This document shows, piece by piece, positions 1 to 59,257 of a DNA stretch of 59,257 bases. Source of the DNA: Candidatus Uhrbacteria bacterium RIFOXYB12_FULL_58_10. GTDB lineage: Bacteria > Patescibacteriota > Patescibacteriia > UBA9934 > GWF2-40-263. Position 1 is the stretch's first letter. Each line of letters opens with the position of its first letter. The notes below the pieces were generated by a model, which saw only the letters and a list, made by a program, of their open reading frames with translations, searched no databases and had not been told where the DNA came from. Position numbers and translations under genes: made by a program. The stretch spans positions 1 through 59,257 of the forward strand of contig CALRHL010000003.1 of the NCBI GenBank assembly GCA_943359455.1, read 5' to 3'.

Positions 1-283
1 CACTCCACCCGTCCGCGTCGTGATCCGCGCACACTTCGTCGGTCCCGTCGCAATCCTGATCGACCCCGTCATCACATGTCTCGGCCATCCCTGGATTCAT
101 GAGCGAATTGGCATCGTTGCAATCCTCGTCCTCGGTGAATCCGTCATCATCACCGTCAAGAAGAATGGCGGTGTCTTCATCTCCCCACGACAGACGCTCC
201 TTGAGCTCGGCCTCGGAAACCCATACACAACCCGAAAGACAAAAAGTGATGAAAAAAAAGCGCACGTTCCCTCCATATTCCAT
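1..283 (-). CDS. secreted/lipoprotein fragment with Cys/Asp-rich DCDG-type repeats (5' part only, runs off the window edge)
   Basis: My own minus-strand translation from ATG 283-281 stays open to position 1. It reads MEYGGNVRFFFITFCLSGCVW (signal peptide with an LSGC lipobox-like site), then DEDCNDANSLMNPGMAETCDDGVDQDCDGTDEVCADHDADGW. This resembles MopE-type putative metal-binding repeats. It is absent from the ORF track because there is no stop inside the window. Confidence 0.45.
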   Translation of the reverse strand, partial: MEYGGNVRFFFITFCLSGCVWVSEAELKERLSWGDEDTAILLDGDDDGFTEDEDCNDANSLMNPGMAETCDDGVDQDCDGTDEVCADHDADGWS

Positions 284-402
284 TCTTTCACCACTACGGT
301 TCAAGAATGGAGAAAAACCGTAACAAAAAACCTACGATTCGTCAATCGAGTCACAGTTACGTCATATGATCTATAACGTACGATTGACAATTCAGCCAAA
401 AT

Positions 403-1245
403 ATGATATATTTCTCGACTCCTTATGATCGTAATAATGCGATCATGAGTGAAACCACAACCGGAGATAAGCTCATGTTTGACTGGCTTAGGGCTCCAAA
501 GGAGCAGATACAAGCCTGGGACCAAATGCGCTCGTGTGCATCAGAGCTACCGATCCCTCCACCAACAGAACAGGAAACGGAAATTTCGATCGATCCTCTT
601 CTTGCAATCTGTCTTGCTCGTGGATACCATCAGTTCGCACAGGCGCCTGATGGAACGCGTGGGATGTCCAAGAAGGCGTATGCCGCGCTCTGGCCTCGTA
701 CTATCCGGATCAATGCAATGGAGATCCGGAACCATTCCAGTGCTCTGCTTGTTGATCGAACCATTTCACCAGAAGGACTATCGCGACTTGTCCCCTTGGA
801 GCTTCGTTCCGTCAAACCTGGAACCTGTCGAGATCGTGTTGCACCACCGTGTGACAGCGAAGAGAAACCGCTTCGTCGGTACATTGCTCTTATTACCTAT
901 GGACCCAGCCCCACTCATCGCGAGCTGACCACAACTGCCGACGAATATTGCGAACAGCTCCCTCCAGAAGTGACACCACTCGTTGCGATCGAAGCGGTCC
1001 ATGTGGCGGTCCAATACGGAGACAAGCTCTGTCGCTGGCACCTACGTAATGTTGGTCCCTATTCCATGCGTGTCCCTGGGACAACAGTAGGCACGGATGA
1101 AGTGATCTGTCTCAGACGCGACCATCATAGAAAGCTTCTCCTTGGAACATCCGGTCGTCGAATCTGCAACAACGAACCAGGACGTGAGATCAACGACTTC
1201 TGCGGGAATGCTTCACGACTCACACAGGTCATCCCTGTGCCGTGA
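403..1245 (+). CDS. hypothetical protein
   Basis: Longest ORF in this stretch (280 aa) and GC-richer than neighbouring genes. I see no recognisable motif, and the start codon is uncertain (alternative ATG at 445). Confidence 0.3.
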   Translation: MIYFSTPYDRNNAIMSETTTGDKLMFDWLRAPKEQIQAWDQMRSCASELPIPPPTEQETEISIDPLLAICLARGYHQFAQAPDGTRGMSKKAYAALWPRTIRINAMEIRNHSSALLVDRTISPEGLSRLVPLELRSVKPGTCRDRVAPPCDSEEKPLRRYIALITYGPSPTHRELTTTADEYCEQLPPEVTPLVAIEAVHVAVQYGDKLCRWHLRNVGPYSMRVPGTTVGTDEVICLRRDHHRKLLLGTSGRRICNNEPGREINDFCGNASRLTQVIPVP

Positions 1246-1306
1246 ACCGTTCCCTTTTTTTATATCATCCAACGTGTGTGCCACATGTCCATCCGACTAT
1301 CAATCG

Positions 1307-2149
1307 TCACACGAGAATATTTTTCACCTCCTGAAGAGTGACCTGTCTTTTTCCTTTCTCATTCCGATACCCCCAGTTGCGATTTCCACCAAATGTAAAT
1401 CCACCAAACTGACGAAACAGATCCATGGCACGAGGCGATTCCTGCACATAAATCAAACCTCGTTTTTTTTCGAGAAAAATAATCGGGGTTGGTTTTCCAA
1501 TTTCTTGGACCACAATCATGGAAACACGTGAACGGATTTCTGTTTCAACATTACTTGTGACGATAAAATACTCATTCCACATTTTTCGATTCTTCCAAGC
1601 CTTCTTCGTTTGTTTCATCTTTCGATCTTCGTCTTTCAATAGTCCGTGCTTCAGAAGTAATGCACGCTGAAGAGCAATCACGGTTTCAATCTCCAACTGA
1701 CGATACCCTTCTTCTTGTAGTGCCCAAACATATCCGCGATCCATCACCCCAATTCCCCGTGCAATTTTTGGTGTGTATCCAAACTTTCGAAGCTGTATGT
1801 CTGTAATCCGAAACAGTTTCAAAAACTGTTCAAGAGACGATGGAAGTAACTTCCCCGTCTTCGGGTGCTTCGCGCGATCGATTCCGGTGTATTGATGATG
1901 GTCTATAATAACAACTTCAACTCCCATCTTTCGCAACTTCGCTTCAACGTTCAGTCCAGGCATTTCGACAATCACGACACGCTTCCATTCGCCATCTCGA
2001 ATCAAAGGAACAAGATCTGTCTCTTTCTCAAGCGTCGCTCCATGCGGTTGAGAAGATCGAATAATCTGAATCCCCATCGCCTTGGCAAGTTCATAAATCA
2101 AAATCGCCTCTGGATCGTTAGGAGGGATGACGAGAACTGTTTTTTTCAT
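1307..2149 (-). CDS. hypothetical protein (contains an IIDHH motif, possibly a DHH-like phosphoesterase)
   Basis: 280-aa ORF whose start overlaps the cca stop by 4 nt, suggesting an operon. The only recognisable motif is VVIIDHH. Confidence 0.5.
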   Translation of the reverse strand: MKKTVLVIPPNDPEAILIYELAKAMGIQIIRSSQPHGATLEKETDLVPLIRDGEWKRVVIVEMPGLNVEAKLRKMGVEVVIIDHHQYTGIDRAKHPKTGKLLPSSLEQFLKLFRITDIQLRKFGYTPKIARGIGVMDRGYVWALQEEGYRQLEIETVIALQRALLLKHGLLKDEDRKMKQTKKAWKNRKMWNEYFIVTSNVETEIRSRVSMIVVQEIGKPTPIIFLEKKRGLIYVQESPRAMDLFRQFGGFTFGGNRNWGYRNEKGKRQVTLQEVKNILV

Positions 2150-3666
2150 AGTTCGACTTTGCTCACTACAAGTAACATGTTTCTTGCAAGTTCTATTGCC
2201 TGCTCACGTGTTTCTATTTTTCCTTCATCTCTTGCGGCTTCAACGGCAGAAATAATTCTTCCAAATAGTGGTCCGTTTGTTTTTGATGGAACAAGTCCAA
2301 ATTCCGTGATCAAATCTCGTCCTTGCATCAATGGCTTCAATGCCTCTTTATCAAGTCCGTGATCAATGACGGTTTTTGCAAAGGTCAATCCGGGTGTATA
2401 GGGAGCGGTATCAACTCCTGGGATTGTACGACCACGAAAATCTGCTTCAGAGGCGGCAAGCAAAATGCGCCAAGATGTTTTTCCCAAACGTTTTACCACT
2501 TTGCGAACCGCGTTCACATAAGCCTTATCTGTAATCTTACCTGTCTCAAGAGCACGATACAACATCCCTGGCTGCAAGTGCATTTTTGCAATCGCTACGA
2601 CTGCTTCAACATCGTCACCGCCAAACGACAGTCGTTTGCACATCTCTCTTGTTGGAGCCTCTCCTGCTTCTTCATGTCCAAGCGAACGAATACGACCGTC
2701 GATCGTTTCTGTGGTCGCTGGTTTTCCAAAATCATGCGCAAGTGCCCCAAGCACAATCGGTCGTCGATCCGATTCTGAAAATCCATCGCGTCGCGCAATT
2801 TTTGCTGCGGCATCCACCACCATCATGGTATGAATCCATACGTCACCCTCTGGGTGCCATTCCGGTTCTTGTGGGACGTCAATCAGCGCATGCAGTTCAG
2901 GAAAATGTCTCTCAATCACCCCAATGGTTCGACCAAATTCAAATCCAACCGAGGGACGTTTCGCTTTGACGAGAAGTTTTTCAAGCTCTGTCGTGACACG
3001 CTCTCTTGGAAGATGGTCAAGTTCTCCACGCGAAACCATTTCTTGCATCAACTGAGCAGACTCAAGATCAATCGTAAATTCTAGTCGTGCCACAAATTGC
3101 ATGGCACGCAACACACGAAGTGGATCGTCTTGAAATCGTTCCGAATCGGTGACGCGCAGTATTCGATTTTTTATATCCTCTTGCCCACCAAACGGATCAA
3201 AAATAACACCTGTGACAGGATCCATCGCAAGCGCATTTACGGTAAAATCGCGACGTTGCGCGGCTTCCTGAATCGTCATCGACGGATCAGCTATCACCGC
3301 AAAATCTTTGTGGCCTTTTCCTGTCTTTGATTCTCGTCGAGGAATCGACACATCGAGTTCGAGTCCATCTCCAAGCGACACTTTCAAAACAGCAAATGCC
3401 TCTCCAACAATTTCTACCTGTCCAAATTTTTTTTTAAGCAACGCTTTAAGTTCATCTGGAGCAACACCATAAACTTCGATGTCTGCATCTTTTGGATTCA
3501 ACCCAAGCAAGGAATCGCGCACATACCCCCCAACAATCAATGCACAAGGAGCATTTGTCGCATACTCCGGATTCGGTTCCAGTTCTGAAATCTCACGCGC
3601 TAAATCCTGCGCCGCTTTAAAAAGAGGGCGTTCAGATTTTGGTTCACTGTCACGATGTATTTCCAT
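2146..3666 (-). CDS. cca: CCA-adding tRNA nucleotidyltransferase with C-terminal HD domain
   Basis: 506 aa. It has a pol-beta nucleotidyltransferase head (GGYVRDSLLG..DADIEV) and RRDFTVNA, followed by an HD domain (GALAHDFGKP). Confidence 0.8.
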   Translation of the reverse strand: MEIHRDSEPKSERPLFKAAQDLAREISELEPNPEYATNAPCALIVGGYVRDSLLGLNPKDADIEVYGVAPDELKALLKKKFGQVEIVGEAFAVLKVSLGDGLELDVSIPRRESKTGKGHKDFAVIADPSMTIQEAAQRRDFTVNALAMDPVTGVIFDPFGGQEDIKNRILRVTDSERFQDDPLRVLRAMQFVARLEFTIDLESAQLMQEMVSRGELDHLPRERVTTELEKLLVKAKRPSVGFEFGRTIGVIERHFPELHALIDVPQEPEWHPEGDVWIHTMMVVDAAAKIARRDGFSESDRRPIVLGALAHDFGKPATTETIDGRIRSLGHEEAGEAPTREMCKRLSFGGDDVEAVVAIAKMHLQPGMLYRALETGKITDKAYVNAVRKVVKRLGKTSWRILLAASEADFRGRTIPGVDTAPYTPGLTFAKTVIDHGLDKEALKPLMQGRDLITEFGLVPSKTNGPLFGRIISAVEAARDEGKIETREQAIELARNMLLVVSKVEL

Positions 3667-3668
3667 AA

Positions 3669-6536
3669 CTACATCTTATCAAATCCAACCGTAATCTCGA
3701 ACTCATTTGCGCGAAATGTTTCTGCATTTGCTGGTCGATCACCTGTCGTGCGAAGTGATGATGCGAGCGTTCCTGTCACAAGTGTTTCTCTGTGTTCTTG
3801 CATAGCGGTAACCATCTCCGTCTCCACAGATTCAACATACACCAGAATCCGATTCTCGATCGTCAGACCAGCATTTTTTCGCATGGCATTCACACGACGA
3901 ATAATTTCCCGAACGGTCCCTTCGCGAACAAGCGCAGGCGTCATCGTCACGTCTAGAGATACGGAATAATCACCTTTAACCACTTCAACCACCTTCACAT
4001 TCACTTCATCTTTGATCAATGCAACATATTCCTCCCCAAGCTCCCCTGTCGGCAACGTGACCGTCGCAGACGCCAGCACCTGCCGGACATTCTTACCTGC
4101 ATTCGCACGAGACTCAAGACATTTCGAGACAATCGAACGTGTCTGCGCCATTGCTGTCAGAACGGTATTGTCGATAAGCTTCACGTCCGCCTCTGGATAC
4201 GATTCTAGATGCACAGATGTTCCAGAACTGTTCAGACGCAGATAGAGATCTTCGGCAAAAAACGGTGTGAACGGAGCCATCAGCTTCGCGACCGTCAGCA
4301 AACACTCACGCATCACGTCGATCGCGACTGTCTTATCTTCCCCTTCTTCTTTGAACCTCTCCCGCGACCGCCGCAACCACCATGTAGACAGATCGTCGAT
4401 GAGCGCACCAATCAGACGTGCAGGTTCGGTGACGCGATACGCATCAAGTCCTTCCGTCACATCCTGCACCGTCTGATGCAGCCGCGCCAGAATCCATCGG
4501 TCAAGTACCGAAGTCGTTGAGTGATTGAGTGATTGAGTGATTGAGTCAACGGCATACAACTCATAAAAACTCGCAACGTTTCCAAGAATCCCAAACACAG
4601 CCCTTTGCATTTCAACAAGCGACTTCTCGTCAAACCGTTTACTCTCTCCTGGCTGGTTTACGGTGTACATGTACCATCGCACGGAGTCTGCGCCGTACGC
4701 CTCGATCATCTCCATTGGCTTCACGATGTTGCCAAGTGACTTTGACATCTTTTTCCCTTTTGCATCGAGAACATGACCAAGACAGATAATATTTTTGACC
4801 GGGCGTTCTAGTCCGAGCGCAACCGAAACGGCAAGTAAGGTATAAAACCATCCGCGTGTCTGATCAATCGCTTCAGAAATATAATCCGCTGGGTATTGTT
4901 CTGGATAATGCCCTGCTGCATACGGCATGGCGCCTGAATCAAACCAGACGTCGCAGACATCTTTTACTCGGCGAGATGAACCGCCACATTTTTTGCATTT
5001 CAAAACGACCTCATCGACATACGGGCGATGCGGATCAAAGTCCGCGCTAACTCCCAATTCTGCAAACGATCCAATGCATTGCTTATCTCCGCACTCTTCG
5101 CAAATCCAGATCGGGAGTGGTGTTCCCCAATATCGTTCACGAGAAAACGCCCAGTCTTTTACTTCACGAAGCCATTCACCGAACCGACCGTCCTTAATGT
5201 GTGACGGTTCCCAACTTATTTTCTCGTTCTCCTCGAGTAACTTTTCACGAAGCGAAGACATGCGGATATACCAAGAGTCCTTCGCGTAATAAATCAACTT
5301 TGATTTACAGCGCCAACAGTGCGGATACGTATGCTCATATTTTTCTTTTTTGAAAAGCAATCCACGGTGCGCTAAATCTTTGATGATGTCGATTGCAACT
5401 TCTTCGTCCGTCACAAGCCGACCAGACAAAAAATCTGTGCCTTCCACAAACGTTCCGTTCAATTTCACAAGATGATGTTTTGGAAGTCCAAGCTTTGTCC
5501 CAAGCTCAAAGTCGTCCGCACCGTACATGACGGCGGTATGCACGATTCCTGTTCCGTCGGTCGTGGTCACGAAGTCAGCGGGGACGACGGTCCAGGCCCT
5601 GTCATTGCGAGGAGTCGAAGACGACGAAGCAATCTCAGGGGATTGCTTCGCTTCGCTCGCAATGACATTACGCACAAACGGATAGAGCGGTTCATACTTC
5701 ATTCCAACAAGTTCAGATCCGTTCCGTTCTTCCAAAATCTCCCCATCTAGAACAATTTTTTCCGCAAGATCTTTTGCGAGCCAAAGCAAATCCTCACCAC
5801 TCTTGACAAGAGCGTACGTAATGTCTTTTCCAACCGCCAACGCCACATTGCTCGGCAACGTCCAAGGTGTCGTCGTCCAAGCAACGAGATACTCATTCTC
5901 TTTGCCTATCACTCGAAACTTCGCGGTGACAGACAGATCTTTCACATCCTGATAGCCTTGCGCTAATTCATGCGACGATAAACTCGTCCCACAACGCGGA
6001 CAGTGCGGTGTGACACGATAATCTTGGTACAACAAACCACGATCCCAAATTTTCTTTATCACTCCCCAAAGGGCTTCCACATACTCTGGCTTGTATGTGA
6101 TGTACGGATTCTCAAGATCAACCCAGTACCCAATCCGCTTTGTGAATTCTTGCCAGTCTTTTAAATAAATCCAAACGCTCTCTTTGCATTTCTCATTAAA
6201 CGGCGCGATCCCGAACTCCTCAATCTGTGCCTTGCCTGTAAACCCAAGCTGTTTTTCAACTTCAAGCTCGACAGGCAATCCATGCGTATCCCATCCGCCT
6301 TTACGCTCAACATGAAACCCTTTCATTGTTTTGTACCGCGGAATCAAATCCTTAAATGCCCGAGCTTCCACATGATGAATTCCCGGCTTCCCATTTGCCG
6401 TCGGCGGCCCTTCATAAAAAATAAAATCGCCCATCGGAGCTACTTTCTCAAGGGATTTTTTGAAGATGTTGTTCTTCTCCCAATATTCCAAAATTTGTTT
6501 CTCCCGTTCTGGGAGCGAAAGCCGTTCGTCGGGCAT
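3669..6536 (-). CDS. ileS: isoleucyl-tRNA synthetase
   Basis: 955 aa. It carries the class I HIGH-region PPTANGKPGIHH and the KMSKS motif KMSKSLGN. The WCISR-like WRCKS and overall size fit IleRS. Confidence 0.95.
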   Translation of the reverse strand: MPDERLSLPEREKQILEYWEKNNIFKKSLEKVAPMGDFIFYEGPPTANGKPGIHHVEARAFKDLIPRYKTMKGFHVERKGGWDTHGLPVELEVEKQLGFTGKAQIEEFGIAPFNEKCKESVWIYLKDWQEFTKRIGYWVDLENPYITYKPEYVEALWGVIKKIWDRGLLYQDYRVTPHCPRCGTSLSSHELAQGYQDVKDLSVTAKFRVIGKENEYLVAWTTTPWTLPSNVALAVGKDITYALVKSGEDLLWLAKDLAEKIVLDGEILEERNGSELVGMKYEPLYPFVRNVIASEAKQSPEIASSSSTPRNDRAWTVVPADFVTTTDGTGIVHTAVMYGADDFELGTKLGLPKHHLVKLNGTFVEGTDFLSGRLVTDEEVAIDIIKDLAHRGLLFKKEKYEHTYPHCWRCKSKLIYYAKDSWYIRMSSLREKLLEENEKISWEPSHIKDGRFGEWLREVKDWAFSRERYWGTPLPIWICEECGDKQCIGSFAELGVSADFDPHRPYVDEVVLKCKKCGGSSRRVKDVCDVWFDSGAMPYAAGHYPEQYPADYISEAIDQTRGWFYTLLAVSVALGLERPVKNIICLGHVLDAKGKKMSKSLGNIVKPMEMIEAYGADSVRWYMYTVNQPGESKRFDEKSLVEMQRAVFGILGNVASFYELYAVDSITQSLNHSTTSVLDRWILARLHQTVQDVTEGLDAYRVTEPARLIGALIDDLSTWWLRRSRERFKEEGEDKTVAIDVMRECLLTVAKLMAPFTPFFAEDLYLRLNSSGTSVHLESYPEADVKLIDNTVLTAMAQTRSIVSKCLESRANAGKNVRQVLASATVTLPTGELGEEYVALIKDEVNVKVVEVVKGDYSVSLDVTMTPALVREGTVREIIRRVNAMRKNAGLTIENRILVYVESVETEMVTAMQEHRETLVTGTLASSLRTTGDRPANAETFRANEFEITVGFDKM
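5601..5666. repeat. 66-bp palindromic element embedded in frame in ileS
   Basis: The sequence is gtcattgcgag...gaagcaatc tcagg ggattgcttc...ctcgcaatgac. The outer stem is 11 bp and the inner stem about 9 bp. At 66 nt (22 codons) it is read as VIASEAKQSPEIASSSSTPRND within IleRS. Confidence 0.8.
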
Positions 6537-6545
6537 ATAGGTATA

Positions 6546-6612
6546 AAATTCGAAGGTGAGAAATACGAAATCCGAAATAATGGTTCGTTTTCGATATTTG
6601 TACTTCGAATTT
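6546..6612. repeat. intergenic imperfect palindrome upstream of the ileS start
   Basis: aaattcgaag (6546-6555) pairs with cttcgaattt (6603-6612). The interior arms are partly complementary. Confidence 0.6.
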
Positions 6613-6763
6613 AATGATCTAGGCGGATATCAGCACGCCTGTAAAAGAATTACGATGGTTGAATCGTAGCAGACCGATCAACGAGAGGCAAGCCAACTCC
6701 CCAATTGCCGAAAATGGCTATGTTCATAAAAATACTCGGCCCATTCGGTCATCTCGGCGACGC

Positions 6764-7351
6764 TCATATCAGGTCGAATTTTCGAATGTGTTCGAATAGT
6801 TTTTCGTATCCACTTGAATGAGGATGGATTCCATCTGGCATATCCTTGATAGCGAGTGTTCCTGACACATCGATGTACGACAAATTTTCTTTCACACAAA
6901 AATCGCGAAGCAAGAAATCGTACTTTGTGATCGTCTCATTATCATAAAATTTATTTGGTGACCACGCGATCGGTCTTGTTTTTGTTTCGTCAACACGGGT
7001 CAGACCAACAAAATAAACCTTCTTTGTAAACATTCGTGCGATTCTGATGAGCTCAGTCAAATTATTTTGGAATTGATCAATCGTGGTCTCTGGATTTTCA
7101 TGCGTCTCGTAATACCGCGAGTCGTTGATCCCTGTCCCAAATAAAATGACATCTGGTTTTCGCGCGTGACATTCTACTTCCAATCGCAACAACAATCCGC
7201 TCGTTGGTTCCCCGTTCACTCCGAGTGGATACACTCGATCTTCACTTGATCCCAATTCCTTTTCACGCAAAAACCGCCCAGTCCATCCGCCAAATTCTGG
7301 ATCACCACCTCCTCGCACAATGCTATCGCCAAATATACAGTATTTGCTCAT
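6764..7351 (-). CDS. SGNH/GDSL family hydrolase
   Basis: 195 aa. Block I is IFGDSIVRGGG, block III is GTGINDS, and a C-terminal DGIHP supplies the DxxH-like block. Confidence 0.75.
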   Translation of the reverse strand: MSKYCIFGDSIVRGGGDPEFGGWTGRFLREKELGSSEDRVYPLGVNGEPTSGLLLRLEVECHARKPDVILFGTGINDSRYYETHENPETTIDQFQNNLTELIRIARMFTKKVYFVGLTRVDETKTRPIAWSPNKFYDNETITKYDFLLRDFCVKENLSYIDVSGTLAIKDMPDGIHPHSSGYEKLFEHIRKFDLI

Positions 7352-7381
7352 AGTGAAGATAGTTTACTATACTGTGCACGT

Positions 7382-7849
7382 ATGACGAAACCAACGATCT
7401 ACCTCGGCGCCGACCACGCAGGATTTGAGACCAAAGAAGCCGTTACGGAATATCTGAAGGAAGCCGGGTACAAAATCATCGATATGGGGAATGATACCAA
7501 GGTGTCTGATGACGACTATCCAGATTTCGGTTACGCGGTTGCCAAACGGGTAATGACGGATGGGAATGCAAAAGGAATTGTGATGTGTGGCAACGCGCAA
7601 GGGATTTGTATTGTGGCAAACAAAGTAAAAGGGGTACGGGCGGCAACTGGGTTTAATAAAGAAGTGGCAAAAACGAGTCGAACGGACGACGACTCGAATG
7701 TGTTGTGTTTACCTGGACGTTTTGTCTCTGCAAAAGAAGCAGTCGAAATCGTTCGTCACTGGCTCGAGACACCGTTTAGTGGTGAAGATCGACACGTTCG
7801 ACGTTTGAAAAAAGTGGAAGAAATAGAAAAACAGGAATTTGGCGTATGA
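7382..7849 (+). CDS. rpiB: ribose-5-phosphate isomerase B
   Basis: 155 aa. YLGADHAGFETKE, the MCGNAQGI-type motif and the size fit the RpiB/LacAB family. Confidence 0.9.
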   Translation: MTKPTIYLGADHAGFETKEAVTEYLKEAGYKIIDMGNDTKVSDDDYPDFGYAVAKRVMTDGNAKGIVMCGNAQGICIVANKVKGVRAATGFNKEVAKTSRTDDDSNVLCLPGRFVSAKEAVEIVRHWLETPFSGEDRHVRRLKKVEEIEKQEFGV

Positions 7850-8505
7850 TTGAAATCATCCCTTCTCTTCTTGTTGAGTCTGCCGCCGAGTTTGAACGAC
7901 GACTTCGGCTCGTTGAACATGACTGTGAAACGGTTCATGTGGATATTCTCGACGGCTCGATGTTTGGAAATACATCCTGGCATGATGCTCGAGCAATTTC
8001 TGCGATGCGAACGAATGTAAAGTATGAGCTCCATCTCATGGTTGAAAATCCTCTCCCAATCATTGAAACATGGCATGAACATGTAAAACAGACACATCGG
8101 GCGATTGTGCATGCAGAAATTTCTCGACCGTTTGGAACGATTCTTGAACATATCCGCGAGTTCATGAAACTAGAAGGTGGAGTCGCCATCAACCCTGAAA
8201 CACCGCTTTCAGATGTGGAGAATGTCATCCATTATATCGACGAGCTCCTTATTATGTCTGTCCACCCAGGACAATCAGGACGAGGATTCGAGGGAGGGTA
8301 TATTCTTGAGAAAATCCGTGCGGCCCGCAACCATCGGAAGGATTTAACGATAGAAGTAGATGGAGGAATCACCCCAGCGCTTATTGGACCGCTTACAAAA
8401 GCGGGAGCAAACCGCATGTGCATGGCTTCTTCCATCTTTCAAAGCCAAAATCCAACCGAGACCTTGAGGTCACTGCAAGAGCATGCTAAACTTTCATTAA
8501 ATTAA
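7846..8505 (+). CDS. rpe: ribulose-phosphate 3-epimerase
   Basis: 219 aa with IIPSLL, VHVDILDG, MSVHPGQSGRGF and EVDGGI motifs. It overlaps rpiB by 4 nt. Confidence 0.9.
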   Translation: MIEIIPSLLVESAAEFERRLRLVEHDCETVHVDILDGSMFGNTSWHDARAISAMRTNVKYELHLMVENPLPIIETWHEHVKQTHRAIVHAEISRPFGTILEHIREFMKLEGGVAINPETPLSDVENVIHYIDELLIMSVHPGQSGRGFEGGYILEKIRAARNHRKDLTIEVDGGITPALIGPLTKAGANRMCMASSIFQSQNPTETLRSLQEHAKLSLN

Positions 8506-8517
8506 TACTTACATCTT

Positions 8518-9309
8518 ATGAAGAAATTCATTTCAGCCATCGCGATTGCCGGACTTATTGTTGGTTTTGGTGGTCGTGCCATGCCTGTCAAGGCGGTAAC
8601 AGCGATTTCTGCTGTCACATCTGGCGATCTCGTCCGAGGCGAATCATTTTCTGCAGTTTATTACGTCGGAAAAGATGGCTTCCGTTATGTTTTTCCAAAT
8701 GACAAAACGTATTTTACTTGGTACGAAAACTTTGACACAGTTTTGACCGTCTCTGACACCGACCTTGCCACCATTCAAATTGGCGGAAATGTCACGTACA
8801 AACCAGGGGTTCGCATGATAAAAATCAACTCGGACCCACGAACATACGCCGTTGATGAAGGTGGAACGTTGCGCTGGGTCACCACAGAAACAATCGCTAC
8901 CACTCTTTACGGTTCGAGCTGGAACACGATGATCGACGACGTTCCAGATGCATTCTTCTCCAACTACGAAATGGGATCTGACCTTGAAAGTATTAGTGAC
9001 TTCGATGCGGATGTGGCAGAAGCGGCTTCAGATGACATCAACGACGACAAATCTCTCGAAAGCCCAATTGTTGTCTCTATCGGTGATGATTCTTACGATG
9101 AAGAAACGTATACCATCGAAGCTGGCCGCGCGGTGAAGTTCGTTAACAATGGTTCAAGCAAACACACAGCCACAGAAGACGATGAAGACTGGGGAACAGG
9201 AACGCTCACCGCAGGACAATCTTTCACTCGCTACTTCAACGACGATGGTGAGTGGAACTTCCACTGCAACTATCACAGTGATATGACCGCGACGATTGTG
9301 GTTGAGTAA
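8518..9309 (+). CDS. secreted protein with C-terminal cupredoxin (type-1 copper) domain, paralog 1
   Basis: It has a signal peptide. The C-terminus KHTATE...NFHCNYHSDMTATIVVE shows a His...Cys-x2-His-x2-Met ligand pattern. Confidence 0.7.
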   Translation: MKKFISAIAIAGLIVGFGGRAMPVKAVTAISAVTSGDLVRGESFSAVYYVGKDGFRYVFPNDKTYFTWYENFDTVLTVSDTDLATIQIGGNVTYKPGVRMIKINSDPRTYAVDEGGTLRWVTTETIATTLYGSSWNTMIDDVPDAFFSNYEMGSDLESISDFDADVAEAASDDINDDKSLESPIVVSIGDDSYDEETYTIEAGRAVKFVNNGSSKHTATEDDEDWGTGTLTAGQSFTRYFNDDGEWNFHCNYHSDMTATIVVE

Positions 9310-9316
9310 TCAAAAG

Positions 9317-9352
9317 AGAGATCGCTGTAAATGTCAGTGATCTCTTTTTTTA
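9317..9352 (+). terminator. rho-independent terminator
   Basis: The stem is agagatcgctg/cagtgatctct (11 bp with one G-U pair) and the loop is taaatgt. A T7 run follows. Confidence 0.7.
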
Positions 9353-9356
9353 TTGT

Positions 9357-9416
9357 CTGAGCGAGCAAAGCGAGTCGAAGACCTTATCTGTCCTTCGACT
9401 CGCTTTGCTCGCTCAG
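9357..9416. repeat. perfect 24-bp-stem palindrome (ctgagcgagcaaagcgagtcgaag family)
   Basis: The left arm is 9357-9380, the loop is 12 nt, and the right arm 9393-9416 is the exact reverse complement. The same 24-mer recurs at 22900-22923. Confidence 0.85.
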
Positions 9417-9446
9417 GAAATAAACTGGTGATATACTAACTTTGCT

Positions 9447-10235
9447 ATGAAAGCATTCATCTTATCTTTTGTTATTTCCTTAGCTTTTTTGCTATTTTCT
9501 CCATCGCAAGTGTCTGCCGCCGTGACTCCACTCTCCCAAATTCAATCCGGCGATTTGGTGCGAGGAGAATCGTTCTCTGCCGTCTATTATATGGGAAAAG
9601 ACGGATTTCGGTATGTGTTTCCAAATGACAAAACGTACTTTACATGGTACGCAGATTTTTCGAGTATAAAATGGGTGAGCGATCTGGACTTAGCGAAAGT
9701 CCAGATAGGTGGAAACGTGACCTATAAACCAGGAGTGCGAATGGTAAAAATTGCTTCGGATCCAAAAACGTACGTCGTTGATGCCGACGGTCAGTTACGC
9801 TGGGTGCGCTCCGAAGAATCTGCGATCGGAATTTATGGCGCAACATGGAACACATTTATCGACGATGTTCCAGATGCATTTTTTGGAAACTATCAGTCTG
9901 GTGCTGATATTGAACAGATGTCTGACTTCACACCCTCGACGATCACGGCATCTATTCGCGACATCAACGATGATAAAAATCTCAAAGCCGCAACGGTGCT
10001 AAATATCTCTGATAACTTTTTTGATAATGCGTCTGTCACCATCAAAGCGGGGACACCTGTTCGCTGGTACAACACTGGCGCCACAAAACATACCGCGACC
10101 GCGAGTGATCTCGCTTGGGGAACCGGAACAATTCTTCCTGGGGCAAACTTTGCGCGCTACTTCAATGATCCAGGGACCTACACCTTCTTTTGCAGCTATC
10201 ATCCAACGATGACCGCGACTCTTGTCGTAGAATAA
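9447..10235 (+). CDS. secreted protein with C-terminal cupredoxin domain, paralog 2
   Basis: 262 aa and collinear with the 8518-9309 product (shared blocks include SGDLVRGESFSAVYY.GKDGFRYVFPNDKTYFTWY). The C-terminus reads KHTATA...FFCSYHPTMTATLVVE. Confidence 0.7.
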   Translation: MKAFILSFVISLAFLLFSPSQVSAAVTPLSQIQSGDLVRGESFSAVYYMGKDGFRYVFPNDKTYFTWYADFSSIKWVSDLDLAKVQIGGNVTYKPGVRMVKIASDPKTYVVDADGQLRWVRSEESAIGIYGATWNTFIDDVPDAFFGNYQSGADIEQMSDFTPSTITASIRDINDDKNLKAATVLNISDNFFDNASVTIKAGTPVRWYNTGATKHTATASDLAWGTGTILPGANFARYFNDPGTYTFFCSYHPTMTATLVVE

Positions 10236-10237
10236 TT

Positions 10238-11815
10238 GTGACTGTTCCTCGTCGTACGCTTCTTGTCTTCACGATCATATTTATTCTTTTATTTTTGAAA
10301 GAAGCTGTTCCGCGATTTCAAGATCCGGACACGTTTTATCATGTCATGATCACTGAGATGATCCGCGACCAAGGGATTCCAACGGTGTTTCCTTGGTTTT
10401 CGTTCACCACATGGCCTGAAATGTACGTGGATGCACACCTCCTTTACCATGTTGCCCTCATTCCATTCGTCACTTTTTTCGACCCGCTTGTTGGAGTAAA
10501 GATCGCAGCACTCCTCTTTGGAATGCTAACATTTTTTACCCTCTACCGAGTCCTCAAATCCATCCGCGCTCCTTATGCAGAACTCCTGACACTTGCTGCG
10601 GCATTATGTGCACCATTCTTGTATCGCATTTCATTTGCACGAGCCATATCATTGTCCGTAACAACCCTTCTCATTATCACTTGGGCGGCGCTGACAGGCA
10701 GAAAATGGATTGCATTTCTTGCAAGCGCATTTTTTGTTTGGCTCTACCATGGATATCCAACCGCTCTCTTATCTATCTTCGCGATCTGCGTCGCAGACTG
10801 GCTTGCATGTCGACTTGTCCCAACACATAAACCACAATTCTGGCAATCCATTTGGCCTATCGGTGCCGGACTCCTGACAGGACTCATCATAAACCCAACG
10901 TTCCCAAACAACATCATCTTTAGCGTCCTTGATATTTTCAAAATCGGAGTCGTGGGCCGACTCGGTACAAACGTCATGCCTGGAAGCGAATGGTTTGGAG
11001 TGATGCTTGGAAATGTCGTAGAATCTGCTGTTCCGATCGCCTTTATACTCCTCCTTTCTATTCTTTCATTTGTTGGAGCGTGTCTTTCTCGTCACGTCCA
11101 AATTTCCCACGAAAAAGTACGTGTGCTATTCACCTTTTTATTTCTTGGCGCTGGGTATTCACTCCTCACCATCCGCTCAAACCGTTTCATCGAATACGCC
11201 GTGCCGTTTCTTACACTCGCTGCGGGAGCATTCCTTGCCATTGCCTTTCCTTACCTTGAATCAACTATTTTCCCGACCATCCGTGATTGGTTTCACACAA
11301 ATCGCTCTTGGAAAAAAGTGTCGATCGGTCTTCTTTTCATCACCACAATCGCTCTTGGGGGCAACGAAGTTTTGGCAAGTTACAAAGGTGATTATTATCA
11401 AACACGGCAGTACCAATTTGCTTCAGACTGGATCAAAACAAACGTTCCAGAAAACGAAATCATCTTCACAAACATCTGGGATTTTGGTTCAGTCCTTGTT
11501 TATCTCGACCCGACATACCGTGTCATCGTCGGACTTGACCCTCGCTTTATGTCCGATCCATTTCCAGAAAAATACCAGCTCTTGATGGAAATCAGCTCGG
11601 GTGAATCAGACAAATTATCTGCAATCACGGATGTATTCCAGTCTCGAGTAGTGGTTGTTGATATGCGATCAAAAGAAGCAGAAGCATTTTCAAAACAACT
11701 TGAATCATCAAACACCTTCCATGAAGTTGGACGAAACGAATGGGTGCGACTTTTCACCTGTCTTTCTGCGTGTGGATTGCCTGTTTCCCATTCCGCACCG
11801 GCCGTGACATACTAG
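10238..11815 (+). CDS. polytopic membrane protein, GT-C/ArnT-PMT-like glycosyltransferase (tentative)
   Basis: About 525 aa with many hydrophobic segments. The start is set at the in-frame GTG 10238 just after the upstream stop. The function is a guess from architecture and the neighbouring GT2 gene. Confidence 0.55.
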   Translation: MTVPRRTLLVFTIIFILLFLKEAVPRFQDPDTFYHVMITEMIRDQGIPTVFPWFSFTTWPEMYVDAHLLYHVALIPFVTFFDPLVGVKIAALLFGMLTFFTLYRVLKSIRAPYAELLTLAAALCAPFLYRISFARAISLSVTTLLIITWAALTGRKWIAFLASAFFVWLYHGYPTALLSIFAICVADWLACRLVPTHKPQFWQSIWPIGAGLLTGLIINPTFPNNIIFSVLDIFKIGVVGRLGTNVMPGSEWFGVMLGNVVESAVPIAFILLLSILSFVGACLSRHVQISHEKVRVLFTFLFLGAGYSLLTIRSNRFIEYAVPFLTLAAGAFLAIAFPYLESTIFPTIRDWFHTNRSWKKVSIGLLFITTIALGGNEVLASYKGDYYQTRQYQFASDWIKTNVPENEIIFTNIWDFGSVLVYLDPTYRVIVGLDPRFMSDPFPEKYQLLMEISSGESDKLSAITDVFQSRVVVVDMRSKEAEAFSKQLESSNTFHEVGRNEWVRLFTCLSACGLPVSHSAPAVTY

Positions 11816-11826
11816 AAAAATCTTCT

Positions 11827-12567
11827 ATGAAAAAACTTCTCATAACGATCCCGACTTATAATGAGTCGTTAGTCATCGAGAAAAATATCCGAGATGCTTA
11901 CAGCGCTTTTACATTGCTATTTTCAAACTATGACTGGAGCGTCGTTGTCGCGGATAATGGGTCAACAGACACGACTTCCATACAGGTTCAGGATTTATGT
12001 AAAGAATTCACACGCCTTCGTGTGGAAACAATCCAAAAAAAGGGACGCGGAAATGCGCTCCGACAATTGTGGGAGACGGACGATTCAGATATTTTTGCTT
12101 ACATGGATGTAGACCTTGCCACTCATCTCGATGATTTCGCAAAAATTATTCAGGTTGTAGAAAACTCCGATCTTGTCGTCGGTTCTCGACTCCTTTCTGA
12201 CGCATCCGTAAAACGTTCATGGTTTCGAGAAGTCCTCTCACAAGGATATAGTCGCCTTGTTCAAATCTATCTGCGTGTTCCTGTAAAGGACTTACAATGT
12301 GGATGCAAAGCGATTCAAAAAACGGCTTGGCAACGTGTCGCAAAACACACAACTCACCCAGGCTGGTTTTTTGATACAGAACTCGTTGCATTCAGTTGTC
12401 AAATGGGATTTGATGTACGTGAAATTCCTGTACGATGGGTTGAAAAACGGAATCCGCGACGAAAAAGTACAGTAGATATCCTCGCCACCGTCATGGATAA
12501 CCTCCGTCATCTTTTCCATCTCCATCGCCGTTTAAAGCGACTTTCGGATCAAAATTTGGTAAAATAA
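11827..12567 (+). CDS. family 2 glycosyltransferase (dolichyl/polyprenyl-phosphate sugar transferase-like)
   Basis: It starts MKKLLITIPTYNES and contains ADNGSTD and the DxD motif DVDL. The ATG is at 11827, and the upstream extension in the ORF track overlaps the previous gene. Confidence 0.8.
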   Translation: MKKLLITIPTYNESLVIEKNIRDAYSAFTLLFSNYDWSVVVADNGSTDTTSIQVQDLCKEFTRLRVETIQKKGRGNALRQLWETDDSDIFAYMDVDLATHLDDFAKIIQVVENSDLVVGSRLLSDASVKRSWFREVLSQGYSRLVQIYLRVPVKDLQCGCKAIQKTAWQRVAKHTTHPGWFFDTELVAFSCQMGFDVREIPVRWVEKRNPRRKSTVDILATVMDNLRHLFHLHRRLKRLSDQNLVK

Positions 12568-13473
12568 ATGCGTATGCCGAACCTCACCATTGGACCAAAA
12601 GTACGCGCGAATTTACATTTGCACGATCGCAAACTGAAACAGCTTGAAGAACGAGCTACTGCCATTCGCGAAGATATCATCGATATGCTTGTTGAGGCTG
12701 GAAGCGGGCACTCAGCTGGTCCGCTTGGCATGGCAGATATTTTTACTGCACTCTATTTTCATGTCATGGTGCACGACCCAAAACACTCTCTCTGGAAGGA
12801 CCGTGATCGTTTCATTCTCTCAAACGGCCATATCTGCCCAGTTCAATATACCACCCTAGCGCATGCAGGATATTTTCCAAAAAAAGAACTGATGACCCTT
12901 CGTAAACTTGGCTCACGTTTACAAGGACACCCTGAACGTCTCAAACTCCCAGGCGTTGAAAATACGGCTGGTCCACTCGGCGATGGATCTTCGCAAGCAG
13001 TAGGTCTTGCCTACGCGGCTTTACTCGACCGCTCCCCATGGCGCGTCTATTGTGTTATGTCTGACGGAGAACTTGCTGCAGGAATTACTTGGGAAGCAAT
13101 GCTATTTGCCGGACGGAACAAATTGTATAACTGCACATTCATTATCGATCGCAATAATATTCAAATCGACGGAACGACAGAAGAAATCATGCCACTTGAA
13201 CCACTCGCGGCAAAATTTGAAGCATTCAACATCAACGTTATCCGTTGCGCAGGAAACTCCATCCGTGATTTTGTGACGGCGATCGAACGCGCACACGGTG
13301 TCTCCGAAAAACCATCGGTCATTCTCGCAGACACGATTCCAGGCTATGGAGTCGAATACATGGAATACGACTTCCGATGGCACGGCATGCCCCCAAAGGC
13401 TGGCGAAGAGTCGATTCTTGCGATCGACCAAATCCGTACGCTCGGAGGGAGGATAAAAAGCGAGCATGAGTAA
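12568..13473 (+). CDS. transketolase, N-terminal (TPP-binding) subunit
   Basis: 301 aa with GSGHSAGPLGMADI and GHPE... motifs, typical of a split transketolase. Confidence 0.9.
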   Translation: MRMPNLTIGPKVRANLHLHDRKLKQLEERATAIREDIIDMLVEAGSGHSAGPLGMADIFTALYFHVMVHDPKHSLWKDRDRFILSNGHICPVQYTTLAHAGYFPKKELMTLRKLGSRLQGHPERLKLPGVENTAGPLGDGSSQAVGLAYAALLDRSPWRVYCVMSDGELAAGITWEAMLFAGRNKLYNCTFIIDRNNIQIDGTTEEIMPLEPLAAKFEAFNINVIRCAGNSIRDFVTAIERAHGVSEKPSVILADTIPGYGVEYMEYDFRWHGMPPKAGEESILAIDQIRTLGGRIKSEHE

Positions 13474-13502
13474 TGCCTCGTACTAAATATTTGGCAACAG
13501 AT

Positions 13503-13769
13503 CTAATAAACGTCCTTCCGAAGCCCTACTTTGATCACGGATAATATTTGTACCTCTCCTCCTGCCAGATGTTGAAAAATCACACGATAATTTCCCACGC
13601 GAAAACGATAAAAATCCCTCAGTTGTCCTTGAAGACGTTTCGCAAACACGAGAGGATTATCAGAACAACAATAACTTTCGACTTTAGAAAGAATGCGATC
13701 AGTCTCGACAAGTCCTAACTCTGACAAATCTTTCTCTGCATCTTGTGAATACTTCGCAATCCATATCAT
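13503..13769 (-). CDS. RelE/ParE family type II toxin
   Basis: 88 aa containing YRFRVGNYRVIFQ...ILSVIKVGLRKDVY. It lies directly downstream of a small antitoxin-like ORF. Confidence 0.8.
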   Translation of the reverse strand: MIWIAKYSQDAEKDLSELGLVETDRILSKVESYCCSDNPLVFAKRLQGQLRDFYRFRVGNYRVIFQHLAGGEVQILSVIKVGLRKDVY

Positions 13770-13775
13770 AGAGCG

Positions 13776-14015
13776 TTAAACAAGACCAAGTCGTTTGCGA
13801 ATCTGCTTTGTTGTGTATGTTTTTCCTGTTTGAGCACTCTTCGCACGACGTAATATGTCATCAACAAACTGTTGTTCTTCAGAAAGTGGATGAATTTCCA
13901 TGATGGGTCGATTTTTTCTCAATAAAACAAGTCGATGATTTTTCCGACATGCTTCTTCAGAAATTTGAGCCATATTCTGTCGAAATTCCTTCATACCAAC
14001 AAATGTCGTAGTCAT
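13776..14015 (-). CDS. Phd/YefM-like antitoxin
   Basis: About 79 aa starting MTTTFVGMKEFRQNM (internal ATG chosen). It is 6 nt upstream of the RelE-like gene. Confidence 0.65.
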   Translation of the reverse strand: MTTTFVGMKEFRQNMAQISEEACRKNHRLVLLRKNRPIMEIHPLSEEQQFVDDILRRAKSAQTGKTYTTKQIRKRLGLV

Positions 14016-14030
14016 AAAATTGATAATTAA

Positions 14031-14047
14031 TGTACCGTAAGTGTACA
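14031..14047. promoter_or_regulatory. inverted repeat TGTAC-N7-GTACA upstream of the antitoxin gene (candidate operator)
   Basis: tgtaccgtaagtgtaca lies 16 nt upstream of the chosen antitoxin start. Confidence 0.3.
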
Positions 14048-14099
14048 CCAAATAATCTTAACAGACAAACAGCCGTTAATCTGCTACCATTTCCATTGT

Positions 14100-15020
14100 A
14101 TGAATACGAAACATCTCGGATGGATCGCGTGTGGGATTATTGGAGGTTCTCTCCTCATCTTGCTTGCTCTCGTCACATCCAATACGTTTAATCTACCATC
14201 TGCCTTCACATCATCGAGCTCGTTTCAATCGTCGATTGCGCCCATGATGGGATATCCAACGGATTCAGAAAAAATAATGTATGCGGAAGATGAGATGGCT
14301 TTAACGGCGGGCCTCACGGCTGCCGAGGTCGATCAAAAGATTATCAAAACAGGATATCTCGATCTCGAAGTAGAGGATGTAAGCGAAACTTCTGGAAAAA
14401 TTACGACGCTGGCATCAGACAAAGGTGGATTTGTGCAAGACTCGTCCGTTTCCGAACGAGAAGATGGCACACATTATGGATCACTCACCGTGCGAGTTCC
14501 ATCTACAGCATTTGAAACAACGATCACAGAAATCAAGACATACGCTTTGGTCGTAACGACAGAGTCAGCGCAAGGGCAGGATGTTACGGAACAATTCACC
14601 GACCTTGAAGCTCAACTTCGTAATGCAAAAGCGCAGGAAGCAGAATATTTAAAAATCCTCACACGCGCAACAACGGTCGAGGAAATTCTCCAGGTGCAAT
14701 CCTATCTCTCAACGGTCCGCTACACCATCGAGTCGCTCGAAGGCCGCATGCAGTACATCGAAAACCGCACGAGTTATTCAACAATCACCGTCGAACTATC
14801 TGAAGAACCAACAATCCGCATCCCAACAAAAGAATTCCGCCTCGGCGCGATCATCCGTGAAGCCGGCCAAGCACTCATCGCTATCGCTCAACTGCTGGCA
14901 ACCACTGTTATCTGGATTGCCATTGTTGGCGGAGGAATTCTGATTCCGATCGGATTGTTTATCTTTATGGTAATCAGAATAATCCTGTTGTTAAGGAAAA
15001 ACCGAAATAGTCCCAAATAA
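14100..15020 (+). CDS. DUF4349-like membrane-anchored protein
   Basis: 306 aa with an N-terminal TM segment, a coiled-coil middle (EAQLRNAKAQEAEYLKIL) and a C-terminal TM segment. The pattern resembles DUF4349. Confidence 0.55.
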   Translation: MNTKHLGWIACGIIGGSLLILLALVTSNTFNLPSAFTSSSSFQSSIAPMMGYPTDSEKIMYAEDEMALTAGLTAAEVDQKIIKTGYLDLEVEDVSETSGKITTLASDKGGFVQDSSVSEREDGTHYGSLTVRVPSTAFETTITEIKTYALVVTTESAQGQDVTEQFTDLEAQLRNAKAQEAEYLKILTRATTVEEILQVQSYLSTVRYTIESLEGRMQYIENRTSYSTITVELSEEPTIRIPTKEFRLGAIIREAGQALIAIAQLLATTVIWIAIVGGGILIPIGLFIFMVIRIILLLRKNRNSPK

Positions 15021-15038
15021 GATTCTCTCCTAATCCTT

Positions 15039-15587
15039 GTGAAAAAACTTGAACAAAATAACGCGTATATTGACGGTGCAAACTTGCATCGTGGAATTCA
15101 ATCGCAAGGTTGGATTCTTGATTATCGTCGTTTCCGCATTTGGTTACGAGAAAAACACGGTGTCAAAAGTGCTTATCTTTTTCTTGGGATGATCCCAAAA
15201 AATCAAACACTCTATCGAATATTACAGGAGGCTGGATTTATTTTGGAGTTTAAAGAAGTTGTGTATGACCGTAATGGAAAACCAAAAGGTAACTGTGATG
15301 CTGATCTTGTATTAAAAACAACGATGGATTTTTTTCAGAAACAATTTAAAAAGGCGATCATTGTTACAAGCGACGGTGACTATGCTGGGCTTGTGAAAAT
15401 GCTCTTTTCTCAGCAAGCTCTTCAGATGGTTGTCTCTCCTTCGACTGAACAAAAATGTTCAATTTTGTTAAAACGCTTAAATGCTCCTACAACATATCTA
15501 GGACAATCGCGCATGCGACCACTATTAGAGCTAAAAAAAGAAAAAGCCCCCGATGCGGACGGAACCGCACAGGGGTCTTCTTCGTAG
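15039..15587 (+). CDS. NYN/LabA-like domain protein (predicted RNase)
   Basis: 182 aa containing AYIDGANLH and VTSDGDYAGLV, typical NYN acidic motifs. Confidence 0.7.
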   Translation: MKKLEQNNAYIDGANLHRGIQSQGWILDYRRFRIWLREKHGVKSAYLFLGMIPKNQTLYRILQEAGFILEFKEVVYDRNGKPKGNCDADLVLKTTMDFFQKQFKKAIIVTSDGDYAGLVKMLFSQQALQMVVSPSTEQKCSILLKRLNAPTTYLGQSRMRPLLELKKEKAPDADGTAQGSSS

Positions 15588-15633
15588 TGATACCTATACT
15601 TTATTCTATTTCTATTCATCTGTCAAGGAGATT

Positions 15634-16788
15634 ATGAAACGACAAACATCTGGTATCAACCGCTCAGCGTATCTCGTCCGATCATTATTCGATCTCAAAT
15701 CACTCGATCAAAAACCAACCCGCGATGGGTACGGTCTTGGGCTTGTGGAGGCGGGTAAAACAGACAAAAATGTCGTTGTCCTGTGCGCGGATCTCACAGA
15801 ATCAACTCGTTCGCTTTGGTTTAAGGAAAAATTTCCAGATCGATTTGTGCAGATGGGTGTGTCCGAGCAATCTCTTGCAGCGATTGCCGCAGGGATGGCG
15901 ATGGCGGGAAAAGTCCCATTTATTTCATCCTATGCCTGTTTTTCGCCAGGACGAAACTGGGAGCAGATCCGGACAACCATCGCGTTATCTGATAATAACG
16001 TCAAAATCGCTGGAGCCCATGCCGGAGTTTCTGTCGGACCAGACGGTGCAACGCATCAAATGATTGAGGATATTGCGATCATGCGTGTGCTTCCGAACAT
16101 GATGGTTGTTTCTCCTTGTGACGCGATTGAAGCACAAAAAGCTACCATCGCCGTTGCAAAACTTGTCGGTCCAGCCTATGTGCGTTATGCGCGAGAAAAA
16201 TCACCTGTGTTCACAACAAACAAAACTCCATTCAAAATCGGGCGTGCAGAAACGTACCGGTTCGGATCTGACACGACGATTATCGCAACGGGCCCTCTTC
16301 TGTACGAGGCGCTTGTTGCCGCAGATCAGCTCTCGAAACAAGGAATCTCTGTGCGTGTTCTCAACATGCACACTGTTAAGCCGCTCGACGTAAAAGCAAT
16401 CATCTCAGCCGCAAAAGATACGGGTGCCATCGTCACTGTCGAAGAGGCCCAAGCTGCCGGAGGACTTGGCGGAGCCGTGTGCGAAATCCTCGCTGCCTTT
16501 TGTCCTGTCCCGGTCGAACGCGTCGGCATGTATGATCGCTACGGCGAATCCGGTATGCCATCTGAGCTTCTTGAAGGATTCGGTCTCACTGCCCCGTACA
16601 TTGTCCTTGCTGTCAAGCGCGTTCTTGATCGAAAACAGAGCAAAAAAGTTTCTGGAGTTCCGGAATATGTCACGATGGCACAAACACATCTTGAGAAACT
16701 CAAACAACAATCAATCGCCGAAGCCATTCTAAGAACTCCTCGCAAATGGGGAGGAAAAAAATCGGATGCTTCACTCAAATCCCGGTAG
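15634..16788 (+). CDS. transketolase, C-terminal (pyrimidine-binding) subunit
   Basis: ATG 15634 is preceded by AAGGAG. The protein contains FVQMGVSEQSLAAIAAGMA and GPDGATHQ. Confidence 0.9.
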   Translation: MKRQTSGINRSAYLVRSLFDLKSLDQKPTRDGYGLGLVEAGKTDKNVVVLCADLTESTRSLWFKEKFPDRFVQMGVSEQSLAAIAAGMAMAGKVPFISSYACFSPGRNWEQIRTTIALSDNNVKIAGAHAGVSVGPDGATHQMIEDIAIMRVLPNMMVVSPCDAIEAQKATIAVAKLVGPAYVRYAREKSPVFTTNKTPFKIGRAETYRFGSDTTIIATGPLLYEALVAADQLSKQGISVRVLNMHTVKPLDVKAIISAAKDTGAIVTVEEAQAAGGLGGAVCEILAAFCPVPVERVGMYDRYGESGMPSELLEGFGLTAPYIVLAVKRVLDRKQSKKVSGVPEYVTMAQTHLEKLKQQSIAEAILRTPRKWGGKKSDASLKSR

Positions 16789-16821
16789 GCTAGCCGGGAT
16801 TTGTGATATAATCCAAACACT

Positions 16822-17793
16822 ATGCTCGATATTATCACGATTGGAGACACAAAACTCGATACATTTGTCGTTCTTGATGAAGCTTCCACACAATGTCAAC
16901 TCAAAATGCCTGAGTGTCAGTTGTGTTTGGAATACGGTGGAAAGATCGTCGTTGATGTTGTTGATACACAGGTAGCAGGTACGGCTCCAAATGTTGCTGT
17001 TGGACTTGCACGTATGGGATTAAAGACGTCGGTGTTAACAAACATGGGGAAAGACATGACGCATCGCATGGCGATTGAGTTTTTTAAAAAAGAAGGGGTG
17101 AGTTCGAAGCTCGTTCGTCAAGTTCCAGGAGAAATGAGTGCTTATTCGGTTGTGCTGAATTTCAAAGGAGAAAAAACATTGCTCACCTCGCACATTCATC
17201 GCGCGTACCGACTTCCAAAACCCATGCCGAAATCGAAATGGATTTATGTTGCAGAAATGGGGCCTGGATATGAAAACTTGTACCGACAAGTAACTTCACT
17301 CGTCAAAAATAATGGAACGCATATCGTTCTGAATCCAGGAACGATTCAGATTGCGGAAAAAAAATCGTTTCTATTTGATCTGTTGAAAAAAACGTACGTG
17401 CTATTTGTAAATCTCGAGGAAGGACAACGCATCATCGGCGAGACAATCACGGAGCCGCATCGACTTGCGACAGAGTTGTACAAGCTCGGACCAAAGCAGG
17501 TCGTTATTACCGATGGAAAAAACGGCGCGTATGGATTTGATGGGCACAAGTTACACTACACGTCCATCTTCCCTGCTCACCTGGTCGAAGCGACAGGTGC
17601 GGGAGATGCGTTCTCAACCGGCTATCTCGGCGCGCTTATGAACAACCAACTTCACGATGAAGCACTGCGTTGGGGAGCGGTAAACTCTGCGTCCTCCGTT
17701 GGTTTCGTTGGTCCGACAAAAGGACTGCTCTCTGCAACACACATCCGCGCCAGACTGAAAAAACATCCAGGATTTAAGACAGAGGAGATGTAG
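16822..17793 (+). CDS. PfkB-family carbohydrate kinase
   Basis: 323 aa with the C-terminal signature TGAGDAFSTGYLGAL. Confidence 0.8.
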   Translation: MLDIITIGDTKLDTFVVLDEASTQCQLKMPECQLCLEYGGKIVVDVVDTQVAGTAPNVAVGLARMGLKTSVLTNMGKDMTHRMAIEFFKKEGVSSKLVRQVPGEMSAYSVVLNFKGEKTLLTSHIHRAYRLPKPMPKSKWIYVAEMGPGYENLYRQVTSLVKNNGTHIVLNPGTIQIAEKKSFLFDLLKKTYVLFVNLEEGQRIIGETITEPHRLATELYKLGPKQVVITDGKNGAYGFDGHKLHYTSIFPAHLVEATGAGDAFSTGYLGALMNNQLHDEALRWGAVNSASSVGFVGPTKGLLSATHIRARLKKHPGFKTEEM

Positions 17794-17804
17794 AATAAGA
17801 AAAA

Positions 17805-18279
17805 TGTAAAAAATAAAAAGTAAAAAGTGTAGAAGAATTTTTTTGTTTTCGAGAAGTGATGGAAAAACGGTTACTTGATCTGTCTGTTCAAGTTGTTGAA
17901 TTTGGTATTAACCTCAGAAAAGATCCATTATACTGGTCGATTACTGATCAACTTATTCGGAGCACGACATCTATTGGTGCAAATTTTATTGAAGCAAAAG
18001 CAGCAAGCTCAACAAATGACTATGTTCGTTTTCTCCAATACGCGCTGAAAAGTGCGAATGAATCTATTTACTGGTTAAGCATCGTCAAAAAAACAACACC
18101 TGTTCATGTAACGACCATAATGATTTTAACCACAGAAACCAAAGAAATCTCTCTCATTCTTGGAAAGAGCATCGTCACGCTCAAATCAAAAAAAACGTAG
18201 GTTTCTCGCGAAATACCTGTTACAATATCAGTATAATAAAAAGATAAAATTCCTAACCTTTTACATTTTACCTTTTACA
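17805..18279. repeat. inverted-repeat arms flanking a four-helix-bundle gene cassette
   Basis: The left arm is tgtaaaaaataaaaagtaaaaagtgtagaagaattt (17805-17840). The right arm is aaattcctaaccttttacattttaccttttaca (18247-18279). The arms are about 80 percent reverse-complementary, and the same hairpin occurs without cargo at 26382-26439. Confidence 0.6.
17859..18200 (+). CDS. four-helix-bundle protein (23S rRNA intervening-sequence protein / Avd family)
   Basis: 113 aa containing SIGANFIEAKAASSTNDYVRFLQYALKSANESIYWL, characteristic of this family. Confidence 0.8.
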   Translation: MEKRLLDLSVQVVEFGINLRKDPLYWSITDQLIRSTTSIGANFIEAKAASSTNDYVRFLQYALKSANESIYWLSIVKKTTPVHVTTIMILTTETKEISLILGKSIVTLKSKKT

Positions 18280-18285
18280 ACCGTT

Positions 18286-19209
18286 ATGCTCGTCTCTTTG
18301 AAGCACATTCTCGAAAAAGCACATCGCGGTCACTACGCGGTGGGAGCATTTAATATCAATAATCTGGAAACACTCCAAGCGGTGATGGCGGCGGCGGAAG
18401 AAGAGCAATCTCCTGTCATTGTCCAAACAAGCGAAGGGGCGATTCAGTATGCGGGGATGGAGGAAATTGGAGCGCTTGTACATTTGGCGGCGAGAAAAAC
18501 AAAATTGCCAGTCGTGTTTCATTTGGATCATGGGAAAAATTATGACCTCGTCGTCGAGGCGATCCAGTCCGGATTGTACACGAGCGTGATGTTTGATGGC
18601 TCTTCTCTTCCCTATGCAGAAAACATTGCGGCGACAAAGCGGATTGTGAAGATGGCGCATGCGAAAAAAATTTCTGTGGAAGCGGAACTTGGAGCGATAG
18701 CCGGGATTGAAGATTTTGTTTCGGTTGAAGAACGTGATGCGCATTTCACCGATCCGCAAGAAGCAGTTGAGTTTGTCCGAAAAACAGGATGCGATGCGCT
18801 CGCGGTTGCGATCGGAACAAGCCACGGTCCGTTTAAGTTTAAAGGTGAATCACGACTTGATTTTGCTCGACTGAAAAAAATTCGCGAGGCGGTCGGTGTC
18901 CCACTCGTTCTCCATGGCGCGTCCGGAGTTCCAACGAACATCAAAAAACTCTGTACGAAATTCGGCTGTGAAATAGCTGCTGCGAAAGGTGTTTCTGATT
19001 CTTCGATTAAAAAAGCTGTCTCACTTGGAATCAACAAGGTCAATGTGGATACAGATTTACGCATTGCCTTTGATGCGGGTATCCGTAAATTTCTCCACGA
19101 TCGACCAGAAGTCATCGACCCACGCGAAATTCTGAAACCTGCCGTTGCGCTGATGACAAAAGTGATTCGCCAAAAGATGAAACTTCTTGGATGTTCGGGT
19201 AAAGGGTAG
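18286..19209 (+). CDS. fba: class II fructose-bisphosphate aldolase
   Basis: The start is at ATG 18286 (MLVSLKHILEKAHRGHYAVGAFNINN). HLDHG and LVLHGASG motifs are present. Confidence 0.9.
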   Translation: MLVSLKHILEKAHRGHYAVGAFNINNLETLQAVMAAAEEEQSPVIVQTSEGAIQYAGMEEIGALVHLAARKTKLPVVFHLDHGKNYDLVVEAIQSGLYTSVMFDGSSLPYAENIAATKRIVKMAHAKKISVEAELGAIAGIEDFVSVEERDAHFTDPQEAVEFVRKTGCDALAVAIGTSHGPFKFKGESRLDFARLKKIREAVGVPLVLHGASGVPTNIKKLCTKFGCEIAAAKGVSDSSIKKAVSLGINKVNVDTDLRIAFDAGIRKFLHDRPEVIDPREILKPAVALMTKVIRQKMKLLGCSGKG

Positions 19210-19244
19210 AGACCTCGATAAGCAATCTGGTATACTATTCACGT

Positions 19245-20213
19245 ATGTTTGATGTCATCACGATCGGCGCAGGTGTGAAAGACGTTCTTCTTCTTTCCAA
19301 AGAGTTTCGGTTTATCGAATCATCTCAGTTTGAAACCGGAATCGGTGAATGTGTTTCGCTTGGAACGAAAATTGAACTGGATCACATTGTTCACTCAACA
19401 GGAGGAGGAGCAACAAATGCGGCGGCAACGTTTGCTCGTCTTGGATTTCGGACGTCGACCATTTGTCGTGTGGGCGACGACGCGGCTGGTCGTGATCTGA
19501 TCATTGATTTGCAACGCGAAGGGATTAACACAACGATGATCGTCCGAGTCGCCGGCGGAGCAACAGGATACTCGACTTTGCTCACCGCTCCTTCTGGTGA
19601 ACGGACGGTCTTATTGTATCGCGGTGTTTCCGGACAATTTTCAACAAAAGATATTCCCTGGGACACATGTGCGGCAAAATGGATTTACATCACCTCTCTT
19701 GGAGGAAACTTAGACCTGACAAAAAAGCTGGCAACATGGGCAACAAAATGCGGGATTCAAGTTGCGTGGAACCCTGGGACAAAAGAGATTGCAAAAGGGG
19801 TTGTGCATTTGCGTCCAACCCTCAAGCATGTTCGCGTGCTCACCATCAACCGCGAAGAAGCGGAAAAATTCACCGGTGAAAAATCGCTTCCAAATATGTT
19901 TAAGGCTATGGCAACAATCGGTAATTTTGTCATTATCACCGATGGTGTAAACGGAGCGTATATCCATCAAAACGGCATGACCTTTTTTTCTCCAGGAACC
20001 GGTGTACACTCAAAATCCCAAACCGGGGCTGGCGACGCGTTCGGTTCTGGTTTCGTTGCAGGCATGATGAAAACAAACAATCTCAAAACCGCATTCGCGA
20101 TTGCTATCTTGAATGCAGAATCTGTGATTCAACAGATCGGAGCAAAAGCCGGCTTACTCCGCCGCTGGCCAACAGCAAAACAAATCGCGAAGGTAAAAAT
20201 CAAGGCATTATGA
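19245..20213 (+). CDS. PfkB-family carbohydrate kinase (second copy)
   Basis: 322 aa with the signature TGAGDAFGSGFVAGM. Confidence 0.8.
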   Translation: MFDVITIGAGVKDVLLLSKEFRFIESSQFETGIGECVSLGTKIELDHIVHSTGGGATNAAATFARLGFRTSTICRVGDDAAGRDLIIDLQREGINTTMIVRVAGGATGYSTLLTAPSGERTVLLYRGVSGQFSTKDIPWDTCAAKWIYITSLGGNLDLTKKLATWATKCGIQVAWNPGTKEIAKGVVHLRPTLKHVRVLTINREEAEKFTGEKSLPNMFKAMATIGNFVIITDGVNGAYIHQNGMTFFSPGTGVHSKSQTGAGDAFGSGFVAGMMKTNNLKTAFAIAILNAESVIQQIGAKAGLLRRWPTAKQIAKVKIKAL

Positions 20214-21184
20214 AATTGCGAGTCTTTGTCACGCGTCCGATTCCGGATGCAGGTCTCAATCTTCTCAGACGTGCTAAACATGTTCTTCTTGATATTTACG
20301 AGCATGACAAAATGATCCCGCGGAAGGAACTGCTTCGTCGGGTGAAAGGATCGACAGCGATTCTTTCGATCCTGACAGACAAGATCGATAAACAGGTTAT
20401 GGATGCAGCTGGAGCTTCGCTCAAAATTATTGCAAATTATGCCGTTGGTTTTGATAATATTGATCTGAAAGAAGCGGCGAAGCATGGGATTGTTGTGACG
20501 AACACGCCCGGACCGGAAATTGCGGAATCGGTTGCAGAGCATACGATCGCTCTTATCTTTGCGCTTGCCCATCGCATTGCCGAGGCCGATCGATTCACTC
20601 GAGCAGGAAAATATCACGGGTGGGGGCCTCAAATGCTCCTTGGAACGGATGTGATTGGAAAAACGGTTGGGATTATTGGAACAGGTTCGATCGGTACAGG
20701 GGTTGTGAATCGTTTGTACGACGGATTTGGAGTAAAGATTATCTACACAGACCTTACTCGACATCCAGACATTGAAAAAAGAGATCTTGCGAAATATTGC
20801 ACACTCCCACAACTTCTTAAAGAAGCAGATTTCGTGTCCCTTCACGTTCCCCTGCTTCCTTCAACACGCCACTTGATAGGAACGAAGGAATTAAAGATGA
20901 TGAAAAAGACCGCGTATCTTGTGAATACGTCACGCGGACCGATCATTGATGAACGTGCGCTGATTACGGCTCTAGAGAAAAAACAAATCGCTGGCGCAGG
21001 GATCGATGTCTACGAACACGAACCAAATATTCCACTGGCACTGCGCAAACTTCCAAATGTCATTCTCACACCACACACGGCGAGTGCGACGATTGAGACA
21101 AGACAATCGATGTCGCGTCGTGCAGCAGAAAATATCCTCGCGTTTCTGAATGGAAAAATACCACCCAACGCGATCAAGCAATAA
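20210..21184 (+). CDS. D-isomer-specific 2-hydroxyacid dehydrogenase (glyoxylate/hydroxypyruvate reductase-like)
   Basis: 324 aa with the NAD-binding motif GIIGTGSIGTGV and NTSRGPIIDE. It overlaps the upstream kinase gene by 4 nt. Confidence 0.85.
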   Translation: MKLRVFVTRPIPDAGLNLLRRAKHVLLDIYEHDKMIPRKELLRRVKGSTAILSILTDKIDKQVMDAAGASLKIIANYAVGFDNIDLKEAAKHGIVVTNTPGPEIAESVAEHTIALIFALAHRIAEADRFTRAGKYHGWGPQMLLGTDVIGKTVGIIGTGSIGTGVVNRLYDGFGVKIIYTDLTRHPDIEKRDLAKYCTLPQLLKEADFVSLHVPLLPSTRHLIGTKELKMMKKTAYLVNTSRGPIIDERALITALEKKQIAGAGIDVYEHEPNIPLALRKLPNVILTPHTASATIETRQSMSRRAAENILAFLNGKIPPNAIKQ

Positions 21185-21203
21185 AAAGAACGGAGTAGGC
21201 GTA

Positions 21204-22676
21204 CTACTCCGTTTTGAATTCTTCTTGCAGACGCTCGATCGTCGATGGGGCGGTCAGCATCGGATACACTCCGAGGTATTTCTGCACGTAATCAATCGAT
21301 TCTGAATGGAGTTTCACACACGTTCCGGAATACCACTCCGCCTCCGTGCACGCTTGGAGCGCCGCATTCGCACGAGTTGCTTTTCCATTGTATCCAGCCG
21401 CAGAGTAAAGGCCAAACAGTAATGCCTGCTTGGGCAACTCGACTCGATTCGTTTTCGACAGCGGGCGCAACTCTTCGTCGAGATGCAGATACGCGTATCG
21501 GATGGACGCGAGATGGTCCGTGACTGTGTCGCGGTAAACGGGAATGTTCGCTTCCGGATACCACTTGCGCAAATTCTCGAAGGTGTCGCGATCGTCTGTA
21601 TCGACAATCTGGAGGACCCCGCGACCATTTGCGGAACTGACGCGCCAGTCGAACGTATTCTCACGGTTTGCACCGAACATCACGAGAACAGAATTCAATT
21701 CGCGAAGTCGATCGAGGTCAGAACCTTTCGAACCGAACGGATGACTGTTTCCAATGTTCTCGATGATCCCAATCGTGAACACTGTCATCGCTGGAATCAC
21801 ATCTGGGATGAGATCCGATGTACGAAACTTGGACGTGGTGTTGCTTGCAACCAACTGATCACGACCCGTTGTCACTGCCTCCCACCAATAGTCGAGACCA
21901 CGCTCACGAAGCTCAGGAATATTGAGCTCGTCTGTGTATGGCGTGAATACAGCTGCTTCCGTTTGTCCGTTGTATGTTTTCACAACGGTTCGAATCGCAA
22001 GCACCGTCTGACCTGGCGGATGAGACACATCGAGCACGGGGTTCGTTCCACAAGAACGTTCGTATCTTGCTGCGTATTCAAGGACATTCACCTTGTACCC
22101 TTCCGGTACCGACTCCCGCTCTTGATACGCCTCAACAAACGTCATGTCTCCATCTTTGTCTGACACAACGAGCAAATAGTCGCACACACATTGTGGTTGT
22201 CCATCTCCTCGACCACCACACTGCTCAACATCGAGTTTGCGACTCGCAAGCATTTGCTGTGCCATTGGAATGAGCTCGACAACGTTTGCTGGAACCGTTT
22301 CAAGTCTCCGTGGTCCCGGAGGAAGCAGTGGACTGTCTTCGCTCGCAATCGTTGCTGGCCGTTCCGTAATGGGTGGAACAGGTTCTACAGACGATTGCTC
22401 AAACCACGGCCAGGGTGGAATCACATCGAATGATGCTGCGACCGTTCCTCCAAACAACAGTGCGTAGAAAAGAACGCGTACAGGAATCGAAGTCGTCACA
22501 CGCAGCTTTTCTGTCACAACCGTGAGTGCATAGAAAGACCCGATGGCAATCACACTGACCATCGTGAGACTCGCTACCAGTTGCCACCCAGACTGTGGCC
22601 AGACAACAACAAGCATGTTCGCAACAGCCAACGTCCAAATGACGAATGGCACAAAAACATTGAGAAGCAACGCCAT
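21204..22676 (-). CDS. membrane-anchored protein with C-terminal lytic-transglycosylase-like region (tentative)
   Basis: 490 aa with N-terminal TM segments. ENTFDWRVSSANGRGVLQI resembles the SLT E..S..GA.GLMQ motif, and AAGYNGK resembles AYNAG. The gene is GC-richer than its neighbours. Confidence 0.45.
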   Translation of the reverse strand: MALLLNVFVPFVIWTLAVANMLVVVWPQSGWQLVASLTMVSVIAIGSFYALTVVTEKLRVTTSIPVRVLFYALLFGGTVAASFDVIPPWPWFEQSSVEPVPPITERPATIASEDSPLLPPGPRRLETVPANVVELIPMAQQMLASRKLDVEQCGGRGDGQPQCVCDYLLVVSDKDGDMTFVEAYQERESVPEGYKVNVLEYAARYERSCGTNPVLDVSHPPGQTVLAIRTVVKTYNGQTEAAVFTPYTDELNIPELRERGLDYWWEAVTTGRDQLVASNTTSKFRTSDLIPDVIPAMTVFTIGIIENIGNSHPFGSKGSDLDRLRELNSVLVMFGANRENTFDWRVSSANGRGVLQIVDTDDRDTFENLRKWYPEANIPVYRDTVTDHLASIRYAYLHLDEELRPLSKTNRVELPKQALLFGLYSAAGYNGKATRANAALQACTEAEWYSGTCVKLHSESIDYVQKYLGVYPMLTAPSTIERLQEEFKTE

Positions 22677-22783
22677 GAAACCCCTTTGTCCAGCACCCTA
22701 TGCGCTGGAGGGGTTATTCTAGTCCAAATCTTGCCCTCCGTCAACCGTTCTGGTACGATACCCGCGGTTTTCTCCCATGATAT

Positions 22784-22859
22784 GGGCCGTTAGCTCAGTT
22801 GGTAGAGCACTGCCTTTGCAAGGCAGGGGTCTAGGGTTCGAGTCCCTAACGGTCCACCA
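22784..22859 (+). tRNA. tRNA-Ala(UGC), CCA encoded
   Basis: The cloverleaf was folded by eye. The acceptor stem gggccgt/acggtcc includes the G3:U70 identity pair, and the anticodon loop is ctttgcaag. Confidence 0.9.
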
Positions 22860-22923
22860 TTCGACTACATTTGTGCTTTCACAAATGTAGTCGAATGTCC
22901 TGAGCGAGCAAAGCGAGTCGAAG
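22858..22923. repeat. 18-bp perfect hairpin abutting the tRNA-Ala 3' end, plus a solo copy of the ctgagcgagcaaagcgagtcgaag repeat
   Basis: cattcgactacatttgtg (22858-22875) pairs with cacaaatgtagtcgaatg (22880-22897). It is followed by the 24-mer at 22900-22923, identical to 9357-9380. Confidence 0.8.
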
Positions 22924-22986
22924 GGCCCAGGTTGTAAGTAACCGCTCATGGTCTTCGACCACCAAAATTGCTATACTTTCGTTGTT

Positions 22987-24309
22987 ATGCGAAAGTTTTT
23001 TGTTTTTATCATTCTTTCATCCATTCTGGGTATTTCAGCATCCCCTGCATCCGCTTCCCATCCACAAACAGTGACGGTGCGCTTGCTTTCAGCAGATTTG
23101 GCAGAGCTCTCCTCCTTTCAAGTCCCAACCGCAAATGCGATAAGTGGGGTGAGCATAGCAACGGGGGATCTTGGCACAGATGGAATTGATGAGATTATTG
23201 TCGGCAACGGGCTTGGAAACGAACCACGTGTTCATGCGTATCGAACAGATGGATCAGAAATAGGGTCATTTCTTGCTTACGATGCGAGCATGGGTGTCGG
23301 AGTTCATGTTGCTGTTTGTGATCTCGATGGCGATAACGTCAACGAAATCATTACGGTCCCCGACCGAGGCGGTTCCCCGCACGTCCGTGTGTTTAACAAC
23401 TTTGGAGCACTCATTGATCCTGGTTTTTTTGCCTACGACTCAACTCTCACAACAGGTGTGAATCTTGCCTGTGGTGATCTCAACGCAGATGGATCAGATG
23501 AACTCGTCACACTTCCTTCGGCGGGTGCAGGATCTCATGTCCGAATTTGGAATCGACGAGATGGCACGATGAAACTCTCACGAGAATTTTTTGTGTTCAA
23601 TGGAGATGACCTCCGCGGACTTGTCGGCACGATTCATGATGAACATCTGCGCGTGAGTGCACAACTTGGATCTGATCACACAACATTCACCTACAAGTTA
23701 TCCACAGATGTTTCACTTGTATCAACTATTTCATCTACCACCGATGCAGATACACACACAGGAATGTTTTCAAATGGTGAACGAACATATATCACAACGA
23801 CTAACGGACAGATGATCGATGTCGATACATTCATCACATCATCCGTCGTTGCTCCTTTCGGAGCGATCACTGCTTGTGCACTCATGGGAAGCACAGCAAC
23901 GATTGTCATCGCGGATGCGCGACCAATCGCTGGTGGTTTTGTGGAAGAAAAATCCATTCTGATTGATCTCTCTGAACAACGTTTATATGCCTACAAAAAT
24001 GGCTTACTTGACAACAGTTTTCTCGTTTCTACGGCGCGTTCTCCTTGGAAAACGCCAATAGGAAATCACACGGTGCTTGCAAAAGTTCCTCTCGTTCATT
24101 ACGCAGGAGGAACGGGTGCAGACGCATACGATCTTGGATGGATTCCATACAACTTGCGTTTCTATCCACACATTTATATTCACTACGCCCCATGGCATAA
24201 TAATTTTGGTCACGTGATGAGTCATGGATGTGTGAATGTAAATTTAGAAAATATTAAATGGATTTACGATTGGGCGGAAGAAAATATTTCTGTAGATGTA
24301 CAAGAATAA
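22987..24309 (+). CDS. secreted FG-GAP/VCBS-repeat protein with C-terminal YkuD L,D-transpeptidase domain
   Basis: The start is ATG 22987 (MRKFFVFIILSS signal peptide). Repeats include CDLDGDNVNEII and GDLNADGSDELV. The catalytic motif is SHGCVNV. Confidence 0.8.
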   Translation: MRKFFVFIILSSILGISASPASASHPQTVTVRLLSADLAELSSFQVPTANAISGVSIATGDLGTDGIDEIIVGNGLGNEPRVHAYRTDGSEIGSFLAYDASMGVGVHVAVCDLDGDNVNEIITVPDRGGSPHVRVFNNFGALIDPGFFAYDSTLTTGVNLACGDLNADGSDELVTLPSAGAGSHVRIWNRRDGTMKLSREFFVFNGDDLRGLVGTIHDEHLRVSAQLGSDHTTFTYKLSTDVSLVSTISSTTDADTHTGMFSNGERTYITTTNGQMIDVDTFITSSVVAPFGAITACALMGSTATIVIADARPIAGGFVEEKSILIDLSEQRLYAYKNGLLDNSFLVSTARSPWKTPIGNHTVLAKVPLVHYAGGTGADAYDLGWIPYNLRFYPHIYIHYAPWHNNFGHVMSHGCVNVNLENIKWIYDWAEENISVDVQE

Positions 24310-24314
24310 TTTTC

Positions 24315-24343
24315 TTGTTGCTTTATTTTTTTTCTTGTATACT
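24315..24343 (+). promoter_or_regulatory. candidate sigma-70 promoter (TTGTTG-17-TATACT)
   Basis: The hexamers lie at 24315-24320 and 24338-24343 with a 17-nt spacer, about 100 nt upstream of the small basic ORF. Confidence 0.4.
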
Positions 24344-24445
24344 AGTAGTAATCGTCCATCACACTTCCGCTCGTGCGGATCGCGTCTGTGATAACGAGCG
24401 CAATTTCGAAAAAATATTTTTAAAATGAAAGGGGGTGTAGATTTT

Positions 24446-24517
24446 ATGGCAGCTAAGAAAAAGGCAAAGAAGGCAGCTCCAAAAAAGAAAGCCGCAGCAA
24501 AAAAGAAGCGCGCTTAA
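24446..24517 (+). CDS. 23-aa Lys/Ala-rich basic peptide (MAAKKKAKKAAPKKKAAAKKKRA)
   Basis: The ATG is preceded by GGGGGTG 8 nt upstream and followed immediately by a strong terminator. It is below the ORF-track size cutoff. Confidence 0.4.
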   Translation: MAAKKKAKKAAPKKKAAAKKKRA

Positions 24518-24526
24518 GTGACGCGT

Positions 24527-24561
24527 AAAAATTCCCCGCGACGCGTTCGGGGAATTTTTTT
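24527..24561. terminator. bidirectional rho-independent terminator
   Basis: The 12-bp stem aaaaattccccg/cggggaattttt is flanked by an A-run on one side and a T-run on the other. It sits between convergent genes. Confidence 0.8.
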
Positions 24562-25837
24562 ATATCAGGGTTGACTGTTGTAGACGATCGTTGTCTGAAA
24601 AAATTCTTACGGTTCCAAATATTCCGTCGTATCCTGGATTGATCTGCAGACGACCTTCGCGTATTCGATTAATCGCCTCTGCGACAGCTGGATGACTGGA
24701 TTCTTTTACAATCTGTTCGATCGGAGCTTCAAGAAGAATAAAAAACTCTGTTCCAACACGGTCCGTTAATCGTTGATATTCTGCGCACACCTTCTTTGAT
24801 GCCATCCCGACACCAAAAGCTTCGGCAATGACTGTTTTCAAAGGAACAATAGACTGATGGGAAGGGACTAAAGTCCCTTTGAAAGATTGATTCATAGGGA
24901 CTTTAGTCCCATCTCGATCTGCGAGCTGTTGTACGCGGTATTCAACCCCAAGTGTCAACAACTTTTTACATTTCGGACAACGTAGACCTATACGCTTTGA
25001 CTCACGAGGTGAGCAGGAAAAGTGACAATTTGCGCATCCATCAAAATGGTACTTCCCTTCTTCTGGAAAAAACTCAATCGTGGATAGAAATTTTGATCGA
25101 TCTTTTTCGTGTAAGACTCGTATGAATTCATCGTAACTGATCGTATCCAAATCAAACACATTTGCTTCACGTCCAAGTTTATCGCAAGAATGCGCGTCTG
25201 AATTAGAAATGAGCATCACTTGATCAAGTGCAGACACCTGCCAATTCATTTTCGGATCTGACGAAAGCCCTGTCTCGATCGCGTAAATGTATTTTGTCAT
25301 TTCACCAAAACATTCTTCAAGCGAGTCGAATCCAGATTTTGATCCAAACACCGAATACCACGGTGTCCATGCATGTGCTGGGATGAGAATGATCCGCTCG
25401 TCAATCGACTTCAAAATTTTATACAGCTCCTCTGAATCCAAACCAAAAATCGGCCGTCCATCCGACTTCCGATTCAATCCACGTCGATCCAACTCTGCAT
25501 TCACCTTCGCGCACGTTTCAAGCGAAGGAGAAAAAATAAGATTATGAATCCTCCGTGTCCTATCACCCTTCTTATATATCTGCGAAACCTCCGTCACCAG
25601 CATGAACCTTACCTTTCGGCCTAAAGCCTCCCGGCCTTTCAAAACATATATCCCTTCCTCACGCTCCACCAAATTCTCCCTCAAATGTTCAAACCACCCT
25701 GGATGTGTCCAATCCCCTGTCGCCGCCACATCAATCCCTTTCCGCTGACACATCGCTGCAATCTTCGGCAACTCCAAATCCTTCGAGCACGCCCGAGAAA
25801 ATTTCGAGTGAATATGCCAATCTGTTATAAGTCGCAT
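24560..25837 (-). CDS. PHP-domain endonuclease Q-like protein (TIGR00375-like)
   Basis: 425 aa with the PHP motifs DWHIHSKFSRACS and TGDWTHPGW, plus a Cys4 zinc finger CANCHF...CPKCKK. Confidence 0.65.
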   Translation of the reverse strand: MRLITDWHIHSKFSRACSKDLELPKIAAMCQRKGIDVAATGDWTHPGWFEHLRENLVEREEGIYVLKGREALGRKVRFMLVTEVSQIYKKGDRTRRIHNLIFSPSLETCAKVNAELDRRGLNRKSDGRPIFGLDSEELYKILKSIDERIILIPAHAWTPWYSVFGSKSGFDSLEECFGEMTKYIYAIETGLSSDPKMNWQVSALDQVMLISNSDAHSCDKLGREANVFDLDTISYDEFIRVLHEKDRSKFLSTIEFFPEEGKYHFDGCANCHFSCSPRESKRIGLRCPKCKKLLTLGVEYRVQQLADRDGTKVPMNQSFKGTLVPSHQSIVPLKTVIAEAFGVGMASKKVCAEYQRLTDRVGTEFFILLEAPIEQIVKESSHPAVAEAINRIREGRLQINPGYDGIFGTVRIFSDNDRLQQSTLI

Positions 25838-26373
25838 ACATGGCGAACGATCGTCTTGTGATCAACCGTATCAAAATCTGTTGTATCTACGATGATTGTC
25901 CGAGCTTTGAGTGGAAGTGGGATAAAACTTTTGTTGAAGAACCGTTCGTCAAACTCTGCGAGAACTTCTTCAAGAGCGTCATTATGTCCAGGATGTCGTA
26001 CGGTATTTGAACGTAAGATAAACCGCTCTCGGGCAACATGTGGATCTGTGGTCAGCCAAATCTGTACAAGATCCACTCCGTACCGCTGTGTTAACTCATG
26101 CAACCAATCCGCATCTGACAACCAAAGAAACGTTGCGTCTGCAATCACAGAGTCGCCGCGCTGCAAATGTAACTCGATACAGTCGCGAAATGCAGAAAAC
26201 GCAACGCGTCCGATTTCCTTTGACCACGCACGGTCACGATATCCAACCAAATCAAATAATGCTTCTTTCATTTCATCAAGCGAAACACGAGCGAACCCAG
26301 TTTCTTTGGCAATCATCGATGAGATCGTTGATTTACCTGTCGCCAGTGAACCACCAACAACAATAAGCTTCAT
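25825..26373 (-). CDS. P-loop kinase / AAA-family ATPase
   Basis: 182 aa with the Walker A motif GGSLATGKST. It overlaps the downstream gene by 13 nt. Confidence 0.6.
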   Translation of the reverse strand: MKLIVVGGSLATGKSTISSMIAKETGFARVSLDEMKEALFDLVGYRDRAWSKEIGRVAFSAFRDCIELHLQRGDSVIADATFLWLSDADWLHELTQRYGVDLVQIWLTTDPHVARERFILRSNTVRHPGHNDALEEVLAEFDERFFNKSFIPLPLKARTIIVDTTDFDTVDHKTIVRHVCDL

Positions 26374-26381
26374 AAAAATAC

Positions 26382-26439
26382 GTAAAAAGTAAAATGTAAA
26401 AAGGAAGGAATTCCTAACTTTTTACCTTTTACTTTTTAC
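26382..26439. repeat. cargo-less copy of the gtaaaaagtaaaa hairpin
   Basis: The sequence is gtaaaaagtaaaatgtaaaaagg aaggaattcctaac tttttaccttttactttttac. The apex contains the palindrome ggaattcc. The right arm supplies the last codons (VKSKR-stop) of gene 26422-27180. Confidence 0.8.
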
Positions 26440-27180
26440 ATTCTGGTAAATCTCTTCTGCAATCTTAAACTCCTCAGGGGTATTCACTCCAATCGATTCC
26501 TCAGGACGAATTTCTGATCCAGCGATTTCGTGTCCTTGCGTCACAGCCAGTTCAACAAGATCGGTAAGATAATATTCCCCTTTTGCATTCAAATTTTTAA
26601 GCTGAGAAATATTTTCCCAGAGCCACTTCGCATCAAAACAAAATAGAGCAGGATTGACTTCGCGAATCTGTTGCTCTGATTCCATCGCATCCTTATATTC
26701 GCGAATTCCCATAATATGGCCATGCAGATCTCGCAACACACGACCCCAGTGCAAAAAAATTCCATACCAATCATCAAAGGACGGAACAACAGTCGTCATC
26801 ATTGTGAGAACCGTCTGACTGTCTACGTGAATTTTTGTGAGACGTCGAAGCGCGTCTGGTGATACAAACGGATGATCCCCATACAAAACAATAACCGCAT
26901 CCGTTTCTCCGACGGCATCTTTTGCGCACATGACCGCATGCCCCGTTCCGAGTGGTTCCTCTTGAATTGCATAGTGGCATGTTTCCCCAAATGTCTCACA
27001 CACACCTTTTCCGTCAGAACTCACAACAACCACAGGAACACCGTCCACACCTGATTCAGTAATTGATTCAATCAGATGCTGTAAAATCGGCTTATTAGCA
27101 AGCGGCAGCAAAACCTTCGGTTTTTCCGATCCCATTCGCGTTCCTTTTCCTGCAGCTAAAATGACAGTTCGGAATTTCAC
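26422..27180 (-). CDS. sugar-phosphate nucleotidyltransferase (GlmU N-terminal-domain-like)
   Basis: 252 aa containing ILAAGKGTRMGS..KPKVLLPL. No left-handed-helix acetyltransferase domain is present. Confidence 0.8.
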   Translation of the reverse strand: MKFRTVILAAGKGTRMGSEKPKVLLPLANKPILQHLIESITESGVDGVPVVVVSSDGKGVCETFGETCHYAIQEEPLGTGHAVMCAKDAVGETDAVIVLYGDHPFVSPDALRRLTKIHVDSQTVLTMMTTVVPSFDDWYGIFLHWGRVLRDLHGHIMGIREYKDAMESEQQIREVNPALFCFDAKWLWENISQLKNLNAKGEYYLTDLVELAVTQGHEIAGSEIRPEESIGVNTPEEFKIAEEIYQNVKSKR

Positions 27181-27184
27181 ATTG

Positions 27185-27262
27185 GAGCTATTTAGCTTTT
27201 TAGCTATTTAGCTTGTTAGGAATCTCGCCTAAAAAGCTAAATAGCTAAACACCTAAAACTAG
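27185..27262. repeat. agctatttagctt tandem/inverted repeat hairpin
   Basis: The left arm 27199-27220 pairs with 27228-27249 around the loop aatctcg. A direct duplication of tagctatttagctt is also present. Confidence 0.7.
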
Positions 27263-27402
27263 CATCAGTTTACCCCCCAAACATCATCCAAGCAACCCCC
27301 ACAACAAACCCAAACGTAACGGCAAAGCCGTACTTTAGCACGACGCAAATCCAACATGTTTCCTCGTCCATAATGATCCCATTGTGCCTAAAAAAATGAC
27401 GC

Positions 27403-28593
27403 CTATTTGAACGCGTCCGTTCGCTCCGGCTTGAGGCGGTACGACTGCTTTTTGGTTATGAGCGTGATGATCTTCTGCACAGAAAAAGCGAGCACGATGA
27501 GCAGGATGGCATAGGCGATCCCCGTCTGACTCACGACCAAAACGGAATCTTTCTTTCCAACGGCCGTCAGGATCACATTCATCGTCGCAAGGAGTGTCAC
27601 AAGCTGGAGCGTTGAAACGGCCTTCTGCGTCGCCTGGTTCTGAAGACCATCAAACACAGCAATCGTCGCGTTCAGATAGTTCTGCGTCATGTCCCAAAGA
27701 TAACGGACATACTCGTGCGTATCAAGGAGAGTCTCGAACTTATACTCCAGGAAACGGTCGAGATATGCGTTAATCTTTTGTGCCGCCGCGACCTTTTGAC
27801 GGGTTCGGACGTACGCACCCATCTGGTCGATGCGAGCGTCGATCAGGTTAATAGTCTTCTGGTAATCAGCAAGATCGCTGCGATATTTCGACGTTTCCGA
27901 CCCGCTAAGTTTTGACCGTTCCTTGATCTTCGCGATACTCTCCCAAAGTTGGCGGTGGATGCCGAGATAGCGATGAAGCTGAGACTTGAACTCACGGAAA
28001 AAAATTTCGGACTCGACGATCCCGCAGACGAGCCGCTGCGGCGCCCCGTTGATGACGACAAGCTCATGGCCGCGGTACAGTCGCGTCCCCCTGGCTCCGA
28101 TGGAGGAATGGCATGTCTGACCGAGGGTGGAAAAAATGGTGCCGACGTCTCGTTCGTCCGCGTCCTCAACCGTCACGATGAACGGATAGATGGACTTGAT
28201 GGCGGCAAGCTCTTTTGGGACAGGAGCCCCCTTGCTGAACAGAAGCGAAAATGCCTTGGAAAGTTTGTTCTCGTAATAGTCCTTAATTTCGGCCTGATCC
28301 TTCTTCAAAGACGTGACGGGCTTCTCAAGCACAACGAGACCGTCCTCGTAAACGCGACAGACGATGCCGGCGTTCGTCGTGATCAGGACGCACTCGAGCA
28401 GGCCAGGCTGTCTCGACACGTCCCGGATTCCAAGCGAGGCGACGACCGTTCGAAGGCTGGCCGCGGAAATGTCTGTCGACGTTCCAGAGACATACGGATC
28501 AAACGCCCCCTCGCTGAGAAAATTCCAAATCTCTGTGAGATGCAACGTTGTGCGCTGAAACCATCCGCCTATATAAATCGTTTGAATTTCCAT
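27403..28593 (-). CDS. hypothetical membrane protein (two C-terminal TM segments)
   Basis: The start is moved to the ATG at 28593, which is preceded by GGAGGA. The first ATG of the ORF lies inside the rRNA terminator hairpin. I see no confident family assignment. Confidence 0.5.
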   Translation of the reverse strand: MEIQTIYIGGWFQRTTLHLTEIWNFLSEGAFDPYVSGTSTDISAASLRTVVASLGIRDVSRQPGLLECVLITTNAGIVCRVYEDGLVVLEKPVTSLKKDQAEIKDYYENKLSKAFSLLFSKGAPVPKELAAIKSIYPFIVTVEDADERDVGTIFSTLGQTCHSSIGARGTRLYRGHELVVINGAPQRLVCGIVESEIFFREFKSQLHRYLGIHRQLWESIAKIKERSKLSGSETSKYRSDLADYQKTINLIDARIDQMGAYVRTRQKVAAAQKINAYLDRFLEYKFETLLDTHEYVRYLWDMTQNYLNATIAVFDGLQNQATQKAVSTLQLVTLLATMNVILTAVGKKDSVLVVSQTGIAYAILLIVLAFSVQKIITLITKKQSYRLKPERTDAFK

Positions 28594-28631
28594 ATCCTCC
28601 ATTAGACTTATTAATCCTATTTTACCAGAAT

Positions 28632-28657
28632 TTCTTATAACAAAAAATACCCGCGTC
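28632..28657 (-). terminator. rho-independent terminator of the 23S-5S unit
   Basis: On the minus strand the stem is ccgcgtc/gacgcgg around a 3-nt loop, followed by gtaTTTTTT. It lies about 35 nt after the 5S gene. Confidence 0.7.
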
Positions 28658-28690
28658 AATGACGCGGTGTCTTTGTAAAGAATCTCATGG

Positions 28691-28800
28691 TCCTGGCGCC
28701 CACCTACTCTCGCGCAATCGCACTACCATCGGCCCCATGCGGCTTAACTGCTGTGTTCGGGATGGGAACAGGTGTGACCCGTTGGGAACTGGCACCAAGA
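28691..28800 (-). rRNA. rrf: 5S rRNA
   Basis: The reverse complement contains CCCATCCCGAACACAGCAGTTAAGCC...GCCGATGGTAGTG...GAGAGTAGG. Helix I closes, and it is extended by a 10-bp flanking stem (28681-28690 with 28801-28810). Confidence 0.9.
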
Positions 28801-29263
28801 CCATGAGATTCTTTTAACTAGATCCAGACTTCTGAAAACCTTCTAAAATCGATGAGATGTTGGCGCGCGGTGAGCAGCGGAGTAAGACGTACACGGATGT
28901 ACGTCGTCGAGCAGCGCAGACGCAAGCCGACAGATCGCGATTTTTGAAGGTTTTGATCCAAACTGATAGTGGTTGTAGAGTTCGACTTATTAGTACCACT
29001 CCGCTACACGTGTTACCACGCTTCGACGTATGGCCTATCAACCTGCTCGTCTCGCAGGAGTCTGATAACGAAGACTTATCTTAGGGTCGGCTTCGTGCTT
29101 AGATGCTTTCAGCGCTTATCCGAACCGAACACCGCTACCCGGCGATGCCCTTGGCAGGACAACCGGTACACAGGAGGTTCGTGCTTCTCGGTCCTCTCGT
29201 ACTAGAGAAGCATCCCTTCAATCTTCTAACGCCCATGGTAGATAGGAGACCGACATTCTGTTA

Positions 29264-30080
29264 CTTGCAAACCGCGTCAAAATTCTGAAATTGCACTGCG
29301 GTGTCCTGGACATTTCTGCCAGGATCTACATGTCGCCATGTAGTTCGGGCTATATCTTATCCGACACATCGTCGGACTCTAGCGTATAGTCTCTGAGGGT
29401 TCTAAATATGGTGAAATTTCTTACGATATCGTCCGTTTTGATTCATCCGATAAGCAATCTTTAGAAGCCTTTTTGCTCCTGCTTTATTTAGATGATGACC
29501 ATTGGCCATCTTCGTCACAATGTTTGCAAACAATGAAAAATCATTTGCTTTCTCTGTTTGCAATAGATGCTTTTGGAAGAACGGAATGATCTTTTTGAGA
29601 AGATCTTCGCGATCTCGAACAACGAACACATACGTCATGTCACGTGGATTTTTGGCATGATTTGCCTTCACATAACCGCAACCAAGAAATGGAACAAATG
29701 CGTCAAGCACTGCTCTACTACTCTCACGTTGACTGACATGAAATTCAGGAATGAACTTCACACCAACCTTCATGCGAGGATCTTGATAAACAGCAACGTG
29801 AAAGCTTCCTTCGCCATCCACGAAACCAACGATATAACCCGCTGATAACTTCTTCATATCTAGTCTTCCCTGCTGATTATCTGCACTCATCACTTTTTCA
29901 CGTATCAATCATCTAAATTTTACCACGTAGTGTGAGATTCTCCAACCTCCCATTCTCCAAGAGAGGCACCAGACCTTCCAGCATTTAGCTAGATTTTTGG
30001 ACAGCACGGTCGTCTGGCCGCTTTGGCCAGAGATATTTTTTTCGATAAGATTCTAACAGTCAGAAAACGTCGATATCTTT
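29264..30080 (-). mobile_element. group-I-like intron 1 in 23S (between U2604 and U2605 by my E. coli alignment)
   Basis: Exon GAGACAGT is followed by the intron, then exon TCGGTCTCCTATC. The 5' exon ends in U and the intron ends in G. It contains AAGATATAGCCCGA, matching the group I J8/7-P7 consensus. Confidence 0.8.
29402..29890 (-). CDS. LAGLIDADG homing endonuclease (single-motif, I-CreI-like size)
   Basis: It starts MSADNQQG... and carries the motif GFVDGEGSF. It is a paralog of the ORF at 32640-33155. Confidence 0.85.
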   Translation of the reverse strand: MSADNQQGRLDMKKLSAGYIVGFVDGEGSFHVAVYQDPRMKVGVKFIPEFHVSQRESSRAVLDAFVPFLGCGYVKANHAKNPRDMTYVFVVRDREDLLKKIIPFFQKHLLQTEKANDFSLFANIVTKMANGHHLNKAGAKRLLKIAYRMNQNGRYRKKFHHI

Positions 30081-30184
30081 ACTGTCTCACGACGTTCTGA
30101 ACCCAGCTCACGTACCGCTTTAATTGGCGAACAGCCAAACCCTTGGGAGCTTCTTCACCCCCAGGATGCGATGAGCCGACATCG

Positions 30185-31052
30185 CTGTCGGATTCCATGT
30201 TTTCACATGGCGCAGACTATATCTTCATCTTGCCTCGGATTACGTTCACACGTTGTAAACTTCATCTCGATAGGAATGGCAAGCGTCGGCGTGTTACCCC
30301 TTCGTTGTTGGAGTCTTCCCTTTCGGGTCAGTCGTTACGGGGTCATGACATAATTTATATCGGAAGCATGGGAGGACAAACGGTTCTACGAATCGGTGCA
30401 GAATTTGTGTTCCCTCTGTGGTCACACGAATCCGCTGATACTGTTTATCTCGATTGAGCCGTCCCTCGATACGGAAGGTTTTCCACAACAATTCAATGAG
30501 CCGTTTTTGATCGGTAAATTGAAACTGTTGAGTATTCAGGTAACAAGACGAGCGGCTTTTACTTCCGTCATCCATGTACCAGACAGCCAGACCTAATGCG
30601 CTAAGTTCAATATCATTTGGAATGATTTTTTTCGCCACGCGATAAAACCAATCATGATATTTCGTCAGCACAGGCATGCTTCTTGTGGTGAATCGATACG
30701 CAACACGTTGACCGTTTCCAAGACGGCGCGTTGGCGGGGAGTGGCTAATGGAGGAAAACACACCATATTTCCAATCAACGTATGCTTGTTGAGCATAACA
30801 ATGATTGACTTCGAGCAAAGCATTTCGATTGCCTTGTCGTCGAAGTGTTCCATCTCCAAGCAAACTTCCCACTAATACTTCATGTTGCAATTGTGTCAGA
30901 CTTCCCACGGTATTGCCGCGTGAAAATGCTTGCATATGTATGCAATTTTACCACTTTTCCACGGACGGTTCCACCGTTATAAGCCGTAATTTTTTGTACA
31001 GGATCACTCCTGTAGCACCCCGATATGTTCCTTTGTTATGGGAACGAGGTTA
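30185..31052 (-). mobile_element. group-I-like intron 2 in 23S (after U2500)
   Basis: Exon GGTTTGGCACCT is followed by the intron, then exon CGATGTCGGCTCATC. The boundaries show U at -1 and a terminal G. It contains GAAGATATAGTCTG. Confidence 0.8.
30294..30935 (-). CDS. LAGLIDADG homing endonuclease (double-motif)
   Basis: 213 aa with the motifs LLGDGTL and WYMDDGS. The C-terminus [14 protein letters not shown] is shared with the ORF at 31281-31946. Confidence 0.85.
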
Positions 31053-31280
31053 AGGTGCCAAACCGCATCGTCGCTGTGGACGCTTGGATGCGATCAGCCT
31101 GTTATCCCCGGAGTAGCTTTTATCCGATGAGCTTCCGCCGTCCTATTTCGTACGGTCGGATCACTAACTTCCGCTTTCGCGACTGCGCGACTTGTCGGTC
31201 TTGCAGTAAAGCTGGCTTCTGCGTTTGCACGTCCAGCGCGATTTCCATCCGCGCCAAGCCAACCTTTGTAAACGCCTCCG

Positions 31281-31946
31281 TTACCTTTTAGGCAATTGTG
31301 TTAACCATACCCTTGGAAGTTTATATCGCATGGAAGGCACCACGTACGGTTCAATGAGTTCAAGAAACTTTTCTACTGTCTCTGAAAGAAAGTAGAGCTG
31401 GTTTCCTGTGTCTTGCGGACGTAAAATGGTTTGAATACCATACACGTCTTGCAAAGCCTTTCGTAATCGCTTCAGATCTTGTTCTGAAAATGATTGCGTG
31501 TTCATGAACACGGTTTTGTGTGTGTTTGATTTGATGGATCCATCATCCATAAACCAGACAGCGAGTGCTTTCGGCGTCAACCAACGATGGATGAGCCGAG
31601 GCACATGCTTTCTTCCATTCGCGTAAAACTGCTTTGCATAGAAACGAAATGCGGAATGACTCAATGTGTTGAAACCGTATTTTTCATACGTCTTCACTAC
31701 ATCGCGAAATTTCACCTCTCGTGATCGTTTTTTGGGTGGAGTATTTGTCCACTCCTTAAACGCATCGTAGAGCCAGTCGACATATTCTATTTGCTTGATC
31801 GAATGATCAAGTTTTAGTCGATACGTCTGACCTTTATCCTGTGACTCAAGATGTCCGTCTCCTAAAAGAGTTCCGATGAGAATTTCTTTTTGAGAAGTCG
31901 TCAGCTTGAGCAACTGTTTTTTCTCTTCAATCTCTTTACTATGCAT
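31281..31946 (-). CDS. LAGLIDADG homing endonuclease (double-motif), reading frame ends inside the 3' exon
   Basis: 221 aa with the motifs LLGDGHL and WFMDDGS. The stop codon TAA lies within the exon sequence AAAGGTAACGG. Confidence 0.85.
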   Translation of the reverse strand: MHSKEIEEKKQLLKLTTSQKEILIGTLLGDGHLESQDKGQTYRLKLDHSIKQIEYVDWLYDAFKEWTNTPPKKRSREVKFRDVVKTYEKYGFNTLSHSAFRFYAKQFYANGRKHVPRLIHRWLTPKALAVWFMDDGSIKSNTHKTVFMNTQSFSEQDLKRLRKALQDVYGIQTILRPQDTGNQLYFLSETVEKFLELIEPYVVPSMRYKLPRVWLTQLPKR

Positions 31947-32258
31947 ATGTATGATCCCTAATAATTAGGGTCTTCAACTTTCGCTGAAGTTCAGACTGTA
32001 TCACGCTCCTCAAGTTGCTTGAGGAGACCCGGCGTTCAGTCGTTGAGGGGTCGCACCGAATAACCGGTCGACTTCCCTGCTGATTGTCCTGCGACCACAT
32101 TGGTCCGTGATGTTTGTTTCACGCGAGCTTCGCGTCAACATCACTTTTCCAGGAGGTTCCAGCATATAGCCAGATTTAGCACTCCGACATTACTGTCGAA
32201 GGGCCCCACGGAGACTCAACTCTCTTGCGAGAGTCGGTAACGGCTGAGTCTCCCTTAA
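31291..32258 (-). mobile_element. group-I-like intron 3 in 23S (about position 2262, just 3' of the P-loop)
   Basis: Exon GGGGCGGGTGCC is followed by the intron, then exon TAAAAGGTAACGGAGG. The boundary can slide by 4 nt because tgcc is repeated. It contains GTGATACAGTCTGAAC, a J8/7-like variant. Confidence 0.7.
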
Positions 32259-32565
32259 GGCACCCGCCCCAGGTAAACTACCCACCAGTTCCTGTCCCTG
32301 ACACCGGATTCACGGCGTCTGGTTAGAATTCACATAACGCAAGGGTGGTGTCTCATTGGTGCCTTGCGGCTCCCACCTACACTGAACAAGCGGAATATAA
32401 ACTCAAGAACAAGTTGTAGTAAAGCTTCACGGGGTCTTTTCGTCTAACCACGGGTAATGAGCATCTTCACTCATCTTGCAATTTCGCCGAGGACTACGTT
32501 GAGAGAGTCATAAACTCGTTATGCCATTCGTGCAGGACGGAACTCACCCGTCAAGGAATTTCGCT

Positions 32566-33287
32566 CAAGTGTTATCTCTAAATGAGATGGTCCGTTGAGT
32601 ATTGGACCCTGCATGTCACCATGCAGATCGGACTATATCTTATCCATCATTACTTGGACTCTGGCGTGTAGTCTCTGAGGATTCCAGAAATCGTGATGGA
32701 ACCTTTCGGTTCATCTGCTGGATTATTGTTGCCGCACTTCGAAGTCCTTGATCTGTTTTATGCAATCCGCGATCCATAAGATCGAGAATGTATACAAACT
32801 TTTCAAAGTCATCGTATTTCGCGGTACGTAATGGATAACGCATGAAAAACGGAACGATCTTCAAACGAAGGTCGCTTTGTGTTCTCACACAATATCGAAG
32901 CAACGATTCCCTGTGATTGTCATGGCGTCGGTTGATATAAATTCTTCCGCAGTCAAAGAATTCACGAATGAGTTCTAGACACGGTCGACTTTTCTCACCT
33001 TGCGTCACAACAAATTCAGGAAATAATTGCCATCCAGATCTCGTGGTTTTGTTTCGGATCATACTGACTGAGAAGCATCCTTCTCCATCAACAAACCCGC
33101 AAATCCACGAGGCGATTTCTGGCCTTTCCTGCTGATTGTCTGAGTTCTGTATCATACTATGGTTACATTATACCATAGAAGAACGAGATTCAGATGTTCC
33201 AGCATATAGCCAGATTTTTCTTTTACATCTTCGACGGCATATCGAAGTTCAAAGAGAGGACATTCACCTCACTAAGGCAAGCAATTC
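32566..33287 (-). mobile_element. group-I-like intron 4 in 23S (after U1931)
   Basis: Exon TCCTAAGGT is followed by the intron, then exon AGCGAAATTCCTTG. The boundaries show U at -1 and a terminal G. It contains TAAGATATAGTCCGA. Confidence 0.8.
32640..33155 (-). CDS. LAGLIDADG homing endonuclease (single-motif)
   Basis: 171 aa starting MIQNSDNQQER, with the motif GFVDGEGCF. The stop codon abuts the J8/7-like GATATAGTCC. Confidence 0.85.
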   Translation of the reverse strand: MIQNSDNQQERPEIASWICGFVDGEGCFSVSMIRNKTTRSGWQLFPEFVVTQGEKSRPCLELIREFFDCGRIYINRRHDNHRESLLRYCVRTQSDLRLKIVPFFMRYPLRTAKYDDFEKFVYILDLMDRGLHKTDQGLRSAATIIQQMNRKVPSRFLESSETTRQSPSNDG

Positions 33288-34131
33288 ACCTTAGGACGAT
33301 TATAGTTATCGCCGGCGTTCATCCGCGCTTCAGTCGAAGGCTACCCCCCGCCTTGCGGCGGGGATGACCCCCTTCTTTAACGTTCGGACACTGGCCAGGC
33401 ATCAGCCCGTATACATCATCTTTCGATTTAGCACGGACCTGTGTTTTAGGTAAACAGTCGGTTTATGTCTTTCGCTGCGGGTCTTCTCCTCCCGGAGAAA
33501 ACCAGGCCTTATCCCGAAGTTACGGCCACTTAATTGCCGAGTTCCTTAACGTAGTTTCTCTCGTACACCTTGGCACATTACGCGCCCACCCACCTGTGTC
33601 GGTTTCCGGTACGGGTCTACTTATGATTAGCCCTAGCGGCTTTTCTAGGCTCCATGTCCTTTCCCCTCGAGAGCATTGCTGCCCCCTTGCGATCACACCC
33701 GAGTTTAACGATTGGCGGATTTGCCTACCAATCACCAAGATGTGCCCAGCGCTATAGCCATAGAACGTGGGAAATTTCACGAAGCGTCCCCGCTTCAGTC
33801 ATAAACAGAGTGCAGGAATATTAACCTGCTGTGCATCGGCTACGCCGTTCGGCCTCGCCTTAGCTCCCGACTCACCCTGGGTCGATTCTCGTTGCCCAGG
33901 AAACCTTGGGTTTACGGTGAAGGGGACTCTCACCCCTTTTCATGCTACTTATGCCTACATTCTCACTTCGCAACGCTCCACGGCGTGGTCACCCAGCCGC
34001 TTCAGCGCGATGCGAATGCTTCCCTACCGCTCCGACGTTACGTCGGAGCCCTCAGCTTCGGTACGTTGTTTGAGCCCCGGTACATTTTCGGCGCAGAAAA
34101 GCTTGACCAGTGAGCTGTTACGCTATCTTTA

Positions 34132-34169
<38 letters not shown>

Positions 34170-35667
34170 AGCCTTTCCACCACCTTTCACACTTAACAAC
34201 GATTTAGGGACCTTAGATTGAGATCTGGGCTGTTGCCCTTTCGACGTATGGAGCTTAGCCCCCATCGTCTGACTGCCGGCCGGTAAACTGGTATTCGGAG
34301 TTTGATTAGGACACCTACCTTGCGGCGGTGATCCCGTTCAGTGCTCTACCCCCAGTTTAACAATACGCCGACGCTAGCCCACAAGCTATCTCGGGAAGAA
34401 CCAGCTATTACCCAGTTCGATTGGAATTTCTCCGCTAACCACAGCTCATCCCCCAGTTTTGCACAGCTGGTGGGTGCGGCCCTCCACGACCTGTTACAGT
34501 CGCTTCAGCCTGGCCATGGCTAGATCACCGGGTTTCGGGTCGTGTATATGCCACCATCTCATCATGTACTCAAAACACCATTGCTGATGCGTCGAGTACA
34601 AAATGAGAACACGCGGGTTAACGCTCGCTTTCACTACGGCTTCGTCCCAGAGGACTTAACCAAGCGACATACAGCACACTCGTAGGCTCATTCTTCAATA
34701 GGAACGCCATCACCCAGCTTGCGCCAGGCTCTGACTCCTTGTAAGTATACGGTTTCAGAACTATTTCATTCCCCTCCCGGGGTATTTTTCAGCTTTCCCT
34801 CACGGTACTTGTTCACTATCGATCAAAACACGTATTTAGCCTTACCACATAGTCGCGGTAGCTTCCCACAGGATTTCTCGGGTCCCGTGGTACTTAAGAA
34901 AAATCACAATGATGAGAGAAAATATTTCGCGTACAGGACTTTCACCTTCTTTGGTGCCACTTTCCAGAGGCTTCCCCTATACATTCTCTCGATCACCGAT
35001 GCCTGGAAGGACATCACGTAATCCTCTTACAACACTTCTGCTGCAACGGCTTCCACCTTTCACTGCCGAAAACTTCAGAACTTGCGTTCATCCACCTTCA
35101 ACAACTTCACAACAAAAGTTTAGGCTGTTCCCCTTTCATTCGCCACTACTTAGGGAATGGACTCACACAATGAATTCATATGTGCGAGTAATATCTTTTT
35201 CTTTTCCTCTGGGTACTGAGATGTTTCACTTCCCCAGGTGCCTTTCTATAACCTATGTATTCAGTTATAGATGATGCGGCATTCCCCGCACCGGGTTACC
35301 CCATTCGGACATCTCCGGATCAAAGGTTGCTTGCCACCTCCCCGAAGCTTTTCGCAGGCTGCTACGTCCTTCATCAGCATGTTTTGTCGAGCCATCCTCC
35401 GTATACTCTTATTCCTCTACAACCACTATCAATTCAGATCGGACAATCACATTTGGCGATCTTTTGATTCACGATTTCGTCACTCGTTCACCGTACATCT
35501 TTTGTACGCCTCACTTCGTTCCTCATCCTTCATCAAAATCTCATCCAAATCTGATCGTCCTCCACAGGGGTTAGAATTCTGTGTCTTAAATAAATAGGAT
35601 TGACTTACTATCAATATTTTTATTTGGATCTAGTTGTTCAATTGTGAACGATCTCGGACGACACTTT

Positions 35668-35833
35668 ACAGGGACCTCTACGGAAGGACAGTACGAGGAC
35701 AAATCGAGTCAGGTTCGTGCCAGACACATGAACGATTTTGAAGACGATATGGAGGTATCGTCGAAAAAGCGTGAATGTGTCTGGTGCGAACATGGACGAT
35801 TTGGAGCCGTGCTGGACTTTCGTAGAGGTCCCG
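35668..35833. other. 165-nt imperfect hairpin in the predicted rRNA leader
   Basis: Paired segments are gggacctctacg/cgtagaggtccc, gtgccagacacat/atgtgtctggtgc and gacgata/tatcgtc at the apex. The two arms are roughly three-quarters complementary overall. Confidence 0.6.
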
Positions 35834-35936
35834 ACATACATAAAACCGCGATGTTGCACGCGGCCTTCTCTCCATCCCTCAAGAGACTATCAGACGGTTC
35901 TCGGGACAAAGAAGGTGTCAGTCGTTTGTGCGCGCA

Positions 35937-35965
35937 ATTTTATAGGAAGTGGAAAAGGAAGTCAA
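35937..35965 (-). promoter_or_regulatory. candidate sigma-70 promoter for the 23S-5S unit (TTGACT-17-TAAAAT)
   Basis: The minus-strand hexamers lie at 35965-35960 and 35942-35937 with a 17-nt spacer. The site is upstream of the leader hairpin and of the leader/trailer pairing. Confidence 0.5.
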
Positions 35966-36005
35966 GGGTTCTGTCCACGAGGTGTCCACAGCTAGATTTC
36001 ATTGC

Positions 36006-36621
36006 TTAAAACATTAACCAAATATCCAATAAACGCTGTTGATCTGATCCATTCCAGCCTGTTCTTAATAACCCACTGTATGATGCACAAATAGACTGAA
36101 ATTGCTCACGTTCTAATTGATTATCAAGCAGATTGTGAATAGCGATATTCACATTTCTCCACAATCGCTGTCGTGTTGTTGGCCGTAAGATTCGGTATTC
36201 TGGAAATAAAACATGCCCAAGCCAGTCGATTCCATGTTTATAAGGATGGATCAGACACTTGCGTGGGTGTAATTCAATGTGAAGAACTTGTCGAACAAAT
36301 AATCGAATCGTGGACAAGTAAAGCCGTCGTCCCTTTTCCTTTCCGGCAAGACCAACTGTCGAAAACGAATCCGCGATCGAATATGGGTTCAATCACTCGG
36401 ACAAGTGCGTGATGGACGATCCGATCCTCCACAGAAGCCTTATGAATCTCGCGAGGCTTTGGATCACAGACAATCATGCGAGTATACTCTCCATGTCTCC
36501 ATTCACCTGAATGCAGTCGGTCATGTAAATCGAACAGATGATCTTCAATGTCTCTTCCGTAATCTAAAACGTCCTGACGTTGACGTTTCCCTTTGCAAAA
36601 CTTCTTCCATGCCGCAAACAA
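36006..36621 (-). pseudogene. DGR-type reverse transcriptase remnant (internal deletion plus frameshift)
   Basis: Two overlapping frames are present. The N-terminal part reads FAAWKKFCKGKRQRQDVLDY...DPKPREIHKASVEDRIVHHALVRVIEPIFD..FDSWSCRKGKGT. The C-terminal part reads LHIELHPRKCLIHPYKHGIDWLGHVL. There is no YxDD or other catalytic core, and the total is about 205 codons against more than 300 expected. Confidence 0.7.
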
Positions 36622-36688
36622 ATTTTCGAGACTAATAATTCTTTCAAATAATGATCTACTATGTCTACCCCCCCCCCGCCATGTTCCG

Positions 36689-37033
36689 TTGTTCTATCGA
36701 ATCTATGACTTGCTTGTTTGGTGGCATGTTCATACAAAACGGTTTCCAAAGTCAGAACGTTACACGATCGCAACACGAATGTTTGAGCTTTTACTTGAAG
36801 CACTGATTGGAATAATGAAGTCAGAATTTTCGCAACAAATTGAAAAGCTAAATCAATTAGAGCGAACCGTTACACCAAATATTAACGCGGCCAAAATTCT
36901 TGTTCGACTCGCACATAGTCTTGAACTGATTTCTGAACAAAAATATATTCAAGTTGAATGTGAACTGAATGAAATTGGAAAAATGCTCGGTGCTTGGATT
37001 CGCAATATCCAACAAGCCAAAAGCCCTCATTGA
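36689..37033 (+). CDS. avd: Avd-like four-helix-bundle accessory protein (start uncertain; possibly frameshifted at a C10 tract)
   Basis: The protein reads PLFYRIYDLLVWWHVHTKRFPKSERYTIATR...NEIGKMLGAWIRN, typical of the Avd/23S-IVS family. There is no in-frame ATG near the N-terminus. TTG 36689 is in frame, while ATG 36661 is off by one frame across the C10 tract. Confidence 0.65.
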   Translation: MFYRIYDLLVWWHVHTKRFPKSERYTIATRMFELLLEALIGIMKSEFSQQIEKLNQLERTVTPNINAAKILVRLAHSLELISEQKYIQVECELNEIGKMLGAWIRNIQQAKSPH

Positions 37034-37047
37034 GGGGGCTTTTGGAC

Positions 37048-37166
37048 ATCTGCACTTCGGACGAACACAACCCCCAAGTCAGAATTCCTGTTCTCAGGAT
37101 TCCACCTGTTCACGTTCGCGCCGTCCGCGTCCGCGTGACCGACGTTCACGAGATTCCCATCAGAGT
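37048..37166 (-). repeat. DGR template repeat (TR)
   Basis: It aligns without gaps to 37380-37498. On the minus strand it encodes KRRNSDGNLVNVGHADADGANVNRWNPENRNSDLGVVFV with 8 AAC/AAT codons. Confidence 0.85.
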
Positions 37167-37375
37167 TGCGTCTTTTCCTGTTGCCTAACCAGAACTCAGG
37201 AGGCAAGTTGAAAACAATTCACCTCTTACAAGACAAAACAACAGGAAGCAGTACAGATCTGATTTGAATGTAGGTAAACCAATCCACACGTGGTGGTGAT
37301 TCTATTAACCTACTGCTGTATTTTACGGTCAAGAGTTCAAGGTGACAAGAGTTAAGGGTTCGGACAAATCTGAAA

Positions 37376-38431
37376 CTAGCGGACGAACACAACCCCCCAG
37401 CCAGAATCCCCGTCCTCAGGATGCCACCTGCCCACGTCCGCGCCGTCCGCGTCCGCGCGACCGACGCCCACCAGGAACCCGCCAGAGCTGCGCCTTCTTG
37501 TCCAAGCGTAATGGCTTAAAAGATGTCTGGCATTTGTAGTGTTAAATCTTATAAGAGTATCGTAGATTGCTTCTGCAGGGGTTTGTCTTGTAAGCACAGA
37601 GATTTGGAGTGCTTCGAATTCTTCGGCGACTTTTTCCCAGTCGGATGAAATACGTCTAGTGAGATCTGCTTTCTTGGATTCGAATTCTGCGATAGCGGAT
37701 TTGTAAGGTTCAGGAATTTCTTGGTTTGTTCTATCAGCGGAAGAAAAAACAGTGTTTCTTAGATAATCTACTATTATTTCTGTTTGTTCTACGTAGTTTT
37801 TGTTTGTGGAATCTGGGAGGACTTCTTTAGAAACGAGTGACCAACGCATGACTGGGGTTTCTTCTGTGTAGAACGGTTCGTTTTTGTACCAATCCGTATC
37901 AAAAAAAACTTTTCCTTTTTTGTTCTTCTTAAACTTCGGTGTCATGATCTCACCCATCTTTTTCATGGTGAGAGGTTGTCCATCTGGTGCTTTGTCTATG
38001 CGAAGGACAAGGAACTGGTTCTGTTCCTTGGCTCGTTCGAGTTCTGCTTTGGAGAAAAGGATGGGTGGGATGTCTTTTGTTTCGAGTTTTGTTCCAAAAG
38101 TGTTTTCAACAGCAGATGGTCCAAAGACGTTTTCTTGTCCTAGAATCTCGACGGCTTCTTTAAGCTGTTTTTCAGAGAATGTTATTCTTTCCTCCTCTTC
38201 GAACGCTTTGAGCTCTGAGGGAGGGATGTTATCTTTTTCAAATGCAAAAAGAAGGTGTTTGCAGAGCTTTCCAAAGTGTTTTACATCTTCGAGAGTCATT
38301 TCCTCTGATAACACGAGAGATTGAAGCTGTTCTGGATGAGTTTTGTTGTATTTCTTTACGAGAACAGCGAGTTGATCGGTGAGATTATCAACATAGCTCC
38401 CTACCTTGGGAGAAAGGTCTGCTTTACGCAT
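37376..38431 (-). CDS. DGR target (variable) protein, C-terminal C-type-lectin-like VR region
   Basis: 351 aa with no signal peptide. The C-terminus reads HYAWTRRRSSGGFLVGVGRADADGADVGRWHPEDGDSGWGVVFVR and is encoded by the VR. Confidence 0.8.
   Translation of the reverse strand: MRKADLSPKVGSYVDNLTDQLAVLVKKYNKTHPEQLQSLVLSEEMTLEDVKHFGKLCKHLLFAFEKDNIPPSELKAFEEEERITFSEKQLKEAVEILGQENVFGPSAVENTFGTKLETKDIPPILFSKAELERAKEQNQFLVLRIDKAPDGQPLTMKKMGEIMTPKFKKNKKGKVFFDTDWYKNEPFYTEETPVMRWSLVSKEVLPDSTNKNYVEQTEIIVDYLRNTVFSSADRTNQEIPEPYKSAIAEFESKKADLTRRISSDWEKVAEEFEALQISVLTRQTPAEAIYDTLIRFNTTNARHLLSHYAWTRRRSSGGFLVGVGRADADGADVGRWHPEDGDSGWGVVFVR
37380..37498 (-). repeat. DGR variable repeat (VR) at the 3' end of the target gene
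   Basis: There are 21 mismatches to the TR, and 17 lie at TR adenines on the coding strand. All 8 Asn codons of the TR are replaced, giving S, F, G, D, G, H, D and D. Confidence 0.85.
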
Positions 38432-38607
38432 GTGAGAGATTGCTTCAGGGGATGGGGAGGATTCGTGATGGCGAGGAGAGTCTCAATGCGCATTCAAACA
38501 GATGTCCTGAGTCCATGAACACCTCCGAAATGGACTACGGATCGTACCAAAAAATCAAGCGCTTGTCAATCGTCGGCGTAGACGATATGATCGCGTGAGG
38601 AGGCACC

Positions 38608-39000
38608 ATGATTGAAGAAGTACGAACGGATACAGAGATCATCCAGGAACAACTAGATCAACTTCATCGGGTCTACAGGTCGGTCACGACTGCCGTGAGT
38701 CATTTTGGAGATCTGTGCCGCTGGTCATTCTTCATCGCCTTTTGTGCCGTGATGGCGACAGGAATTGTTGGAGTACTCAGTGTCCACACATCCGCTCCTG
38801 CAGAGCTGATCAAAGCTGTCCTGTATGCAATGTCTTGTCTGACAATGGCTTTTTGCCTCTTCGGCTCGATCATGTACTCCATTTCGTGGGTGCTTGAACG
38901 AAAGGTTGATCGTGTCACAAAGAATCTTGCCGCACGGCGAACTGAACTCGAGCTCAAACTGGCCGCAGCAGAAACCCACAACTCTGTCGGCCCAATCTGA
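38608..39000 (+). CDS. hypothetical membrane protein
   Basis: 130 aa with two hydrophobic segments. A terminator follows. Confidence 0.5.
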   Translation: MIEEVRTDTEIIQEQLDQLHRVYRSVTTAVSHFGDLCRWSFFIAFCAVMATGIVGVLSVHTSAPAELIKAVLYAMSCLTMAFCLFGSIMYSISWVLERKVDRVTKNLAARRTELELKLAAAETHNSVGPI

Positions 39001-39008
39001 CTCTCTCC

Positions 39009-39030
39009 TCGCCCACTTGGGCGAATTTTT
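39009..39030 (+). terminator. rho-independent terminator
   Basis: The stem is tcgccc/gggcga with the loop actt, followed by aTTTTT. Confidence 0.55.
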
Positions 39031-39068
39031 GTATCATGATATTAGACCGTTTTGCTAAATAATCTTCT

Positions 39069-39482
39069 ATGTTCCGCTTCCACATCGTTACTGTCGGAGG
39101 GATGAAAAAAGGTCCGCTTGCGGAGATGGTTTTGCATTATCAGAAATTACTCCGACCGTTTGCGAAGATCGAAGTGTCAGAGGTGAAAGAGGTTCACAGA
39201 GTGAGGAAAGATGCGTTTTCTGTTTTGCTGACCGAACATGGGAAGGAATATTTGACGGGTGATTTCGCAAACCAAATCGCTACATGGAGCGAACAGCAAA
39301 CACGCACCCTTGAATTCGTGGTCGCTGGACCGTTTGGTGTTGATAAAACAATCGAGAAAAACTTTGATGCGACACTGTCGCTCTCAAAACTTACCTTCCC
39401 ACACGACATGGCAACAACCGTGCTGTACGAACAGCTGTATCGAGCGATGACGATTCTCGCTGGAAAGACGTATCATTACTAA
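39069..39482 (+). CDS. rlmH: 23S rRNA (pseudouridine1915-N3)-methyltransferase RlmH-like SPOUT protein
   Basis: 137 aa starting MFRFHIVTVGGMKKGP, with a C-terminal LSLSKLTFPHDMATTVLYEQLYRA pattern typical of RlmH. Confidence 0.75.
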   Translation: MFRFHIVTVGGMKKGPLAEMVLHYQKLLRPFAKIEVSEVKEVHRVRKDAFSVLLTEHGKEYLTGDFANQIATWSEQQTRTLEFVVAGPFGVDKTIEKNFDATLSLSKLTFPHDMATTVLYEQLYRAMTILAGKTYHY

Positions 39483-39576
39483 AATGTTATGAGATACCTC
39501 TGCAAAAGTTCAGCATGGCTACAAATCAAAACATCGAAAATGATTGACCGATCAGTGAATTCCGACGGCGAGTTTT

Positions 39577-40239
39577 TTATTTTTTCAGAATCTTCGACTG
39601 CAACTTCTTAATTTCGTCCAAATAGAATCCCTGCCATTCCGAGGCTGGTACATCGAGAATCATCCGCGGCATGTCTGGAGCGTTCTTCGCCTTGTAGAAT
39701 TGCGTGACCAACTGCAGTGGATCAATATGATAGTCGAACTTCATCCGAGCCTTCGCGATTAAATCAGTAATCTTATATCCCTGTTTGCGACAAAGACAGT
39801 ACAGATCAATGTAATCACGAGCCTTCGTGCGCTGGTAAATCGTGAATAACTTGTTCACGGCAATGTCGATCATGCTCTCTGTCTCGATCCCGAAATGGAC
39901 TGGGCCAGTTTCAATGCGTGGAAACGGAAAATAGGTGAACTCGGCCTTGAGCACACCTCTTTCTAGTTGAAAGAAGAACATGTTCCTGTTGTAATTTTGT
40001 TGTGCATCGATTTTCAAAATACCAAGATCGGCTTTTACGTCATGCCAGAAAGCGTTGAGCGTGGAAATATCTACTTCCTGCTCCGAAAAAAAATCCAGAT
40101 CTTCAGAATATCTGTGCCACAAATAAAATGCTGCCAACGGTGTACCGCCAGTCAGATAGAATCGCTCAGTGAGGAAAGGAGTTTTTCCAATCCGTTCCAA
40201 AAAAGCGACTTGGTCTTGCGTGAGAATCTGATTATCCAT
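39577..40239 (-). CDS. AbiEii/DUF1814-like nucleotidyltransferase (type IV TA toxin family)
   Basis: It starts MDNQILTQDQVAFL and contains YLTGGTPLAAFYLWHRYSEDLDFF. It overlaps the upstream small ORF by 8 nt. Confidence 0.7.
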   Translation of the reverse strand: MDNQILTQDQVAFLERIGKTPFLTERFYLTGGTPLAAFYLWHRYSEDLDFFSEQEVDISTLNAFWHDVKADLGILKIDAQQNYNRNMFFFQLERGVLKAEFTYFPFPRIETGPVHFGIETESMIDIAVNKLFTIYQRTKARDYIDLYCLCRKQGYKITDLIAKARMKFDYHIDPLQLVTQFYKAKNAPDMPRMILDVPASEWQGFYLDEIKKLQSKILKK

Positions 40240-40426
40240 GCAACAAAAATGCAAGAACGCTTTTGCGGTGAGGATCAAGTGTGAGACGATCCCAATACTT
40301 CAAAAGGGCTGTTGTGCTTAGCTTTTCGTCGTTCAATCCAAAATTGACCATCTGTTCCAGCTTCCAAATGGCATGTGCTTCTGGATCATTTTTCAACGCT
40401 TCCTCGTCGGTTGACCAATTGTACAT
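40232..40426 (-). CDS. small protein coupled to the AbiEii-like gene (candidate cognate antitoxin)
   Basis: 64 aa, overlapping the downstream gene. I recognise no domain. Confidence 0.45.
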   Translation of the reverse strand: MYNWSTDEEALKNDPEAHAIWKLEQMVNFGLNDEKLSTTALLKYWDRLTLDPHRKSVLAFLLHG

Positions 40427-40561
40427 ATCCTATATTTTAGCAGAATTTAGAGGAATTGTCCAGAAAACGGATTGACGCCGGCAGGTTTTCCTGATAACGT
40501 CGTCATCTCCTGAAATCCCGCCGGACGATTGTGTCTGGTCGGACGGGGAGAAGGAGAATCC

Positions 40562-41239
40562 ATGGAACTTTCCCAGGAAGAACAGACGCTTGTGGAACTG
40601 TTGAAGAAACCGTCCGACGAGCTCGATTTTTCTGTCCGTGCCGCGAACTGCTTGGCGAATGCCAGCATTGATACGGTCGGACACATCGTGACGCGCAACC
40701 TGTCCGAAATCTCCACAATGAAGAACTTCGGGCGAAAGTCGCAGAACGAAATCAAGTTCCTTCTCGACGAATTAGGTCTTCATCTCGACACGATCCTTGT
40801 ACCCGCGGTGAAAGCCGTGCTCGAGGAGCACTACGCGAACCTTGGCCTACCGTCGCTCGACTCCTGGTCGGACAAGACACACAACTACCAATCACGCAAA
40901 CCAGTGGTAGCGGAGCCGCCCACCAAGCCGAAAATCGAACGTGTGGCGTTCATTACCCAGATGCAGAAAGACGCGGAGACTCGCTGCGGCGAACTCCGAA
41001 AGGAGGTCGAACAGCTAAGATGCCTCCGCACAGTACTCGCATCGAGCCTAGCGGTGTCGGTCACCGAGAATTCTCACGAAGTACTCCGACGCTTTTTCGA
41101 CGAATGTTACGGGAGGCCGACGGAGGAACTTATCGTCAAGCGAATCACGAAAATCGATGCTTGTATCTCAACGCTCAACGACATGTACAAAGCATTCAAC
41201 CAATGCCTCGCGGTCGCACAGATCCTCGACGCGTCCTAG
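40562..41239 (+). CDS. stand-alone RNA polymerase alpha C-terminal-domain (HhH) protein with coiled-coil tail
   Basis: The ATG is preceded by GGAGAAGGAGAA. LDFSVRAANCLANASIDTVGHIVTRNLSEISTMKNFGRKSQNEIKFLLDELGL matches the alpha-CTD pattern. The gene is GC-richer than its surroundings. Confidence 0.65.
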   Translation: MELSQEEQTLVELLKKPSDELDFSVRAANCLANASIDTVGHIVTRNLSEISTMKNFGRKSQNEIKFLLDELGLHLDTILVPAVKAVLEEHYANLGLPSLDSWSDKTHNYQSRKPVVAEPPTKPKIERVAFITQMQKDAETRCGELRKEVEQLRCLRTVLASSLAVSVTENSHEVLRRFFDECYGRPTEELIVKRITKIDACISTLNDMYKAFNQCLAVAQILDAS

Positions 41240-41264
41240 CTCGCCATTCGGCGAGTATTTTTTT
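41240..41264 (+). terminator. rho-independent terminator
   Basis: The stem is ctcgcc/ggcgag with the loop attc, followed by taTTTTTTT. Confidence 0.75.
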
Positions 41265-41305
41265 AAAATTGCATCAGTAGTCTCAAAATGACATAATCGT
41301 TGCAT

Positions 41306-41968
41306 ATGAAACCACGAACATTTGTCGCGCTCATCTGTGGGTACGGAGTCCCAAAGGATATTTTTTCGGATCCGAACTATCAGGCCTACCTGCATCCAGT
41401 GGTGAATTATTTGTTTTCGCGGTACTGCGATGCGACAGGGACGATCGTTATGAATGGCGGAGCGACGGATATTTTCAAGCCGTATAAACGCACAGAGGCA
41501 GGAGAAATGAAGAAATGGCTCAAGGAAAAAATTGACGAAATAGGACGATCGGCACAAAAAGTCAATTGGCGGATTTTAGCCAGACCGAAGGCGTTGACGA
41601 CGGTGGAGAATTTGTTGGGGTTTACTCGCAGAGGAAGTAAAAATATTCTGATCTTCTGTGAAGCAACGCGAGCGCCGCGCATCCGTCGTCTTGTTCGAGA
41701 GATTCCTTCTTTACACAGAGCGAAAATTATTGCGATTGATTTTGATACGTCACCGAGGCGGTATGATCTTAAAACGATCAAGAAAAGCGAACGCGATTTT
41801 CTGCGTCTTGAGCTTGCGGCGATCACCGATCCGCATAAGCTAAAGCGCCTGCGAAAATTCGCTCAGAAAAAACTTCGTCTGATGCGGCAGTACTCACCAG
41901 AAGAAGCACACCGAAGACTGCCAGAAATACTAGAACAGTTGGATAAAACATTTACAACTAACTTCTAA
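41306..41968 (+). CDS. hypothetical protein, possibly DUF218/YdcF-like
   Basis: About 220 aa. There is only a weak resemblance (GGATD...RTEAGEMKKWL). Confidence 0.4.
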   Translation: MKPRTFVALICGYGVPKDIFSDPNYQAYLHPVVNYLFSRYCDATGTIVMNGGATDIFKPYKRTEAGEMKKWLKEKIDEIGRSAQKVNWRILARPKALTTVENLLGFTRRGSKNILIFCEATRAPRIRRLVREIPSLHRAKIIAIDFDTSPRRYDLKTIKKSERDFLRLELAAITDPHKLKRLRKFAQKKLRLMRQYSPEEAHRRLPEILEQLDKTFTTNF

Positions 41969-41974
41969 CGATAT

Positions 41975-42961
41975 ATGAAAAAATCTCTCCTTCTCTCTTC
42001 TCTCACTTTGCTCTTTATCATTGGAAGTGGTTGTACACAAACGTCTGAATCAACGAACCCTGTCACGACGACAGCGAGACCGTCTGAAGTTACTGTCTCA
42101 GATAATATATTTACTCCACCAACCGGTAAGGCAACTGGGTCGGGAGCAGAAGCGCCGCCTGGGCAAAGGCGATTAATGACGGCGACGTCGAGCGATGGGA
42201 TTAACTTTACGCGGACGAACACAGTTGTAACGGATCAGGCGAACGTTCCGGATCTTGTAATGACGCCAGATGGAACACTCTATTTGTACTATGCTGGGTG
42301 GGAAGTTGGTGATCGTGAAAATGTTGCGGCGGTTGCGATTTCCTCCGATCAAGGCGCAACTTGGGAATTTCATCAAATCAACTATACAGGAGAACATCCG
42401 ATGGCTCATTCAAGCGATCCGGATATTGTATTGCTTGCGGATGGAACGTTTCGTTTGTTCAGCACCTCTGACATTAACAATGGACAGATGGAAGCGATTT
42501 ACGTTTCCGACAGTACAGACGGAATCCACTTCGCAAACAAAGGGGTTGCGTTTCAAGCAAACCCTTCCTCGCTCGATTCCAACACCTTTCTTGTAGACGA
42601 TATCTGGCACATGTACACTCTTTCTTTCAAATCGATGAAGTCCTATCATGCAACGTCAACAGACGGTGTGAACTTTACAAAACAAAATCTGTCTGAATAC
42701 AAAATTGACCAGTATCAAATGGTTATGTCAAACGTACTCCTCTTTGACGACCTCTATCGCATGTACGCCTTTTCCCCTCAATCTCAGGACATCCGATCGT
42801 TCACATCCACGGACGGAACCACCTGGACTCCCGAAACCGGCATTCGCCTCGCCCTTGATCAATCTTCGACACAGGAATCCGAATTTGTGAAAGATCCAGC
42901 GGTTATCAAACTTCTCGACGGAACCTATCTCATGGTGTACGTGACACAGATTCCTAAATAA
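41975..42961 (+). CDS. lipoprotein with BNR/Asp-box repeats (sialidase-like beta-propeller)
   Basis: The lipobox is IIGSGC. Five Asp-box-like repeats are present: SSDGINF, SSDQGATW, STDGIHF, STDGVNF and STDGTTW. Confidence 0.65.
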   Translation: MKKSLLLSSLTLLFIIGSGCTQTSESTNPVTTTARPSEVTVSDNIFTPPTGKATGSGAEAPPGQRRLMTATSSDGINFTRTNTVVTDQANVPDLVMTPDGTLYLYYAGWEVGDRENVAAVAISSDQGATWEFHQINYTGEHPMAHSSDPDIVLLADGTFRLFSTSDINNGQMEAIYVSDSTDGIHFANKGVAFQANPSSLDSNTFLVDDIWHMYTLSFKSMKSYHATSTDGVNFTKQNLSEYKIDQYQMVMSNVLLFDDLYRMYAFSPQSQDIRSFTSTDGTTWTPETGIRLALDQSSTQESEFVKDPAVIKLLDGTYLMVYVTQIPK

Positions 42962-42964
42962 CAA

Positions 42965-43576
42965 TCAGGTTTCAATTTCACTGAGTGATGTGATGACTCG
43001 CCACGCCACATCGTCGAGTTCATGTGGTTCGATTGCGTAGTATTCTCCTTTGCGTTTGATCCGAACGAGATCGATCGGGAGTTTGGCTTCATGTGCCGTG
43101 ATCAAATGCGTCGGGTTATCATCGATAAAAATAAGTTTCTGTTCCTGTTCGAGCATGCGCAGAAGATGCGACGCTTTTGTTTCTTCTGGACGCGCGATCG
43201 TTATGTTTGGGATAAGTTTATCGATTCCACTTGTCAAAAGTTTTTCGCGTTGATGTCCTTCATCTCCAATCGTTAAAACAGAATGTGAGTGATCCTTGCG
43301 AGCGTTGATAAATGGAATGACATCAGCGAAAACAAACGACGGTGCATCATCACGAAGCAACACCTCAAACCGTTCAATAATATCTACTATTACATCTGCA
43401 TCCATCCCAAGCATTTCCATATGCTTGCGCGGTGAATAACCAAGCCTTGCTGCTTGGTCACCTGTTTCATCAACCACTTCTGGATCAAATCCAGCTGAAA
43501 TAATCATCGCACGTTCTGCCTGCCAGAGACGTTCTGTTGAAAAAAGTGTTGAGTCAAAATCGTACACGTATCGCAT
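42965..43576 (-). CDS. HAD-superfamily hydrolase
   Basis: 203 aa with the N-terminal DxDxT motif YDFDSTLF. Confidence 0.65.
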   Translation of the reverse strand: MRYVYDFDSTLFSTERLWQAERAMIISAGFDPEVVDETGDQAARLGYSPRKHMEMLGMDADVIVDIIERFEVLLRDDAPSFVFADVIPFINARKDHSHSVLTIGDEGHQREKLLTSGIDKLIPNITIARPEETKASHLLRMLEQEQKLIFIDDNPTHLITAHEAKLPIDLVRIKRKGEYYAIEPHELDDVAWRVITSLSEIET

Positions 43577-43577
43577 A

Positions 43578-44225
43578 TTATGTCATCCAATCCGGCTTCC
43601 CTGATGACGGGGCAATGCGGTCAGCCCATGCCTTGTTTGCGTAGTCATCTTCAAGTGACATACCGGGTGCAAACGGAAATGGCGTCGTTGCAATTTTTTC
43701 AACGAGTTCGAGAAGGTCAGGATACTCCGCATCCATATAGTGCCCATTGCCATTGGTCTCGATACATTGTGCGCGGAAATATTCCGCAAGCTTGCGACCA
43801 TGTTCGATAGGGACGAGTGTGTCGTCTTTGGAGTGAACAATAATAATCTCGCGCGCTTTCCACATGGCAACGTCTGCATCCAAGTCAACGAGAAACAAGC
43901 GACGCAATTCTGGCTTCATCACTTTAAATGGAGCCGCGACCAAAATCGCGGCGCGTGGCGTTTCCGTCATCTCAATCGATTCCATGTATTGAAAAATAAT
44001 GAGCGCACCAAGTGAATGACCAAGCAAAATATCATCAGATTTCAAAAACCCAACCTGACGCTGCATCTCCTCTAACACAAGTGGCAAATTAAACTCCTCC
44101 CCACTCTTCAAAGGAAGTGTAGGAGCAATCACCTCATATCCTTTCGCTCGAAGCTCGCGTGCAAGCCAAGGGTGAAAGTTCATTTCGGGTGAAGCGTTGA
44201 ATCCGTGAACGAGAATGATACGCAT
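43578..44225 (-). CDS. alpha/beta hydrolase (YdeN/RBBP9-like serine hydrolase)
   Basis: 215 aa containing ILVHGFNASP and the nucleophile elbow GHSLGA. Confidence 0.7.
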   Translation of the reverse strand: MRIILVHGFNASPEMNFHPWLARELRAKGYEVIAPTLPLKSGEEFNLPLVLEEMQRQVGFLKSDDILLGHSLGALIIFQYMESIEMTETPRAAILVAAPFKVMKPELRRLFLVDLDADVAMWKAREIIIVHSKDDTLVPIEHGRKLAEYFRAQCIETNGNGHYMDAEYPDLLELVEKIATTPFPFAPGMSLEDDYANKAWADRIAPSSGKPDWMT

Positions 44226-44231
44226 AGTTCG

Positions 44232-44399
44232 CTAATGGTAGATGGAGTGGCCACCCACGTCAATAAATTGTACAGAGTCGTGTGATGTAAAACGAAAAAT
44301 CATTTCACCTTCTTGAATCTCACTGAAAAGCGTTCGTGAGATTTGCTTAAACGATCGTAAAAAATGTGGAGAATACTCAATTGTTGAAATTGGTCTCAT
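44232..44399 (-). CDS. short RelE/ParE-like toxin (55 aa, possibly truncated)
   Basis: My own translation gives MRPISTIEYSPHFLRSFKQISRTLFSEIQEGEMIFRFTSHDSVQFIDVGGHSIYH. Its ATG overlaps the upstream RHH gene stop in an ATGA arrangement. It is below the ORF-track cutoff. Confidence 0.45.
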   Translation of the reverse strand: MRPISTIEYSPHFLRSFKQISRTLFSEIQEGEMIFRFTSHDSVQFIDVGGHSIYH

Positions 44400-44632
44400 G
44401 ACTGTTTCAGAAGACGAGCGAGTCCTCCTGATTTTAATACTTTCATCGTTCCATTTTTTCGTGCTTCTTCCGCTGCATGAAGAGCTCCTTCAAGTCTTAT
44501 CTCCTCGAGATACCGGCGAAGAGCGGAACGAAACAATTCTGACCGTGTCATGTGAGACTGCTTCGCAACACGCTCGCAATCTTTAACCATTGCGGGTGGT
44601 AACGAAACACTCATGATAGTAGATGTTCTCAT
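44396..44632 (-). CDS. CopG/ribbon-helix-helix antitoxin
   Basis: 78 aa containing SVSLPPAMVKDCERVAKQSHMTRSELFRSALRRYLEE. Confidence 0.75.
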   Translation of the reverse strand: MRTSTIMSVSLPPAMVKDCERVAKQSHMTRSELFRSALRRYLEEIRLEGALHAAEEARKNGTMKVLKSGGLARLLKQS

Positions 44633-44734
44633 ACTGGTTATTACTTTGTAATAGTATATACATCATAGCCTGTTCAAATAATTCCGTCAAAAAATAACCT
44701 GTTCCACTTTGGAATAGAATACAGGGGACTCACC

Positions 44735-45016
44735 TTGCACCGAGGGAAAGGACATGCCTACGTGCGCGGACCCGACTTCGAGGGACGTCGCCATGACAAA
44801 GGCAACTTCGCGAAGCTTGGCGCCGATACGGTCGGCATGAGCGTGAAGCCCGAGTGCTGTGTCGCGGCGCTCTACGAAGCCCGAGCTATGGGTATCGCGT
44901 TCATCACGAACGACGACAAGGAAGTCCATACGCACGAAACCAATGTCGCTCGCGCCAAAGCTTCGAGCGAGAAACTGGGTGCGTTTCTCACAGATGTCCT
45001 GAACACTCTTACCTGA
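44735..45016 (+). CDS. hypothetical protein at the edge of the GC-rich island
   Basis: Third-position G/C bias supports this frame over the overlapping minus-strand ORF. The start is uncertain (TTG), and I assign no family. Confidence 0.35.
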   Translation: MHRGKGHAYVRGPDFEGRRHDKGNFAKLGADTVGMSVKPECCVAALYEARAMGIAFITNDDKEVHTHETNVARAKASSEKLGAFLTDVLNTLT

Positions 45017-45107
45017 CCGAAATCGGTCAGTTTTTTGTTCCGTGAATCGATCGCTCTTGCCGCAACCAACACTCTGTTGTACGCTCCTGTTACTCTTGGA
45101 GATTCTC

Positions 45108-45746
45108 ATGAACGCACTCGAAGAACTGCAACGCTGTGGCGGATACCTCACCGACACCCATGTCGTCTACTCCTCATGGCGACACGGCTCGGTTTACCTC
45201 AACAAAGACGCAATCTACCCGCATCCGAAAATCGTGAGCGGGCTGTGTCGCCAACTCGCCGAGAGCGTGCACACTGCCGGCGACGGAGCGCATGTGATCA
45301 TCGGTCCGGAGAAAGGCGGAATCATTCTTGCGCAGTGGACCGCATTCCATCTGTCGAATATGCTGGGGACGGAAGTGCTCGCAGTGTACGCCGAGAAGGA
45401 AGGAGACGAGTTCGCGTTCCGACGCGGGCAAGACGCGCACATCCGCGGCAAAACCGCCATGATTGTGGAGGATGTCCTCACGACTGGAGGGTCGGTGATA
45501 AAGGTCATCAATGCGGCTCGCTCGCTAGACTGCGTCGTAAGCGGAGTGCTGGCGCTCTTCAACCGTGGAGATGTCGGTATCGACACGTTCGGTCCTGGCA
45601 TTCACCGAATGGTCGCGCTCGGAACCGTCAAGCTCGATTCGTACCCCGAAGACGACTGCCCACTTTGCCGCGATGGCGTCCCGGTGAACACCACAGTCGG
45701 CAAGGGTCGCGTGTTCCTCGCCCGCCGCACCGCTTCCTCGTCCTAA
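45108..45746 (+). CDS. type I phosphoribosyltransferase, orotate PRTase-like
   Basis: ATG 45108 follows a GGAG. The PRPP-binding motif is AMIVEDVLTTGGS. The gene is convergent with pyrF. Confidence 0.7.
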   Translation: MNALEELQRCGGYLTDTHVVYSSWRHGSVYLNKDAIYPHPKIVSGLCRQLAESVHTAGDGAHVIIGPEKGGIILAQWTAFHLSNMLGTEVLAVYAEKEGDEFAFRRGQDAHIRGKTAMIVEDVLTTGGSVIKVINAARSLDCVVSGVLALFNRGDVGIDTFGPGIHRMVALGTVKLDSYPEDDCPLCRDGVPVNTTVGKGRVFLARRTASSS

Positions 45747-45763
45747 CTGGACGAGATTTTTTT
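45737..45763 (+). terminator. rho-independent terminator
   Basis: The stem is ctcgtcc/ggacgag. The loop taact contains the stop codon, and aTTTTTTT follows. Confidence 0.7.
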
Positions 45764-45791
45764 ACAATAAAAGAACCGACCGTGTGGTCGG

Positions 45792-46571
45792 TTAGGCGAG
45801 GGCATTTTCGATCTGTTCGGCGATGGCATCCGCGGCTTCGGCGGGACCGGAAAACTTCTCGGGGAAATCACGAATCGAACGGCCGACCACGATGAAATCC
45901 GCGCCGGCTTTGACCGCTTCCGCAGGAGTCATCACTCGCTTTTGGTCGTTGGCCGCGGTCCATTCGGCCTGAATGCCGGGTACCACAGTGAGCAGGCCAG
46001 AAAGCTCCGGGCGCTTGCGAATCACCGCGAGCTCCTGCGGCGAGCAGACAATTCCGTCCATCCCTGCAAGCTTCGCCTCACGCGCGAACTGGAGCACCTT
46101 GGCCTTGGTTGGAGCGTTGAACGTAAGGTTGCCGTCGTTCTCCTCGCGGGAGGTCAAAACGGTGACGGCCAACGCGAGCGAACAGCCCTTACGTTTTACC
46201 GCAGCCATCATCGCGTCGATGCCGCACGAGGCGTGTACGTTGAACATCCTCATCTGGAGCCGCTGTCCCACAACACTCGCAGCAGCCCCGACTGTGTTCG
46301 GAATGTCGTCGAACTTGCCGTCCCAGAACCCACTACCCCAGGATCCACAGCCAAACAGATGGTAGAGCTCGCGTTGAACTCGAAGATGAACGATCGCCTG
46401 ATCGACGTCTTCGGTCGCAAGCACCTCCGCGGTCATCGCATGGTGAAGCTCGAGCCCGATCTTGAACACGCCGACATGGTCTGCGAGTTCCTTGACCAGC
46501 TCCAAAGCCTCGCGCGAGCTGGAAACGTCGAGAGGGAAAATGATGCGATCCTTTGCAGAAAGAGCTTCCAT
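45792..46571 (-). CDS. pyrF: orotidine 5'-phosphate decarboxylase
   Basis: The start is ATG 46571, preceded by GGAGG. Motifs are IIFPLDV, VFKIGLEL and DGKFDDIPNTV. Confidence 0.85.
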   Translation of the reverse strand: MEALSAKDRIIFPLDVSSSREALELVKELADHVGVFKIGLELHHAMTAEVLATEDVDQAIVHLRVQRELYHLFGCGSWGSGFWDGKFDDIPNTVGAAASVVGQRLQMRMFNVHASCGIDAMMAAVKRKGCSLALAVTVLTSREENDGNLTFNAPTKAKVLQFAREAKLAGMDGIVCSPQELAVIRKRPELSGLLTVVPGIQAEWTAANDQKRVMTPAEAVKAGADFIVVGRSIRDFPEKFSGPAEAADAIAEQIENALA

Positions 46572-46632
46572 GAAAACCTCCGTCCAACGGAACTGTTGGT
46601 GGTCGCACCCTAGCAAAAGACTAGCTGGTTGG

Positions 46633-47874
46633 CTAGTCGATGCGCGTCCCGCAGAATAAATCCTCGATTTTCTCGGCGTCGCGAATCTTTTCGATCATCC
46701 CATCTATTTTCAGCAAATACTCCGCGTGCCTCGTCCTCCCGTTGTAGTTGTGGCCCATGGCGTAGGCGTGGCCGCCGGAGTTGTGGACGACGATGAGATC
46801 ACCGACGCGACACTCAGTGAGCAAACGATCTTTCGCGAACTGGTCGTTGTTCTCGCAGATGCCGCCGACGACTGATACGATTTCCTCGACGCGTGGTTTA
46901 TCATCGCACTGGATGACAGAGACATGATGGTATGCGCCGTAAATGGACGGGCGCGGCATGTCGTTTGCCGCCGCGTCGATGCCGATGAACTTTTTGTATC
47001 CATTCTTGATCACGCACACTTTCCCAACGAGAAATCCCATGTCGGCCGCGATAAACCGTCCTGGTTCGGCGTAGAGTACAGGTTCTTTCAGATCAAACTT
47101 TTTGCATGCATCATCAATCACCGTGCGAATTCCTGACACAACGGCGTCGAGGTCAAGACGTGGCTCGTCTGGATGATACGGAACACCAAAACCACCACCG
47201 ATGTTCATAAAATCAATCTCGACTCCTGTTTCTTTTTTAATGACAAAAATAATTTCAAATAATTTCTCAACGCTTTGTGAAAAAAATTTCACGTCGAGAT
47301 TATTGCTTCCCGTCATCATGTGAATCCCGAATCGCTTCACTCCTTTATCACGCGCCGCGGCATACACAAAGGAGGCAGCCTCAAACGGCACGCCGAATTT
47401 CGCGTCCGGCCCAGCAAGCACGTTGCTCTCCCTATCCCCACTTCCCATTCCTGGATTCACCCGAAATGACAATGTCTCTGGCACGCCGATCTCATCAAGA
47501 AAATCCACCATACTCGCATCATCGAGATTGAGAATGAAACCACGTTGTGCGGCAAATGCAAGTTCGTCGGCTGGCGTGTAATTACCCGTGTACATCCCTG
47601 TCGCACCAATCTTTTCAACAATCCAAGCTTCTGCGCGACTTGATGCGTCAAAGCCGAACCCCTCGGACTGAACGATACGCAGCACATCTGGGTTCGAGTT
47701 TGCCTTTACCGCGTAGAGCGGACGGAAATCTGAAAAATATGTTTGAAACGTGTCGCGAAACGTCTGGCAATTTTCGCGAAGACGCGCCTCGTTGTATAGA
47801 AAAAACGGCGTTGGAAAATCCGCCGCCGCACGTGCAATTGCCTCCTTTGGGAATGTGGTGACCGATTCATTCAT
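46633..47874 (-). CDS. PLP-dependent group IV decarboxylase, diaminopimelate decarboxylase-like
   Basis: 413 aa with LYAVKANSNPDVL, IGGGFGVPY and EPGRF motifs. An ATGA overlap couples it to the aspartate kinase gene. Confidence 0.75.
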   Translation of the reverse strand: MNESVTTFPKEAIARAAADFPTPFFLYNEARLRENCQTFRDTFQTYFSDFRPLYAVKANSNPDVLRIVQSEGFGFDASSRAEAWIVEKIGATGMYTGNYTPADELAFAAQRGFILNLDDASMVDFLDEIGVPETLSFRVNPGMGSGDRESNVLAGPDAKFGVPFEAASFVYAAARDKGVKRFGIHMMTGSNNLDVKFFSQSVEKLFEIIFVIKKETGVEIDFMNIGGGFGVPYHPDEPRLDLDAVVSGIRTVIDDACKKFDLKEPVLYAEPGRFIAADMGFLVGKVCVIKNGYKKFIGIDAAANDMPRPSIYGAYHHVSVIQCDDKPRVEEIVSVVGGICENNDQFAKDRLLTECRVGDLIVVHNSGGHAYAMGHNYNGRTRHAEYLLKIDGMIEKIRDAEKIEDLFCGTRID

Positions 47875-49211
47875 AGGGTAGGATCTGATTCGAAGAACTC
47901 GTGAAAGACCTGTGCGACCACGCGGCGAGCGTCACGCTCTGCCACAACAAATGTGACATTACGTTTGCTCGCACCTTGCGACACCATGCTGACCGGAACC
48001 GGGCCGACGGCTGAGAACAACCGTCCGAGGACTTCCGGCTGCGTGCGGAGTCCTTCCCCGACGACGCAAACGATGGCCATGCCTGTCTCTGGCTCGTCAA
48101 CGGTCGCGAACGTTCGTAACTCTTCGACGAGCGCGGACGAAACTTTGCGGTCAACCGTCACCGAGACGCTCACTTCCGACGTGGACACCACATCCACGAT
48201 CACCTCATGCCGCGCGAACGCAGTGAAAATCTTGGCGAGGAACCCATGTGCATCGAGCATGCCGAGCGAGACGAGGTTCACAACCGTGATTCCCTTCTTC
48301 GAGGTAATCGACTTGATCGACGCACACTCCTCACTGTTGATGAGCGTGCCGGGTGCCGCCGCGTTGAACGTATTGAGAATACGAACCGGGATCTCACGCT
48401 CGATGGCGGGCTTGATCGTCTTTGGGTGCAGTACCTTCGCACCAAAGTATGCGAGCTCACCAGCTTCCGCGTAGGAGAGTTGTGTGAGCACGGTGGCGCC
48501 GGGAATGACACGCGGGTCGGCCGTGAACATCCCGTCCACGTCCGTCCAAATCTGGAGCTCTGTTGCGTCCATGGCAGCCGCAATGATGGCTGCGCTGTAG
48601 TCGCTCCCGCCGCGTCCGAGCGTCGTGTAGCGATGAGGGGCATTGGACTGTCCAATGAACCCGGTCACGACTGGGATCACAGAGTTCGTGATCATCGGGA
48701 AAAGAACGCCGGCCGTACGGCTATTCGTCACCGGGAAGTCGACGTTCGCGCAGCCGAACTGACGGTCGGTAGCGATGAGATCAAACGCGTCGACCATTTC
48801 AGCGTTCACCCCATCGACCACGAGATGCTCGGCGAAGATCGTCGCACTCAGCCGCTCGCCGAGGCTCAGCAGACGATCAAGAACGCTCGGCCCCAGTTCG
48901 CCGAACTGCGCGACCACGCGGCAAATGCTCCACATTTCGTCCAACAGGACCGAAAGCTGTTGGTGGAGATCGAGATCGAGCTCGCGAACGAGCATTCTGT
49001 GCCGCTCCTTGATCCTGCCGGCAAGCACCTCCCAGTCTCCACCCTCTACGGCTGTGTTGCCAAGCGCGATGAGCGCATCCGTCGTTCCGGTCACTGCCGA
49101 CACTACGACGATCACCTCACCATCAACCGATCGTACGATTGCACTCGCCTTCCGCATCGCATCCGCAGACCCCATCGATGTCCCACCGAACTTTGCCACG
49201 ATTCGTCGCAT
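47871..49211 (-). CDS. aspartate kinase
   Basis: The start is ATG 49211, preceded by GGAGG. The N-terminus is IVAKFGGTSMGS, and C-terminal ACT-like repeats are present. Confidence 0.85.
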   Translation of the reverse strand: MRRIVAKFGGTSMGSADAMRKASAIVRSVDGEVIVVVSAVTGTTDALIALGNTAVEGGDWEVLAGRIKERHRMLVRELDLDLHQQLSVLLDEMWSICRVVAQFGELGPSVLDRLLSLGERLSATIFAEHLVVDGVNAEMVDAFDLIATDRQFGCANVDFPVTNSRTAGVLFPMITNSVIPVVTGFIGQSNAPHRYTTLGRGGSDYSAAIIAAAMDATELQIWTDVDGMFTADPRVIPGATVLTQLSYAEAGELAYFGAKVLHPKTIKPAIEREIPVRILNTFNAAAPGTLINSEECASIKSITSKKGITVVNLVSLGMLDAHGFLAKIFTAFARHEVIVDVVSTSEVSVSVTVDRKVSSALVEELRTFATVDEPETGMAIVCVVGEGLRTQPEVLGRLFSAVGPVPVSMVSQGASKRNVTFVVAERDARRVVAQVFHEFFESDPTL

Positions 49212-49272
49212 CTGAAACCTCCGCACGGAGCTTACAGATTCGGGCATTGTTTGGCAAGAAAAAATACAATCC

Positions 49273-49920
49273 TTACCTCTCCCCATTCCATTCTTTATAA
49301 AACTCCTCCAGATATTTTTCCAAAAACGCATGTCGCCCTTCCGCAATCTGCTTGGCGGATTTTGTATTCAAACGATCTTTGACCAAAAGCAACTTTTCAT
49401 AAAAATGATTGATCGTGTGACCGTTGTCTTTATGATAAGAATCTTTATCTTGATGCATTGTTGGTGGAATATCTGGATCGTACATAGAACGACCTTTGGC
49501 TCCGCCATACGCAAACGTCCTTGCGATTCCGATGGCACCGATCGCATCCAGACGGTCCGCATCTTGAACGCATTCACCCTCTTTTGTTTTCATCGGCGTT
49601 GCTACGCCTGCACCTTTGTACGAAATCGTCGCTATGATGTCTTGGACCTGTTCGATCACCGTCAGATCAACTCCGTGCGTCGTCAAAATCTCACCAGCAA
49701 TACGTGGACCAACCGTTTCATCTCCATCATGAAATTTCCAATCTGCAATATCGTGCAAAAGCGCTCCAAGTTCAACGACACGCAGATCTGCATTCTCTTC
49801 AACTGCAAGTCGCTTCGCCATCTGCCACACCCGATACACATGCCACCAGTCGTGAGAAGAGTCCGAAGACATGCGGGAACGGACGTCGGAGGCTATTTTT
49901 AGAATCAAGTCATCTTGCAT
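49273..49920 (-). CDS. HD-domain phosphohydrolase
   Basis: Motifs are HDWWHVYRV and LHDIADWKF. The start is trimmed to ATG 49920 to avoid overlapping the tRNA. Confidence 0.75.
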   Translation of the reverse strand: MQDDLILKIASDVRSRMSSDSSHDWWHVYRVWQMAKRLAVEENADLRVVELGALLHDIADWKFHDGDETVGPRIAGEILTTHGVDLTVIEQVQDIIATISYKGAGVATPMKTKEGECVQDADRLDAIGAIGIARTFAYGGAKGRSMYDPDIPPTMHQDKDSYHKDNGHTINHFYEKLLLVKDRLNTKSAKQIAEGRHAFLEKYLEEFYKEWNGER

Positions 49921-49929
49921 AATTTTTTC

Positions 49930-50014
49930 TGGTGTCGGGAGAGGGACTCGAACCCTCAAGGATTGCTCCACTAGCTCCTAAGGCTAGCGCGTATACCAAT
50001 TCCGCCATCCCGAC
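49930..50014 (-). tRNA. tRNA-Leu(UAG), CCA encoded
   Basis: The reverse complement folds as a class II tRNA. The acceptor stem is gtcggga/tcccgac, the anticodon stem-loop is ctagc-cttagga-gctag, and a long variable arm is present. Confidence 0.85.
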
Positions 50015-50173
50015 ATTACATTTATCCACAAACTTCCATTGACAAAACCATTTATACATGATGTAATGGAAGCATACAAATCCCCTTTCGAGTTTTTCTC
50101 GAGCGGGGATTTTTTTCTTCACTGATCTGTGCACGGGTAAGTGAATGACTAATTCAAACCAAACCACACGACT

Positions 50174-52825
50174 ATGTTTCAAATCATAGGACGGCTGATT
50201 TTTGCTAGCTTCATTCTCATTGTTGGATGCGCACTTCCACTGATGAGCCGCGCGACAGAAGACACAACACCAACGGTCATTATTTCAGAAATCAACTGGG
50301 CTGGATCTTCCCTTTCTAGTTCAGACGAATGGATTGAACTTACGAATAGGACAGATGCATCTGTCGATCTGAGTGGATGGACCATTCAAGGCGCCGCAAC
50401 GTCAAATGGAACGCTCATGATTCCGGAAGGAAGTACCATTCAACCTTATTCAACATTTCTTATTTCAAATTATGACGAACTCAACACAAAATCAGCGCTC
50501 AATCACACACCTGATTATGTCACCACCGGAGTCTCGCTCTCAAACTCCGGACTGTTACTTATGCTCATTGATGCAACAGGACAAAAACGCGATTCGGCTC
50601 TCGATGGATCCAAGCCGTTGGCGGGAAGAATGGGAACAGATGGAGGAGGAAGCGATGGAGGAGGATATGCGTCGATGGTACGAAAAGCACCGATAGAGGA
50701 TGGATCACTTGCGTCTGCATGGGATAATGCGATTGTGTCTGAAGGGTTTGATGAGGAAGTTAGTGATGTTGGGAGTCCGGGGGTGTTGGAGGAGTGGTTT
50801 GAATCAGAAATTGAACCTGAGGAAATTATCGAAATTGGGCCGTCAAACGGCCTTCAGGAAATTGTTGAGATTTTGGAAATTACGGATACTGAGGAAATTG
50901 CGGATACGGGGGAAAGTAACGATATACAGATACCCACTGAGCTTGCCTGCGGTGAGCTTTGCGAATCCGTCGAAGTGCTGTCTGAGCAGGAAGAAACCGA
51001 CCCTTCGACTCACTCCGCTCGCTCAGGGAGTAATGAATCGCTGGAAGAAGACTTAGTAAGTAGTGCCGAAGAAGCGGGGCAATCTTCCGAGACGGAGCAG
51101 GAGATATTGGAACCTACGGAATCGGACGACAAAGAACAACGAGCAGCAACCTATCCAGTCGGGACATTGGTGATCAATGAGTTTGTTTCCGATGCAACAG
51201 AAGAGTGGATTGAGATTTTAAATCCGTACAATAACGTCATTCCACTAGAAGGTTGGAGTGTGCGAGATGCATCTGGAAAACAAACGGGGCTACCAGATCA
51301 GTTGCTTGGGATGGGACAGTTTGTGGTCTTAAAAAATCCATCGGGAAAGTTGAATAATACTGGAGACACGATTGAACTTTTGGATCCAACGAGTGTGGTC
51401 ATTGATGCAGTCACGTATGGAACTGGATCTGTCCCGATCGCAAAACAACCTAACTCGCTCGCACGAGCTGAGGATGGGAAGTGGGAGGTGACGACTTCTG
51501 TCACGATGGGGAAAGAGAATGTTCTGTCTCCGGTTATGCAAAAAGTATCTGTAGAAAATTCGAAATCCGAAGCATCAAATTCGAAAAAAATAGAAAAAGT
51601 TGAGGTCATAAAAGAGATTGAGAAACGATTAGAAATAAAAGAAATGAAAGAAATTCAGGGAACGACTGGACCGATGACGTTACGATTATCTGAAATTTAT
51701 CCGAATACAACAGGAGGTGATTTGATGGAGGAATTTATTGAGATTGAAAATTTTGGATCAGAACCTGTTCCTTTGGACGGCTGGGTGTTGACGGATGCAG
51801 GAGAAAAGAAATTCTCCTTCAGCACGACATCTAAAATACTTCCGTACCATTTCTTGACTCTCTCGCGAGCGGAAACACGCATCGCATTAAATAATACGAG
51901 TGATACGGTCACCCTTTTTGCACCAGACGGATCACTCATTGATTCTCAAACATATGAATCGCCGCCAAAAGGATCGTCGTACGTTCTCATTGAGTCTCTC
52001 TGGAATTGGACTACAAACATTACACCAGATGAACCGAACTCTGTTACGACAGATGAAGTGGACGAACCAGCCAGAGTGGCCACAGCATCCACTTATCGCA
52101 AAGGGGTAAAAGCGGTCTCGTCTTGGATCGAAGGAGTGGTTCTTGTAGGTCCAGGAGTTTTTGGAAAACAGATTTTTTATCTAATGACGAAAACAGGTGG
52201 ACTTCAAATTTACAAATATGATGGCGATTTCCCGGACATGGAAGCCGGTGATCAGATATCTGTCTCTGGGACGTTCACGGAAAGCCGCGGTGAGCGTCGA
52301 TTGAAAATTGGATCGAGCGACGAGATCCTCATCACAGGCTCCGGTGAACCTATTGATTCTGAATCGATTGAACTCGCTTCCTTGTCGGAAGCGGATCACG
52401 GACGACTGGTAACCGTGACGGGTACCGTTGTATCACGGACAGGTAAAAAAATAGTCCTTGAGAGCAACGGGGTACAACTGACAATCCGTGTTGCAGATGG
52501 GACAAGTATTGATGCAGCAACGTTTGCTCGCGGTGCGGAAATGGAAGTAACAGGTTTAGTTGTTGCGACCAACAAAACCATCACCTTGCTTCCAAGAAAA
52601 GAAGACGATGTTGTTCTTACACCGCCACCTATCGCAGAACAAACCATCATCACGGCAACAGGAAAAGAAACACGCAATTCAACCGACCGATCCATTGCAT
52701 TTGCGATTACGATCCTGACAATTCTTGGGCTCGCGTTGTATACATGGATACATCTCATTCCTAAATGGAAACTTTTTTATGCAAAACATCGCACTCTCCG
52801 TGCCGCTTCTCAAACGTCGCGTTGA
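50174..52825 (+). CDS. large surface protein with three lamin-tail-domain (LTD) repeats and a C-terminal TM anchor
   Basis: 883 aa. The three LTD-like segments are VIISEINWAGS..DEWIELTN, LVINEFVSDATEEWIEILN and LRLSEIYPN..EEFIEIEN. An acidic linker separates them. Confidence 0.7.
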   Translation: MFQIIGRLIFASFILIVGCALPLMSRATEDTTPTVIISEINWAGSSLSSSDEWIELTNRTDASVDLSGWTIQGAATSNGTLMIPEGSTIQPYSTFLISNYDELNTKSALNHTPDYVTTGVSLSNSGLLLMLIDATGQKRDSALDGSKPLAGRMGTDGGGSDGGGYASMVRKAPIEDGSLASAWDNAIVSEGFDEEVSDVGSPGVLEEWFESEIEPEEIIEIGPSNGLQEIVEILEITDTEEIADTGESNDIQIPTELACGELCESVEVLSEQEETDPSTHSARSGSNESLEEDLVSSAEEAGQSSETEQEILEPTESDDKEQRAATYPVGTLVINEFVSDATEEWIEILNPYNNVIPLEGWSVRDASGKQTGLPDQLLGMGQFVVLKNPSGKLNNTGDTIELLDPTSVVIDAVTYGTGSVPIAKQPNSLARAEDGKWEVTTSVTMGKENVLSPVMQKVSVENSKSEASNSKKIEKVEVIKEIEKRLEIKEMKEIQGTTGPMTLRLSEIYPNTTGGDLMEEFIEIENFGSEPVPLDGWVLTDAGEKKFSFSTTSKILPYHFLTLSRAETRIALNNTSDTVTLFAPDGSLIDSQTYESPPKGSSYVLIESLWNWTTNITPDEPNSVTTDEVDEPARVATASTYRKGVKAVSSWIEGVVLVGPGVFGKQIFYLMTKTGGLQIYKYDGDFPDMEAGDQISVSGTFTESRGERRLKIGSSDEILITGSGEPIDSESIELASLSEADHGRLVTVTGTVVSRTGKKIVLESNGVQLTIRVADGTSIDAATFARGAEMEVTGLVVATNKTITLLPRKEDDVVLTPPPIAEQTIITATGKETRNSTDRSIAFAITILTILGLALYTWIHLIPKWKLFYAKHRTLRAASQTSR

Positions 52826-52937
52826 AACAAAGGCATTCGCGTACGGAGTATCATCTACCGTCGCGACATTGCTTTCGGAATATGTCGTCGAACTCTTAAC
52901 TCAATCCAATATCAATAATGAATATGGCAAACTTTAA
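52779..52937 (+). CDS. small hypothetical protein (52 aa)
   Basis: An internal ATG of ORF 52725-52937. It overlaps the end of the LTD gene and the next small ORF. No family assigned. Confidence 0.25.
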   Translation: MQNIALSVPLLKRRVETKAFAYGVSSTVATLLSEYVVELLTQSNINNEYGKL

Positions 52938-53133
52938 TTTCCGCAATCTTCCGATCTACAAACAAATTATTTCAGAGATAAATACGATTGCAGAAACATT
53001 CGGTCTCGATGATTCGAGCACAAACCTCCTTCGAGATTTCGTCGTAGAAACAGCACATCAGCAATATCAAGTTGGAAACAAGGCAGGAATTGCTTGGGTT
53101 CACGGGGGAATGAAGAAGACAGTACGGGCTTAA
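52918..53133 (+). CDS. small hypothetical protein (71 aa)
   Basis: ORF only; no motif recognised. Confidence 0.3.
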   Translation: MNMANFNFRNLPIYKQIISEINTIAETFGLDDSSTNLLRDFVVETAHQQYQVGNKAGIAWVHGGMKKTVRA

Positions 53134-53181
53134 ATCGAAACGCTATTCCCACATTTTTATTTATGTTATATTGGAAATACT

Positions 53182-53688
53182 ATGGACGCAGAAACGAAAC
53201 AATTAATTATCAGTACCGCTAAAAACGTTGAGATTTTGCTATCAGACGTTAGTGAGTTGAAGTCAGAAGTTAGTGAGTTGAAGTCAGACGTTAGTGAGTT
53301 GAAGTCAGACGTTAGTGAGTTGAAGTCAGATGTTAGTGAGTTGAAGTCAGATGTTAGTGAGTTGAAGTCAGATGTTGGAATAATGAAAACAGAAATAGAC
53401 ACGTTGCAGTCAGATGGAAAAATCGTAAAAGATACCGTTCACCACATGTCACATCAGATTGATTTTCTTCAATTTGATCTGTCTGCATTTCGAAAGGAGA
53501 CAGATGTCAATTTTACTCTCGTTCGTGGTGAGTTTACACGTCTAGAAAACCATCTCGATGGATTTGCTTGCTCTTCTAAACGTTTTGATGTTGAAGATGC
53601 TGCTATGCGTCATCGCCAGGATCGACTTGAGAAAAAATTAAATAGGTACGCACCTAAATCGCACAAGGTAAAAACAACGTCTAAATAA
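53182..53688 (+). CDS. coiled-coil protein with a heptad tandem repeat (D/E)VSELKS x6
   Basis: 168 aa. The repeat region is followed by a further coiled-coil-like sequence. Confidence 0.65.
   Translation: MDAETKQLIISTAKNVEILLSDVSELKSEVSELKSDVSELKSDVSELKSDVSELKSDVSELKSDVGIMKTEIDTLQSDGKIVKDTVHHMSHQIDFLQFDLSAFRKETDVNFTLVRGEFTRLENHLDGFACSSKRFDVEDAAMRHRQDRLEKKLNRYAPKSHKVKTTSK
53245..53379 (+). repeat. 21-bp tandem repeat, six full copies plus a partial copy
   Basis: The unit is ga(c/a/t)gttagtgagttgaagtca, starting at 53245 with a period of 21. It is in frame and differs only at the third base of the unit. Confidence 0.9.
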
Positions 53689-53737
53689 CCACTCTTGCTC
53701 ACTTTCACCTACCTATGCTAATCTGCTGACTGTTCCT

Positions 53738-53812
53738 GCGGGAATAGCTCAGTGGTAGAGCGTCTCCTTGCCAAGGAGAAGGCCGCGGGTTCGATCCCCG
53801 TTTCCCGCTCCA
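53738..53812 (+). tRNA. tRNA-Gly(GCC), CCA encoded
   Basis: The acceptor stem is gcgggaa/ttcccgc, the anticodon loop is ccttgccaagg, and the T-loop is ggttcgatcc. Confidence 0.9.
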
Positions 53813-53846
53813 AAATGACATCCGTTTTTTTCGGGTGTCATTTTGA
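53813..53846 (+). terminator. hairpin after tRNA-Gly (weak terminator)
   Basis: aaatgacatccg pairs with cgggtgtcattt around a T7 loop. Only a short T-run follows. Confidence 0.45.
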
Positions 53847-53900
53847 TTTCATTTCAAGACCTCTCCAAAAGTCTCAGAAAAAAAGAGACCCGAGATTGGG

Positions 53901-54224
53901 TCAGGAAAAGTCATCCGACATGGATGAACTCTGGTCGTAGGCTTTGATCCTTCGTGAGAATGAAAAGAATTCGTATAGAGACCAGAAGATTGATCCAATA
54001 GCTACGACGAAAAGAACTTTGAGTATCCAACCAATCTTGAACATTTCAAAAAGAACGAACCAGGGAGCATTGAGGTGGACAAGACAGGCAATCGAGCCAC
54101 TGATAGAAAGAGCAAGATCTACCGCAGCGATTTTTCGTGCACGTCTCAGCCGAGACAATTCCTCCGTCCTCTCTTTCTGCATCTGCGAAAACGCAATGTC
54201 TCCAGCAAACGGACGATCAGCCAC
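53901..54224 (-). CDS. hypothetical membrane protein
   Basis: 107 aa with two hydrophobic segments. Confidence 0.4.
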   Translation of the reverse strand: MADRPFAGDIAFSQMQKERTEELSRLRRARKIAAVDLALSISGSIACLVHLNAPWFVLFEMFKIGWILKVLFVVAIGSIFWSLYEFFSFSRRIKAYDQSSSMSDDFS

Positions 54225-54303
54225 AGCTCAACTCCTTTCATCTCTATGAGACTACGCCCCCTCTTCCAAATCTGCAAGATTCTTGTTAGGATCTTTTTGA
54301 AAT

Positions 54304-54390
54304 GGGCCGGTGGCGAAACTGGCAGACGCAGAGGACTTAAGATCCTCCGATAGAAATATCGTGTGGGTTCAATTCCCACCCGGCCCACCA
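54304..54390 (+). tRNA. tRNA-Leu(UAA), CCA encoded
   Basis: The acceptor stem is gggccgg/ccggccc, the anticodon stem-loop is gagga-cttaaga-tcctc, and a long variable arm is present. Confidence 0.9.
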
Positions 54391-54463
54391 AAATAAAATA
54401 GGCAAAAGCCTCCATTGACTTGGACGGTTTTTTTTGATACGGTCACCTGACAATGGAACGTTC

Positions 54464-55099
54464 ATGGAAGAAATTCAACATCGACTGATGCGGGCAGGGA
54501 TTTGGGACGAACAGCTCGAAATGCTGTTACGAGCCCTTTGGAAATATGGAGTCATGCAGATCCAAGATGAAAATCTTCGATCAACGGTCATAAAATTTCT
54601 CTGCGTTGTTCCACGTATTTTCTACGTCGATCACGCCTCGCGCAGCGGAAACTTTCATCCATGGTGGCAAAATGGTCAGAACGGCACGCTGCGTAGCATC
54701 GTTGAATCTGTCATCCTGCTTCCACCACAATCCAGACACATCCGAGGTCTCCTCAACGAGGCATTGGAACCAAACCAACATGCGATGGACGTCGCGTATG
54801 CCGCAACGATCATTTCTGACACGTGGAAGAAGGAAGATCACGGTGACATTCACTACGGACCTGAACACGGACGAATTGCCGCAGAACATTGGCGCTCTTT
54901 CGCTCACATAAAACACCTCGATGCTCACGTCATTGAGGAAGTCGCGGACGCCTGTTATTGGCACATGGGTCTGTACACTCCTGGGGCGACACTTACAACT
55001 CCCTTCACCCCTGTCACCGAACTCGTCAATGCCTGTGATGTCTGTACATCACACTGTGAACTCGGAGTCATCTACGAACCAAAACTCGTCATCGTCTGA
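54464..55099 (+). CDS. hypothetical protein
   Basis: An ORF of about 211 aa from ATG 54464. No confident motif. Confidence 0.45.
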   Translation: MEEIQHRLMRAGIWDEQLEMLLRALWKYGVMQIQDENLRSTVIKFLCVVPRIFYVDHASRSGNFHPWWQNGQNGTLRSIVESVILLPPQSRHIRGLLNEALEPNQHAMDVAYAATIISDTWKKEDHGDIHYGPEHGRIAAEHWRSFAHIKHLDAHVIEEVADACYWHMGLYTPGATLTTPFTPVTELVNACDVCTSHCELGVIYEPKLVIV

Positions 55100-55107
55100 C
55101 GGGTTTT

Positions 55108-57255
55108 TTATTCTAAAAATAATCTTGCAAGACGTAATTCGTCGTAAGAAAAATCATCGCCAAGAATCAATTTTACTGGAGTGAGTGTGCGAGTGTTTGC
55201 TTTTTGAAATGCGGTCGTGATTTTTTGAAAGCGTTCTGCATTAGGTTTCAGATGATCGAGATTGAGAGTGGGATGTTCGTCAACGAGAGCAACGACATGT
55301 TGAATGATCGTTCCTTCCGTAACATTTCTCATTCGTGCCATGGTGGCAAGAGAAAGTTTTTGTTCAATTAGATCTTTTGTTTTGAGATACGTTGATCCAG
55401 CTTTGAGGGCTGATCCAGATCGTTGACGAACGGGTGCTTGGTCGTGAGGCTGTTCTTGAATATTTTTTGCCTGAGTGAACACTCGGATCAACCGAAGAAA
55501 TACGTCCCCATACTGTTCAAGTTTCGTTTCTCCAACACCGAAAATTCTACTCATGGAATCTGTAGATTGCGGGAAATAGTATGCCATTTCTTGTAATGTG
55601 CGATCACCAAAAACAACAAATGGTGGGACATTTTGTTCGTCTGCGAGGGATTTGCGTGTCTGACGGAGAATTTCAAAAAGTTCAGGATTGAACACAAGAC
55701 CCTCACGGGCGGTCGGTACGGATCGGACGGTGATCATCGTCTGTTCTGGTTTCGGAAGCATGATCTGATCTCGATTCGCGAGGGCAGACTTCCCGAGCTG
55801 TGAAACACGCAACGTTGGATACTCCCCAACATTTTTTTCGAGATATCCTTTTTTTTGAAGCGCCCCAATATAATCCCGCAACTGATCTAACGAAACATTC
55901 CGAGCGATTCCATAGACAGACAATGTCTCATGGTGGTTTTGTAAAATGCGTTCCTTTTTTGAACCTCGTAACACGTCCATCACATACACGGCGCCAAACA
56001 TCTCGTTTGTTCTCAATACCGCAGACAATATTTTCTGCGCAATTTCTGTTGCATCATGCATTTCCCGTGGAACAGACACACAGTTGTCACAGCTCGTACA
56101 AACAGACAGGTCCCATTTTTCACCAAAATATTTCAACAAAAATTGTCGTCGACAGGTCGTTGATTCACAATACGAAATGACCTGTGCGAGTTTACGTGTC
56201 GCAAGTTCACGCTCGGCGTCATCTTCGATTTGTTCAATAAAAAACTCCTGCTTACGCCGATCGCCAAATGTATAAAACAATATGCAATCGCTCGGCAATC
56301 CATCACGACCCGCACGACCCGTTTCTTGATAATAGCCTTCAATCGTCTTTGGAAGATCCATGTGCACCACCAATCGCACATCGGGCTTATCGATTCCCAT
56401 TCCAAAAGCAATCGTTGCAACAATAATGGGAACTTCATCTCGAATAAATTTGTCTTGAGTCTGCGTGCGTGTTTCCCTGTCGAGACCTGCGTGATAGGGA
56501 GACGCAGAAAAACCCGCATGGGACAAATCGTCCGCAAGCGACTCGGTGTCTTTACGAGAAAAACAATAGATAATGACCGGTTTATTCTTGTACGGTTGTA
56601 GCACCTGAACAAGTTGACCAAAGGCATTATTTTTAGGACGAATCGCGTAGTGAAGATTTGGTCGATTGAAGCTTGAGAGAAACACCTGTGCGGTTTGAAT
56701 TTCAAGCTGTTTCACAATATCCTCCCTCACTCGAGGAGTCGCGGTTGCGGTGAGCGCCATGACGGGGACAGAGGGAAATGATCGTCGTAGATCTTTCAGA
56801 TTGCGATAATCTGGACGGAAATCATGTCCCCATTCAGAAATACAATGCGCTTCATCAATCGCAATAAACGAAACTTTTAATTGAGAGAGCAATAATTGAA
56901 ATCCGTCCGATGCCAGACGTTCCGGAGCGAGATAGAGAATTTTGAGTTGTCCAGAAAGAGCGCGACGCTCAACGGTATCCATCTCATCTGCATCGAGAGT
57001 ACTGTTAAGAAAAGCTGCCGACACCCCGTTTGCCACAAGCGAATCGACCTGATCTTTCATGAGGGCAATGAGTGGCGAAATAACGATCGTGATTCCATCA
57101 AACATCAGGGCGGGTAATTGAAAGCAGAGGGATTTTCCTCCTCCGGTCGGCATCAACACCAAGGTATCTCGTCCATCAAGAACGGAACGAATAATATCCT
57201 CTTGAAGAGGACGAAACGTATCGTATCCAAAATGTGTCTTGAGAAGATGTTGCAT
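55108..57255 (-). CDS. recQ: ATP-dependent DNA helicase RecQ
   Basis: 715 aa with the Walker A motif PTGGGKS, the DEAH box IDEAHC, a RecQ zinc-binding Cys cluster (CRRQ..C..CDNC) and an HRDC-like region. Confidence 0.9.
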   Translation of the reverse strand: MQHLLKTHFGYDTFRPLQEDIIRSVLDGRDTLVLMPTGGGKSLCFQLPALMFDGITIVISPLIALMKDQVDSLVANGVSAAFLNSTLDADEMDTVERRALSGQLKILYLAPERLASDGFQLLLSQLKVSFIAIDEAHCISEWGHDFRPDYRNLKDLRRSFPSVPVMALTATATPRVREDIVKQLEIQTAQVFLSSFNRPNLHYAIRPKNNAFGQLVQVLQPYKNKPVIIYCFSRKDTESLADDLSHAGFSASPYHAGLDRETRTQTQDKFIRDEVPIIVATIAFGMGIDKPDVRLVVHMDLPKTIEGYYQETGRAGRDGLPSDCILFYTFGDRRKQEFFIEQIEDDAERELATRKLAQVISYCESTTCRRQFLLKYFGEKWDLSVCTSCDNCVSVPREMHDATEIAQKILSAVLRTNEMFGAVYVMDVLRGSKKERILQNHHETLSVYGIARNVSLDQLRDYIGALQKKGYLEKNVGEYPTLRVSQLGKSALANRDQIMLPKPEQTMITVRSVPTAREGLVFNPELFEILRQTRKSLADEQNVPPFVVFGDRTLQEMAYYFPQSTDSMSRIFGVGETKLEQYGDVFLRLIRVFTQAKNIQEQPHDQAPVRQRSGSALKAGSTYLKTKDLIEQKLSLATMARMRNVTEGTIIQHVVALVDEHPTLNLDHLKPNAERFQKITTAFQKANTRTLTPVKLILGDDFSYDELRLARLFLE

Positions 57256-58709
57256 TACGAAATGATACCAAGATCAAGTGTTTCTGTGAACGAAATTTTG
57301 GCGACAAATTCTGGGGCATGGGAAACAACGATCATGCAGCCTTGATAGTTGTTGAGTGCTTCAGCAATGATAGGGAGATGGCGGAAGTTAATATGGTTTG
57401 TTGGCTCGTCGAGAATCAACAGTCCAGGTTCTTGCAGAACAAAGCGAGCGAAACAGAGTAATCCTTTTTGCCCTTCTGACAACGATCCGATTTGATTGCG
57501 CAAAAGATCACCTGTCAGCAAAAAGTGTGCGGCAACAGCACGAAGCTTCTCATTGTCAGGTACTTCCATTATGGACTCGAGAGATGTGTACACCGTCTGA
57601 CCAAAATCAAGACCAGAAAAATCCTGTCGGTAGTATCCAACTTTCACATCTCGTGCGATGACAGCACCCTCATCTGCCTCAGAAGCAAGTGATCGTAACA
57701 GAGTACTTTTTCCGATTCCATTCGGACCAGAAATCAACAGTTTTTGCTGTTTGCGTAACTTAATCGAAACTTCTTTGCGTACTGGCTCATGGTCTTTAAT
57801 AACCTTCACCGACGAAATCGTCACGATAGGCTCTGAAAACGGCTGTGCAGGAATCGTAAAATCTCGAATGGTTCGATCGTCACGCTTCACCTCAACCATA
57901 TTCTCTTCTGCTTCCGCAACTTGATCACGCAACTTCGCCGCAAGGGCACGCATCTTTCCACCCTTGTGAGAAAAGAAGTTGATTTTGTCTTTTCGATCCT
58001 GAATCTCTTTCAACAACTGCGCATTTTTCGCACGATCCCGTTCCACACGCGCCGCGATTTCCTCCACCACGTTAAAATAGTTGCCTTCATATCGATCCAC
58101 TTTTCCCGTGTACACATCCAGATGCAAAACACCTTCCGTAAACGCGTTCAAAAAATCTGCATCGTGTGAAATAACCAGCACGGTTTTTGCATAGCACATG
58201 AGAAAACCTGTGAGATGTTCAATCCCAGCGGTATCGAGATTATTCGTCGGCTCATCGAGAAGCAATATGTCTGGATCTTGAATGAGCGCATAAGCAAGCA
58301 ACAGCCGAGCTTGCTGACCACCAGAAAAATCTTTGATTTTTTTATCAAGAACGGTCGTCATGTTCACAATCTCAAGCACATCCGCAATCCTAGCCGGAAG
58401 ATTATGCATTTTTTCTCCAAATACACGAGCAAAAAATTCCGAAACTGTGTCTTCCATGCGATCCTTCGGCATCACCTGTGTCCCAATCGCAATCCGCGCC
58501 CCTTGCTTCAAATGAATGTTCCCTTTGTCTGGTTTGAGTTCCCCAGTGAGCAACTTAAAAATAGTACTCTTCCCCGCCCCATTTTGCCCCATCACCGTAA
58601 TCTTCGCATCCTCTCGAACCGAAAAATCCGCCTCCCGAAGAATCGGGTTCTCCTTGTCATACCCAAACGACAATTTCTCAAATCGAATGATAACATTACC
58701 ATGATCCAT
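57255..58709 (-). CDS. ABC-F family ATPase (two ABC cassettes, no TM domain)
   Basis: 484 aa. Walker A motifs are GQNGAGKST and GPNGIGKST, and signature motifs are FSGGQQARL and LSEGQKGLL. Confidence 0.85.
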   Translation of the reverse strand: MDHGNVIIRFEKLSFGYDKENPILREADFSVREDAKITVMGQNGAGKSTIFKLLTGELKPDKGNIHLKQGARIAIGTQVMPKDRMEDTVSEFFARVFGEKMHNLPARIADVLEIVNMTTVLDKKIKDFSGGQQARLLLAYALIQDPDILLLDEPTNNLDTAGIEHLTGFLMCYAKTVLVISHDADFLNAFTEGVLHLDVYTGKVDRYEGNYFNVVEEIAARVERDRAKNAQLLKEIQDRKDKINFFSHKGGKMRALAAKLRDQVAEAEENMVEVKRDDRTIRDFTIPAQPFSEPIVTISSVKVIKDHEPVRKEVSIKLRKQQKLLISGPNGIGKSTLLRSLASEADEGAVIARDVKVGYYRQDFSGLDFGQTVYTSLESIMEVPDNEKLRAVAAHFLLTGDLLRNQIGSLSEGQKGLLCFARFVLQEPGLLILDEPTNHINFRHLPIIAEALNNYQGCMIVVSHAPEFVAKISFTETLDLGIIS

Positions 58710-58803
58710 ATAGCCCGAGGATAATACTCATAATTCTGATCTTTGACAAGACAGAGCCTATCAAAAAAACGCGCCGTTCCTACAAAACGAGCGCGATGAG
58801 ATG

Positions 58804-59025
58804 TTACATCATTGTTTTGAACGCTGGATGATTCCAATCAATCGTCACAGACCGTTGAAGATGAACGGCACTCAATGCGCATTCAAGTCGATCGGTTGGG
58901 ATACCACGTTTCTTGTAGACAACAATATGGTCGACAAGCACAACCGCAAGTTCCTCTGTTGTCTTCGTGCGAAGAATCGCCTGACCTGTGAGTTCGAACA
59001 CGGTGGGGTCGTACAGTAAAATCAA
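58804..59025 (-). CDS. small hypothetical protein
   Basis: A 73-aa ORF with no motif. An overlapping plus-strand ORF of similar size makes the call weak. Confidence 0.3.
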   Translation of the reverse strand: MILLYDPTVFELTGQAILRTKTTEELAVVLVDHIVVYKKRGIPTDRLECALSAVHLQRSVTIDWNHPAFKTMM

Positions 59026-59102
59026 GATTGTAACAAGAGTTTGTCCTCTGTTTGACAGAGGAATTTTTTATGTTATACTTTAATAAACTTTAATAACTTT
59101 TT

Positions 59103-59257
59103 ATGTCAACCCAAGCAACCGTTCTCTCTATTTCACTCCCTACGACAATGACACGTGCAATCGATCGCATTGCTAAATCAACCGACCAAAATCGAAGTGA
59201 GCTCGTTCGTCATGCATTGCGTGATTACATTTTGGATCTTGAAGAAGACCGAAAAAG
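59103..59257 (+). CDS. CopG/ribbon-helix-helix protein (5' part, runs off the window)
   Basis: My own translation gives MSTQATVLSISLPTTMTRAIDRIAKSTDQNRSELVRHALRDYILDLEEDRK. It resembles the RHH antitoxin at 44396-44632. Confidence 0.6.
   Translation, partial: MSTQATVLSISLPTTMTRAIDRIAKSTDQNRSELVRHALRDYILDLEEDRK

Follow-up and report, generated by a model that had tools for sequence, protein, structure and literature searches.

Organization of the locus

The window, by which we mean the whole 59,257-nucleotide stretch of DNA analyzed here, carries the parts of a diversity-generating retroelement (DGR), which are listed in Table 1. On the minus strand, an intact target gene that ends in the variable repeat (VR) is followed by a spacer, the template repeat (TR) and the remains of a reverse transcriptase (RT) gene. 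The accessory gene avd separates the TR from the RT remains; it is encoded on the opposite strand and has the same orientation in all relatives. This layout, target(VR) - spacer - TR - (avd, reverse) - RT, recurs in at least 20 related loci, and each part of the locus has a homolog in intact DGRs of related Patescibacteria. The intact ortholog used for most comparisons below is L042.

Table 1. Features of the DGR locus (positions are those of the window)
Feature	Position	Strand	Description or basis
RT pseudogene, C-terminal fragment	36006..36310	minus	Motif 7 and thumb; different frame from the N-terminal fragment
RT pseudogene, N-terminal fragment	36311..36682	minus	Finger motifs 1-2a; ends ...SCRKGKGTTA
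G10 tract (C10 on plus)	36668..36677	minus	Directly after ATG 36682-36680; 11 nt from the avd start codon
avd (accessory variability determinant)	36689-37033	plus	~114 aa, TTG start, intact; PF22296
GC-rich hairpin with A-run and T-run on its flanks	37019..37043	both, terminator-like	Terminator scan
Motif CCGAAGTGCAG	37050..37060	minus	TR 3' end and flank; also in L003, L007 and L042
TR	37058-37176	minus	119 nt, 29 A, eight AAY codons; no long ORF
VR-TR spacer	37177..37379	minus	Alignment A5; blastn to L008, L009 and L042
VR	37380-37498	minus	Last 39 codons of the target ORF
DGR target gene	37376..38431	minus	351 aa, intact; ORF list

Genes for 23S (35408->28982) and 5S rRNA lie downstream of the DGR on the same strand. 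A preliminary description of this DNA placed the DGR directly upstream of the 23S-5S unit. The location is correct, but it is no property of the element, because the relatives of this DGR occupy unrelated contexts; one related contig has neither the DGR core nor the rRNA unit at the corresponding place.

The product of avd, the accessory gene in most DGRs, matches the bAvd family PF22296 with 58.8 bits (cutoff 40). It is 66% identical in amino acid sequence to its L042 counterpart, with no stops and a dN/dS of 0.17. The avd stop codon sits in the loop of the GC-rich hairpin, whose predicted folding energy is -18 kcal/mol (z = -2.1), and four related loci have hairpins of differing sequence at the same position. 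No GC-rich hairpin was found downstream of the VR (z = +2.9). The spacer between the VR and the TR is kept in relatives, even beside target paralogs that have no TR. It includes a promoter-like site (37348->37320), and the count from the promoter scan is no higher than chance for the region.

The template and variable repeats

The TR and VR form a gap-free direct repeat of 119 nt at an offset of 322, with 21 mismatches. Seventeen of these mismatches fall on minus-strand adenines of the TR, which make up 29 of its 119 bases (Fisher p = 1.2e-9). The changes are concentrated in the first and second positions of the AAY codons, and all eight AAC/AAT codons of the TR are altered in the VR. Fourteen of the 17 adenine changes are A-to-G, and G-to-A changes number zero. 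The preliminary description had correctly given the length, the lack of gaps, both mismatch counts, the translations of the two repeats and the replacement of all eight codons, but its TR coordinates (37048-37166) are wrong by 10 nt. At the offset of 332 that these imply, the two stretches fail to align.

Homology between the repeats ends exactly at 37380/37058. The 3'-terminal 18 nt of the VR are free of adenine and are the same in the TR; they form a candidate IMH-like block, with its IMH* counterpart in the TR. The TR is contained in an ORF of only 59 aa. The TRs of L003, L005 and L042 are homologs in which its adenine positions are kept. No second repeat of the TR/VR type was found in the 59-kb window. 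A repeat at 8619/9545 was considered as such a pair and rejected, as it is an ordinary pair of paralogs with mismatches in all directions.

These data bear on whether the locus is a DGR at all or simply a duplicated piece of a gene whose copies drifted apart by chance. A-to-G transitions, the class to which 14 of the 17 adenine changes belong, are common in neutral drift too. However, chance divergence is contradicted by the strict direction of change (14 A-to-G against no G-to-A), by the preference for the first two positions of AAY codons, by the A-to-G bias shared by intact homologous DGRs, and by the occurrence of Avd and RT remnants at their canonical positions; the ordinary paralog repeat also fails to show such a pattern. 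We give this reading almost no weight and regard it as already refuted by the evidence listed. The identification of the locus as a DGR thus stands on adenine-specific divergence, a C-terminal VR, a bAvd gene and RT remnants of the DGR clade.

The target protein

The 351-aa target ORF (37376-38431, minus strand) is intact and the VR makes up its last 39 codons, as had been proposed. Residues ~86-351 of the product (~265 aa) correspond to a conserved VR-bearing C-terminal module, across which an AF2 model has a pLDDT of >90, and the ~85 aa that precede it are helical or modeled with low confidence. Selection differs along the gene, with a dN/dS of 0.15-0.2 outside the VR versus 0.6-1.1 inside it.

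The protein was previously said to have no signal peptide and no recognizable domains, and our results agree. It has no hydrophobic segment (maximum of 0.34 in a Kyte-Doolittle window of 19 residues), and Pfam gave no match for the target or for any of 80 Patescibacteria homologs. Likewise, Pfam scans of all 42 family members left the target module without a significant match. The DGR variable proteins Mtd, TvpA and AvpA display their VR on a C-type-lectin (FGE-sulfatase-like) fold. The suggestion that the C-terminus of the target might adopt such a fold gained no support from Foldseek, profile or Pfam searches. Foldseek comparison of the model with the PDB and BFVD yielded nothing below E = 0.03, and the FGE, EgtB and SenA chains that turned up repeatedly did so only with E > 1 and a probability of 0.12 or less. 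A profile search of PDB sequences with the target module also gave no significant match.

No database record was found for the target's own protein sequence. Its family comprises 2204 clusters at 50% identity in Patescibacteria, none of them annotated. Family members frequently have the VR module fused to AAA_5 ATPases, and the protein in the window is a short form.

A deletion in the reverse transcriptase gene

An RT-like gene and an Avd gene were originally thought to complete the cassette. The Avd assignment holds (PF22296), but the RT gene is actually two out-of-frame fragments that have lost the catalytic core, and the cassette is therefore incomplete. The N-terminal fragment aligns with residues 6-121 of bRT (8ub7_A; E = 3.9e-18), its best match among solved structures, and the C-terminal fragment aligns with bRT residues 235-305. 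Homology of the N-terminal fragment stops near 36323, and the deletion junction lies at 36310-36323.

Alignment with L042, which is 78.5% identical in nucleotide sequence on both sides, reveals a clean 350-nt gap in the RT gene of the window (alignments A1 and A4). Motifs 3-5 of the RT, with the LGxxxSQ and YxDD boxes among them, are lost in this gap, and the thumb is left out of frame; L042 encodes these motifs within the stretch that is deleted here. Similarly, ~115 residues of six intact CPR RTs (331-352 aa), including LKCDI, PLGNLTSQ and YLRYxDD, have no counterpart in the window. The DGR-specific motif 4 ([ILV]GxxxSQ) and the catalytic YxDD are absent from the window and present in L042 and six other homologs. 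No other RT was found in the 59-kb window by tblastn with RT queries. Judging from its coding content, the element as encoded at this locus cannot carry out mutagenic homing.

The two fragments are 83% (N-terminal) and 64% (C-terminal) identical in amino acid sequence to the RT of L042, and their closest homologs are RTs in TR/avd cassettes (the DGR clade). Because they contain no internal stops and have a dN/dS of ~0.13-0.14 relative to L042, the RT was probably lost recently relative to the split from that lineage. A short RT-like protein (P0125, locus L044) was considered as a second deletion allele and rejected, since it comes from a contig with many fragmented genes and is uninformative.

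The RT deletion is known from one assembled sequence, and the 350-nt gap might be an error of assembly, or a variant carried by a minority strain, in which case the DGR of the real population would be intact and active. The assembly is evidently of the metagenome type, and L042 carries a 6-nt direct repeat (ATTCGA) whose copies lie 352 nt apart, at about both edges of the gap, which could promote a genuine slippage deletion or strain heterogeneity. However, it is rare for an assembler to drop unique sequence, both flanks keep their collinearity with L042, and the TR/VR mismatches outside adenine positions, described below, independently indicate inactivity. We consider this explanation very unlikely. 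Exact-pattern scans of metagenome contigs for a degenerate target 3' region and for the avd/RT junction returned zero matches.

Current and former states of the element

Four of the 21 TR/VR mismatches in the window are not at adenines. In intact relatives, all mismatches within the repeats are at adenines (16/16 in L003, 11/11 in L007, and 15/15 between the L042 TR and the L001 VR). At two of the four non-adenine sites, the VR is identical to the TR of L042 and the TR of the window differs, so it is the TR that has drifted there. At the other two, the TRs of the window and L042 agree against the VR, so the VR has drifted. Taken together, the four mismatches point to drift that would have occurred after the last homing event. 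Three of them are grouped in the 5' part of the VR, however, and partial cDNA integration could instead have left older differences in that part, which would run counter to inactivation.

In our assessment, the locus is very probably a chromosomal CPR DGR of the layout described above that has been recently inactivated. With the catalytic core of the RT lost, the VR is probably now a frozen allele subject to ordinary point mutation.

The locus retains an intact target, TR and avd, and an intact TR together with an avd gene under purifying selection is also to be expected if an RT acts in trans. Under a rival reading, the cassette is still active, served by an intact DGR RT whose gene lies beyond the 59-kb window and which works with this TR and Avd. 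The closest genome, GCA_964471375.1, has a single RT core (L042) and, at other places in the genome, three target paralogs (L008-L010) with no core next to them; the VR of L001, which comes from another sample, departs from the L042 TR at adenines only. From these two observations, action in trans looks normal in the clade, and DGRs acting in trans have been documented (PMC8632793). Nevertheless, the window contains no second RT, two non-adenine TR positions have changed without being copied to the VR, and the distant RT would need to be matched to this TR RNA and Avd. We judge continued activity in trans to be unlikely, and recent inactivation remains our preferred reading.

Established DGR biology and the local anatomy suggest how the intact element might have worked. 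A short TR RNA would have been made from the minus strand, ending at the hairpin that it shares with the convergent avd gene. A complex of RT and Avd would then have reverse-copied this RNA, misincorporating opposite template adenines, with mostly A-to-G changes as the outcome in this lineage. The resulting cDNA would have taken the place of the final 119 nt of the target gene. In this manner, up to ~20 residues of a C-terminal binding surface could have been recoded, and the scaffold codons that lack adenine would have stayed fixed.

A conserved poly-G tract at the start of the RT gene

The G10 tract is the sole G/C run of at least 8 in the window, and runs of G8-G13 are present at the same avd/RT junction in ~10 distinct related loci. 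In the window and in L042 alike, the sole ATG is offset by one base from the RT reading frame across the G10 run. This frame problem was considered as a second RT lesion and rejected because the intact ortholog carries the identical sequence. Perhaps the tract is a slippage-prone switch that controls RT output by way of transcription, translation or phase variation of the DNA, although we propose this only tentatively and think it rather improbable. If true, hypermutation in this CPR DGR lineage would be turned on and off stochastically. The conserved tract is the sole lead of wider interest at this locus.

Implications

The locus is an ordinary, recently inactivated DGR of a well-described class. 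It provides a clear, dated case of DGR death, in which the TR, avd and target outlive a deleted RT core and the first non-adenine differences build up in both the TR and the VR. It also calls for caution with DGR finders, where elements are called from a TR/VR signature plus any RT match. The target adds one more member to a very large Patescibacteria family of VR-bearing modules. Neither this example of DGR death nor the addition to the family alters what is known of DGRs.

Comparison with known systems

The window avd lies ~1.3 kb upstream of the 23S rRNA gene, and the 23S rRNA intervening-sequence protein (PF05635) belongs to a four-helix-bundle family related to Avd. A tie between the two was considered and rejected, because PF05635 scores 17.1 bits, below its cutoff of 33.8, and the contexts of the relatives differ. 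Unlike intervening-sequence proteins, the window gene lies outside the rRNA and is part of a DGR cassette in all relatives, and its adjacency to the rRNA gene is coincidental.

The DGR of Bordetella phage BPP-1 (mtd-avd-TR-brt) resembles the window element in its adenine-specific differences, C-terminal VR, PF22296 Avd and bRT-like RT. In contrast to that phage-borne system, the window DGR is chromosomal, its avd is downstream of the TR on the opposite strand, its VR is not followed by a GC-rich inverted repeat, its target is unrelated in sequence to Mtd, and its RT is predicted to be inactive.

NTPase-linked DGR targets have been proposed to be intracellular antigen sensors in multicellular bacteria (PMC10907252). 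As summarized there, these are similar to the family of the window target in fusing an N-terminal P-loop ATPase (here AAA_5) to a VR and in having no secretion signal. They differ in that the window protein itself lacks an ATPase domain, and in the class of ATPase and the host lineage. Fusions of a VR module with AAA/Midasin-like ATPases, which are frequent in the family, also resemble the 'UVR4' or category g1 targets of PMC5758913 and may correspond to them.

The DGRs of CPR bacteria, to which Roux et al. 2021 (PMC8144416) give the name 'DGR clade 2', are also among the closest counterparts. The window departs from these in that its RT is a deletion pseudogene and four of its 21 TR/VR differences are off adenine. 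CPR targets are reported to be without a transmembrane segment or recognizable domain, and the window target is alike. Architecture B3, TR-(avd)-RT, which places a reverse-strand avd between the TR and the RT, is typical of CPR DGRs (Wu et al. 2018, PMC5758913), and the window matches it in part order, orientation and host group.

Adenine-specific divergence of the repeat pair

The window holds one gap-free direct repeat pair, the template repeat (TR) and variable repeat (VR) of a diversity-generating retroelement (DGR), and no further copies of this 119-nt repeat were found in the window. On the minus (coding) strand the two repeats differ at 21 positions, 17 of which are A in the TR (14 A-to-G, two A-to-T, one A-to-C). 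With A occupying 29 of 119 TR nucleotides, the enrichment of mismatches at A is strong (Fisher p = 1.2e-9), and all eight AAC/AAT codons of the TR are altered in the VR. These counts, the translations of both repeats, and the assignment of the VR to the final 39 codons of an intact open reading frame of 351 aa agree with the preliminary description. Its VR coordinates also stand. However, it placed the TR at 37048-37166, which is 10 nt too low, and at the offset thereby implied the two stretches do not align.

The remaining four mismatches are informative when compared with L042, an intact orthologous DGR core. The VR and the L042 TR both carry C at TR positions 17 and 23, where the window TR carries T; the alignment identifies these as TR changes that never passed into the VR. 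For positions 26 and 100, the window TR equals that of L042 and the VR carries CTG for CTC (synonymous) and TGG for TTG (Leu to Trp), respectively, so the same comparison identifies changes in the VR.

TRs are homologous across the related loci, with A positions kept. Every TR/VR mismatch inside the repeat at intact loci falls at A, and most are A-to-G: 16 of 16 in L003, 11 of 11 in L007, and 15 in L005, which has three more at the repeat edge. Between the L042 TR and the VR of L001, a target locus from a different sample, 15 of 15 mismatches are at A. Because intact loci share the A-to-G bias, it is a trait of the lineage rather than the product of ordinary transitions.

An intact avd gene and a broken reverse transcriptase

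The Avd-family gene proposed earlier is borne out by its PF22296 match; its product scores 17.1 bits against PF05635 (23S_rRNA_IVP), below the cutoff of 33.8. The gene lies between the TR and the reverse transcriptase (RT) remnant, convergent with the former and divergent from the latter, and it is intact (dN/dS = 0.17). The "RT-like gene" said to complete the cassette is instead two fragments in different frames that lack the catalytic core. The upstream fragment matches residues 6-121 of the Bordetella phage RT (8ub7_A; E = 3.9e-18) and the downstream fragment residues 235-305, and neither matches Pfam RVT_1. Six intact homologs (331-352 aa, all PF00078) carry ~115 extra residues between these positions, including LKCDIxKYF, PLGNLTSQLFAN (DGR-type motif 4), and the catalytic box YLRYxDDF.

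The L042 core (contig CAYYFM010000045.1, assembly GCA_964471375.1), reached through the RT match P0085, shows what the gene has lost. It aligns at 78.5% identity to window positions 37387->36323 and picks up again at 36310->36166; in the MAFFT alignment the window has one clean gap of 350 nt. The L042 reading frame continues through this stretch, which encodes all three RT motifs. A loss of 350 nt is not a whole number of codons, so the RT thumb is also out of frame. A 6-nt direct repeat in L042 (ATTCGA), with copies 352 nt apart at about both gap edges, hints at deletion by slippage. Neither RT fragment has a stop codon, and their dN/dS against L042 is 0.13-0.14; therefore the loss is recent relative to the split between the two loci. 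Broken RTs also occur in a few other relatives (L018, L019, L020, L022, and L033).

The locus, which had been proposed to be a DGR, is genuinely one by descent, as its adenine-specific divergence, Avd, and RT remnants attest, and it has been caught shortly after loss of its RT. Together, the four non-A mismatches and the missing catalytic core are consistent with a VR whose last rewriting lies some time back. An unlikely rival explanation is that an intact RT elsewhere in the genome still serves the window TR in trans. No other RT was detectable in the 59 kb of the window. The closest public genome, assembly GCA_964471375.1, contains one intact core, L042, and at least three of its target paralogs (L008-L010) have no core next to them. 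Moreover, the L001 target also lacks an adjacent core, and its VR departs from the L042 TR at A positions only. In this clade, then, it seems normal for these elements to act in trans, which leaves room for the rival explanation. Two metagenome scans for the window locus returned no matches, and the window's own target protein had no record on look-up. The closest genome, with L008, L009, L010, and L042, carries the label "uncultured Gammaproteobacteria", which is probably a submission default because its gene content and homologs put it among the Patescibacteria.

The target protein

Outside the VR, dN/dS values of 0.15-0.2 show purifying selection on the target (versus 0.6-1.1 inside). A word-seeded search found 80 homologs, and an exhaustive profile search gave a family of 2204 clusters at 50% identity (E <= 1e-3). 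Members with a named source mostly bear Patescibacteria (CPR) labels (Parcubacteria, Paceibacterota, Magasanikbacteria, Berkelbacteria, and Saccharibacteria), and a few metagenome-assembled genomes bear others. The conserved unit, equivalent to residues ~86-351, is always C-terminal. Short forms of ~300-360 aa resemble the window target, and long forms of 550-1150 aa, such as the 889-aa L003 target, have AAA_5 ATPase domains in 7 of 10 scanned.

A Pfam scan of 42 family members gave no match in any, a PDB sequence search with the target gave nothing significant, and no hydrophobic segment was found in it. The AF2 model has a mean pLDDT of 85, rising above 90 for residues 86-351. No Foldseek match to this model was better than E = 0.03. 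Chains with FGE-sulfatase-like folds (FGE, EgtB, and SenA) turn up repeatedly, but always at E > 1, and so a C-type-lectin fold is plausible at most. CPR clade-2 targets typically lack recognizable domains or transmembrane segments, and their domains are expected to be new C-type-lectin variants (Roux et al. 2021, PMC8144416).

The proposed TR transcript and the avd/RT junction

The TR ends in a CCGAAGTGCAG motif common to L003, L007, and L042; the conserved form at the TR 3' end is CCGAAG(T/G)GCAG. In five loci, this motif is followed ~10-25 nt further on by a stable hairpin set between an A-run and a T-run. Its stem sequence varies between loci (folding energies of -18 to -24 kcal/mol, z = -0.65 to -6), and the window loop contains the avd stop codon. 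The hairpin looks like, and probably is, a bidirectional terminator for two convergent units, the TR RNA and avd. If so, the TR RNA of an intact element would be made as its own short transcript ending at the hairpin, separate from that of the RT. The conserved VR-TR spacer has a promoter-like site (37348->37320), although such sites are no commoner in this region than expected by chance. No inverted repeat was found after the VR; a repeat of this kind is reported for only 34% of DGRs (Wu et al., PMC5758913).

The only ATG at the start of the RT is offset by one base (+1) from the frame of the RT ORF, and no canonical start codon occurs in the RT frame upstream of the conserved first helix. 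Because the sequence is identical in intact L042, this offset is not a decay lesion. Just after the ATG is a G10 run, and poly-G tracts occur at this junction in about 10 distinct related loci. Among the 467 kb of window and fetched loci, 13 of 16 G/C runs of 8 or more are at the avd/RT junction, all 13 being G on the RT strand and 8 to 13 long. We found no report of homopolymer tracts with DGRs in the literature searched. The tract could serve in slippage or phase switching, or as an RNA element.

Features of the locus and equivalent elements in related loci
Feature	Position	Strand	Remarks
Target gene	37376-38431	minus	intact ORF, 351 aa; VR at C-terminus
VR	37380-37498	minus	last 39 codons of target ORF
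TR	37058-37176	minus	direct repeat, 119 nt; offset 322 to VR
TR-end motif; hairpin	37050-60; 37019-43		
Motif and hairpin, related loci	L042 ~350-400; L003 ~4630-4680; L005 ~4590-4650; L007 ~430-480		
avd	36689-37033	plus	PF22296 bAvd, 58.8 bits (cutoff 40)
G10 run	36668-36677	minus (RT strand)	just after only ATG, 36682-36680
Poly-G tracts, related loci	L003 5017; L005 4975; L007 814; L017 3572; L030 3900; L031 6647; L033 7546; L042 738; L043 1474		
23S rRNA gene	35408->28982	minus	five matched segments split by insertions
LAGLIDADG endonuclease ORFs	29402-29908; 30294-30935; 31281-31946; 32640-33155		four, in 23S insertions
Group I intron match	31972-32221		in 23S gene

Genomic context

Interrupted 23S genes like that of the window are typical of CPR bacteria. 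Two of the insertions have 3' sequence in common (29326-29414 and 32609-32696), a 5S gene follows on the same strand, and the window contains no 16S gene. The DGR had been described as lying directly upstream of this 23S-5S unit, yet related cores sit in unrelated neighborhoods, and thus the adjacency is not a DGR feature. Indeed, in contig L009 (1002-1030) of the closest genome, the target paralog and spacer run directly into a homolog of window 25841->22966, without the 11.4 kb (window 25841-37205) that holds the TR, avd, RT, 23S, 5S, and three further genes. For both the L008 (~7218) and L009 paralogs, homology ends at one shared point ~25 nt ahead of the TR, which marks the edge of the DGR core unit.

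Several other elements were observed in the window. A 36-nt inverted repeat (35671-35706/35797-35832; 78% complementary, arms 90 nt apart) lies past the end of the RT remnant and before the 23S 5' end, and it is a possible leader or processing stem of the rRNA. The gene at 39577-40278 (minus; PF08843, E = 2e-18), for an AbiEii-type nucleotidyltransferase toxin, lies ~1.1 kb from the target gene start, and a small upstream ORF (40232-40426) could be its partner. Within the ORF at 53182-53688, a 21-nt unit encoding 7 aa occurs seven times in tandem (53221-53409). A GC-rich palindrome of 30-32 nt that includes CTGAGCGAGCAAAGCGAGTCGAAG is found in two intergenic regions 13 kb from each other (9349-9424 and 22895-22924) and looks like a repeated terminator-like element.

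Relationship to known CPR elements

The order target(+)-VR, TR, avd(-), RT(+) is repeated in L003-L007, L042, and L043, and also in target-family loci of GTDB genomes with an RT nearby. This part order matches the layout that Wu et al. (2018, PMC5758913) named "B3, TR-(avd)-RT" and found in 90% of their CPR set. By descent, the window element is an ordinary member of this well-described CPR class.
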